From: Phoronis australis
Lineage: Eukaryota > Animalia > Phoronida
DNA: 64,000 nt
Direction: 5' to 3'
Assembly (NCBI GenBank): GCA_002633005.1
Contig: NMRA01000200.1
Location: forward strand, 641,951 to 705,950
Within the stretch, counting starts at the first letter, position 1. Each line of letters begins with the position of its first letter. Shown piece after piece: positions 1-64,000 of this stretch. The notes beneath the pieces were generated by a model. It worked only from the letters and a program-made list of their open reading frames with translations, was not told the origin of the DNA and ran no database searches. The position numbers and the translations under genes were made by a program.

Positions 1-2480
1 TTGAGCGAGTGTGTATGAATATAGTCAACCGACAACACTTTGTGCGTTTGATTAATTTTATTATTTTACATTATAAATTAAGTGGTTAAAAGTATAATAA
101 TTTATTTACTCAGGTACAAACTTCAATAAACATCATAAAATGGAAAACTAAACACAATGACAATATTTCACTCCGCTGTCCAAAATTGTCTCCAAAAATT
201 TTGGCAGATAGAACAAAAAATTCAACTAGAAATCCTTTTCTATGACACGTTGTTTTTCTTATTGCGTTCAACATAATGTCACGCCTCCGACCCATAGGCA
301 CATATCCCAGATATCACATATATCAATCACATGTGTGAGAAATGACAAGCGGAATAGGACCACGACTGCACAAAACACATGGTAGACCTACACAAAACGC
401 ATGGTAGACCTACACAAAACGTCACCAATCTCAAGTATTATAAGTGCTCAGTGAAATAACAGAAATTGCCTTCACGATTCTGAGATTTTGGACAACTGTG
501 AATCGATTTCATCGGAGGCCATAGTGAACGACAATTACTTGAATACAAAAGTGGAAATTTTTGCAACACTTAAATTCAGTGCTTAAAATTTCTGTTACTC
601 ATACTCAAACAAGACTCTGACTAGTTTAAAACCAATCTAAACAGTCACGAAATTCACATTTGTTTTCCAAAATTATGTTCGTACAATGTCGCATAGTCAC
701 ATTTTGCAACATCTGAACAAGATATTACATAACAATGCAATCCATTTCGTCAATACTTCCATCTACCCATGCGCCAATCTTCCTCATGTGCGATAAGCAG
801 ATGACCAGGCAAGAATGTGCACAATTGCAATTTTAAAGTATCTGTTTTTTCAGTAAGTGTGTCGGTTCAGATGAAATTGAAGTACGATAAATCGATTATT
901 CACTTAAATGCCCAGGGTTTGCATACTATAAGCCCACAGCACGAGCTACACTCCCACGTCGTCAACTAGTAGCTTAGTTAAACCGTTTGTTTTTTTAGAA
1001 CTCGGTTGGTCTTTTGTAGGCCTTTTGCTAATGTCGCTAATGATGTTTTCACTGTAAGAGGAAACGTGCAGATAATTTGCGATACATAATAATGTTTTGT
1101 GAAAATGGCGATGGAGCCGCACTTGTTACTATGTAGTCTGATGGAAATGGAATTCCCCAATACAAACGCATATAGGATTTAAGCAAGTGGTTTTAAACAC
1201 TAAACTGGCTTCTGCGGATTTTAGTCTTCCCAGAGACTTCTCATACACTGGCAAAGACCCTCGCTCACGCGGTGCAGCATCTGCCCAATATTGCGAAAAC
1301 GAAGAGAACATGAATACATGATATACATTCAATCGTGGATTTTCGGTCAGAACATCCGCCATCGTCAGAAGAGATAAATCTTAAACAATTGTAGCGAAGT
1401 AGGATTTTACGCCATTTCTCAATTGTATATACTTTATATTGGCAGCAGGAAAATTTCTCTTAAATCTGAATTTCCTTGGAGTGAATTGCAAAAATGAATG
1501 CTCAACAGTATTGAATTTAGCATCGAACCTAAATTATTTGATGCAATGTATTCTTTTAGTCTTGTAGAGGGCTATGTCTAATTAAATTTAGCTCACCACT
1601 CTGAGTGGCAGCTTTTGGCGGGTACCAGGAGATAGCTCTCGACGCAGAGCATAATTAGGAAAACGTCTAATTGCGCGATAGTGTTCACCAAACTTTCCCC
1701 GTCAGAGACGCGTTTCCTTACAAACAGAAAAACGCAAAAATTCGTAAATGTTTGGACGAAAAACCAGTTGATATCTTTGGAAAGGGATGAAGTAGAGGCA
1801 CAATTCTCACAACATAAACCAGCAATTTATATCGTCTTACAACTGGAATAAATCGAATTGTAAGAGTTTAACAAGTTAGTTGAAATGTCGATTACAACCG
1901 CTGGTAGTGTTTGGCTCATGGTGCAAGCTGGCAGTAATCCATATTGTTCTAAAACAGCTGAGTTTCCCCCAGATATTTACAAATGTAGCTGAATGTGTGC
2001 GCTCAAAAGTGCATTGTGAAGCGATAAAAGGTTCCAAGCAAGTATATGTAATGTCAAGTCTGTCAGTAGGTAACGTGTGCGGGTTTTACACGTCAGCGCA
2101 TTCGCATTGACTCATTTACGCGTTAATCTATTTTGTAACGACAGCTGAACCTATTTCAACCCAACCCTGTAAGGGGTTTGACCCCAAGTCACATGATTTA
2201 CATGAAACGCCTGCGAATGACAGTTCTGACTTGTTACACATTGACATCACCGGGAAGTGTGGATACGGACCCCCTGCAATTCGCTCAAAACATTGTCAAT
2301 TCGCAGCCTGTCCGCCATTCTCGTGTACAAGTTGGAATTTACACATTAGTGGACTGGTCAAGTGGGCGTATTAATCATCCGATCGTTGACGTAATTTTGT
2401 GAATACTGTCTTCGTTTATTGCCTCGGGAATCAATTTAAAAGTATGAAGCGCCACAGGGTTTCTTGAACGAGTAACTTTT

Positions 2481-2760
2481 TGCCCGTTAAAATATGCTTA
2501 ATCTACGTGTACTTTTGCTTAATCTATGTGTACTTTTGGTTAATTTATGTGTGCTTTCGTTTATTCTATGAGTACTTTCAATCTACGTGTACTTTTGCTT
2601 AATCTACGCGTACCTACACGTACTTTCAGTTCTTAAACGGTGATCGTTCTGCTTTTAATCTATTAATTTCAGAGCGCGGGCGTGATTGGAATATATGAAC
2701 TGATTAAAAGTACGCGTAGATTAAGAAAACTGCACCTTCATTAAGCATATTTCAACGCGC
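2481..2760. mobile_element. Foldback-like MITE with 21-bp internal tandem repeats
   Basis: Inverted ends GCCCGTTAAAATATGCTTAAT / ATTAAGCATATTTCAACGCGC; arm made of GCTTAATCTACGTGTACTTTT units. Confidence 0.65.
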
Positions 2761-2836
2761 ATGGTGGCTTAAACGTAATTTCTTGTCCAGTATCCTTAAT
2801 GTTGTTGACTGGCATGTCAAGTGCACACTGCAAGCC

Positions 2837-3599
2837 TATCGTTGGCCAAATAGGTGAACGTTACACAATCAAGTTAAATTACGTTCGTAAATTAATTCTT
2901 GTTAGTGGCGTAAATTAATTATTAACGGCGTAAATTAATTATTTGCGGAACAAGTTAACTTTTAACGGCGTAAATAAATTATTTACAGAGTAAATTAATT
3001 CTTTACGGCGTAAATTAAACTAATTTACGGAAGGTAATTTATGTTCGAAGTATATCCCGAGAATAATAGGTGCGTCGCAAGCTCCGTTTCCAGAGATAAA
3101 AAGGAGACCGTGATAGGCTGCTAAAGCGAAGTACTGATGGCAGGAAATTGTAAGTTTAACGAAAGAGAGCTATGACACGTGACAATCATCAGCCTATGGG
3201 AGCCATGAGCTGACCAAACTCGTGGCAAATGACAGAAACGAACCAATAGTGAGGCTGGAAATGGAATGTCCTAGTGCCTCGTGTGCAGAAGGACCGCATG
3301 CGAATCTACACAAAAGATTAATGGACCAATCCGAAAGATGGGGGTATAAGTGAGACGAGTCCATATTCTCACATAAATATATTTAACGAGTGGAATATCA
3401 TTTACGCGCGCAGCGTTGACCCATTTAGCCAATGATAAATTTACGCCATAAGGAGTTAATTTACGCCGTTAAAAGTTAATTTGCGACGCACATATTTAAT
3501 TTACGCCGTTAATAATTACTTTACGCCGGTAATAATTAACAATAACTGATTTACGCACGTAATTTACGTGCGTAACGTTCACTCATTTGGCCAACGATA
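2837..3599. mobile_element. Foldback-like MITE with long subrepeated inverted arms and a nested element
   Basis: TATCGTTGGCCAAAT...ATTTGGCCAACGATA (TA at both ends); arms built of roughly 21-bp ACGGCGTAAATTAATT units. Confidence 0.75.
3051..3402 (+). mobile_element. Unclassified interspersed element, family X copy 1
   Basis: Shares GCGTCGCAAGCTC..CAGAGATAAAAAGGAGAC, GACACGTGACAATCATCAGCCTAT and CACATAAATATATTTAACGAGTG blocks with 10008-10602 (minus) and in part 61910-62235. Confidence 0.7.
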
Positions 3600-4135
3600 C
3601 AACCCAGTCGTTTCTGTTGATGCCATGATAGAATACCCACAGACAAAAACACAGTGTACGGCGTTACTGAATTACTATCAGACCAGTAACAGATTTAGAT
3701 GTTTGCCGTCATTCTGTTGCAATGTGGTAGGGTCTACGTGAGTAGGTTGTACTTACGTCTGTTTGTTATAGATTTAAACTATGACATTTCTGAAAGGGCG
3801 CAGTTCTCAAAATTACCCGTCCGCTTCACAGTATAGTTCCAGTATTGAAACAGTTAGCTGAAACAAACCAAACTTTGTTCTATTTTTTGTTGTAGCCCAA
3901 GTTTTCCAGGAAAAAATAAGCAAGAACAAGAAAAATCTTATAATTTAATTACCTACTACAAATACGGGTTATTCGGGAATCTTAAACAGTACACACCATG
4001 GATTTTTGCACATTTTGAATTACCGGTGGCCACAGACTAAATGTATGACGTAAAATTTAGCTAAACGTATGTTTATTAGCTCGAAATTTTGATTTTTCTT
4101 TCAATTTTGCCAATTTTCACATTTCCCGCCATGTG

Positions 4136-4513
4136 ACGTCATGGGTTGAACACAAGAGATCAGTGACTAGCATTGAACAATGGCGGAGAGCAGTGAATTT
4201 GAAAGCGACGACAATTATGAGCAAAAATTTAATGAATACTATGAAGAAACGTACGGGAATGGTGGCCAGGATGAGGAAATGGGGTTGCACGAACGCGAGA
4301 ACAAGTTTGATGTGCTTCCGGCTGCGTACTTTTCTACTTTGAGCCTTACGAACTGGATCCTCCCGCGAGAGAAGCTGCAGCCTCCCACAACACATCTTTT
4401 GATCCCTCTACGAACCTTCTAGACGCTAAATGTACTTTGCTTTCACTTCACTCTATACACTTTGTCTCTGATCCGAACAGTATGGCGAACGACTTGGGTT
4501 CAACCCATGACGT
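4136..4513. mobile_element. Small inverted-repeat element enclosing an acidic ORF stub
   Basis: 21-bp IR ACGTCATGGGTTGAACACAAG / CTTGGGTTCAACCCATGACGT (1 mismatch) around ORF 4180-4422. Confidence 0.55.
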
Positions 4514-4905
4514 TGTACATAATTATTATTTTTTCAATTTTTGCGTGTTTCTTTATGAGCTGTGCATTAAAAGCACTGAAATCAAGTAAGATATAATAAT
4601 AAAATTTATTTTGAGGTACTAAAGTCATGTTGTGTACACTTTAAGAACGGTTGTCGTCTGAACTATTGTGTGACTGCCTAGAAGAAGGTACCGGAATGCT
4701 CTTATTCTGTAGCGAAGACACTGATGTGGTAGAAATGTGTTACTTTTCTGAATTTTGCGAATATTCATGGACACTGGATTACGACGTAGATGGTCTATCT
4801 ACACGGTATTACATTACAACAGAAATGTGACAAAATTTATGCAGAGCGTCTTTTAACTACGAAGGCCCGTTAATGCCAGAAAAATGAAATTAATTGAAAC
4901 TGTTA

Positions 4906-5682
4906 TTATGTAGTGCCAATCCGCTTTTCCGTATTCGAATTCGCGGTTGTAGTCCAACACTGTGCTGGTGACCACCTGGCTGGCGAGCCTAAAATCCACT
5001 CAAAGTCAATGATTGACAGCCAACGGCGATAATTATCCATTTGAAATAAAATCATAAAAATCACAACGGACGTTGTTTTTTTGCAACAAATATCTTTAAG
5101 AAGTTTATACCATCCAAAATTACTAAAGAAAATGTATTTTTGGCCGTAAAACCCATTACGTCCCTTGAAGTGCATTATCGGAAAAAGGCACTAAGTGCAA
5201 GTGTTGTGATTGAGACAAAAGGTTTAACAGTCGTAGGATGACTTGCGCATCGACTTTAATAAAAACTCGCAAACACCAATCCTCCAAATATTAGAGCCAA
5301 GATTTTGCACCCTCTCTTCAGAATAGCTTGTTAATAAATACTTACCATTGAAGAAGCCAGAATAGGAATCTAGTTGTCCATTTGAATCTCGAGTAAATTT
5401 GTCTTGATGGTGTAGGTCACGTGTGCATATCCAAAATCTGCGAATCGCAGATAAACCTACATTGAGTAAGAGATGAATTTGTAAAAACAGCTGTTCTTCT
5501 TTGGGAGAGATGATGACAAGATGGGCTCCTTCCACGTGACATTTTGACTTAGCCTCCCACCTGTCAACTGAAGCGCTGTCCATTTTGTAGCAAGAACCAC
5601 GATATGGAATCCAGCCACTGGCACAGTTTTGCGGCGACTCAATGGGGGAACACCCCACGAAGCAAATTACGATACCCAAAAC
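4906..5682 (-). pseudogene. C-type lectin domain gene, probably decayed
   Basis: Exon 5682-5346 (ATAG| ... G|GTAAGT) encodes CASGWIPYRGSCY...WEAKSKC...GAHLVII...EEQ.FL...FWIC. The conserved WIG is WIC. The next exon (acceptor at 4989) reads GSP...QC and then seems to need a frameshift; no intact WND/C-terminal cysteines are seen. Confidence 0.65.
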
Positions 5683-7374
5683 CTATATGAAGATCAATAA
5701 AAACTATGTAAAGCCAACCGTATAATCAAGAACGATTGCGGGTGGAACGAATTTGCACTCGCAGAAAAGGTATCACAAAATTTTTAATATTTTACTATTT
5801 TGTGAACGCAAGCAGTGAAAGCTTCCGCCAAAAATAGTTCAAAGCAACATTGAACTTTATATTGCATTTTCCGTATTCAAGCCAGCCTCTATGTTAGTTT
5901 TACAATTTGTATGGATTCAGAAACAGACTTTCTTTCATATATTGTTTAAATTTGTTCCCTGCCTGAGCTCGACTTGTGCTTGCTGCGTACAAAATCATTC
6001 TCTCGCACAAGCCATTCCCCTCTCTCGGACCAATTTTTGTTTCGCGTGGACGTATTGCTTACCTCGTGGAAGGACAAGCTCTGACCCCATGCATTAACGT
6101 CTGCCTGCGAAACCTATTTTATATCACTAGAATAACGTGTACAAGAGAAGAATTTGTGGGCAGCAAACACGAGCCCAAAAGTGAGGACAAGTCAAGGAGC
6201 CTTGGGTATCACTTACCAAAAGATGCAACATTCTCAGTCAAATATCAGCCTCTAATAACCAAAAGTGGAAGTGTTGGTAGGCTGGTCAACTTGTTGATTA
6301 AATAGGCATTTCTGCTGTTCCCTCGGCTAAAATGCCAGCTTCTCATTGGAGGAAGGTGTGTTCTGGACGTTGATTGTTTCCGTGTCGACTTCTGCTTACA
6401 CACGTAATTGCGCTGATTTAACACGTTCCGTGTCAGCTATGCTATGTCAACTTTTATAATAATAATAATATTAAACTTTATTTATAGAGGATAAAATACA
6501 ATAGATATAAAACATACTTTAGCCAAAGGCTAATGTCCAGCATGGTCCTCTGCAGGAAAAGTTAAATTAAATAAATTTAGATAGATAAACAGATTAAATT
6601 AAGATACATTAAATCAAACAGTATTTTACAAATTGGATTTACAGACTGAATTAAAAATAAATAAATAAATAAAAACTTTTTCATGGTGCGACTATAGCTA
6701 TACTCAAACGGCGTAACTGTCAAAATTTTGATGGAGATTTTTGTTGCAGTATACTTATGGAGAACTGTTGGAGCAGACCAGTCTCCATGTATACCGATTG
6801 TTAAAAATGATCTTGTAATTCAGAATATTACATATATCATGTTCCAAGCTTTGTCCAGATACCAAACTTGGCCAGATTCAAATGAGCTCAATCCTAGTGT
6901 AATGCCATATATAATTGTCGATGGTACTTTTGTAAATATAAGGAAAACAAATGGCATACAAGAGTTGAGAAACCTACGTAAGTTTTTATTAAAATCTGAA
7001 CAAAGACGCGAGTCTATTGTCAAAATGTAACATATGTGCGCAGGTCTTCATAACTGCTTTGTGTATGCTTTGTAACATGGGCTAGTGGTCTTACTACCTG
7101 AAATAAATTAATTGAACTTGAATTAATTGCCGCTTCATATAGTATTTTCTATCATACGAAGGTACAAAATACTATAAATGTGCGTGTGTGTGTATATATT
7201 TATGAATGTGTCTATGTATATATTTACATTGATTTCGTTGGCCACAAAATTGTTAGTTTCTTGTACCTATCTGGTACTTTGTATTCTATTTGCCGTTTCG
7301 ATGGAGCCCATGTGTTAGACAATCGATCATACAATGTTCTGTCTTTCTGTTAGATTTATATAGTGTAAGAGTTA

Positions 7375-10300
7375 TAGTCCAGTCATTCTAGGGCTCCAGA
7401 GGCCTAACCTAGAAAAAATTGCAACAGAAGGATTTTTTGCATAAATGGCATCTTCAAGCATCCCTTGGTGCCAGAAAAAAGTCTACCGAAATCGGAGTGG
7501 CAGAAGTGGGTTTTTCAAGATGGCGGAAAAAATGGCCGGCAAAACCGGTCTTTACTGCTTTTTGGCATGTTACTCTTGTGCAACAGCTGGAAGTAAAATA
7601 AGAAAGCTTGTCATTGATTACATAATTTTCATAACGGGCATACCAATCAAAAAATACCAATTTTCCATAAAATGAAACCAACATGGCTGACAAAATGGCT
7701 GCCCAAACAGCAATTTGGTACATGTTGCAATTTTTTATATTTTGCTCTGAAAATGGCAAAATTTCTATGCTTTTGTAAGTTAGACAATTGAAAATATCTG
7801 GACCTTACAGTTGATAACTGGTTGGAGAGAAAAAATCGAGACGGCGGACAAAATGGCCGCCAACTAACAAATAACCCCAATTTACCTCATGTGGATTCTA
7901 TAAACTTTGTAACCTGGTAAGCGTTTACACAAAAACATTTTACAATCTACAGTCAAGCTTAATGAGTTGATTCTTTATAACATTTGTTTTTAAGATTTAG
8001 GAGCTGAATGTGAAATTTTAATCACATTTTAGATTATTTGACATAAAAGTTGGTGTTTTTCAGAAAAGGCTTTGGTTAAATTGTCATGATAAATTTCACA
8101 CACTCAATTATTTTTCAGTAAAATATATTCATTTGAGGCATGAAATATAATATTTGTTAGAAAAATATGTAATTCTGCTGGAATTATTGGATTATTCATT
8201 ACATCAACCCTGAATCACATTGGGCAGGAAGTGGATTTGCTCTCTGCTATTGGAGATGTTATTAGTTGTTCCCATCCAAAGATTTCGTCTGCTACTGACA
8301 CGAGTGGAGAATTTGGCAGCTGATTTCACCTAAATTTGACGAAAAGTAAACAAATTTGGGTTACAAAAAGTTAATAATTTAATGTTTAACATTTAGTACT
8401 CACAATTGGTTTAATATGCATGCTTTTTATGAACATAAGAAACTGATTTTAGAAGAAATTAGTGCCAGCAAACCAAACGACAGTAATCTATAGTCACTTT
8501 CTGGGATGTATTGGATACGTAATGCCAGGTACCAGACTTCAAGTTCTTGAGACAGTGTATGTACCAAACAGTGTGACCCATTTTGTTAAATGGAAAAAGT
8601 GTGGATAGAGCAGTGAGGAGGCATATGTTGGTAGACTCAGCACTGAATGCTATCATAGCAGCCAGAGCGTTCAATATCTCACTCCAAATAATGACAGATC
8701 AAGTAACGGCAATCCAGAACCAATGACTTCAGGATTTGGAGAAAGAAGTTCCGGTTCTTCAGAAATTCCAGGAGTCCCGAATGTCACCAACACAGAATAC
8801 ACAGATTCCGTACCAAGAGGTGGAGCAAACGTTGGCTCGTCAGAACATATGGAGACAGATTCTTCAGACATCCCAAAGAATCACATAACTAGAGATGTAT
8901 ACACTGGGACATGCAATGCACAGGCAGTACCTTCCGGTTCTGNGGTTGGAGAGAAAAAATCGAGACGGCTGACAAAATAGCCGCCAACTAACAAATAACC
9001 CCAATTTACCTCATGTGGATTCTATAAACTTTGTAACCTGGTAAGCGTTTACACAAAAACATTTTACAATCTACAGTCAAGCTTAATGAGTTGATTCTTT
9101 ATAACATTTGTTTTTAAGATTTAGGTGCTGAATGTGAAATTTTAATCACATGTTAGATTATTTGACATAAAAGTTGGTGTTTTTCAGAAAAGGCTTTGGT
9201 TAAATTGTCTGAAGCTGTATGATGATCTTATTGCTGGCATGACGTCTTTGTGCGGCGATGTATGCTTGTCGGAGTGTCTTGTAGGAATCCATACAAACAA
9301 AGCACATAAAATCAGACTTGCCCTTTGCAAAGTCGAACCAGCTGTCTCTGACTACAGTATTATGAAGATGGTTGACGTCCTTCGACTTTTTCTATAAGCA
9401 GAAATAACGTCAGATTGGGAACTTCACCTAAAAGCAGTTTCCGAAATGATGCCTTACTTTGTAGCTGCTGGTCACAACTCATATGAAAAATCTCCATGCA
9501 TATACTTGCAGCAGATGCAACAACTCAAAGACACCCATCCCGACCGTCTACAGCACTTTTATTAACCACCACCATGACAGAAGGCAAAGTGGCAGATTCT
9601 GGGCAGGCTTTTCATCTGACCTTGTAATTGAACAACGCTCATGAATCAACAGGAGGTTTAACTAGAGGTTGTGGAATGGGAGATACGCAGCGTGCACGGT
9701 GGCTGCTTTCCTTGCCGGCATGCTCAAGTATAAATGGCGCCATGCAGAGTATGACAAACTTGATTTGAGAAACAAGTGAGCAACATAAAGAATGTTACCA
9801 TGCAAGACAGTCGCGGAATGACAAAGACATCCTTATCCTTTTTGAATTCCTCCACAACAGAAACTAATTTGAAAGGGAAACATTGCAGAACATCGGCGCT
9901 GATGGGACTGCAGGCACATGCGTCAATGCCGAAAATGCCAGAGAAGCAGGGAAGGCAATTCCCTAGTCTATTTCAGCGTTTACTAACAGCTGCAGAAAAC
10001 AACAGTAAATGGTATTTCACTCGTTAAATATATTTATGTGAGCATATGGACCAGTCTTACTCCTCCCCCCCCCCCTCATTTCGGTCTATTCTGTTCGTGA
10101 CTACACGTTTTCCCAGCCTTCGTAGTGGTCTGTTGTTATCACGTGACTCGAGTTTGGTCAGCTCTTGGCATTTATAGGCTGATGATTGTCACGTGTCCTT
10201 AGGGGTGTTTTCTTTGTTATGGTAACCTCGCTTTCGGTCCATCTTTGTTCTGGCCACATTGTCGCACGATCAAAAACTTATTCAATTTTAAACTTCTAAA

Positions 10301-13123
10301 CTTTTCCTGTGTGATACCTGCGTGCTGGCTAAGTACGTAGGCATAATGGCGAATCTTCAAGTGACCCTAGAGAATCTTGACCACGCACCTCACCCTACCG
10401 TCTGTCTTACATCATCTCTTGTGGCGCTATTTTATAGCCCATCTTACCAGAGATTACCAATTATACGTTATTTACCTGTATTCATTATATTGTAACTGTG
10501 CTAGTCATAATAAATGACCTTATATCGCCTACCTCCGTCTCCTTTTCATCTCTGTTAACGAGCTTGCGACTCGCGTATCATTTATCTATTATTCGGGACA
10601 TATGTCGATCATAAATGTTTATCAAGCCTTTCGAAGTTTGCGCTGTGTGTTGGTTCCTCCGCTCTTTTTGATACATCTGGTCTTCCCAGAGTCGCTAATA
10701 AATCAATATTATCTGATGCACTCTGGTCTAGTGGGGGACGACCTACCTGGGGTTTACCAATTTCCAAACAACACAGTGATGCATGTAATCGACGGCGGTT
10801 CTCTCCTTCACTGTATTCTATGGCCTAGAGGTGCAACGTTTCAGTCAGTTGGTAGAGCTTATGTGGATTACGTAAGCAAGTACACCCAGCCTACCGTTAT
10901 TTTTATGGTTATGTACGTGGCCCATCAGCTAAAGATGTCTCCCATGTTCGAAGACTGGGTGAGGTGGTTGGAACTGAAGTTCACTTCAATGGTGACATGG
11001 TGATCAAGTCAAAGAAGAAAATTCACATTTTTTGGTAAAGAGCAAAAACAAACAAAGATTCATTCACTTCTCGAAATGCTGGTTGCAGAGTGGTACAAGC
11101 TCAAGGTGATGCAGATGTTTTAATTGCAGAAACAGCAGTAGAGAATGCAGCACAAGGTCCTACTACCTCCATTGCAGACGATACAGACTTGTTGGTTCTT
11201 TTGTGTTACCATGCTACTTCACAACAATTTCCAATATTCTTGAAATCTAAGAAGAGACACCAAAACAAGAGGAGAGTCTGGGACATCAAAAACATACTAT
11301 GTCTCTTGGTGCCCAAACTTGCGCGCTTTTGCCATTTGGGCATGCAATAGGTGCGGTTGCGATACAACATCACGGCTGTTCGGTATTGGCAAAGATCTCC
11401 ATCCAAGAAACTGCGTGATCGAGTATTCAGCACTAGACCCATGCACCTGAAGGAAGACAAATTTGAAGCTGGTAAAAGGGTTGTGCTTTATGGCGGTACT
11501 GGCTCTGGAATTTGGAAGACTTGCGATGCAGGCGATTTGTGGAAAAGGTGTTATCAAGCGTAGCCCAGTCCAAATACAGTCATTACCACCAACTGCTTCA
11601 GCAGGTGAATTCCTTGCTGCCAGGACAAGAGCAAGAGTGGTCAAGTTTCCGTGGCAGTGACCTAGACCCGCTGGATTGGGGATGGATGCTGGCAGGTGGA
11701 AAACTCATTCCCATGACGACGGACCAGCCAGCAGCACCATAAAAGCTGCTGAAAGTAGTAAGATGCTCGGGCAAGAACAACTGCAGTTCCAAGATATGCA
11801 CTCGGTAGAAGTTAGGATTGCCGTGCTTGGTTGCATGTGGAGAATGCAGCGATATAAGCTGCAGCAATTCATTCTGAATTGAAAGAGACAAGTTGTGTAA
11901 ATACTGGTTGAATGTGTGTAGATTTTGATCACAGACAGAATTACTGCTTCGGACACACGTGTAACATCACTAAAGAGAAGCCTAGTGGGAGCTGTACAAG
12001 CGCTTAAAACTGTTTAACTTGCTAAACATACCTTGCTAAACCTTTCTCCTATCTCAACTGTTGCTGTATTTGCAGCTAACTGAAGGTGACACAGACGGTC
12101 AATTGGTGTTGATAGTAGATCAATAAATTAATCGCAGAGAATTATATACATCCCATTTTTCCACGAAATTATCTTTCAGTCCAAGCGAACCTGATGCTTT
12201 TCACCCAAATAAGTTATTATTTGTTCAACAATCTTTAAAATGGTAGTCGTAACCTTCAGAGCGAGACAAAAATAATTTTAATGGATATGTTAACCTGTGA
12301 AACTCAGGATATGAAATCTGTGGAGATAGCGTGTCTCTGGAATCTGAAATTCTTATAGGAAGCAACTATTTGGTGACCATCTTAGAAAATGACGGAAGTA
12401 ATCATTAGAGCCAAACGCAACGAGTCTCAATGGATTAGTCGACCTAGAAAACCTATGATGCAATGTTGAAATCAAGACGACACATTAATCTGTTCGTTGC
12501 AAATTAAAGTTGTGCGACTCCAAGTAGTATTGGCGGCCATCTTGGAAAATGGCGGACGGTTTCGCCACAGCCATGCAAAACTATTTCCAATGGATTTGTT
12601 GACCCACAACAGATACCTAAACCTTTTTTGAATTTTTTCTTTATCACATCCCACTCTCGAATTATAATGGTCATATGCAAATTAATCTGGCGGCCATTTT
12701 GTCCGCCATCTTGAAAAACCAACTTCCACCAATCCGATTCCGGTAGACATTTTTATCACACTAAAGGGTGTGAGAGGATACGATTCATGCAATAAAACCT
12801 TCTGCTGCAATTATTTCCGGGTCATCCGCAGAACGACGATTCGTGTTTATGCACGTCACATGTTGGTCAACAACACGTGACACAATGAGAAAGCTCAGTG
12901 GAATGGCTCTCCAACTTGGTTGTCACGGCGTGTTAGTTACAGTCGCCAAGGCTAGGTACACGATGACGTTGCTTTGGAAATGCAAGTAGGCTTATGATCT
13001 GCAAATACATTATAAAGAAAATTGATGTTTGTTCACATCATAACATTGTGTATCTCGGCTTCAGTGGTCCCGCTATGTTTTGTGGTATCCTGTAGCCATT
13101 TGCTACGTACTAGTTTTGGACTA
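7375..13123 (+). mobile_element. Decayed Academ (XPG-type) DNA transposon
   Basis: Termini TAGTCCA...TGGACTA flanked by GTTA on both sides (7371-7374, 13124-13127); imperfect inverted repeats of about 135 bp (7407-7540 vs 12690-12822). Frameshifted fragments RAVRRHMLVDSALN, WELHLKAVSEMMPYFVAAGHN, HVIDGGSLLH, QAQGDADVLI...DDTDLLVLL (PIN/XPG-like), LPPT, LDPLDWGW and a Cys-rich C-terminus. Family assigned from recalled Academ architecture. Confidence 0.8.
10008..10602 (-). mobile_element. Family X copy 2, nested in the Academ coding region
   Basis: The reverse complement matches both ends of 3051-3402; it interrupts transposase-like coding sequence. Confidence 0.7.
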
Positions 13124-16100
13124 GTTATGTCGCTGTGACACATAAATTGCCCACACATCACTCATAACATAATTCTTGTGTCGTTTTATTTGCTCCCAAT
13201 ATCTACAAAATCACGTGATAAGAGATATGACAAAGCAATTATGCAACAAATGAACTATTGGCCTTTTGTAGCATTTTTTCTTTTTCATTGCCAGAAAAGC
13301 GTATTTTGCTGAATGATTTATAGCGGGTATTAACTTGTGCACCGTCCAAGAACACAACTTTTAATTTAGACCACATTAACTGCTTTAGAATCGGTCTCAA
13401 ATGGAAAATGATTTCTGGACTGAGTGGAGGCAGTCGATGTAATGCGGACAGTGGAGGAAATGCCGCTGAGATAGGCCTTTTCCAAATGTCTGGTATGGAT
13501 TTACGTCAACATTGCCAGGTAGCTTATTTCAAATTGTTAATGAAATTAGCTTTTAGCGGGTATAGAGGTTTTTGAATTTGAGGTCCCCGCCTGAACTAGA
13601 AACTACCTATCATAGTCTATCTCCAGACATCCCTCGGAAGTAGTGGGATGGGGGAGGAGAGGATGGAAAGGGGGAGGGAAGAGGAGAGGATGGAAAGGGG
13701 GAGGGGAGAATAGGAGAGAACATCAGCGTGACGACAGAGAGTAGGAAGATATTACAGTCCCCAGACTTCTAGCTTAGGGGCCCCAAGGCTCTTAATCTGA
13801 AACTGTACGTATCGAACAGTGAAACTTAACACATTAACTGCAATCTCCACAAATAAAACGTTTTATGTCAAAATATAATATCAATGAAGTGACAAATTTG
13901 GATTGAAAACATAAGAAGAGTATGCTGCCCATACAATGTAAATAAAATTTGGTTATGTCTGTAAACATCACACTGTTAACGCGCTCTCATAGCGCGTTTC
14001 TTGCTTCGAGCACATTACATAATTTTGTTGTCATGGAAAATAAAAAAACGCAACAAGATATCGTCAGAAAAACACCAGGTGCTTTATTAAGCTCTGTATG
14101 TTCTGCTGAAACAAATTTCAATATAAACTGCTGAAAGTAACGTCCTGTGTATAAAATCTTTTTTAAAGATATTCGTATAATTGAAAGTATGAGAAGTCAT
14201 TACAGGCTAGTTTTAACATGCTTTGCAAAAGAAAGGATCAAGTTCGTGAATCCACAGTCGGGTATCGTTTGTCCACCGCTGTATGGGGTCCGTCAGTATG
14301 GTTACTAATAAACAATCGATGCACAACCAATAAAAGGATGACGCAATACTGTGATTAGAAATGCAATCTCTCTGACATGAAAGTTGCGTGAATTAGCCAC
14401 TAAAACTTTCAGCAACACACAAAAATCCTCCACTTCTGTGCCACGAGGTTTCCAGAAATCACACTCATTTAGAACCAGGAACTAAGTGTTGAACTAATTT
14501 GAAATAGCTGGCTCAATTTTGAAGGTTTATTGATTTAAAAGTAGTTATCATATCATAGAGCTGCCTAAGTTAGTGCATCTGTGTGGATGCTATTATGTAC
14601 GGTCCTAAAAATGTACAAATTTGGCTCAATTTCTGAGCATCATATCTCAGAAATGATTGATCGAATTCACAAACTATGCCACTGTTCAACACCCTAAGAC
14701 TTGTTTTTCAAATGTTCTTTTTCACATGAGAGGCAATAAAACAGGACTTTTTAATACGTAAAACAAAAACAAAACGATAATTCAGAAAACAGTAAAAGCG
14801 TTTTTTAAGATTTTATCCTGAGCATTTATAGCACATGGAATTTAATCATGTTATTGAAACCGTTCCTTTCTTTTTAGCTGAATTCTACTAAAAGACACCG
14901 TCACAGGATGACAGATTGTAAAAAAATGAAAAAGTATAACCCAATTCTACAGCCCTTCTTCTTTCAGAAAATCAACACTTCTGCTGAGTTAAAAACTACG
15001 TGTAGAAATTTGTCAACAACCGTAATCTCGATTTTCTCCATTGGCAAATTGTAGCAGCTATTTACTGTCGCTGCAAATTTTACTATTTGGTGCAAAACAG
15101 ACTTGGTTTTTAATTGTAGTTAAAATTTTCAGTTTCTGTAACCAAGGAATTCTTATTGTATTGTGGAGAATAGGTAAAAGCAAATTCATTTAATAAACAT
15201 TGAATGCAAGTTAAATAATCGTCAGTATACACAAGTATCGCGAATAATGAATAAATAGCGGAAAAAATAATTACACGCTCATCGATGATTCTTTATTATA
15301 AAAAATGGTAAATTTTAATTACTCGCCCAATTGCTTTCATGGCACGGATTTTTTTTAGAAAAATTTGTTGCAGATCAATTTCTATATTTTACTGTTTAAG
15401 AAGTAAAAAAAGAAATTCGCGTTTAAATATTCAGACGAAGGCCATGTGACTGAAATCGTGAACCACCCATTTTGCGTAGGCTATTTTAGCAAATTTTTTT
15501 TCATGAAACAATTTTCTCTTACAGCACGACAAAATCCCAAAAACGTTATATCAAATTGTGGGGAATTTCCTACTGAACATAAAGTGTATTTCCCAGTTTG
15601 TTAGTTATTAGGAGCAAAGGCAGATTTTACATTTTCTTTTTGAGTAGTCTTATTCTTAGTGTTCAGTAGGCAATCAACTGTAAATGCTTTGAAGCATGGA
15701 CTACTTCAAATCTGGGGGGGGGGCTATTTTGTTGTTTTGGGGACAAACTTTCCATATTGACTTAGAAAACAGCAATGAAATTTTGAGTTTATGTTGAACG
15801 GGATAGGCTTATTGAAATTATTAGCTTTGACGATAAAATAATGAAATTAAATAATAAAATAATATTTGCTGTATTCATGTGATTTTATCACAAATTGCCA
15901 TTTCTCGACGTTTTCTGCCGGACATTCACTGAAACCAAGGCCGGTGACTTGACCAGTTAAATAGGCTTGGAGAGTGGGATTTAGCTCAACCAGCAGAGCG
16001 TATAGTTGAGACGTGAGAGTTTCAGACTCGATTGCGGATGGTTTCAGAAAGAAAAAAAAAGATTTTTCTCTCCGATAATGTCACTATAACTTCCATCATA

Positions 16101-17551
16101 TTCAGCCGATTTAACAGCTCGCTTTTTGCACGAAATTTCATTCACGTCATACCTCAGCAATATCGTGTAGTAGGCGCCCGAAAGTTTACTTTATGTGCAC
16201 AAGTGATGACTTTATAAGCTTGTAAAATTACTTGCTACGTAATCATTACAACGGAGTCAGGAATAAGTACTAAGTACTGTACCAAGATCATTTTGGTGAT
16301 ATCAGAGCAGACTGATTCATCACCTGTTATTGCACAATGTGTACATTTAGCAAACGATAAAACCAAAGCCTTAAACAGTCCCTCAGTACGCCTTAAGTGG
16401 ACTCTGTGACTCGAGCGGTCATTTTACTGTACCATAATGGAAAATGACCACCGTATATGGCCGTACTTAGATCCATGTGCCTTTGTGTGAATCTTCGCTG
16501 ATTTCCGTAACTAGGCGCTTGTACCAACCCTAGGAGTAGTATAAGTATATAAAATATCTGAGTGAGACTTTGCATAAAATGGTAGCCTTTGGCTGTTCTC
16601 AACTAAACAATAGCTATTAAATGGAAAGTATTAAGAATGGACAAAACAGACAAACAGCAACCCCTTTAATATTTCCACATATGCCGCTAATAGTCGTCTG
16701 CCGCGCCTATATGTGAAGCTTAGGCTATCTGCGAAACGCAAAAACTTCCGTAGACAGGCTCATTTTTATTGCGTCGTCTGCGGCCCATAAAACAACTTAT
16801 CAATCGACAAATGGTACAAATCAGATTCAGCACAAAACAGGAGCAAATTAGTAACTTTTTGTTTAAAGCGGCATCAAACCAGTGTGCTTTCTGTCGAAAC
16901 ACAATTTTTGATTTAGACAACTTGCTGTTATGAAATTGGTCTCAAATTGTTGCTTAGTCAAGTTAGATGTGATTTCAGGACTTCGGAAGAACTGACAATA
17001 ATGCTTGGCACCAAGCTCATAAAGTTTCAAGTCACGCCCTGACCTGAAAGTTTACGCACTTGGTCTGAAGAAATAACGACTGTGGATCCTTGTCAAGCCC
17101 AGAGATCAAAGCACGGGTAAGGAATATCACTAAGCCAATTTTATAGAAAGTAAGTGGACTGAATCAAAACTTGATTTTCGGCAGAAAGTCCTGGTTTAAT
17201 GTTGCTTTAAAGCAGTGTGTACATTGGAGAACCACAGGCCAGTCCTAATCATGTGGATCGCATATTTGTCAATAACTCAAGTTGTTGACGAAGATTTGAG
17301 ATGATCATCCTTTCATCCTATCAATAATTAATGACTTTGTCTCAATTGAGAGACTGTGAAATACCTTCACTTAGCATACCATCATTACTAATTCATTGCA
17401 CGGCTGAAGTAGCTGTGAGATTGTGAACTGATTCTCTTGAGATTAGCATTAATATGTTAACAGTACTTTCTTTTGGTTTTTCGTTCAACTCTTTTCTCCG
17501 TGGATTAAAACTAGAAATAAGCATATCTTATTGAAAGAAGCAACTTCAAGG

Positions 17552-17885
17552 ATGTCTTTAGTGTCTTTGATTTGGACTGCCTGTATTATTATAAACCTTT
17601 TAGTCCTGTCTTCCGCCCAGTCTAGATGCTATTATTTCACCGAAGAACTACCCGATCCTTGTGACAAGATGAATTGTGATGTAGCGGGTGCTCTGTGCGA
17701 GCGTTCCATGGACGGCAAGGCCGCTCGCTGTGTATGTCCCAAACACTGCGAGTCGTTCGGAGATCACACTGAAGCAGGACCAGTCTGTGGCTCGGACGGA
17801 CGAGATTACGACAACATTTGTGAACTCAGGAAGTTGAAGTGTGAACAACTTAAAAATATCACTCTCAAATACAAGGGCAAATGTG
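17552..17885 (+). CDS. AGRN: Agrin coding exon 1: signal peptide + FS1
   Basis: [24 protein letters not shown] hydrophobic leader, then [12 protein letters not shown]...[16 protein letters not shown]...YKGKC; donor G|GTAAG (phase 1); possible acceptor CTAG at 17511-17514. Confidence 0.92.
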
Positions 17886-20800
17886 GTAAGTTGGTTGATC
17901 TTTTCGTGGAAATGTTTGATGCTCTGTTCTTCGGAAGATAGTGCATTTGGTTTTTAGCAGGGTAAGCTAGGAGTTTGACAGTGCTTATTGGGGGTTGATC
18001 ATACTTTTTGCACAATAGGAGATATCCTAGCAGATTATGAGTAGATCTACTAAAATACGTTTGTTTAATATATAGACTATTGCTACAGGACGACTGTCAC
18101 GTATTAACTCCGAGTCGGATGCCAGTCGTTGCGAATTTTAGGTAGTTTTCGCACTCTATTGGAATTCGAGTAACAAAAAAGCTTTTGACTAGTTTATTGC
18201 AAGAGTTTGCTGTAAATAAATCAAGTTTTGTATAGTCATTTCTAGCTAATTAATTTATGCATTTCTGATAAGTCTCTGACAGTCGGCAAGTTTCATGGGG
18301 ATCTCATCTGCTTTTATTAAATAGTATTTTATTAGATATTACACAGAGGATTTGATTCATTTGCAGTTTAAAGCGAATTATCTTTCCAGCCAACGCATGC
18401 AGCTCTGTGTTGAATGAACAACCAATGCAATAGACATTTTAAAGAAGTCAGAAAAATTTTAATTTTTATTCATGGACTGTTCGTATAAACTGTACCCAGA
18501 ACTTAAAATGTGGGCAATCTCATTACTCCTGTTCATTGCTTTCAAAGATTGCCAATTAGTAGTCAAGAACTCCTAGTTATAGGCTGTGATTTGATTGCTA
18601 TACAGACGTGTGTCTGTGATTGCTGAACGAGAAAGAACAATTTTAGTACCTTTCCATATATGTGTGCGTATGCCTCTCAATTAAAAAATGACACTCTATG
18701 CAATTTGAGTGATGTGTCTACCAAAACTAAAACAGCACTCAACTTGAAGTAAATGATCGAAGAACAAAATAATTGAAAATAGCTAATTGACATTCTAAAT
18801 TCATCATCAAATGCTGATAGTGACCTTAAAACGTGAATCGCAAAACTACGACAATGAGAACCAAAATTGAAAAGGGTAGTTCCATTGGTGTTAGTTCTGT
18901 TTTAGTTGAAAGAACGGTGTAATAGCCGATAATGACTAGGAGCTAATGAGCTGAGCGGAACAAACTCCGAGGCACTCATTCTATACATTTTCCGTCAATT
19001 TCCGTTTGCCGATATCGCGTCATATTACATATAAAAGTTGGTACGCAAACCACACTTGGGAATATTTCCAACTGTTAAATGGAGTATCACACCGACGTCT
19101 TGGCACGGAATGTTCGTATGAAGATTTACCGTTCGTTTCATGCAGAATCGTGCTAAATCTTGGACTTTGTACACTTCAAAATAGTCAATAATCCGATAGT
19201 CCACTCTCTGATTGGGTTGTTATTCAAACATTTCTCTGTTGTGCATGAACTTGATTTCAAGATCACATATGCGTGAACGTTAATTCAACCAACCTTCTGT
19301 CTTGTAATCACTGCTACATGATCAATAACAGTGATAAGAGATTACCTGTGACATGACCTGTAGCATATAGGGTCATTGATGATGTGCTGATCATCTTCCC
19401 ATAGCTCCAGTCTGACTCAATGTACCCATAAACTAATAAGTATCTATGATGTACCTGGGTTGATGTTGTTCGAGAGGAGCTGTTTTTCAACTTTCTGTGG
19501 ACATCTTTGAATTGACTTGTAGTAGAGATACCAAAATTCAAAAGATTACCATCAGCATGAACTTTTTCACAATGTTGTTTGCGGTGGACTACTTCGCCCG
19601 GGTTTAATTTTTTTACTAGAAATCGAACTCGAGATAATTTTTGGCACTTTGTATTATGTTTTTGTGCAAACTGAAGCTACGCGTGTAGGTTGTTCTATGC
19701 TCGAGTACATATCGGCCTACGTGAATAACGGTTTAATTTAATTTTGCACTTGATGACCCCAGCATTAAGGTTAAAAGTTCGAGCCTGAACTCACAACGTT
19801 TTTTTCGCGAAATCGCGAGATTTTACTCGAAATCATTGTTAATAAAATCGCATAAACCAGTAGAATAGAAAATGCCAAAAACAATTTCCACTTAAAAGAT
19901 TGAAAGGCATAACCAGTCAGCGTTGTTGTAATCAGCAACCAGCATGATTGCTGTCCACTGAAAAAACTAATCAGTTGCAGTCGTCTTCACATCCAAGGTT
20001 TCAAAACAATGGCGATAGTGAGCCTCTGTAGTCCTTTTCTGATCATTCTCTTGCATGTCATGATTAACAACGACATTGGCTGCTTGTCGACGTCATCCCT
20101 TCAAAACCAGTCAGTAACTGTAGCAATTTAGTGTTCGTCAATCAGATAAACAATGACACTTTCGGGAAAAATTCTCCAGTTTTGACAGTGAAAATATAAT
20201 TACTTTGCTCAATGCCGGAGCTTGCCCCAAATTTAGAAATAGGCCATTTTAGCCGTCCCAAATTCAGGAATCACTGTGAAGATGGCAAAATTAATCATGT
20301 CGCAAATCCTGGAATTTATGTGGTACAATACACACTAGCCATGTTTCAGTTTGCCTAACACGTAACCAGTCAGAAACATCGCCGACTTTGGGCATGAATG
20401 ATTTCAAACCGCGATTTTAAACCAAAAAAGTTTTATCAACAAAATAGTGTTCAGTATCGCTACACGGAAATATCTCACGTAATCTCGAAAAGTCTTGCTT
20501 TTAGCGAGGTCCTAACGTTACTGAACTCTACCCAGGTAAAGCAGACTTAGAAGAACTAAACATATTGAACTGCCGCGTAGATCTGTGATAGTTATCGATT
20601 GTTTTAATCACTATTTAGGGCGAATTAAGAATTAAACCCATGATAAAACGTCACAGAACAGTGATGTTTCTATTAATTTTTAAAACGACCAACTTACCAC
20701 TTTTTGGAGGAAAAACATATTTATTTTTCGAGTAAGATGTCCTGATTATCCAAAAACAATATCCCTGACGATCTCACACTCCAGAAAACTGATTCGTCCA

Positions 20801-23800
20801 GACTCTTGAAAAGGACCACTAGATGCTCCTGTGTTTTCGCAGCTCTCGAATCATTTATAGATGACAAAGCGAACCCCCATGCCGTCGTACATAGGATATT
20901 GGACGTTTTAGACTTCATATTTTACAGTATTGCGTTCTATCCCACGGGAACCACAATAATTGTGGACTCCTTCAACAGTTGGCTGTCTCTTGATAAATAC
21001 ACTGTGTGCTTTAGACACTATATGCGCATATTCTTTCAGAAATCGCCACAGAAACGTAGTTGAAAAGCACTGATTTCTGATGCTATTCACCACCTAGTGA
21101 ATTTAGAGTCCTCGATTATGTTGACGAAATTTATGTGCCGACAAACCGTGTTAGCTTTATTACCTGGCCGCCTGCAGCGTGAGTTCGACTTATTGCGTTT
21201 ATCAGAATCGATGGATCAATTTTCGAATGGATGTTTCAATCTCCAAATAAGAATATCTCATTCAGTTTCGTGTGTAAATAATAACTGATTGAATCTATGA
21301 TTTTCCAGTCATAATAAAAGATATTTCCACAAATGTGATTGGACGGATTACATAATGTTAGTCTTTGATCGCACACTGAGACTTTATTTCACCAAGATAT
21401 TTCTGGAAAATCTTGGAACGTGAAATTGCGTTTGGCGACTTGAACAACTTAAATTCGAAGTCGCGTTTTTCAAGTCAGGCTCGGATTGAAGTCACCACCA
21501 ACAATTTTATGTTATCTTTGTCGAGTAGGTTTTCACCAAATCGGACGCTACGTGGAATCTTTTAACGGCTTATGCTCAAGTCGGTGGACATCAATTGTAG
21601 GCTTTGTATTGCCTGACTAATATCTTGTTTAATTTGCTTATTTAGTTAAAAAGAATCGGAAGGAAATTCAAACTGAGTGCCAACTGCAAAAGAATCCTGA
21701 GGAATTCAAGCTGAAAGTAGCTACTCGAACACAGTCCATAGATCGCAAATGAGTTGCATGTCAAATTGACGTGACAACTAAGGAAGTTGTTCTGACGAAA
21801 TTCTGGCAAAATCATTCACCCTGTTTGATTATTGTGGCGGCCATTTTAATATTTACTACGTGTGATATATTTTATAGCGTTTTTAAAAATCATTGCGTTC
21901 ATGTTGGTTTTGACACGAATATCACTTTTCCTTGCAATAATCAAACAAATCAAGTAACTATACTTATGATGAGATTCTGGAGGCCATTTTGAAATGCAAA
22001 ATGACTGCACACATTGAAAAGTTCTTATATGAAATCGTTGTGGCTCATAGGGTATGATTTGACATAAAAATACACGAATTTGTATACCAAACCAAACCAA
22101 AAGATATACGGTGTCAATATCGCACTTTTGAAATCTAAATGGCGACTAGTTACTGTGCTTATAGCGATCGGTACGAGCTGAATTCAACCGTGATTCAAAA
22201 AAATTAGTGAGTGTCACCTTGATTTGTCACTACGGTGGCACTGTGCAGGTTTTAGTTACTACTATAGGTTGAGTGAATCTGGTTTGTTTGTAATTGTCAA
22301 CCTGTTGGGAATGAGAAAAGTCTATTAACTAAACTTTAAATAATTTTTTTCAAAACGTGGAGATCTTGTACCATTTTTGAATCACTGCGTAACCCTCAAA
22401 CAACTCAGAATTGCACAAATCTAGTAATAGATGACATTACCTTCAAACCACATTTTAAGACACCGCAAGAAATACGCTTTCATAATCTAGCATTGGCTTA
22501 TATCTAGCGGTGACAGAGAAGTGGTAGTTTTTGGACCGAAAACTGCCAATTTTACGTTCTTGAAACCTTTTTTGGATTCTCGCTTCGTTTTTCGTTGGAA
22601 GAAGGTACAAATATAGGAGACAGAATAAAGTTTCTGTGGTCATGCGTAGTGGTTTTGATGTGAAAGGACTCACAACTTTTCTTTTTTGTTCATGCAGTTT
22701 CCGACAGAGTGAAAGAAAGACATCAAGTCTAGTGACGTGTGTACTGCCAGGCAAACCCAGTGAGAACTTCACAGTGCCTTCTACGCCGAATAATTTGCTG
22801 CGTTTTAAAATTTAATCGTTGAACCTTCGAGTCCAAATTACATGCATTTGGGTATGCAGTTGTGTACACGTGCATCGTGAAGGTTATTTATCAAAGTATT
22901 TTGAATGTACATTAGGTGTGAGACAAAGTCGCCAACTCTCACCCATTTCACCTAAATCACCTGCAGTGAGAATTGAAAAGGGTTGATGGTAGTCTAGTAA
23001 ATGTTGAACCATCGAACTTATAAAAGGTTATCGTTCGCTGACTATCTAGTGATGTTTGCTACCTCTGTAAACTTAATACAGAAACTAATCAGCCAGTTAT
23101 AAAGCTACTGACGGAAAGGAAATAAGACTGAAACGAAAATAACAATATCTTGCAAATGCGACTTTACGGAAAATGATTTTTAAATGTTAACAGAATAGAG
23201 GTAACACCAAGGTACTCTTATTCAGGCATACAATTTACAGTCAAAGGTATCCTGACAACTACTCAAAAAACATAGATGGCTGAAAAATCTTACAGGCATT
23301 ACTCGGGCTAAGAGACACTTGAGAACTTTTTGCTTTGTGGCAATTACACTTTGGTTGTAAATATTCGGCGCTAAATTATTACCAATCCTCATGTTCATTG
23401 AACGCTTGTGAGATAGGGACTTTCATGTAAGCAAGGATGCAGAATTGGTGCGTAAATAATTCTGTAAATTTTCATTAGTTCTACCGACGCAAACATCCAA
23501 TATGACCGCTCGTGGAGAATTAGATGGATTGCCAGTCCTAGTTGATAGACTAATTCGGATAATTGAATTGTTAAGTTACCACAAAATAGATACGTCAAAA
23601 CATGTTATGCTATGCAGTTTGAATTCGCTGAGAATGGCAGAGTTAGCCGGGGTTTAAAGAGAAAATACTTTTCGTGCTCTTCTAGTTTTGGGATTGTTGT
23701 CCTCTCAACAGAACAAGCCACGAGAAAGGGAAGGAGAAGTTATCAAAAGCAAGAATGGTCGCTTGGCGTCGCTTTGATCCCCGTTACTTCAAAGTGATAT

Positions 23801-26800
23801 CATACTTTTTTCGTCTGCCGTAATACAATAATCTGACCGGGTCTAAGTAAAATAATACTCTAGTGTTGTCAAAGTAAATGAGATTGTCTGTGAATGAATT
23901 TCCAAGTTTTCTCTACATTCCTTCACAGCGCCCCCATGTGCTAACAATGGCGCTGCAATCGCCAACGCTACGACACCAACAAGAATTTCTAGTGTGGATG
24001 CCACTGCATTTGTGCAAATTCAAATTTCTCCTGTTGCCCGTGGCGGTAAAACACCTACCAGTTTCGCGACCATTCTCAGCAAACGCCATCACGCAGATAT
24101 TAAATAAGTTGAGGAACACGTCTCCTTTTATACACGTCATCACAAACCGCATCGACAGTGCACCTGCATATTTCAACAATTCTTCGTCCCCGTCTCTCTT
24201 GCTTTTATTTCATTTCATAGACAAAAAAGACTTTAGATTTAGATGCTTATTTTTAGAACATTCCCGATTACCCAGCCAGTTGCAAATTTGCATGCTGTGA
24301 TGTCACACTATTTGCATGAACCAATGAGACACTGCGTTGGATTTGACATTGAAAATGCCTTTGACTCGGGGAATGAAGACACTTAAAGTGTTGCATATAA
24401 ACGGGACACTAATTAATTCTCCCCAGAGCTAACAGCCGTAATCACTCAATACTAATACCTTTTCTTTAGGTTTTAACCATATTTGACCTTTGCAGACCCT
24501 TGCGGGAATAAGACATGCTCCTACTCCCAAACATGCCAGCTTGACAACGCCCGAAATGCTGTGTGTGAGTGTGACATGAACTCGTGTCCTGAAGACATCA
24601 GAGAAGTATGTGGTAACAACGGTAGGACATACAGCAATGAATGTTTCATGAGGATTGACGGATGCAAGAACAGAAAAACATACCGTGTTCTACATGAAGG
24701 ACCATGCAATGGCAGTAAGTAATATGTGTCTTGCTTTTGGAAGGCATGTCCCAGCTGAAGTATTCACAGGTATTCAATTATTAAAATAACAGACAGAATA
24801 CGTGTCGAAGGCCACCTTGTTTCTTACGATAGTGGATAGCTAAAAGAGCAGTCAATTTATTTCTCAACGCTGCCAGCTAGGTTAACCTTATGAGTTTTAT
24901 CAAGAAACGTAAATTATTACTATTCAAAATTTCATTTCGCAAATATGGAACAAGATATAAGCGAGTAAGTCTGAACTTTGCTACAGTTCATTAAACTTGT
25001 TATTAATACTTGCCTTCACTGACAAAATAATATTTCCAGTTATACTACTCTTATAAAATGGACTCAATTTGTTAGATCGTTCTGTTAGAGATCTATCTCA
25101 ATAAGTCGCCTCGGGTTGATCTTACTGAACATTCAAGTTATGCTGCCGACCATGGTCTCAAGCACGTTCAACATATGTCAGTCCTTCTGATGCCCATAGG
25201 ACGTGTTTCATAAAAAGTGACTTTGAAGATTTGCTCTCCGTACGACTATTTCTAAAAAAATTAAATCTCATTTTAGCAAAAGTGCAAAGAATTTCTGTTG
25301 CTTAGATAATTTCTATTCATAGGAATCTATTTTCACTGGGTTACTATGCTACGAGCTACGTTATATAGAGTAAAATGAGACGTGTGGTCAGAATGTCACG
25401 TTTTTCCCCGTGTGTGGGTGGGCGCAGGGTGTTACAGACCGGTGCTAATAGCTTTCGGTGCGAAGATTGACTGAAGACTGGTTCGAGTTAATCCTTTATT
25501 AATCCCGACCGTACGTTCGCAAGCCTACTCAAACAAAACGTCCGACGTAATGTCTGTTTATGTTCCAGCCAGTGCTGCGAAGCCTTGACTTGTATTGCTC
25601 TCTATTGACAAACGCTATAACTGCTGATTCTATTCACTGTAACTCAACTGTAGTTCTCCTGATTAACTTTCTTGAACTTACTTGATCTTCTCTTGATCTC
25701 CCGACTTGATCTCACTGACTTAATCTTCTTGGACTCAAGTAACTAACACAAACCCGTGCTTGTGTATTTATAGCCTAATGCATTGTTCTAGAACTTTTCA
25801 TCAATTCAAACACATACCAGAACTTTCTGGAACCTACCCAATCATTCTACAAACATGTACTAATCTCTAGAATATTCCAGACTGCATCAATCACTGTCAT
25901 GCTAGAGTCTTCTAGAAAGTTCCACACTATACTGTAGTAAACAAATTACATCATCACTGTTCTGACCTTAGTCTTCTAGAAAATTCCACACTATTTTGTA
26001 GTAAACAAATTAACTCAGGGGTCATGCCAATCAAACAGAATAACAAAACAAAACAATACAACTAAAAATACTGTCAGACTATATTCTGACACAGAAAATG
26101 CCATTAATTGTGACGTCAATAAAAATTAAAATAGAAATTAAGACTCTGCAAGATGCGTATAACGAAAAAACGCCGGGGCGTGTGCAAATATGGCGCCCTG
26201 ACTAGAATGACACAACGAAAAAGGAATAGAACGAATAGAAATAGATATGTGATAAGAAAGACCAGAAAAGAACTGGAACATAAGTGAAAATACTACTGGG
26301 AATAAAACTGTGTGATCGGCCAAACAGAAAACAATAAAGGATAAAAAGGACATTTAGCGAAAAGAAATAATTCCGGGATGGGGGTAGTGTGGGTGTCGAA
26401 CAGCGAAATGCGTGTCGAGTTCAGTAGTACAGAGACAATATCGTAACAAAAGAATGAGAACTGATCAATGAGGAACGAGTGTGGTTGGTGTATTAACACG
26501 AAAGTAGTGCAGTGCAAAAATAAAAACCTAAAAAAGAAAATTAACAACGTAACTAAGTTTATCACGATAAAGTTTATTGATAGGAATCTTTTTTTGCCTG
26601 GGAGGTACTACGAGCTACGTTGTAGAGTACAACAAGAAATGGGCGGTCGAAATATAATTTACTATGACGTAAATGAAAACTAAAATATAAACAAAGACTT
26701 TCCAAGATGAACATAAATAAGGAAAAAAGGTCGTGACAACGTTATAAGAATGCTGTCATAACCCATCCGAGGAAGCAAATCCAGGCAACTACAGAACAAG

Positions 26801-29800
26801 AGAACAAGACATATAAGAATGCTGTCATGACCCATCCGAGAAAGGAAATCCAGGCAACTACAGAACAAGACATATACAAAGAAAAAATATAAAACAATGA
26901 TAATGAAAAGTAAGAGTGAAGTATAAAGTTGCCATGAATCACTTTGTCGCGAAAAGCTATCTCCTGCTAAACTAACTCTAAATTTCAATTATTAGACAAA
27001 ACATGTTAATGTGAAAATGTTTACAATTATTATTCACCATTGTCTAATTTAAAAGCCCAAGATGTATCACCAATAGAAAATGGAACTGGTCAAAACTGGG
27101 TGGCGCATAAATTGTACATTAGTGAAACTATTCTAGTTTTAGAAGTGTGACGCAGTAATTTAGAAAAAATCTTTGTCTCACAAATTTCAGCTAGTCAAGG
27201 CCTGCCACCTACTAAGTGTTCGTCCCGCGCGGTGACGCGCTCTCCGTTCGGATTCAGGTAGCATCTGGCGTATTAAAAATTGTTCCTGATACTTTTAATC
27301 TCATTAAAATCACCAGGAACAATTTTTACTTGGAGGGAGGATCATTTTCACTTTTCCCATGTGTGGCTAGAATATATCACTCTTTAGACATTTGATATTC
27401 GAAAAGTCTTCGCATATGTGAAGTAGCATGTTTTTTTTTTCCAAAAAACCCCAAATTTTATGACCTCCTATGATAGCCTCGTTCCACTGAGCCTCCAGAC
27501 ACATAACTCCTTTTCACTGCCTTGCTCCAGCGGTGCGTGCATGGTTATGATTTGTTTGTGAGAAATTTCCACATGTGGAAAACAAGGCTGTCTATGCTAC
27601 TATTTCTGATGACCGCGTACATGTCGAAAAGGGTTGCTCAAAGAACTCTCGCAATCATAAACAGTGATTTCAACGTTTTTTGTCAGTGAAGTTCAAATTT
27701 AACTCATGAATCGTTATAGGTACATGTACCTCTGAAATGAGCAAAAGTGCACCTTAATACGAATGCCCCATGTCCCGTCAAAAATCTTTGAGCATGCCTA
27801 CGGGGAAATTGGTTATAACATTTCGTTTTAATAAATAAATTCGTCGGTTTCTATTTTACTTCTTTATGAATCTACGAAAATCGATAGATTCATAGATGAT
27901 TTTTGACAATTAGAAACTAATCTTCTAAGAAATGATGATATTTCACTGAATTTAATTGAAGCTGGAAAAACTCTGCAATCCGATCCCCAAATAGTAAAGT
28001 ACACTTAGAAGATTTTTGCCTATCAGTAAAATAGTGATGTTTTTACTTTCGCATTTAAAAAGTGTTGTAGGCTTGAATCCATACACAAACACAGTTTCTA
28101 TATTTTGTGATTACTATGGATATAGTGAATAATTTTTAAATGCTCTTGTAAATATGCTGCCGTTATACCGGCGCTAACTGAACTTGAAGACATCAACCGT
28201 TAAATTAAAAGTAGAAGACAATATTTTTTGACTAGGGGACCACTCTGTGTCCTTTTTTGGAGGACTAGCCCTCGTTGCTAAGTTACTCGGCATCATTTTT
28301 ATGACTAACTGGGCCAATGAGGGGGCCATGGCCCCCCACTGGGCAAAATCCTGACTAATATTCTGCCCTGGCCCCCCTAACTCAAAATCTTGGATCCGTC
28401 CCTGAATAATTATTCAGCATAGGTCAAAGCCTAGTCTGTGCTATCAGCTGGACACAGTAGAATTCTATTATTTCAGCGCCCTCCACCATAGTGCGCAAGC
28501 AGTGAATACAACAGCACCATTAGCCAATCAGAAGCTCAGAAATTAAGAAAGTGCAGAACTATTTCAAGATGTCTGCCTCCAGTGGGTGAAATGCTGCATT
28601 CAGTGTAACACGGTTTAAACCGTAAATTCATCCAACCAGATGTGTTATTTCAGGCAAATAACACGGGCCGAAGTCAGAGATTGTATGAGGAATGATTTTC
28701 TTGAGAAGATAAAGAAAATATGTGTCATCAAGTCTGATGAAGTTAGTAATTACATGCTGTAGTCCACTCGACTTTGATCGATCGACTAACTGGGTCTGGT
28801 GCCTAGTAACCAGCCAGCTAGCTGTATGAAGACTATCGTCAGAATACAGCTAGGTACCGCTGTGTTTTGTGCTCTGACAGATCACGAAATTTCACACAAC
28901 CTGGGTAGTTCTACTCGTTACCTTGTCATGAAACTTATAGCAACACAGAGCTAACCACAGGCGNCTTCTAGTCTGTGCTATCATACTGGACACAGTAGAA
29001 TTCTATTATTTCAGCGCCCTCCACCATAGTGCGCAAGCAGTGAATACAACAGTACCATTAGCCAATCAGAAGCTCAGAAATTACGAAAGTGCAGAACTAT
29101 TTCAAGATGTCTGCCTCCAGTGGGTGAAATGCTGCATTCAGTGTAACACGGTTTAAACCGTAAATTCATCCAACCAGGTGTGTTATTTCAGGCAAATAAC
29201 ACGGGCCGAAGTCAGAGATTATATGAAGAACGATTTTCTTGAGAAGATAAAGAAAATATGTGTCATCAAGTCTGATGAAGTTAGTAATTACATGCTGTAG
29301 TCCACTCGACTTTGATCGATCGACTAACTGGGTCTGGTGCCTAGTAACCAGCCAGCTAGCTGTATGAAGACTATCGTCAGAATACAGCTAGGTACCGCTG
29401 TGTTTTGTGCTCTGACAGATCACGAAATTTCACACAACCTGGGTAGTTCTACTCGTCACCTTGTCATGAAACTTATAGCAACACAGAGCTAACCGCAGGC
29501 GTTCTCAGCTTCTGATCGTCCCCAATACATTATTTTATTTATCACGGAAAGTCACGGCATCGATAACTCGGCAATTGCCGTTCATCCGTAACTCATCAGA
29601 TAATTCCGTACCCTTCACGTGGGACATGGCAGTTGCTCCAGACGAGCTTTTTGGTAAGTTTTTTGTGCTTTGACCGCGAATTTCTTGCGAACTCGGCGGA
29701 GCAGGACACCGTAAAGGGTATTGGGAGAAAGAACAATTCCTCAGGGTTTGTTGAACCTCTCTTTTGTGTAAATTTATTGAGTTTTGTGTTTGCTATGATT

Positions 29801-32800
29801 GGCTGATGTGAAGCACCTGTGGAATTTCTAGTCCGGAGTGTCATACCTTGTAGTATTATATAGTGTATTGGGGACGATCAGAAGCTGAGGATGCTTGTGG
29901 AGCTAACGACCGAGGGGGTGCGTGTAAAGTCTTTGAGTCAGTCGACACTCACCTTGCCTGTTACAGCCGTTAAAGTGAAAAAACAATCTAATAAACATTT
30001 TCTTGTGTAATTCTCCGCCTTTTGTACCAAAAAAAGCCTGTTGTCGTTTTGAAAACAGTATGCTTGTGGCCTATGCCATTTCCTAATTTCTTTGCGACAT
30101 CTCTTGGGAGAGGATGACAGCTTTGCAGCAGCAAAATTTGTTCTGAAATTCAGTTTGCTGGTATTAAAATACAAAAAAATTGTAACCAAGTGAAACCAGT
30201 TTCGGTAATACGTTGTGACATGTACGCAACCTCGTGGAAGTAGAACTGTTGATTGAAGAATTGGGGAAAAGGAAATTGGCCAATAGGTGACGCAATATTT
30301 TATGACGCCAAAAGCAGATGCAAAAGATCGCTCCACAACTTAAGCAGCAAAATAAGAGTAGAATGCCAATTTTTCCAATATCAGTAAATAATTTAGTTTA
30401 CTCAAGGAAGAGTGTACTTTAAGTGACACTAATTTTGTATCAGATTTTATTTGGTCAGTTTTTAACCCATGTCCGTGCTAAATACTAAATATACAGTGTC
30501 AGAGATTGACTGTGGGTTTGTTTAAGGAGAGTGAATAATCAAATCCAGTAATTAATTTATCATATGATAACCCCTAATTAGACAAGTGAAACCTGTTGTT
30601 AATTATGTAATCAACTACAAAGAAAAGTAGCTACACTAGCGCCCTCTTTAAAGATTACTTTAATCAATCAACCCAAATAATCAAATGTCTTATCTGCTAT
30701 CCAAGCTGGGACTCTCCACTTGTTGGATGTCTGTCCTGTTGGTGTATCTTCGAACTACATACACACTGTGTAGCGACAGTGTACTTGTTGGTGATGCAAC
30801 ACTTGCAGGCAATTTCTTCTACCCGCGATTCGTCTTGCTGGTCACAGTCTCTGGCTGATGACGCAACACTTCAGGTAGTATCTTACTACCCACGATGCAA
30901 GTGACAAGCTCTTAGTTAACTTCCTGTTCGTTAACCCTTGCCCTTGCCAAGATCCTTTCTAGAATCTTCCACGAGATGGCTCTGTCGTACAATTGCTTCT
31001 GTACACTGTAGCAAGTCTTTATGCTTCAACTACTATAGCGCATCTGATTATCTTGTTGATTTCAGCCCATAATACCGGGTATAACATTCTACTTATTTAG
31101 TGATTGGCTAATAAAAACCACATGATCATATCCACTCATATTATTGTCGTTACAATTTGTTCTCAGAATTTTCTAGAATCTCTAGAGTACTTTGACCCCA
31201 CAACCCAAAGTTGTAAACACCATATAAAAATAGATTTTGACGTTAAAGTACATGTCAATAAGTCTGACCCCATGATTTAAAAGTATATTTGCACTAATTT
31301 TGGACAACTTAAAATGGATCTATTCTTACTAATTACTTAATCACTATTTATTCTGACATACAGCTTTGCACCAAGGCTACATGCCTAGGTACTGGGTTTG
31401 AAACTCGAACAGGGTGATTTTTTTTCACTTTACTGGTGCCCGACTTGGCCCACAAACTCGGACAAGTACTCTTTGACTGACTGGGAAATGGACAGAATTC
31501 TGCACATATTTTTACATCTACATAATATACTCTTGTCAAAGTACACATAAGTACCAGTTTACTGCCTCTATGGACTAGTTCTTTGGCCATCTGAAAAATT
31601 AATTGCATAAAAAGTTAGTGTACGTCAGCTTCTCTGTGAAATGGGAAAATTTTATTGTTCACGCTAACTCCATGTAGCAGTTGTTTACTTCATACGAGAT
31701 ATGAGAATGGTTTCTCTTGATGTATGCATGCATGAATGAATGGATGTACTTGTTTGTTTGCTTTTGCACTTGTTTATCAATGATAATAAATATCAGACAA
31801 AAAAATTTTTTTTGGTTGTATGTCACATGCAAAATACATGCTGTAACGTTTTTAAGATTAATGCTAAAGGTGGGAGTATAGTCGTCCTATGCTAAAGGTT
31901 TTATTCTGAGAAATTGTGGACATTTATGACTATGTTGGAAGCCTTTGAAAAATGAAAAAAAAAACATTTTGACAATTATTTTTGTCCGAAATTGGTGAGG
32001 TTTTAATGTTTCAATCTACTTGTGAAGCGTATTGCTTGGAAAACCTGATGTCGGGTTGCTAATTTCTCATAAAAAGCTGGTTTTGAGACTAATGGGGTTA
32101 GTTTTAAAAGTTTCAAAAGTTTCAAAGCCAATGGCGCAGTTTGTGAGAGTAAATGCAGTGTGAAACGAATCTATGAACTCAGCAAGGATTAATTTGTCGG
32201 TTTACCTGTGTGTATTACTATTTGTTACTTGTTTGATGCAGATGCTTTTAGAGTCGGTTAAATCCTTCTAAAGAGTAAGTGAGGTCATATTTATGTGTCT
32301 GGGCAATGGGCATCCTATAGCATCCAGGGCTGAATTCCGTAGACCAGGTTTCTTGCGAGAAACGCAGAATCATGTGCAAGGTTTCATTCGCCATGCACTA
32401 CAAGCAAAGCTCGTGTACACAAGGGCTTCACTCACAAAATGTTTGCATCTGCTGAACACAGCCCAGATACTGGGGGAAGTAACGCTAACCACAACTGACT
32501 ATGGCTCTGACGTGGCCTTGCAGCCAGCTTCCTGCATGGACACACTAGTTGAATATAACGATCCCTGCTTTTGAGAACCAAGCAGTCACTGAATAATGGG
32601 CGAGTTATTTAGCAGATGAAACAACACTTGCCTCTTGAGGGTACCGTCACTGAAATAAACGGTGGACTCTGACATCATTTTTGTTGAACTGTATAGTGTA
32701 ATAGATCTATGGAATATATAATAGTTGAATGATGAGACCTGGACTAACTATGTATGTCTAAGCTTGTCTTAATGGCGGGACTTTACATTCTAGATGAGGG

Positions 32801-35800
32801 CTGCGGCAACCTGACGTGTAGACATTATTCTGAGTGTGTGATCGTTCGCGGACAAGATGGGCAGTGTGTATGTCCGAGCTGTGAGTCAGCGTACCACCGG
32901 CCTGTGTGTGGATCAGATGGCATCACATATGACAATAGATGTGATCTTATGAAAAAGGCTTGTCATTCCAAGGAGGATGTCGAAGTTATGTTCTTTGGGA
33001 ATTGCAGTGAGTCAGTTATTTATCAGAGATTATATAGCAATTTATCGGTCGTTATCCGCTTGCTTTAGTAATCGAGTGTATTTAAGGTTAAGTAGGACTT
33101 TATAAAAATGGCCAAATTTGGCTGACTTTGGATAGTCATATCTCAGAAATGGTTGACCGGACTCATATGAAACTTTCAGAGTCTATGCTGTATGCACTGC
33201 TCCCAAAATCCTGTTAGAAATTGTTTTTAAGGTTTTCATGTTTTGCCTGTAACATAACAAAACTTGATTCCCATGAAATATCATTGAAGTAGCATAAAAC
33301 AAAATTGAAATGATTTAATTATTTTAGAAAACTGTAGCAGTGTTTTCGATATCTCACTTTGAACATTTCAGATAAAATCTGTCGTGTTATTGATGTCAGT
33401 GTTTTGATATCGTGCCTTTCCTTCTTGCTAAATATTACTAAAAAAGATTTGATCATGCGACCCAGTTAATAACAGATTGGTAAAAAGTCTAAAAGCAAAT
33501 TCTGCAGGCTTTCTAGTTTCAGAAAAATATACTTTTATTGAGTTAAAATCTATAGTTTTCTAGACATTTTTCTTAACACACAGACTTGCTGATAAGGACC
33601 CACATAACCTTAAAAAGCATTATCATTATACTGTCCTGAAAGGAAATAAACAGTTGTCTTTTTAATTCTTAAAAGTGTGTCATTTGTATTGATTTTGTCT
33701 GATACATGATTTTTCATGCACCAGTTCTTAGCTATGATATATTCCAACTTGTTACTGATATTCAAACTGTAGCACACATTATTTAGTAGTATGTTCAGTT
33801 ACTGCTAGTCACTTGAGAAGGAAAGCTAGTAATTTTACACGTTTTGCTAGTTTAATGCTTGGCGATAATCTTGGGTAATCTAGCCAAACTCACAAGACAT
33901 GCGGCTTTGCATTGTTAGAGTTCTTAGTTATATTGTACATCAATTTGCAACTAGTTTTTAGCTATAATATACATCAACATGAAATTATTCATTTTCAAAC
34001 TGTCTGAGGTATCACAAATAATAGTTGTTCTAATTTTATTATTTGATAATATCTGAAGATGTGTGTTGGTTACAAATTGTGCCCGAGTAAGATGTTTACA
34101 GTTCACTTTGCTTTTTTGTTCCAGGCGAGGTCTGCAACAGCTCAAAGTGCAGACATTACTCTGAATGTGTGATTGATGATGTACAAGGAGCGCACTGTGA
34201 GTGTCCTAGCTGTGAGGCTGGGACCCATGAGCCTGTGTGTGGATCAGATGATATCACATATGAGAATAATTGTGATCTGATGAAGAAGGCTTGTCACGCC
34301 AACAAGGATGTCTCAGTAAAATTCTTTGGAACTTGTGGTACCTATTTGGCTGTCGTTCAGATATGTTTGGTCCTCGCCCGGCCACCACTCCAGTTTGAAT
34401 AAAGTCATGAATTCACTGTTTGCCAGTTGCTCTTATTTCACAGATACACATTAACTTATTTCCCATTTAGTTGCTATGTCTGTTAACTTTCAATGGCTGA
34501 GTTGTGTTGTGACATTGTGCTCAACAAGTGTTCATTACAGATAATTTTTTTAAGTTTTATGAAGAAGATTGTGATGTTGAATTACATGTCGCATTAAAGC
34601 AGTTTCTTTTGTCAAGATGTCTCGTCTGATCAAAATCGATGTGTTTTCAGGTGTTATTTTTTGAGGCAATTATTAATAGTGTTTGCATCTAATTGGCTTT
34701 CTCTGTTGAAAATCTTAATGAAATAACTAGTTAGTTTTTTAAAGATATTGTCTGTTATAGTTATGTTATTCCTTTGTTCCAGCTGATGGTGGTCTCTGTG
34801 TAGATTTTAAATGTGCTTACGGAGCCGAGTGTAAAGTAAGGAACAACAAACCCATCTGTGAGTGTCCTAAATGCTCAGAGGAACACTACCCTGTAAGTTT
34901 ATGGTTACTTTTTGTTTTGAGCTTTGATCATAGCAAAAAAACAATCGTATTTGGTTTCATTTTTAGACGACTACGGTTTTCAAATTGAGGGTAAATCCAG
35001 ATATCAATTTAATCCATTGTTAAGCATTCCCGTGGTCTTTTTACTTACATTGTGACTTGCTTCTCAAATATCACGCTTCCTAAACATCAACCAGGGTTCA
35101 AAGAGTTATTAAAATAAGTACCACAGAATTGTAATCTAATGCGACTACTTGACCTTATTTTCATAGTATTTCTTCAGGTAAAAATTAATCTCAATCTGAC
35201 TTTCACGAGGAATTCATTTTTATGAACCAAACTGTTCCAAAGGCTACTAGATACAACAATTTGTTTAAGCTTGTGCTTTGTTGCAGTGAAGATATTGTTA
35301 ATGTGGTAATTCCTGCCTGAGACCACACCTCTTCCTTCGTTCTCTTCTGTCCGCTGTTTCATGTTTTGACATCTTTTTGCCTCTCTTTCTTAATGTGCCA
35401 TGTTTTGTTAACTTATCTTTTAATCGCACCTTCCGGGGGTTTTACCCTCAGCTTTTTATTTGACAGGAAGTAATAACGGCAACATTACAAAGCAGAGGCC
35501 TGAATGTCAAAACAGTGTAATAAACTTTCTGCTTTCAACACAACTTACTGCGTTGCTACCAGTCATTACTGGCCTTGGGAATCATTATAGATTAGTAGGT
35601 GTCACTGGCAATGCTACATATTGACATTTCTGTAACTAGCAAAACTGAAAATGGTTGCTAAAGTCAAGGTACCTACTCTATACTAGGTGGTGGTCCTCAT
35701 TCCAATATAAATATGTAAAACTAAACACAAATACTCTCCCAAACCTAGGGGCACTTGCAAAGACCCCTGGGGATGCTGCCAAAAACCTATCAAACCTATC

Positions 35801-38800
35801 CAATACTATAATCTGTATTTAATACCTTCATAGACACCTCCGCTTGCATCGCTATTCAAAGTAGCAAACCCATCTGATACTATCGTCTATATTTAATACC
35901 CAATACACCCTAATTTGCACTAGTGGTGATGTTAAACATGTCAAACCCATCCAATACTGTTGTCTAGATCTTGAATGCCATGGGCACTGCCATATCTATC
36001 AAATTTATCAGATATCATGGTTGGTATATAGCCAAGGCATTAGCTCTTTCCAATCATTATCAGCCATTATTGCTAGGGGCATGCTAAACCTATTGGATGC
36101 TATCATCTATATACAGCCCAGCCCATGGCACTAACTCTGTCACACTCGTTCTAACCATCACCACAAGGGGCACTCTGAAAACTATCTTCTATCAGATAAT
36201 ATTGTCTATATGCAGCCCAGTCCAGGGCAGTACGTCTCACAGTTGTCCCAACCTACACCAGCAGGATCAGTCTACTTGTTACTCAGTTTGAGCTCATCAG
36301 TAGGCGTAGTAATAGTTTGCATTGTATATCATGTCATTGTTAACACTTTCACCCAACAGAGCGCCTCGGTCTATTTCCAGTATTTAGCTTACGCCCGTCG
36401 TATTGGTATGACTCATGAACTATCAAGCCTGTCAGGCATAACAGTATCGAATAGCCAACGTCACCCTTCTCAACTCCTCCCCGAATATAAATTGCCATTA
36501 TTCAGTGGATGCATGCACCTAATCTCATCACAGCATCCCGTTATTCAGTGGATGCCTGCACCTAATCTCATCATAGGATCCCGTTATTCAGTGGATGCAT
36601 GCACCTAATCTCATCACAGCATCCCGTTATTCAGTGGATGCATGCACCTAATCTCATCATAGCATCCCGTTATTCAGTGGATGCATGCACCTAATCTCAT
36701 CACAGCATCCTGTTATTCAGTTAATCCATCCTTCATGGAGACCTCCATCAGGCGCTGATGATACACAACTAATAACCATCCATCCGTCTCAGAGACACCA
36801 CACCTTTCAAACATATTATTGTTAAACCAAGTATCTATCAGAAAGGTTTCACGTGTAGCTCTAATGGGCTCAATTGTCTGTATTCCGGTTTCCAGACCAA
36901 ACTCATCATATTTGACTAATGGCGACTGGCCCACAGTCAACTGACACAAAAGAGTGACAAATCAAATGACCCATGACCCAACGATGATTCTTTGTAGGTG
37001 TGTGGAACTGACGGTATAACTTATGCTAACAAGTGCAAGTTGCTTGAAGAAAACTGTAGGAAGCGGAAGAAGATTCACGTTGCTTACCAGGGAGCATGCA
37101 GTATGTATCTTGTAATTATCTTGATGGTTTGTGTAGCTTGTGGTTCTTCACATGCAACTTATATGTGAATGACTATATGCTCCTTTCTTTACATATCATG
37201 TAATACATCTAACTTACATATGTTTGGTTCAGTGATGTATGTAAGTTATGAGGTACCAAGCAGTACATGAAACTTATGAGCTGGGTATTGAGTAATTCAT
37301 GTTGCTAATTCGAGGTTCCATGCAGTATGCGTCTTGCAGTGGTAACATGTAAATTAAGAGAGACTATGCAGCATTGTCTTGCAGTAACAACACGTAATTT
37401 GGGAGAGCCCATGCAGTGTGTTTCATGCAGTGATGAGTATAACTTAAGAGGGGTTATGCAGTACATTCTATCCAGTCATTCATGCAAGTTATGTGGGTTT
37501 ATGTAGTATAGAAAGAGTAATTCAATTACAAGGATCGTATGGTGTGTTACAAGCTTTCTGGTTTGACTTTTCTGCCTTACCGGACTAAAAAGTCTAACAG
37601 CTTATTATTTTCATTGACTTATCCTTATTAAAATGAAACGAGCAAGAATTCATGTTTGAGTCTCAGGAGTGGGGACTAAATTAGGGGGCCCCGCCCGAAG
37701 ATCACCAAGAGCTGGCACTCTATATTAATATAAAGGGTCCCGCTTTTTGGCTGCCTTCAGGTGCGTCCCCATGCTTTTTTCCTGTCTTCAGGCAAGGCTG
37801 CCTATATTAATATAGGCGCCCCACTTTTAAAGCTTGAAAATGTAATTCTTACCTATGTCATTTTAATAAGAAAACGTCAAAAGGAGTCTTGTTAAAATGA
37901 CAAGCAAAAATTCATTTTTGAACCTCATAAGTGTGGCTCCTCTATTGAATATAAGTGACCCCGCTTTTACGATACCATCAGGCACAGCTGCCCATATTGA
38001 TATAGGCGGGGGCCCCACTTTTTGGATGCTTTCAAGTGGGCCCCCTTATGATAGGGGGCGTCACTTTTGAAGCTCAAAAATGGATGTCTTGCCTGTGTTA
38101 TTTTGATGAGAATAAGTCATTTGTAATGAGAACCTGTTGTCTCATTTGTTTTACAGTTTTATGCATCACTTGGTGATTATGTGACTTGCCAAGCTTGGCT
38201 CTGTATTTTCTACAGTAACTGTTGATTGTTTTTTTACAGGTTTTTGGTCAAATTATAATATAACTGCAGAAGGCAAGCTTTTTGTAGTGTGCCACTATTT
38301 CACTAACTCACTCACTGTCTTAATTTCTTTCCTGAATGTCCCTCACTCTTAGTATCCCTCTCTCTTAGTGTCCCTCACCCAGAGTGTAGTCACCCTGAGT
38401 GTCCCCCACCCAGACTGTCCCTCACACTGAGTGACCTTCAGCTTGAGTGACCCTCACCCTGAGTGTCTCACCTTGACCTAGTGACCCCCACTCTGAGTGA
38501 CCCTCACCCTGGATGACCCTCATTCTTAGGGTCCCTCACTCTGCTGATATTGAGTGAGCTTCTCCCTTAGTGACTGTCATCTTGAGTAATCCCAACCCTG
38601 AGTGTCCCTCAGGCACCTTGATTGAACCTCACCCTGTTTGACCTCCACTTGATCTTGTCGTTCTTCTCAGTTGAGTGACCCGTACCTGGGTGACTGACTC
38701 CCAGTATTTGTCCCCTCCATTATGCACAAAAAACTTCGTAATTCATCTCCACTAAACTCTACCAACAGGGATTATTTGTCACATGTTCACCTTGATACAA

Positions 38801-41800
38801 CAGAAATGGTGTAGCAGACCAGACCAGTGAATTAAATGGATATTTCATTTGATATATTGTCTTGTAAAAGAGGGGACATATACTGCGATATTGCTGACCT
38901 TGACTGATTCCCAAATATGACACCAGTTTCTCTGTAACTGCTCATTCTGTAGTGCAGGTGTCTCATGACGGTATCATCAAGTGCAGGTATATACTATTTA
39001 GGTTAATTGCTTTTGTTAGATTTAGGTGGTTTTGCCCAATCATCTTTGTCATTGGTAAACTTAGATATAATTGATATTTTTTCTATCGTGTATTACTGTA
39101 TTTTCTGTGTTCTTTATTCTTTTTCATCATAAATGACCTTGTATCGCCAAAAATATTTACATCAAGTTTGGCGTCATCATATTAGGAATCAAAAGTGTTT
39201 GGTTTCATCAATTTTACAAGTTGCTTTATGGTTATTCTCAGTGGCAAAACTGCAGAGACGTGAATCTGCTGGCATAGCAGATGAGTACACACAGTTGATT
39301 TGTGTTATAATGAATTCTGGACTTAGTATACAGTACAGTTTGGGACCTATGACGGGAATGAAACAATACAAGCGAGGACATGCTATATTACAGTGTTCTC
39401 CACATCATAAAATTCAAACTTTATTGGAATTACAAAATTCCTAAAAAATGTTATAAATTCTGTGGTCCATACGGAGGATGAGTTTGACTAATCTCCCAAT
39501 ACTTTCTACACAGGTTTTCAAAACTCGATGCAAGTAAGCCAAACTTGTCACAACAAAATTCAAACGAGACACAGGTTTTGGGAAACACTGTAATTAAACC
39601 ATGTTTGTTGTGACTCAGTTTGACTTTAGTATGAAATAGTTGAGTATTTGAATTGTAATCATTACGGTAACACATATTAATTGTAGATGGCTGTGAAAAG
39701 TTGAAGTGTGAATACTACTCACTGTGTGTGGCAAGTGGTGGCAAGGCTAAATGTGTTTGTCCTAGTACATGTGTCCTCGTAAGTATTGTGTTTTATATAT
39801 CTCTCTTGAACTTTAAAGAGATCCAGTACACACTCAAATATAAAGCATCTTTCTATGCCGAGAGCAGTATTATGAATGATATGGTTTATTTAAATATGTA
39901 TCTGTAGTTCACTTCGCCATTTTTCCTTACTAAAGCATTTACAGCACTCATGTGCGATAAAACTCATCTTCAGCTTATCGAACTCCCAAAATTTCCAAAT
40001 TTTCATTTTTAAATGCCCACCTCCCCATTAGTAGAGGGTTAACACTGTGCCCTAATTTTTTAATTTTACAGTTTTAGCACTCTGGACAATAACCACTACG
40101 AGGGCAGTACATAAACTTTGACACTGTCACTGTCTTTTCTTAATGATCAAATTCTCATTTGATATTTAATGAAATTATTTTCCCTTAAGTGTACTTTAAC
40201 ATTATTCAGTTTTAAAATATTCATGTCTACTGCAAACATTTTTTAAGTCTGTTCAGCATGCCACCTGTGGTCACATCACCTGACCTGTAAAGGTTTCTGC
40301 TCCAACTGGGACTCAAACCCTTGACCTTCTGCTAAATGTGCAGAAGTTCTAGTCCACTGAGCTCTCAGGACCACAAGTCGAATCCAATCAGACTTAGTAA
40401 TGTGCATCACATCCTTGAACTCCTGAGTGTATACGAATATATAAATCTTAACACGGTATGGAAATGTGTATCGCAATCACTTCTAAGTCTGGTCTGCACC
40501 ACCTGTGGCCACATCATGTGACCTAATGAATCTTTTTATACTTCTTAGGTCACATGACATGATGTGGCCAATAGGTGGCATGCTGACCTGACTTAGAAAT
40601 GTTTGCGTTACACATTTCCATGCCAGTTTGACATTTTATGTACATGTCTGCATTTAACCTTTTCAGGCTTTGTCAATGTGGTTTGTATGAGCCGTCTTAC
40701 CAAAGATGATATTGTTTTTTACTTTATTTTGTATGCTCTATTGTATTCCTTGTAATTGTAATTTGCCAACATCAGTCTGCTTTTCATCTCTGGTATCGAG
40801 CTTACAATGTCCGTATCATTTATGTTGATTAGGGACTTATGTTGATCATAGATTTAGCATTGTTAAATCTCAAACAAGAGCTGCTCCCTGTAGACATTAT
40901 TCTATTTTATTAACAATAACAATGTGGTGTTAAGAATGGATTTAGTACTGAACATCCTTAGTGGCCCTGTCTGTAACATGTAAATTGTAAGTTTGGTACA
41001 ACAACACTGTAGATTGATGTTGGCAGTTGTGACTTATGTGCAATTTCTTTCAGGACAATAAACCTGTTTGTGGCACTGATGGCGTTACCTATGGCAACGA
41101 ATGCCAACTGGAACTAGCCTCATGCAAGAAGCAACAATCTATTCGTGTTTCATCCAAAGGCACTTGTGGTTAGTTTGGTCATTTTAGTTACCCGCAGCAG
41201 TGTGATGATGTCACTGTTGAGCAAATGTAACACGTCACAAGACTTTATGTGTTTAAGATGATGAACATTTGTTCCTGGATAGAGAATGAACCAATGAATG
41301 CTTGGTAAATATGTAGTGCAATGTGTTATGTTGATCAAATCAAATCAAATAAAAAATTTAAGTAAAATACTTCATCTGTAATTTGGTACCATGGAATAAC
41401 ACCAGGGGGCTTTTGTTTGACTGTTCATCTCAAGATTTACCATTCTCATGTCAGTTTGGGTGTCCAACCTGATTAAAACATAGACATTCATAAACACTTC
41501 CATCCCTGTGTGAACTTAAATCAACTAGAGTAAAATCTCATGGATTAGGAACAAAGAACAAAAAGAATTGCTGAAACTGCACTTTTTCATTTTCAAGGAT
41601 TTCTAACAATGTTGCTAATGGCCATATTTGTCAAAACATGTGGTAGTAACTATAATATGGCAAAGAATTAATTTGGTGCTACATGTTTTTTTACTGAAAA
41701 AATTAGAAAATAAAATCCACTTGGTGAGATTACATAGTATTCCAAAAATTAATTGTATACACTGTGTGTCTGTTCATCAGTGATCAGCCTTCTTACAGGA

Positions 41801-44800
41801 GTGTATTACTGCATCTGTCGCAATCTGTTCATGCGTATTCTTTTTGGGACTGTATTTGCTCATTGTTGTTTCAATTGTAAGTGATACGTGATGTATTAAT
41901 ATTTTCTCCTGATTATGCTTTTTACACAAAAAGTTAAATGTTGGTTAAATGTATTTTTGTATCTGTGCTGATAATCATATTGCTAGTACCTATACCCTGG
42001 TTAAAAATGTCATCTAAAAACAACACCTGCTTGAATTAGGGTTGCAACTTAAATTTCAGCCAAACAAGCAAACATGTTTGTTTCTTTCGAAGTTGCGAAA
42101 CTCAAAGAAGCAGAACCGCAAAGTTGAAAAGCTTTTCACAGATTTAAAACACTTTTTTAAGAGACCATTACATTCATTTCTGATTCTTGTTTCAAAGCCT
42201 ACAGACAAAATTTAAAAAACCAGGAATATTATGAACCTTAGCATGTGCTTAATTCGAATCCTGAGTAGAATTGCTTAGTATTATGACCTATAGAATTTGT
42301 TGATTTTAGATTTATTTTTGTGCCTGTTACAGCTGAATGTAAAAACGTTGTGTGTGAGAACAATGCTGTGTGCGACAGTGGGGTCTGTGTCTGTCCCAAG
42401 ACCTGTCCTAACTACCGAGATGTGGTCTGTGCCAGTAATGGAGTAACATACGATAACAAATGTGTGATGCAACGTGCAGCCTGTGAACTGGGCATCAAGC
42501 TGACTGTGGTGGAAATGGAAGAGTGTGAGGAGGATATGTCTGGCTCAGGCTCTGGTAGGCTCACTGCATGCCTTCCCACACATCTGCATGCTACTACACT
42601 GTATACATCAACACAGTGAACAGATCATGAAATGGCCTTCATGTAGTTAGTAGTTCATGACATAGCCTACATGACCACTGTCAAATATTGAACAGTTCGT
42701 GAATTGGCCTCCACAAACACTGTTGCATAAATATAGTGAATGCTTCACTGGCTGACATGAACATTTTCTCATTGACATAGAGTAAACAGCTAACTCATGT
42801 CAACAAGAACACTGTCCTATGTCCAGAGAACAATTTACTTCCCTATATGAAACCTGTCGTATGTGATGTAAACCGTTCACTTGTCAACATGAACACGGTG
42901 GTATGTGAAGTGAGCCGTTCACTTGTGAACTTATGAGCAACTAGAGTTAACAGTTAAACGTACCATTGTAAACGAAGTCACATATTAAATAAACATTTCA
43001 CTGGCCAGCATTAATGCTCGTCTTACACCAAATGAACATGTGGTGAACGTGACCATCGTCACACAGAGATCGAGTGATGTTTTTGAATCATGTATGTTGG
43101 CATTGTGTAAGATAGCTCTGTGTATAGTGTATTTGGTTCACTCACACTGCAAAGTTGATATGATTTCACTACTCGGTAGTTGGTCGGGTAGTAGTGCAAG
43201 CGTATTTTTGACTAAATTGAGTATTTGTATCAAATTACTCATTTCAAAGTTTGAATTAAGTTTGTGAAACATTACAGCATGTTAATTCTTCACATTTAAA
43301 TTGTTTTGTTCAAGATAAGCTGTAGTTATACTTTCAGTATTTTCTTGGATATGAGTTTAAATATTCATTAGGACAGGCACAGTCAGTAGATTTTCCTGGC
43401 CTTCACTGAAAGTTCTGTGTCTGTCTATATCTGTGATCATTAGATGATAAATTTAGCAAATGGTGAGAAAGCACAAACAAGACCGGCTCCACGTAGTGGT
43501 GGTTGATCTTAACAAAAGTCAGGAGATTACCTTGAAATTCAGATTTCTGTCTCATCACAGAATCGTATCGATGTTTCCTATTGTCGTGCTTGATGTGAAG
43601 GTTTTGATTTTTACTGTCATTAGGTAAATGTTTTACTTGAGACAAACTCTTTTTGAGAACATAGCTCCAATTGGCTTTCTTATTTTGGTAGAAACCTGTA
43701 ACTGTTATTCCCTGGGGTCCTTGTCACCCTCTTGCAACTCACAGACTGGTCAGTGCGTGTGCAAGCCAGGAGTAGCAGGACGTCACTGTGACCATTGTGA
43801 ACCTGGCTATTGGGGCCTGAGGAAAATCAAGGATGGTAACACTGGATGTTTAGGTAAGTAGTCTTACTCATTTAGGGATGCATGGGTCTCAGGATGATAA
43901 TACTCGATGTTTAGGTTAGTAGTCTTAATCATACAGGGATACGTGGGCCTCAGGATGGTATCACTGGATGTTATGTCATGTTAGCTTCACTGTCTGAAGG
44001 GAACATAGGTCTCATGTTGGCAACACCGCACGTGTTTGTAAGTTTCACACACTTAATATATGTGGAACTGTCTGACCTATAACTATGCCATCCACATTGT
44101 TTATTAGCAGGCTACTCGTATTCCTGACAAAACCTGTTGTGTGTCAATTGTAACTCATGTGTAGGTACGTAGTGTTTATGTACTTAACATGTATTCTGCA
44201 GCCTGCGAGTGTAACATCTACGGTTCATTGACGGATGATTGTGAACAGGAGAGTGGCCACTGTGTGTGTCTGCCTGGTGTATTTGGTGACACATGTGACC
44301 AGTGTGATGATGGTTTTGTTGGCCCAGGTGGATGCATATCAAGTAAGTTCACTTTGCAAAGTTCACTCATACCACCCCATTCAGTAATATTTGAATTATT
44401 AATCCAGACCCTCCACTTCAAACAACAATGGACTTGTCTCTATCGTATGTTTGATGTCCGTTGCCATGATCTGCTTCTTGAGAAATATTTGCTATCAATG
44501 TATAACCTGTCTAGTGGTAACAGTTGTTTAACTCCAAGTTGAATAACAAGTCAAGACGCTGTGTTTCATAATACGACGTTTGGACATGTCAGGAGAATGC
44601 ACCCCACTTGCATGTTGTATCCTAACCCTTTCCTGTATTCTAATTGTAGTCAGTCTTGTATATCCTCTCTGATTGTTGTGCAACCAGACCTGCTTCAAGC
44701 AACTTTTTAACTTGCCTGTTGCATGTTTGATTCTCTGAATGACAAGTGTTGCACAGTCTAGGTGTGAATGCACCCCAACTCCATGTAGTAGCCTCACCCT

Positions 44801-47800
44801 TACCTGCACTCTAGTTGTAGTCAGTCTTGTGTATCCTCTTTAGGTAGCCAGTTACCTGCCAGTTGTTCTCATCAAACCTGCCTCCATGGGGCCACATGTA
44901 TGGAAGAAGGTGGACAGGCTAGGTGTATATGTAATATGAAATGTAGCGCCTCTCAGACGGCTACAGCTGTGTGCGCTTCTAATGGCAAAACCTACAAATC
45001 CAGGTGTTATATCGAGCAGTTTGCCTGTAGATTGCAGCAGGATATCCGCTTTGTGTCGGATGGTCCATGTAGAGGTATGACAATAAACTGCTTAACGGCA
45101 CATGGCCACTTCTAAACTAGGAATTGCATCTAAGTTTTTCCAGTCATTACCTTTCCGGTAAAATTTCATATGCCGAGTGAAACTTGCGTTTTCAATAATG
45201 TTTCATCTTATGAACAAATTTAGAATTCAGCCATTGGGCTGTTTATTGTCTGTCATATCACTCACTAATGGCCAATAAGCTGTTATTAGCCACATACGAG
45301 CTGACTTCCTGTTGCACACTTGCTAGTCTTGAAATGCTTTGAAGCCTGTCTCAATGTCATGCATGTTGTGCTGAAGTGCCTTGCAAGTTTGGAAGTCACC
45401 TGGCATAGTTATTCACTCTCAATAGATTCTGCTGCTTTTAGCATCATGTTTAGGCTGTTTTTTGGAAATTTGCCATTTTTAATCGTGGGCAGTATAATAC
45501 ATGGAGAAAGATTTTGTTATTGGTGATGAACTCCACTTTTTCTGTGTTAATGATTTTACTAAGTACTTGCTACTGCAGTTTAGAGATTGTCAACAAAGTT
45601 TGTAGCCACCTGTTCACCATTGTTCTTCATTAGGTGAAATATGCCTGTAAATTCTTAATTTGACAAATCATAAGATGTCGGGAAGTCAGGCTTCTTGAGT
45701 CGTACACTTCGTAGTTGTCTGTAGCATGCTTTATGTGGTTCATTGTAGTTGTCATAGGCATCAGCGACTTGCACTAAAAGTCAGATTGACAAAGCAAGTA
45801 AATTGTGGACATCTGTGACATTACCACATCTAGCTGATACCTTATGACTAGTATTTTACACACAAGCCAAAAGTATAGAAAAACTGACCTGCCATTTCAT
45901 GTCAGCTGAACGGACGCTGATTCACCATCAGAGTAGTCTCCCCTGATAACCAAGAATGAAGGGGAATTAATGGGGAAAGTTAGCTAGGTGCAGGGCTAAG
46001 TCATTCTGTAATCAGCAATTTTGGCTGTTTACAAAATTAAGTGTAATGATGGGAAAACAGTGTTTTGTCTGATTACTTTTGACTTGTACTGTTTTGGCCA
46101 ATGCCGTTTGAAGTGCAATATTGATTAATCAACATTTTTTTCTCTTTACATTGCTGTGTGACACTTGTCATTTCAAGACCAGAACACCCAGCACCGAAAA
46201 ACTTTCACCACTACAAGAGTGATATTTACAGAAAAGCCCAATCCATATCCTGGCTATTGGTTTAACTTTTGGTCCTAACTTCTGAACATTTCTGTTTGTT
46301 TTGCTCTATCATCCCAACTGACCATTTTGTCAAGTATGTGTAATGCAGTACTACTATATTTTCTCCTTAAAACTGAAGCATCTTCTATTCTTGACCCGAA
46401 ACAGACTCATTCTCTAGGAGAAGTACGCGGCACATTAGAAGTACAAAGCCCTTACCAGAGCCCCCTATGCAAAAGCCTGGGTCAATTAACATTGAAAAAG
46501 CTGTGCAGGTTTGTTTCAGTTGGAAATCAGTTATCAAGGAATATTAATCAGACAGGTGACATTTCTGAGACAGTGTTAATTTCTTCAAGAAATCTGAAAA
46601 CAACATCTTTATTGAGTTACCGTATTTGCCCTAATAAGCACCCATGGCCCTATAATCGCCCCCCACACATTTTTCGACTTCCCTAAAATAAGCGCCCAGC
46701 TCATGAACGTGTATAATGCGAAAAATGCCTTACCTACAGTTCTAAAGTTCTAAAATTCTATAGTAACGTCTTCAATTTACTAATAATATCCGACAGTCCT
46801 GAAAAAATCATTGTGCGTGTAATTTCTAGACCACGAGCCTCGCCGTTATGTCAGTATTTAGCCATGACTATACACTTCAAACTTGTGCAGTGCTTCAAAA
46901 AGAATGCAGAAGTTTTGCTGATCTTGCGAAGAACGTGTCCCGCCATGGTCAGGCCTTTCAGAACAGACGCAGCATACTTGTCAATGGAATTGTATTGTAT
47001 CTTTCCCGTAGAGATCTCCCTCAACAGGAATCCAGATTTTTTTGTGCACATGAAAACCGTGAATCAAAGACTAATAAAAAAACTTAACCAAATGTTAAAA
47101 GCACCTGGCCAGGAAGTGTGCACTGCATACATGTAGACCTGCTACTCTGGTAAATGAACTCTGATGACACGCACGCGCCTGCTTACTCAGCACACACAAA
47201 CAGACAAACTTGAAAACAAATGTCACGTGACAACAACGTGTGTTCGTCCAAATTTTTCTCGTGTTGTGGGGTGCGATCTAGTGCAGATTTGAACTTAATC
47301 TGCTGTTAATCCTGACTCCACAGGAACTTAAAAAAATCTTAGGGACACTATTTGGAAAACTTAAGGAGTATCTCAGGTAATTTGTTGAGTTGAAATTGTA
47401 TTTTTATTCAAGAATTCAAGTTGCCCTATTGATGATCATGAGGCAGCAACGCCCTGGGATTTCTGCACAATTTTCTGAAAAAGGATCGTAATTTAACAAT
47501 GAAGTTTGATAGCAACGCACCACAATTTTGTGGAAAGTTTTTCATAGGTTACAGATAAATTGCAGAGCGTAAATTTGATGAATCCTAGCTTCCGATTTCA
47601 CCCATTTTGGAGACCAGGCTTCAACCGCCTTAGGCTATAATAAGCGCCCCAACGAAATGAATTATTCTAAGTGCCCCGGGCACTTATTAGGGCAAACACA
47701 GTATTCTGTATTGTGTTATTATAACGTGTCTCAACTCCTTTCACGTCAGTTGGCAAATTCACCTTCAGAACATGGTTTACTTTCAGACAGTGGCAACCAG

Positions 47801-50800
47801 CATGCAAACAACACAGACTCCATCAACAAAAGGTTGGTGTTTGCAATTTTATGTCTTCTCACCCTACTCTGCATCTGTGACTTGTATGCTTTATTTATCC
47901 CTCTTCAATTCTATGATTTCTCCCCCACCACCGCATCCATCTGTACAACATGACTATTTTTAGAGTTATGACTCTGCTGTAGCTCACTCTACAATTTTCA
48001 TCTTTCAATTTTGTGGCTTTTCACTGTGTAGTACATCCATTAGCCGAATTTCAGTTGTGAAATACATCAGTGCCTTATGACTTAATTGTCACCTAATAGT
48101 ACTCACATTAATGGACTGCATGTCAACTCTTTGAAGTTTTATCTATTGCCACAGTGTAATGCATCCCTTTGTTGGGTGCTTTGTGACTTATCTTCAGGTA
48201 ATGCATGCATTAATTGAGTAGTTAACTTGACTCTTCAATTTTTTGCGCCTACTTGTTTATATGTGGGTGCATATTGCCGTCATCTCTGTCTGGGCGTCCG
48301 GCTTCCAGTGTCCGCAGCTGTATCTCCTAAACCCCTTGCAGGATCATTATGAGGTTTGCCACATGTGTTCCTATCTTGGTCATGGTGGATGACGATGAGT
48401 TTCCGACCGATCCGAATACCGCTGTGCCCCCTAGTGGCACTTTTATTTTTTTTGTGGTTCTGTGGCCGAATGTCCTTAACTCTTTGAAGAAGCTTTATAA
48501 AATTTGAAAGATGTATTCCTATGAAATCAACGAAAACGGTAACAAGTGTCAAACTAGTCCAAATATCACTGTGCCCTCTAGTGGTAATTTTGTTACGTGA
48601 AATTTGCCTTTGTATCTTCAGAGTTCATTGATGTATTTTCATGAATTTTGGCAAATAGGTTCCTATTAAAGAGACGACAACACTTCCCATTTTTAGACAG
48701 ATTTGATGTTTTCTGTGCCATCTGGTGGCCATTTTTGTTATTTTGCATCTACTGTCTGGCATCCACCTCCCTATCTGCCATACCGCTCAAAGGATCCTTA
48801 TGAAAATTTACAGATGTGTTCCTGATGAGAAGGTCTCGAATGACATTGACTTTCGGACGGATCCAAGTATTGTGTTGTCTCCTAGTGGCGATTTTTTTTG
48901 CATCTGCAGCTGAATTTCCTTAAACCCTTTGAAGGGACTTTGTGAGATATGAAAGATGTGTTATGGAGCTGACAACAAATGTTAACAAGTGTTGTACTGT
49001 TCCAAGTACCACTGTGCCCCCTAGTGTGCAAAAATTTTTTACGTTGCCTCTGTATCTCTGAAGTTTGTATTTTCATGAAACTCGGCAAATAGGTTTTCAT
49101 TAAGGAGACGACAATGCCTTGCCAGTTTTGGACATACTTGATGTTTTCTTGCAGTATTCCAGTGTACTCCACGACCGGTTTTAATTTGTCATAGTGTCCG
49201 GTGTGGCCACACTCCTGACATATTTAGATATCGCATGACTGGTTTAAAAAACTAGTGACCAGTTTGTAAACAAGGCATCGCCATTGTTAACAAACACCAT
49301 TTAAGCTATTGAATAAATGAATGGTCTTTGTTTTATTGACATTTATTTCCTCTTCACTGTATTATGTTATTACAGTGGTGAATACGGCACTGCACGATGC
49401 CATGGCCTGGGCGGTACTGATGTACCACCAACGCTTGTATTTAAATTTGGGCTCACACTTTTGAAATCCTGGATAAACGCCTGTCTGGAAGTGCTGTCAA
49501 ATGAACAGGCATCTCAAGTCACAGGCAATGCGTACATTTTTGAATTCTCAATTGTTTGGGTTGGCTGATATTCTTGTTGCTTGTAGAAATATAATCCTGT
49601 CCCAGAAAGAGTGCAAAAGACCTAATTTGATTTTCTTTTTCATCCAGCTAAGCAGGGTGTATCATTATATATTACTTGAACCCAATGAGCAATAGCAAAT
49701 TTCTATCTGAATAACGCGCAGTAAAGCTTCAACCAAAACATGATCAACTGACAGCTTATATGATTCTGTTTCAGATGCTGGTCTCTTGACTTTCTCATTT
49801 TCTGGGAATTCTTTCTTGCAACTGAACTTTAACCTTAATGCCAAAAAACAACTAACAATTGAGATGGAGCTGCTGAGCTTCAAACCAGATGGATTGTTAA
49901 TGTACTGTGGACTGAATAACAAGGACTTCATTTCATTGTCTCTTGTGGACTCATTTGTTGAGTTTAGGTAAGTGACTAAAGCCCATGACCTTGAGTAAAG
50001 GATGGACATTTATCCCACTAGGCCACAATGCCTCCTCGTGAATAGGTTACATATACATAGACTACGATGGGCATTATAATTCATCCAGGTGAAAACTCAG
50101 AAACTATGATTAGCATAGCGTTATTTAGAATAGCTAGTCAACAAAAGAGGGATGTGTGGAGGTAGCAGGGCTTCCTCAACTTTTCCTCATGTTATCGTCT
50201 CCTGGTCCTTTGTGTAGTGATCTTTGTGGTCATATCTTTTAAAGTGAATAATTTTTTTACAAGTGGGAGAATGAGAGGCTATCAGAGTGCCGAGGCGTTA
50301 CCTAAATCTCCTGTAATTCTGGAGACAGTCCAAATGATCTGGTAAAAAAGCCGGACAACAGCAATCAACCCTACATCTGGAGTAGAATGATTTGGGACAT
50401 ATGCGGAGAAATTTGACCAAAATGGCTTTGTCACCTGTGCTCAGGCTGCCGTGTTAGTCGATCATAGCTGTAGGTAGTGGACTCAATAAGTTAGTACTGA
50501 AAGACATCAGCTGTGTTTATGTTATATTGCTGTGCTATGACTAACAGGCTTCTGAACAGTGTCTCAATGCCATAGATGACCTCCCCTTGACTGGGACAGG
50601 CTTCTTCAGCAAATACGGCATTTTGACTTTTTCCTAATTGCTTTGTAACATTCACTGGATACCGAAACTAAAAAGCTGACTGCTCTGCTGATGCCCAATG
50701 ATTGGTTCGTTCTGAACAATCTGTAATTACTCAGCGATTGCAGATGTTATGGAGACATGACTGCTGATCAGTGAGCAGATGTCTGTGCTTCTCTATCTCC

Positions 50801-53800
50801 TCTGCAATCTTTCTCTGGTCATCCTCATCCAGATCCACTCCTTCCTTCTTGTGCTTAGTCTTTTCCTGTCACTCCACTGTGTGGCTTCTGCTCTTCACCA
50901 CCTTCATTCCACATTACATGTTCTCCATGGCAGTATCAAGGTGGACACACCCACACAGCCACTTGCTCTGCTCTCATTAAAATGCCCTTTATAATCTCTG
51001 AACCTTTTTTACTTGTTTGATATACCGCATACCTGTTCTTCGAATTGGTGAGCTGATACTGCAGTCTTGTCATCCAAGTGTTGCCAGCTGTGTGCAACTT
51101 TGAGTAGAACTTTCTTGACATTATTAGCTTAAAGTGCTCCACACACAGTAAACTTCAAAAGAAACTTCGAAAGAACTCCACTAGGCTGCTAAATTTGGGA
51201 TAAACTGCTTGCCAGTAATGTTTGGCATCTTAGTCAAACACTTATCACATTAAGGTAGTGTTTTGTCAAACTTTTATGTCGTAGTTTAAGTTGACGTTAT
51301 TGTCCTAGCCGTTTATTGTTTATTTCTGAATGGATTTACATGCAAATTGTGGAAATTACGAAAACGTACGTGGAGACACTGTCGTATTCTAGTCGGAAAG
51401 AGTTTCCATGTCGTTCGGTTTATTTTGAAAATTGTTAAACCAGTGCTGGTACGGTACACAATTATGGTGACATGCTATGAACAAACTGAGTAGCAACATG
51501 GCTGCGATGAGATTGTATACCTACTGAGCATCAGTCCTAACTTTTCCGTCCTCGAATTGCAAAAATCCTCAAAGTTGCACAAAGTGCAACCAAGCTAACT
51601 TTGTTCGCCTGATCATATTTAACATATTTCAAAAAACACTTTACAGAAATGAACATTGCAGGGTTCACCACGAGTGATATTAGACCGGCAACTAGACTAT
51701 AATGGTTTTACTTATTTTTGTCTTTGAACAGTGACTCAAAGCTACTGTTTTTTTGGTTCAGTTGTTTGTCGCTGATTTCTTTTATCAAGCTTCAGCTCAC
51801 TGACACTGAGACTGGTTTGTGCTATACATTTATTCAGGTATCACCTTGGCAGTGGGGTGAACATCATTCGAAGCTGGTCTCGCATTATACTTGGAGTGTT
51901 TACACATGTAGTTGCTAAGCAAAAAGAACGGGATGGAGTGTTGATGGTAGGTGGTCAACGAGTGACCAGTGGTTCAAGTAAACCAGGTGCTAGAGAACTC
52001 AACCTTCATGGAGCAAATATCTTTCTTGGAAATGTGGACGCTCTATCCAAGTTGTAAGTTTTGACAGCTGGAAGTAATGATTGACAGCTAGAAGTAATGA
52101 TTGACAGCTAGAAGTAATGATTGATTGGCATTGATGGAGCATTTTTGTTGAAGAATGCTGGTTGCTGACACATCCTTGAATTAAAAGTTACCATTGTAAT
52201 TCACAAACAGTCTATTATCGATATCCAACATTTTGAAAATTGTATTTTATTTTATTTGAAGTAATTTTGTTGAATGTAATTTGCTTTTCTGTTAAGCGAT
52301 TTTAAATTCCCTCATTACAGGCTCATACTTAAAATATTAAATTGCTCATTAGAGGACCATAGTGTAAAAGAAAGTTCCAATGCTTATCAGTTTCAAATTA
52401 TTGTACTCTCAAATGCATTGATGTTGTTCTAGTGCATATAAACAGACTGGCACCAGTCAGGGCTTCGAAGGCTGTATCAAAGCTTTCAAAGTGGAAGGTA
52501 GCTCTTGGACCAAAATATACAGTCTGCAACTCAGTTCAGAAGATATTGTTACCAGTTTTAATGTCGGTAAGATTGCTACTTCTGAGGCGTGATCGAAAGA
52601 TCTATGTAAATTTGCATATAAGGTGCCTATTCTACCTTAGTTGTTGTGGTAATGGTGGGACCTCCCAAATGTTCTTTATACCATTCGTAACTGGAGAACT
52701 CGCACTTATGGGTTAAGTCATCATGCTGTTATCAAGGTGGGGACTGCTGACAGATCAGCCTACTGGTGTGTCAGCTGTTGATGTTATTTTGGTCTTACCG
52801 GTGTACACCACTTTTTATCACACGGTTTGGACTGATTGTGAAGTTTTTAAAAACTGATCAGTGGTCAATATTTCTGAGTCGAAAAGTGTTTATACTGACC
52901 ACTGTAGTGTAATGGATTATGTATATTGACTGCTGTTGTGGTGACGTCATTTTGATCAATTTTTAAACTTTTTGCCAAGTACAGAGAGATCTCACTGTGA
53001 TTTTGTGCCTGGATCATTCTACTTGCAATTATAGCCTCACCTATTATCACTGCACAATGAACACGTGACCACACTTGAAAGACACCCTTTTTATGTCATT
53101 CAGTTTCTGACGTCCAGTTTGTTTTTTAATTAATTTTGCTATATAAAACTCTCAGTGAGTGAAAACCACCATGATTTAAACATTGCAGATCCCTTCATCA
53201 TGCGAATAGACAAACTATTTAAAGGCTAAAATAAATAACTTTGTTCACTCACTTTCAATGAACGTCATTTGCATGGACTTAAGTGCACGTAGCTCGCAAT
53301 TGATATATTAACCAAATGACAGTTGTTGATTTTAATGACCTTGGTGTGGCTGAAAATGATTTTTCCAAAATATGATTGGTTGTTCCTTTGTCCATTCTGA
53401 ACTTCTCTGGGAAGTTTTATTAAAATCTCTTTAAGCTTCTGAAAACTTTGAAAATTGATAGCTGATTGACCAGCTTGTCTATGTACTACTTCATGTACAA
53501 ATCTATTGTGTCTTGTCATAAAGCCATCTAGTTCTCAATGAATTTGGTTTATCAATGGGCCTAGTAATGAATGATGATGACAATGATCTCATCTAGTACC
53601 ATGGATTTGTGCCAAACCTGCTACAGAAATTCCAGTGATTAGAACTGTTACCTGTAATTTGGCTTTTTAACTGAACGTCTTGATGAGCATCTTGTTACAC
53701 TTTTAGTTTCTGAGGGCGTTGATTGCAACAGTCCTGTCAAGTTCGATGGTTCTACATGGTTGGAATACAGTAACCTAGGCATACAGAGGTGAGCTCGTGT

Positions 53801-56800
53801 GTCAGCTATATAACTATGAGTATGTCAAGTTCGATGGTTCTACATGGTTGGAATACAGTAACCTAGGCATACAGAGGTGAGCTCTTACGTCAGCTATACA
53901 ACTATGAGTATGTTAAGTTTGATGGTTCTACATGGTTGGAATACAGTAACCTAGGCATACAGAGGTGAGCTCTTCTGTCAGCTATATAACTATGAATATG
54001 TTATGTTCGATTGTTCTACATGGTTGGAATACTGTAACCTAGGCATACAGAGGTGAGCTCTTACGTCAGCTATACAACTATGAGTATGTTAAGCTTGATG
54101 GTTCTACATGGTTGGAATACAGTAACCTAGGCATACAGAGGTGAGCACGTGTGTCAGCTATATAACTATGAGTATGTTAAGTTTGATGGTTCTACATGGT
54201 TAGAATACAGTAACCTAGGCATACAGAGGTGAGCTCTTCTGTCAGCTATATAANATACAGTAACCTAGGCATACAGAGGTGAGCTCTTATGTCAGCTATA
54301 TAACTATGAATATGTTATGTTCGATTGTTCTACATGGTTGGAATACAGTAACCTAGGCATACAGAGGTGAGCTCGTGTGTCAACTATGTAACTATGAGTA
54401 TGTTAAGTTTGATAGTTCTACATGGTTGGAATATTGTAACCTAGGCATACAGAGGTGAACTTTTAAGTTACTTACATAATTGTGAAGCTATAAGTGTTGT
54501 TATTGATGAAGAAAGTCATATACACCTATTACTTCTAAAAGTATTGATTTTACTGAAACAAAAATGTTCAGATGAGTTTGATCAAACGTGCTATTTCACT
54601 TTACAGCCACTAAATTATTAGACTTCATTAGGGCTGCCTCATGGCTAGCTAAACAGGAACGTAACCAAAATGCAGGCGTGGGAGAAATCCGTCACTGAGT
54701 TCTGACTTATTGCATAATTACATGTACTTGTCATACAAACAAACTCCTTTAATTCATCTGGCTTTACATTTATGTTATCTATATTATGACTCCAAAGCCT
54801 GTCCCATCAATGACTTCTTGACCATGGTTTGTAAATACGAATAAACGCGACCCTCTACACACATTCACTGTCATGTTTACATGGCTGTGGACTCCGTGAA
54901 ATTCGTCACTGCTGGATATACTTAATTTGCCCTAAAAATAGCCCATGCATCTTGATACATGTGCATTTGTCACGTTTTTCCCCGTGTGTGGGTGGGCGCA
55001 GGTTGTTACAGATCGGTGCTAATAGCTTTCGGTGCGATGATCGACTGAAGACTGGTTCGAGTTATTAATCCCGACCGTACGTTCACAAGCCTACTCAAAC
55101 AAAACGTCCGACGTAATGTCTGTTTATGCTCCAGCCAGTGCTGCGAAGCCTTGACTTGTGATGAACTTCTGAGATACTTCCAGCAACTGATTCAATAACC
55201 TGCTGACTCTATAGCTGGCTCTCTATTGACTATCGCTGTAACTGCTGATTCTCTTCACTGCAACTCAACTGCACATGTAGTTCTCCTGATTAACTTTCTT
55301 GAACTTACTTGATCTGACTTGATCTCCCGACTTGATCTGACTAACACAAACCCATGCTTGTGTATTTATAGCCTAATGCATTGTTCTGGAACTTTACATC
55401 AATTCAAGCACATTCTAGAACTCCTGAATCTACCCAATCATTCTACAAACACATACTAGTCTCTAGAATATTCCAGACTGCATTAATCACTGTCATGCTA
55501 GAGTCTTCTAAAAGTTCCACACTATACTGTAGTAAATCAATTACATCATCACTGTTCTGACCTCAGTCTTCTAGAAAGTTCCACACTATTTTGTAGTAAA
55601 CAAATTACATCATCACTGTACTTAACTCAGGGGTCATGCCAATCAAACAGAATAACAAAACAAAACAATACAACTAAAAATACTGTCAGACCATATTCTG
55701 ACAGCATTCACACAATTGTCACTCCGTGGATTCTTGCACAGCACTCGTGGAACAGAAAATTTCAATGAGCTCCCTTCTGGAGGCAACTGCATCCGAAATC
55801 CCCATCCCCTACTGCATGTGTATGTTAGGCCCCCCACGCCTAGTGCAGGTTTATTTGTAGCTCCATCCCCTTATTATTTCAAGCCCACGTAGTCCCTGGA
55901 GAATTCTTCAGTAAAATAATTATAGTAGTCACCTGTCTGACTTGTCAAATGGCCGTGATCAGTTTTTGCACATGATGCCTGAATTTGGGATAAGTGCACG
56001 CATAATTCACGGGCTATGCTCTTGCAAATCATGAAGACAAAATATTCTGTAATGTACAGGTGTGTCAACTCTGTTTACATGTTTATTTCAAAAACAAATA
56101 TACACGTTTACAAGTGAGAAGTTAGGTCCTGGGGTCTGTTTCATGAAGTGTCTTGATTTGAGAAAGGAATTTGGCCTTTAGCTCCTCATAACAATTTCTA
56201 AGAAATAGTTGAGCCTCACATGATCAAAATTCTATGAGAATATACACATCACTGTTAGTTACTGAGATAATTTTTGTCAATTATTTTTCGATTGTTATGC
56301 GCTCATAATTACTTAATAACTAAAACTTTGTACAGCAATTCATGAAATGGAACCGTAAGACCGAATTTCTGTCTTTTAGTCACTTTTATGAAACAGACCC
56401 CAGAATCCGCACGTGTCAACAGAAAGAATTTGTAGGAGGGGGCTATGATGGAATGCAATACAACTGGTTTCATTTCACTTACTTTCCCCTGTGTAAACAG
56501 GTATTGAGAAGTGATTACTTCAAGATATTACGTTGCTGCCTGTAAAGTCGCAAGTGGCTGTACAATGATATACTGGAAACTTGGTCGAATTGGCCAGTCA
56601 CAGGTTTAATTTTTAATTTATGCTTAATGTTATGTTACTGCACATTACCTGATTGGAAAGTCAAATCGTCACTGTCATTGTCTGAAGTTTCCAATGTACT
56701 AAGTTTTCATTATTCCATTCTGCAGACAAATTACTGTTGGTGAATCCCGGGGGTGAGTTATAGTTAATAAATATGCAGTTGAAAAGCTGCTCGAGAGAAA

Positions 56801-59800
56801 AGTTTGCATAAGGCGATTTTTTTTAAATAAGACCATCTTATTTAGTCTCAAAGTATGTGGAATGGTTCCGCACTTTTTTATATCCACATAGGGCCATAAA
56901 AATGGTATGAAACAAATCTATACCTTACCCTAAACGTGTTTACAATGTTACATTTTTATTTCCTCCATTAGCATTTTCTTAATAAGGAGTTCAGTTTTTG
57001 CAATGCGGAATATTCCACACTGACTGGGGAATATTCCGCACTCAGACTGCGGAATATTCCGCAAAATTTGTACTGTGTATATCTAATATAACAAGAATTA
57101 ATGTCAAATAATAAATTCACCAAAATGTACAATATTTTATGAAACTCATCGCATATTCATGACATTCATTACATATTCATGATATGTTTTTGCGAAGTAT
57201 GTTGATTTGATAGCATTAAAGATAGTATTACTCACTTGCTGATTCTTGATGTTTTGGCTTTCAGTTGAGTAACTGGCCCATGCGGTACATCCACACGTTT
57301 TAATGAGCTACATAGCAAACTAGATTGCGTATTGGCCACAAAGAATAGTTGTCTCGAGATCGCTGACCAGTACCATATATATTGCAAACACAGTAGAAAA
57401 TTTCTTACCGGTGCTGTCAAATTCTTAGAGTTGTTTACCAGATGATTATGGAGCTGAGAAATGTCACTTGAAAAAGGATACAGTACTTTGTTGTAGCCAC
57501 GCTAAAGGAGTGAGGATAGCAATTAAGATTGTCCTGACTAGTGAAGGCACTGGGAAACTCATGCCTGGCTCAAGTCTGGCTCACGGTGCGCCTGCACTTT
57601 GTTCACGCCTAACTCACGATAAGTCACGCTTACTTTCATGCCTGTTGTCACTGTCGATTAATGCCTCACTCTTCAGTTCTGGTCACGCCTAACCAGAGCA
57701 GAGGCAGCCCAGATGAAGTCTCATAACTCAGTGACTGTATTGTCTGTACCCTATCATTTCTCTTTCAGAAAGAAAAGTGAAACAAGGAATGATATAAGCC
57801 TACATTTCAAGACATCATCCCAGAATGGCCTATTGTTAATAATACACAAGTCCAGCTCCATCTCGGGTGACTACCTGACTTTGGCTGTTGTAGGTGGTCG
57901 ACTGGAGTTGTCCTACAATTTGGGCATGCAGTCAGCCGCCAATCTACATATACTGCGTTCTGGTGTACGTGTCAATGATGGCAAGTGGCATAAAGTGCAC
58001 ATCACTAGGTGAGCAAGCTTTACTTATTGATGTGGCCTTTTGCTAACCATTTCACAAGCAACTGACTTTTCAGAACTTTCATGAAAAATGCTCGATTTCT
58101 TTGTAGCTTTTTTGTAGCTTGTAGCTTTGTCTGGATATTAAAGGCAAAGGCAACCTTTCTTCATGTCATTTTTAGTAGAAATAAGGTTCGCTGGTTATCC
58201 CAGACATATTTTTCAGTTAATTACAGCTTCTCATAATTTAATTCATTACTCGTCCCCTACACTGGAAGTGAAGTTTAGGGAATCAAGAATTACGTGGCAA
58301 TTTGGTTTTGCGTTCAAGTTTACTGTGAGGATCAATACTACTGTTTCATGCTTTTTTTTCTAAAATTGTCGTCACCACTTCCTTCGACGAGTATTCTATG
58401 ACAAGCTGGGTTATTAGAGAACTCAATTACATTGGATTTAGGGATTGTTTAATTTGTAGTAACCTGAAATTGACTGGAGTCGGTGACCCATGTCACAGTG
58501 ACTGTATTGACGTGAGTGACGCAGACATTTTTCATATACTATAAGGGGCTGAGGGCTATAGCCCCCACTTTTTTCGGTGCTGCGCTGCCCATGGTATATG
58601 AGCGGTGCACTACAGGGGGACTGGGGGTGCGTTAACCCCCCACATTTGTCAGTGCTGCGTCTAATGAGCTATATACAAGTATGGAGATGACACAATTATA
58701 CTCGCAAGCCAGACAGCGCGTGACATGTGGTCCGCCGTATTGATTATGAACGAAATGTAAACAAAAGCACGGTTGCCTTACGGAAGCCAGGGAATTCTCA
58801 GAATAAAATTTGAAATTTTAAATACTAACGAGGTTTTAAAATATTGGTAACTTAAAGCAATGTAAACTTGTGACCCACACATTGCTTAAACCGTCATATA
58901 AGCCTGCAAAGACAAAATTCCTAATGCTTTGGCTGAAATTCTCATGGAGAGCTGCTAGGGCCTGGCAGGTTTTGCTAGCTCAGTCAAAGAGACAATCACT
59001 GAAATGTATAAAATTTGGAAATATTTCCGTTATACTACGTGGTGTTAAACAGTGATTAATCTTTGCAGTTTTTTTCAAAAATAAAATGCATGTAAGGGGT
59101 GCTGAGGTGTCTCAAGAAATATTACTACACTATGTTTCTTTAACTATCTGGTATTACTTGTCATAGTACCTAATTCATTTTAGCATGGTGAACTAGTGGT
59201 TTGTACAGTTTGAAACGACATTCTCTCACAATTCACAAAGTTGTGTCATAGACTCTGTTGTAAAACATCACGACAACTGCAATACATATATTGCTTCCAT
59301 TCAGAGGGCAATTGGACAAGAGGCTTTAGTGCTGACTGGAAGTCAGTTTGTTACACAGTGGCCAGGCGGTCACGACCTCATAGGATTTGTTGAATTACAC
59401 GCAAGAGCAGAGCATGAATTTGGCGATCTCTTAGAAAATTATTCCACGTTCACATCAGTACGAAACATACATAACGGCAAAGTATCTGGTGGAGTGACAG
59501 TAATGGTAAAGAACAATAATAGGAACCAAAATAACTCGCATCTGTGAGAATTTGGAAGACAGAGTATATTTGCATCTCAAAGATTTGTTTGCTGGCTCAG
59601 ACAAGCCAGATGTAATAATAGGTTTTATTTATCTCCCTCCCGAAGGGTCATCATACTACAGCCACGACATTTCTGACTGCGGTGTTGATCGTCTCGAGGA
59701 TGACTTTACCTGCTTAAAGAGTAATGGGAAATTTAACCACTCACGGGTTATTTTGACAGGTGACTTTAATTCAAGGACAGCTACACTCAGAGACTACATC

Positions 59801-62800
59801 CCAGATGACGATATCACCCAATTCAATGTCCTTGCCAATAGCGATTGTTGTTATGTTCAAAATAATTTTGAAAAATCAAGAAACAACCAAGATGCGAAAT
59901 CTAATTACTTTGGCAAAGAACTTGCCAAATTTTGTGCAGTATATGGTACGCACATAGTTAACGGTAGATACCCCTCAGACAGAGAAGGAAACTATTCGTT
60001 CGTCTCCACTCGAGGATGCAGCACTATTGACTATGTTATTGCCGAGGCATCTCTGTTCGAATATATTAATGACTTTGAAGTATTAAACTACGACCAGTCA
60101 GGCCATTTCCCTATCATGTGTGCTCTACGTTATCTAGAACGTACGGAAGCTGATACAGACGGATCGAACACTAGTGTCAGAACAACCCCATTGCACTGAC
60201 TCAAGTGGCAGCCACACAAATCTTCAAGTTTTAAGGATAGACTGGGCAGCGTTGACACCACCGAGAAATTATCCCAAATATCTTCAGCCATCGATATGGA
60301 TATTAAAAAAGCAGTTAAATTAATAAATGAATTATTCCACGCTTGCGGCGCTGACATGAAAATCAGCAAGAAACCCGCAGTAAACAGGCAGCAGCCAGGG
60401 TGGTTCGACAACGTTTGCGAGCAAAAGAAAATAGAAAAACATAATTTATTGAAACTTTTCAGATCCACAAAGTGTGTGGATACACTACGTAATTATATTG
60501 ATACGAAAAGACAATTTAAGGAAACCTGTCATGAAAAAAAGAATTATAACGAACAAATAAGAAATTATGTGATTCAGTGAGAGATCCAAGAATATTCTGG
60601 GCAAACGTGAAGTCAATCATAAATCCGAACAATATTCAACAAGCGGATATTTCATCGAACGAATGGTATAACTATTTTGAAAAACTCTTGAACACTGAGC
60701 CTGTATGGGAAAACAGGGAATTCCTTAATAATTTGCTGGACGAAATGCGAGAGCACGATGAAAAGCTGCAATGACTGTGCCAACAATGACTGTGATGAAA
60801 CACACACCTGGCCAGGTGGTCACATTGTATTGCCCTATCAGCTGTTTTAAAAACTAGATAGACCTTTGTGTAATGCCTTGCTGACAGATGTCCCTTTGGC
60901 GGTTGGTCTTATCTGTATAACTTACTGGATTCACTGGACAACTTGAATCATACTGTCTGAGAGGTTGGTTGATATAAATTTTCTGAAATTCTGCTGTTGC
61001 CACTTGTCATATATGGTGAGTGACAACTCAGTTAATCTGTTACTCAGTTAACCTCAAACATTAGCTGGCCAATTTGCTCGACTCTAAGACTGTGACTGTG
61101 AAACTGCCAGGGCAAATGAGACTACATTTGCATTTGGGCTATACCGATCAATATGCTGCCTTCTCGATTTGATCGCTGGCATTCATTGTTAGATACATAT
61201 CATGCTGTCAGATAACTGTTATGGTCACAAGGTACCTAAACTACACAGTCAACGGACTCTTAAATATGGGCACGGATGCATGAACACGACTCACGGACCT
61301 GCAAACACCGTCCACTGACTCACAAACACGGGAACGGACTCACAAAACATGATCCACGCACCCAAAGACATGGGTCACGGACTCATATTCACAAAGTAAC
61401 ACGGTTAACGGACAGCCAAACACGAGTCATGGACTCATCGGCTTCCTGGGTCAGCTGACATCTTCATTTTGTCTGTAAACCGTGTTTGGTGGTCTGTTAA
61501 TCTTGAATATGAGTCCATGTCCCGTGTATTTGGGTGCGTGGATCGTGTTTTGTGAGTCTGTTCCCATGTTTTTGAGTCAGTGGACGATGTTTGCAGGTCC
61601 GTGAGTCGTGTTCCTGCGTCCGTGCCAGTGTTTATGAGTCCGTTGACCGTGTAGTTTAGATACGTTGGGTCAGAGCCACTGTGTGTCTAGCTCCAGACAG
61701 AATGCCTGTATGCAATTTTAGGAACTGAGGTAATATTGTTTCCAAGTCATAAGATTCGGACACGAGTTGGCTAAAGCATTGAATCTAGCGTATATTTGCA
61801 AAAAATACATTACTCGCTTTTATCTTAATTCATTGAAAAGTTAACAGTGAAGATCAAATCCACTTGATACCAACATTTAGGGTTATGGCGGTAATGTTTT
61901 ATGCTTGACATATGTCCCGAAAATGGTAGGTGCGTCACAAACTCCGTTTCCAGAGATAAAAAGGAGACTATATATAGGTCACTTATTATGACACCTTAAC
62001 GGTACAGAAATATGAATATAAAATATTAAATACACAAAAAATAATCGCTGGAAAGATTGGTAATAAAAAGCACAGCACTCAGGTGCGAGGAAGTATCTGA
62101 CCAATAAGGTGGCAGTGGGTGGGAAACAATGGAGAGAGATTGAACTCGAATGTAAGTACAGCTAAAGCAAAGGTTTGACAGGAAACACGTGATTAGTGAG
62201 AACAAAGGTAAACCCTAAGGACACGTGATAAAATATGAATAGCTTCAAACTAGTCTAACACACTGAACAATTGGAGTTGGTCAAAATTAGTCTGATGAAC
62301 CCGCAAACTATTAGTTTCCACTGAGCAGAAGGACTCTTGGTCATAGTTTTACTAGGTGTACATTTGCGTCAAGTTTAAATAATGTCAATTTTATTTCTGT
62401 AGAAATCACCGCAAGGGCCATTTGTTAGTGGACAATCAATACCATGTCACTGGTGTGTCCAAGGTTGGTGCAACTACTCTAGACACAGATGGTAAACTCT
62501 TCATGGGTGAGTCATGATCAGTTGGGGTCATATGAAAAGTTTTGGTGAAATTTTGTCTTGGCAATTCATTGAAATTAAATCAGTTGTGGTACACAGATAA
62601 AGGTGAGGTTGTGATTACCAACACACACACAAGATTGTGGTGATCAGGGAACTGGCTATGTGAGATGAAAATATTGTGTTCTATTCTGTTTTGTTTATTT
62701 CCTCTATTGGTTTACCTATAGTCATTTATAAAGTCTGTCAGTCATCTGTCCTTGTGAGCCAATGAAAGCTCAGTAATCTAGGATTGCCTCCTTTATAGTA

Positions 62801-63447
62801 CCACGTTATATTTAACAATCTGTATTTTGATGAGGAAAAAACAAGCTGAAAAGTTTCTGAAAGCGTTAAGTAATTCTTCACTTATGTTGCATACAAACAA
62901 TTACCAAATTTTTCTTTTCTTTTCATTTTTCAATGGATGATTAATTTGCTAAGTCCTGTAAACTTTACCAAATATTGTTTTATGACATTTACACAATACA
63001 AACTATACTTGGAGTAGACTAAAATTTTTTTATTCTTTGTTTCTGAAGAAATTTGACAAAATAAAATTTCCCTTGTCAACCATATTGTGTGGTAAATAAC
63101 TGAAGAGTCACTGTATTGCACAAGCGATCATGCTGTCCACATTTTAATTAAAATTTGTCTTGTGGCCCATTATGGTTCAGTATGGATTGGATATATTATC
63201 ACTTCATCATCAAATAACTCCTGTATTAGCTTATTGTTCATTGTTTGAACTATTTATTTGCCAAACACTAACAATAAATACTGTAATTTGTCTAGGGGGT
63301 AAGAAGAATTTACCTACTGGTCTTCCTGCTGGCTACTACCAGGGCTTCAGAGGTTGTATTACTGACGTGAAGATTAACTCCTACGACTTACACATGGCCC
63401 GTGATCAGGATAGTATCATGATAAAGCCACTTAACTTCTGTGAATGA
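17552..63447 (+). CDS. AGRN: Agrin-like multi-exon gene (FS/Kazal x8, laminin-EGF x2, laminin G x2), complete from ATG to TGA
   Basis: 19 well-supported exons plus 2 tentative Ser/Thr exons join with GT-AG boundaries and matching phases (3363 nt with the tentative exons, 3276 nt without). The domain order FS-SGSG-LE-LE-FS-ST-LG and the LG3 motifs [17 protein letters not shown] and [15 protein letters not shown] match agrin. Confidence 0.9.
24496..24714 (+). CDS. AGRN: Agrin exon: FS2
   Basis: TTTGCAG| DPCGNKTC...[14 protein letters not shown]...EGPCNG |GTAAGT; phase 1-1. Confidence 0.92.
25394..26091 (-). mobile_element. Solo LTR, family A copy 1
   Basis: TGTCA...TGACA termini, 5-bp TSD CAGAA on both sides; highly similar to 54968-55703; TATA-like and AATAAA motifs on the minus strand. 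Confidence 0.85.
26744..26875. repeat. About 69-bp tandem duplication
   Basis: ATAAGAATGCTGTCAT.ACCCATCCGAG...CAGGCAACTACAGAACAAGA twice. Confidence 0.85.
28431..29501. repeat. Near-identical 537-bp direct duplication either side of an N (likely unmerged contig overlap)
   Basis: 28431-28963 and 28968-29501 differ by a few SNPs and abut the N at 28964. Confidence 0.85.
29494..29899. mobile_element. hAT-type MITE
   Basis: TIRs of about 39 bp containing CTCAGCTTCTGATCGTCCCCAATACA; 8-bp TSD GAGCTAAC (29486-29493, 29900-29907). Confidence 0.75.
30497..31358. mobile_element. Solo LTR, family B
   Basis: TGTCAGA...TCTGACA termini with 5-bp TSD TACAG on both sides. Confidence 0.7.
32794..33006 (+). 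CDS. AGRN: Agrin exon: FS3
   Basis: TTCTAG| [14 protein letters not shown]...[14 protein letters not shown]...FGNC |GTGAGT; 213 nt, phase 1-1. Confidence 0.92.
33086..33609. mobile_element. TTAA-flanked MITE (Kolobok-like termini)
   Basis: TTAA|GGTTAAGTAGGACTTTAT...ATAAGGACCCACATAACC|TTAA; a related diverged copy lies at about 14600-15000. Confidence 0.65.
34125..34337 (+). CDS. AGRN: Agrin exon: FS4 (paralog of FS3 exon)
   Basis: TTCCAG| [14 protein letters not shown]...[14 protein letters not shown]...FGTC |GTACCT; 213 nt, phase 1-1. Confidence 0.9.
34783..34892 (+). CDS. AGRN: Agrin exon: FS5 N-half
   Basis: TTCCAG| [36 protein letters not shown] |GTAAGT; phase 1-0; not in the ORF track. 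Confidence 0.9.
36498..36721. repeat. 43-bp minisatellite, about 5 copies
   Basis: TTATTCAGTGGATGCATGCACCTAATCTCATCACAGCATCCCG at 36498, 36541, 36584, 36627, 36670. Confidence 0.95.
36998..37100 (+). CDS. AGRN: Agrin exon: FS5 Kazal half
   Basis: TTTGTAG| [34 protein letters not shown] |GTATGT; phase 0-1. Confidence 0.9.
37088..37510 (+). repeat. About 45-bp highly degenerate tandem repeat starting at an exon/donor junction
   Basis: ATGCAG(T)/ATGTAGT cores at 37320, 37366, 37411, 37456 and 37501 resemble the junction GCATGCA|GTATGTATCTTG. Confidence 0.6.
38330..38700. repeat. Degenerate short-period minisatellite (GAGTGACCCTCACCCT-like)
   Basis: Many imperfect copies of an 18-20-bp unit. 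Confidence 0.8.
39687..39778 (+). CDS. AGRN: Agrin exon: FS6 N-half
   Basis: TTGTAG| [30 protein letters not shown] |GTAAGT; phase 1-0. Confidence 0.9.
40306..40365 (-). pseudogene. tRNA-derived remnant (SINE head or pseudo-tRNA)
   Basis: Minus strand AGCTCAGTGG (A box) ... GGGTTTGAGTCCCAG (B box-like); no complete acceptor stem. Confidence 0.5.
41054..41168 (+). CDS. AGRN: Agrin exon: FS6 Kazal half
   Basis: TTTCAG| [38 protein letters not shown] |GTTAGT; phase 0-1. Confidence 0.9.
42333..42554 (+). CDS. AGRN: Agrin exon: FS7 + acidic Ser-Gly GAG attachment motif
   Basis: TTACAG| [13 protein letters not shown]...[14 protein letters not shown]...[12 protein letters not shown] |GTAGGC; phase 1-1. 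Confidence 0.92.
43692..43853 (+). CDS. AGRN: Agrin exon: laminin-type EGF 1
   Basis: TAG| [42 protein letters not shown]...GC |GTAAGT; phase 1-1. Confidence 0.92.
43830..43975 (+). repeat. 61-bp degenerate tandem repeat spanning the LE1 exon end and donor
   Basis: AGGATG.TA.CACT.GATGTT units at 43830, 43891, 43952. Confidence 0.85.
44202..44342 (+). CDS. AGRN: Agrin exon: laminin-type EGF 2
   Basis: CTGCAG| [34 protein letters not shown]...GC |GTAAGT; phase 1-1. Confidence 0.92.
44844..45074 (+). CDS. AGRN: Agrin exon: post-LE FS module (vertebrate FS9 equivalent)
   Basis: CTTTAG| [18 protein letters not shown]...[13 protein letters not shown]...FACRLQQDI...GPCR |GTATGA; phase 1-1. Confidence 0.9.
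46178..46218 (+). CDS. Tentative Thr-rich linker exon ([14 protein letters not shown])
   Basis: TTTCAAG| ... |GTGATA; phase 1-0, complementary to the 47787 exon. Splice sites are weak and other boundaries are possible. Confidence 0.35.
46620..47701. mobile_element. Tc1/mariner-pogo-type non-autonomous element
   Basis: TA|CCGTATTTGCCCTAATAAGCACCC...GGGCACTTATTAGGGCAAACACAG|TA. Confidence 0.75.
47787..47832 (+). CDS. Tentative Ser/Thr-rich linker exon ([15 protein letters not shown])
   Basis: TACTTTCAG| ... AAAG|GTTGGT; phase 0-1, fits the phase-1 LG1 acceptor; S/T-rich as expected for the agrin mucin-like linker. Confidence 0.5.
48237..49175. repeat. Interspersed element with about 6 degenerate 140-160-bp tandem subunits (Helentron/HINE-like)
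   Basis: Recurring TGTGCCCCCTAGTGG and TTCATGAAA...GGCAAATAGGTT blocks; subunits three apart are most alike. Confidence 0.6.
49775..49967 (+). CDS. AGRN: Agrin exon: LG1 part 1
   Basis: TTTCAG| FSGNSFLQL...PDGLLMYCG...[15 protein letters not shown] |GTAAGT; phase 1-2. Confidence 0.9.
51838..52053 (+). CDS. AGRN: Agrin exon: LG1 part 2
   Basis: TTCAG| [12 protein letters not shown]...RDGVLMVGG...[14 protein letters not shown] |GTAAGT; phase 2-2. Confidence 0.9.
52061..52124. repeat. 20-bp tandem repeat x3 directly after a donor
   Basis: TTGACAGCT(A/G)GAAGTAATGA at 52061, 52081, 52101. Confidence 0.9.
52433..52566 (+). CDS. AGRN: Agrin exon: LG1 part 3
   Basis: TTCTAG| [22 protein letters not shown]...DIVTSFNV |GTAAGA; phase 2-1; GFxGCI LG motif. 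Confidence 0.88.
53707..53788 (+). CDS. AGRN: Agrin exon: start of LG3, ending at the z-site-equivalent intron
   Basis: TTTTAG| [27 protein letters not shown] |GTGAGC; phase 1-2; colinear with vertebrate FDGRTFVEYLNAVTES (recalled sequence). Confidence 0.88.
53735..54460 (+). repeat. 88-bp tandem array copying an exon 3' end plus splice donor (at least 9 donors)
   Basis: CAGAG|GTGA junctions at 53788, 53876, 53964, 54052, 54140, 54228, 54278, 54366 and 54454; N at 54254. Confidence 0.95.
54968..55703 (-). mobile_element. Solo LTR, family A copy 2 (inside the z-site intron)
   Basis: TGTCA...TGACA termini, 5-bp TSD GCATT on both sides; homologous to 25394-26091. Confidence 0.85.
56726..56752 (+). 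CDS. Candidate 27-nt alternative micro-exon at the z-site (inserts QITVGESRG)
   Basis: Branch-like TACTAAG, pyrimidine tract TTTTCATTATTCCATTCTGCAG|, 27 nt with no stop in phase 2-2, donor GG|GTGAGT. Confidence 0.55.
57559..57757 (+). promoter_or_regulatory. Intronic YCAY cluster (candidate Nova/Pasilla splicing enhancer)
   Basis: TCAC/TCAT at 57559, 57581, 57603, 57614, 57624, 57636, 57648, 57666, 57683, 57721 and 57754, just upstream of the 57769 acceptor. Confidence 0.45.
57769..58008 (+). CDS. AGRN: Agrin exon: LG3 part 2
   Basis: CTTTCAG| [15 protein letters not shown]...[20 protein letters not shown]...VNDGKWHKV |GTGAGC; phase 2-2. Confidence 0.92.
59290..60774 (+). mobile_element. 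Non-LTR retrotransposon (LINE) ORF2 fragment: APE endonuclease + linker, no RT
   Basis: [28 protein letters not shown] and SGHFPI motifs, then a PGWFD linker; stops and frameshifts; truncated near 60774. Confidence 0.85.
61232..61663. mobile_element. Foldback element with arms of about 190 bp built of roughly 21-bp subrepeats
   Basis: GTACCTAAACTACACAGTCAACGGACTC... is the reverse complement of ...GAGTCCGTTGACCGTGTAGTTTAGATAC; short central spacer. Confidence 0.8.
61910..62235 (+). mobile_element. Family X copy 3 (partial)
   Basis: ATATGTCCCGAAAATGGTAGGTGCGTCACAAACTCCGTTTCCAGAGATAAAAAGGAGAC and CCCTAAGGACACGTGA match the other copies. Confidence 0.65.
62403..62506 (+). CDS. AGRN: Agrin exon: LG3 part 3
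   Basis: CTGTAG| [34 protein letters not shown] |GTGAGT; phase 2-1. Confidence 0.92.
63296..63447 (+). CDS. AGRN: Agrin terminal coding exon (end of LG3)
   Basis: TCTAG| [24 protein letters not shown]...LNFCE, TGA stop at 63445-63447. Confidence 0.92.
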
Positions 63448-63685
63448 ACACTGCTGTGTAGACTCTGAGGGTGCAGCTGAGATTTTGTGGTCATATTCAT
63501 TGGATGAGGATCCATGGATCTATTTCAACTTTCTTTTTAGCTCAACTATTTATGGAGAATTGTTAGTTATAGGAATCAAGTGTGCCATTTGCATTTTAAC
63601 GTGTAAATCATTTTCACATTTGATTCATGACATGAGTGGTCTCTATATGTGCTGTGTTGAGGTGTAATTATTAAAAAATGAAGAG

Positions 63686-63691
63686 AATAAA
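63686..63691 (+). terminator. Candidate polyadenylation signal AATAAA
   Basis: About 240 nt after the stop codon, followed by GT/T-rich sequence. Confidence 0.4.
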
Positions 63692-64000
63692 GTGTGAGAA
63701 TGTGTTGGTCAGGTATCTCATCATTTGCATTTCTGTTGCATTTTGGGACACTGTTGACACAAGGCCATATTATAACTGTTAAATATCTGTTGGTATCATT
63801 TTTATATTGTCTTGTATTGTATTGAATTTTTTCATGTTAATCATCATTTTATGTCAAGCTTTGTTCATCACAGTCAGTCACATAAATCAGACATGCATAA
63901 GTCTGATTTTTGTTAACTTGGGTGGTTCACTTGTCATATACTCTTTGTGCACTGGAGCCTTCACATAAATCAGATTTTGCCATTCACCGTTGAAATCTCT

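Follow-up and report, generated by a model that had tools for sequence, protein, structure and literature searches.

The window, which is the whole 64-kb stretch of Phoronis australis DNA that was analyzed, contained a reduced agrin gene, and the intron at the z site of its last laminin-G domain (LG3) held a 27-nt segment that is tentatively read as a used, tissue-restricted cassette microexon (Table 1). This favored reading is nearly tied with a second, that the segment is a chance pseudo-exon. If the exon is used, most transcripts would skip it, and inclusion would extend the z loop, presumably a surface loop of LG3, by nine residues (QITVGESRG). Recognition would rely on a strong GG/GTGAGT donor and a nearby branch-like word, and would be limited to a less common cell type, for which neurons are the most plausible choice.

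Table 1. Positions of the agrin gene and of the features at its z site, numbered from the first letter of the window.
Feature	Position	Strand	Description
Agrin-family gene	17552..63447	+	19 coding exons, 1091 aa; built from open frames and splice sites
Exon upstream of z site	53707..53788	+	Phase 1-2; final residues match those that precede the z junction in mollusc agrin
88-nt tandem array	53735..54458	+	Repeats the 3' end of the upstream exon and its donor; N at 54254
z-site intron	53789..57768	+	Phase 2, 3980 nt
Branch-like TACTAAG, pyrimidine tract and TGCAG acceptor	56697..56725	+	Acceptor 5.9 bits, mid-range among the true acceptors of the gene
Candidate 27-nt cassette microexon	56726..56752	+	Phase 2-2, stop-free; would insert QITVGESRG
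GTGAGT donor of candidate	56753..56758	+	10.1 bits, above 14/18 true donors (leave-one-out)
YCAY-bearing downstream part of intron	56753..57768	+	YCAY count 28, a weak excess; Nova might bind here
Exon downstream of z site (LG3 body)	57769..58008	+	Pfam Laminin_G, E 1.5e-13; sense RNA depth 20-33 from a close copy

The agrin gene and its z-site intron

The reading frame of the spliced gene was intact over all 1091 aa. Domains were arranged in the order signal peptide, seven follistatin modules, two laminin-EGF modules, one further follistatin module (eight altogether), LG1 and LG3, with Pfam domain calls taken on 5 of the 19 exons. The agrin signature of follistatin repeats, two laminin-EGF modules, follistatin and C-terminal laminin-G was present, and the best database relatives were proteins named agrin, in agreement with the first-pass annotation, which had called the gene an agrin. 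The first exon led to tick agrins in database searches, while the nearest LG3 sequences were those of bivalve agrins (46%, 43%, and 42%, among 166 proteins compared), and the domain carried the longer SYNLGxQ loop of molluscs. The LG3 tree placed the window weakly with protostomes (82/94, no starred clade), molluscs being nearest by path. The gene is read as probably lophotrochozoan. When the downstream exon was used as query in a word-based search of proteins, 0 of 82 candidates matched; the 27-aa upstream exon had no match in the PDB, and an atlas search returned generic Kazal clusters only. A C-type lectin domain exon was found on the reverse strand upstream of the gene (5227-5682; Pfam Lectin_C, E 4e-5), and a LINE-type element fragment, with an endonuclease match under the Pfam cut-off, occupied 59510-60771 in the intron after the LG3 exon.

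No match to NtA, EGF, or LG2 was found within the window, and its first LG domain had LG1 as best match in most relatives. Because tblastn of the window with eight agrins recovered LG1 and LG3 only, with no EGF or LG2 exon, the gene is regarded as a reduced agrin; the full mollusc and vertebrate form has EGF modules and three LG domains. The 27-nt segment might accordingly be a relic, a true z exon of a full-length agrin that now lies idle in a reduced, loosely constrained copy. This is considered quite improbable. It would fit the lack of EGF modules and of LG2, both of which mollusc agrins have, and the EGF-like words, out of frame, that remain at 52567-52780 in the intron directly after the LG1 donor and are possibly a decayed EGF2-EGF3 block. 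It would also fit the loss of the constitutive N-x-I/V just before the z site (N-L-G in the window gene) and the overrunning of the upstream donor by a tandem array. On the other hand, the intact reading frame speaks against a relic, and the agrin of C. elegans normally has two LG domains (PMC1939731).

The z-site intron parted the 16 residues that close the upstream exon from the 15 that open the downstream exon. A gap-free alignment was obtained between this junction and the z junctions of human, amphioxus, and sea urchin drawn in the S2 and S3 Figs of PMC12445529, and the sea-urchin and nematode introns at this junction are phase 2 as well (S3 Fig of the same source), which bears out the first-pass placement of the intron at the z/B site. 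In the skipped form, the z loop was 17 aa long, equal to that of Mercenaria, Potamilus, Patella, Ptychodera, and Parus (bird z0 model). Since this is the standard length, the 27-nt segment would be optional and need not be constitutive; the constitutive reading was rejected, the skipped form being also that of the RNA contig set X1.

The upstream exon was followed by an array of 88-nt units, overlooked in the first pass, which provided nine donors counting the real one (eight extra copies). Either a repeat of variable length or an artefact of assembly could account for the array, which has an N inside. Every unit also contained one weak in-frame 18-nt AG..GT pair (the first at 53859-53876). 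The copies were considered as in-frame alternative exons and rejected: their upstream acceptors are at codon boundaries, whereas the donor before them is phase 1, and the frame meets a TGA immediately when the exon is read through.

Splice signals of the 27-nt candidate

Inspection of the intron confirmed the elements listed in the first-pass annotation, with TACTAAG at 56697-56703, a pyrimidine-rich tract at 56704-56721, TGCAG ending at 56725, and GG/GTGAGT closing a stop-free phase 2-2 segment of 27 nt. Splice scoring matrices were derived from the 18 introns of the gene itself, and the comparison set consisted of in-frame, stop-free AG..GT pairs of 9-51 nt in 42.6 kb of intron. The candidate scored 16.0 bits (acceptor 5.9, donor 10.1) and ranked second of 1136 pairs, and none of 1343 antisense pairs reached this value. 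The top score (17.0) belonged to a 12-nt in-frame pair at 29642-29653, between follistatin exons 2 and 3, with a poor pyrimidine tract. Simulated introns of 3980 nt equaled the candidate in 17/600 and 23/600 runs, a chance of about 3-4% per such intron. When a branch-like word was also required, the counts fell to 2/600 and 5/600 (chance <1%), a filter that is given little weight because it was chosen after the site had been seen.

These values have to be weighed against a chance pseudo-exon, i.e., good-looking splice words in an ordinary intron that are unused beyond noise, which is a plausible second reading, also short of an even chance. Ten sense-strand pairs reached at least 14 bits, six of them frame-breaking, and three of these six, in other introns of the gene, scored 18.6, 15.7, and 15.5 bits. 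As these three score about as high as the candidate, the true background is probably nearer 5-10%. The codon-aware exon-versus-intron likelihood ratio was 0.96 and hence neutral. Moreover, the site was inspected on account of its homology, and similar looks happen across many genomes. Even so, a probability of 0.03-0.04 by simulation, or perhaps 0.05-0.1 empirically, for an intron named by homology, together with the absence of antisense pairs of equal score, counts against chance.

The region that contains the candidate (56390-56773) was nearly free of both-strand repeat reads and lay between two repeats. In the 1016-nt downstream part of the intron, 28 YCAY words were counted against a mean of 18.5, and 17/275 sense intron windows reached 28 (top 6%); across the gene, YCAY clusters were no richer on the sense than on the antisense strand. 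Nova bound to these downstream words might assist inclusion, by analogy with the Ciona enhancers treated in the available part of PMC12445529. Neural microexons that depend on eMIC/SRRM share with the candidate a short, frame-keeping length and a branch-like word near the acceptor, but have an exact CUAAY, a long AG-free zone, UGC close to the acceptor, and a UCUC-rich tract (PMC8797185). The candidate had CTAAG at -27 instead of CUAAY, an AG-free zone of only 22 nt, no UGC other than the one within the acceptor, and no UCUC, and so departs from most of the signature of fly eMIC-type neural microexons.

In its phase-2 intron at the LG3 z junction and its short, frame-keeping, stop-free form, the candidate resembles chordate Z exons, but the encoded peptide lacks their N-x-I/V/F. 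As the first-pass annotation had noted for the N-x-I/F motif that binds LRP4, QITVGESRG contains no Asn, and no such motif is created at either junction. The insert would therefore not be expected to fill the LRP4 pocket in the manner of chordate Z inserts. Since the constitutive upstream N-x-I/V is lost as well, chordate-type LRP4 activation is unlikely. It is more likely that binding of LG3 to matrix partners, e.g., dystroglycan, would be retuned, a guess from the chick isoforms, of which the muscle and neural forms served as positive and negative controls, respectively, for dystroglycan binding in the accessible part of PMC1939731.

RNA across the z junction

The RNA consisted of a contig set (X1), in which 9% of the words from the last exon region were present, together with three raw runs (X2-X4) with a matching species label and unspecified tissues. 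Reads were aligned to 54470-58300, a range that begins beyond the upstream exon, and 18-19% of each raw run was used. Over the downstream exon, 22, 22, and 19 reads covered position 57775 (63 in three runs). In X3 and X4, sense depth was zero in the bin of the candidate, with 22 and 19 reads over the start of the next exon. In X2, depth in this bin was 1.5, similar to that of the preceding intron bins (2.0 and 2.4). Judging by the distance-to-end values, the X1 piece began at 57767, a start compatible with skipping but not with inclusion.

No joint between 56752 and 57769 was present among the joints listed for these four RNA sets of a divergent copy from unspecified tissues. All 14 listed joints fell in a repeat at 55024-55570, and sides as short as 22 and 25 nt were placed elsewhere. 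Provided that a 27-nt piece is placeable, the probability of missing the exon in X3 and X4 together would be 0.03 at 10% inclusion and 0.51 at 2%. Inclusion is low or absent in the sampled RNA, i.e., in unspecified tissues and a divergent copy. Four RNA sets without inclusion are what a chance pseudo-exon would give, although their divergent source and unspecified tissues soften this argument. An interspersed repeat was present in two copies (54968-55703 and 25394-26091), 81% alike, with heavy RNA read cover on both strands.

The divergence of the RNA was evident in the 240-nt downstream exon, in which eight differences from the window were listed, five of the letters lying in residue-changing codons. 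At these eight sites, 502/532 read-letters carried the variant and 30/532 (about 6%) did not. The RNA comes mostly from another allele, species, or paralog, about 4-5% divergent from the window copy. Such variants would be expected of a relic if another copy supplied most transcripts. The divergence may instead be one between species or populations, and no second agrin copy was seen in the sequences covered.

Predicted z-site splicing in other invertebrates and its possible meaning

The z switch is a textbook microexon that turns a matrix protein into a synapse organizer. In the first-pass annotation z exons had been treated as vertebrate, which needs correction: Ciona Z6/Z5 have been cloned, are Nova-dependent, and encode N-x-F/V/I, and an amphioxus Z exon has been predicted, as given in the available part of Hossain et al. 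(2025; PMC12445529). According to the same portion, no Z exons were found in C. elegans or sea urchin, and Z exons are proposed to be chordate-specific; invertebrate agrins are also said to lack z inserts or the insert motif in PMC1939731 and PMC2874008. The window candidate shares with the vertebrate z/B exons (z8, z11, and z19) the phase-2 LG3 intron, a small frame-keeping insert, and flanks that align without gaps, but vertebrates have two neuron-specific exons and the window a single candidate without N-x-I/V. With Ciona Z6/Z5 and amphioxus it shares the status of an invertebrate microexon in the same intron with YCAY words downstream (in the window a weak excess), and the amphioxus exon likewise encodes 9 aa; the motif encoded by those exons is absent from QITVGESRG (compared with the available text of PMC12445529).

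Predicted protein isoform models were compared for 15 invertebrate species with at least two parsed LG3 models each; two Mya, two Scylla, five Manduca, and two Cloeon models were left out as unparsed or truncated. Cassettes lay exactly at the z junction in 5 of the 15 species, four beetles and one crab. Portunus had a 149-aa cassette in 5/6 models (XP_045102489 versus XP_045102497), and Photinus one of 56 aa in 8/10 models (XP_031335466 versus XP_031335471). The ladybirds Coccinella and Harmonia combined an acidic exon of 39 and 42 aa, respectively, with a 5-aa microexon, and all four combinations were found among six models each (Coccinella XP_044765425/6/7/9; Harmonia XP_045482693-6). Henosepilachna showed a 5-aa difference at the junction between two models. 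The 5-aa microexon was common to the three ladybird species, basic, and without N-x-I/V/F. The Scylla models differed by one residue, both Oratosquilla models had a long z loop, and a longer loop was also present in a crinoid (one model). One Manduca model, among the five unparsed ones of which it was the one checked, stopped directly at the z junction with a brief alternative tail and without LG3.

No z cassette was found in the models of the bivalves Mercenaria (10), Ruditapes (13), and Mya (4) or the hemichordate Glandiceps (2), and no difference at the z junction in those of Manduca (10), Cloeon (3), Panonychus (2), Rhipicephalus (2), and Oratosquilla (2). A 6-aa difference between tick isoforms X1 and X2 was rejected as a z cassette, being located in LG2, and two metagenome loci at 38% identity were rejected as sources of orthologous introns, their introns not being orthologous. 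The predicted gene models make z-site splicing look real in arthropods and show an optional site beyond the chordates, though none in the molluscs to which the window gene is closest. No published report of protostome z-site isoforms was found in the literature covered, from which most subscription journals were excluded.

Arthropod cassettes and the window candidate are alike as optional inserts that occupy one and the same junction in agrins of protostomes, and the 5-aa ladybird exon is also motif-less; they differ in that the arthropod cassettes are mostly long and acidic (39-149 aa), besides the basic 5-aa one, with no resemblance to QITVGESRG. As gene models, these cassettes are firmer than the 27-nt candidate. 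The first-pass proposal of an isoform switch at the LG3 loop thus stands in part: a non-chordate switch is backed by the arthropod models, but the divergent-copy RNA of the window gene gave only skipping. Alternative splicing at the z site, in models of both arthropods and chordates, weighs against a chance pseudo-exon, while the absence of z cassettes from the models of the bivalves, the nearest named relatives, and the dissimilarity of QITVGESRG to any z insert found weigh toward it.

Altogether, the used cassette microexon is supported by its score rank, the homology-named intron, the 17-aa skipped loop, the arthropod cassettes, the repeat-poor stretch, and a neural microexon programme present in non-vertebrate bilaterians (Torres-Mendez et al., 2022; PMC8797185, in part), and is opposed by the lack of inclusion in RNA, frame-breaking high scorers, neutral coding, the bivalve models, the eMIC mismatch, and the strand symmetry of YCAY. 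The candidate is at best a motif-less version of z-site splicing, of a kind already present in arthropod gene models.

The chordate-specific claim, in the part of PMC12445529 available, rests on one nematode and one sea urchin. If the motif-less protostome exons are real, either the regulated site preceded the LRP4 motif or the loop was recruited repeatedly. An unlikely idea, though one worth stating, is that bilaterians inherited a splicing switch in the agrin z intron from their ancestor, that this switch predates the N-x-I/LRP4 synapse signal, and that the window would be its first spiralian example. Were this so, chordates would have added the LRP4 motif, arthropods acidic and basic cassettes, and the window gene a third, unrelated peptide. 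The arthropod models, including the four isoforms of ladybirds (cf. z0/z8/z11/z19), make this idea testable, and the window exon, if confirmed, would extend z-site splicing to spiralians.
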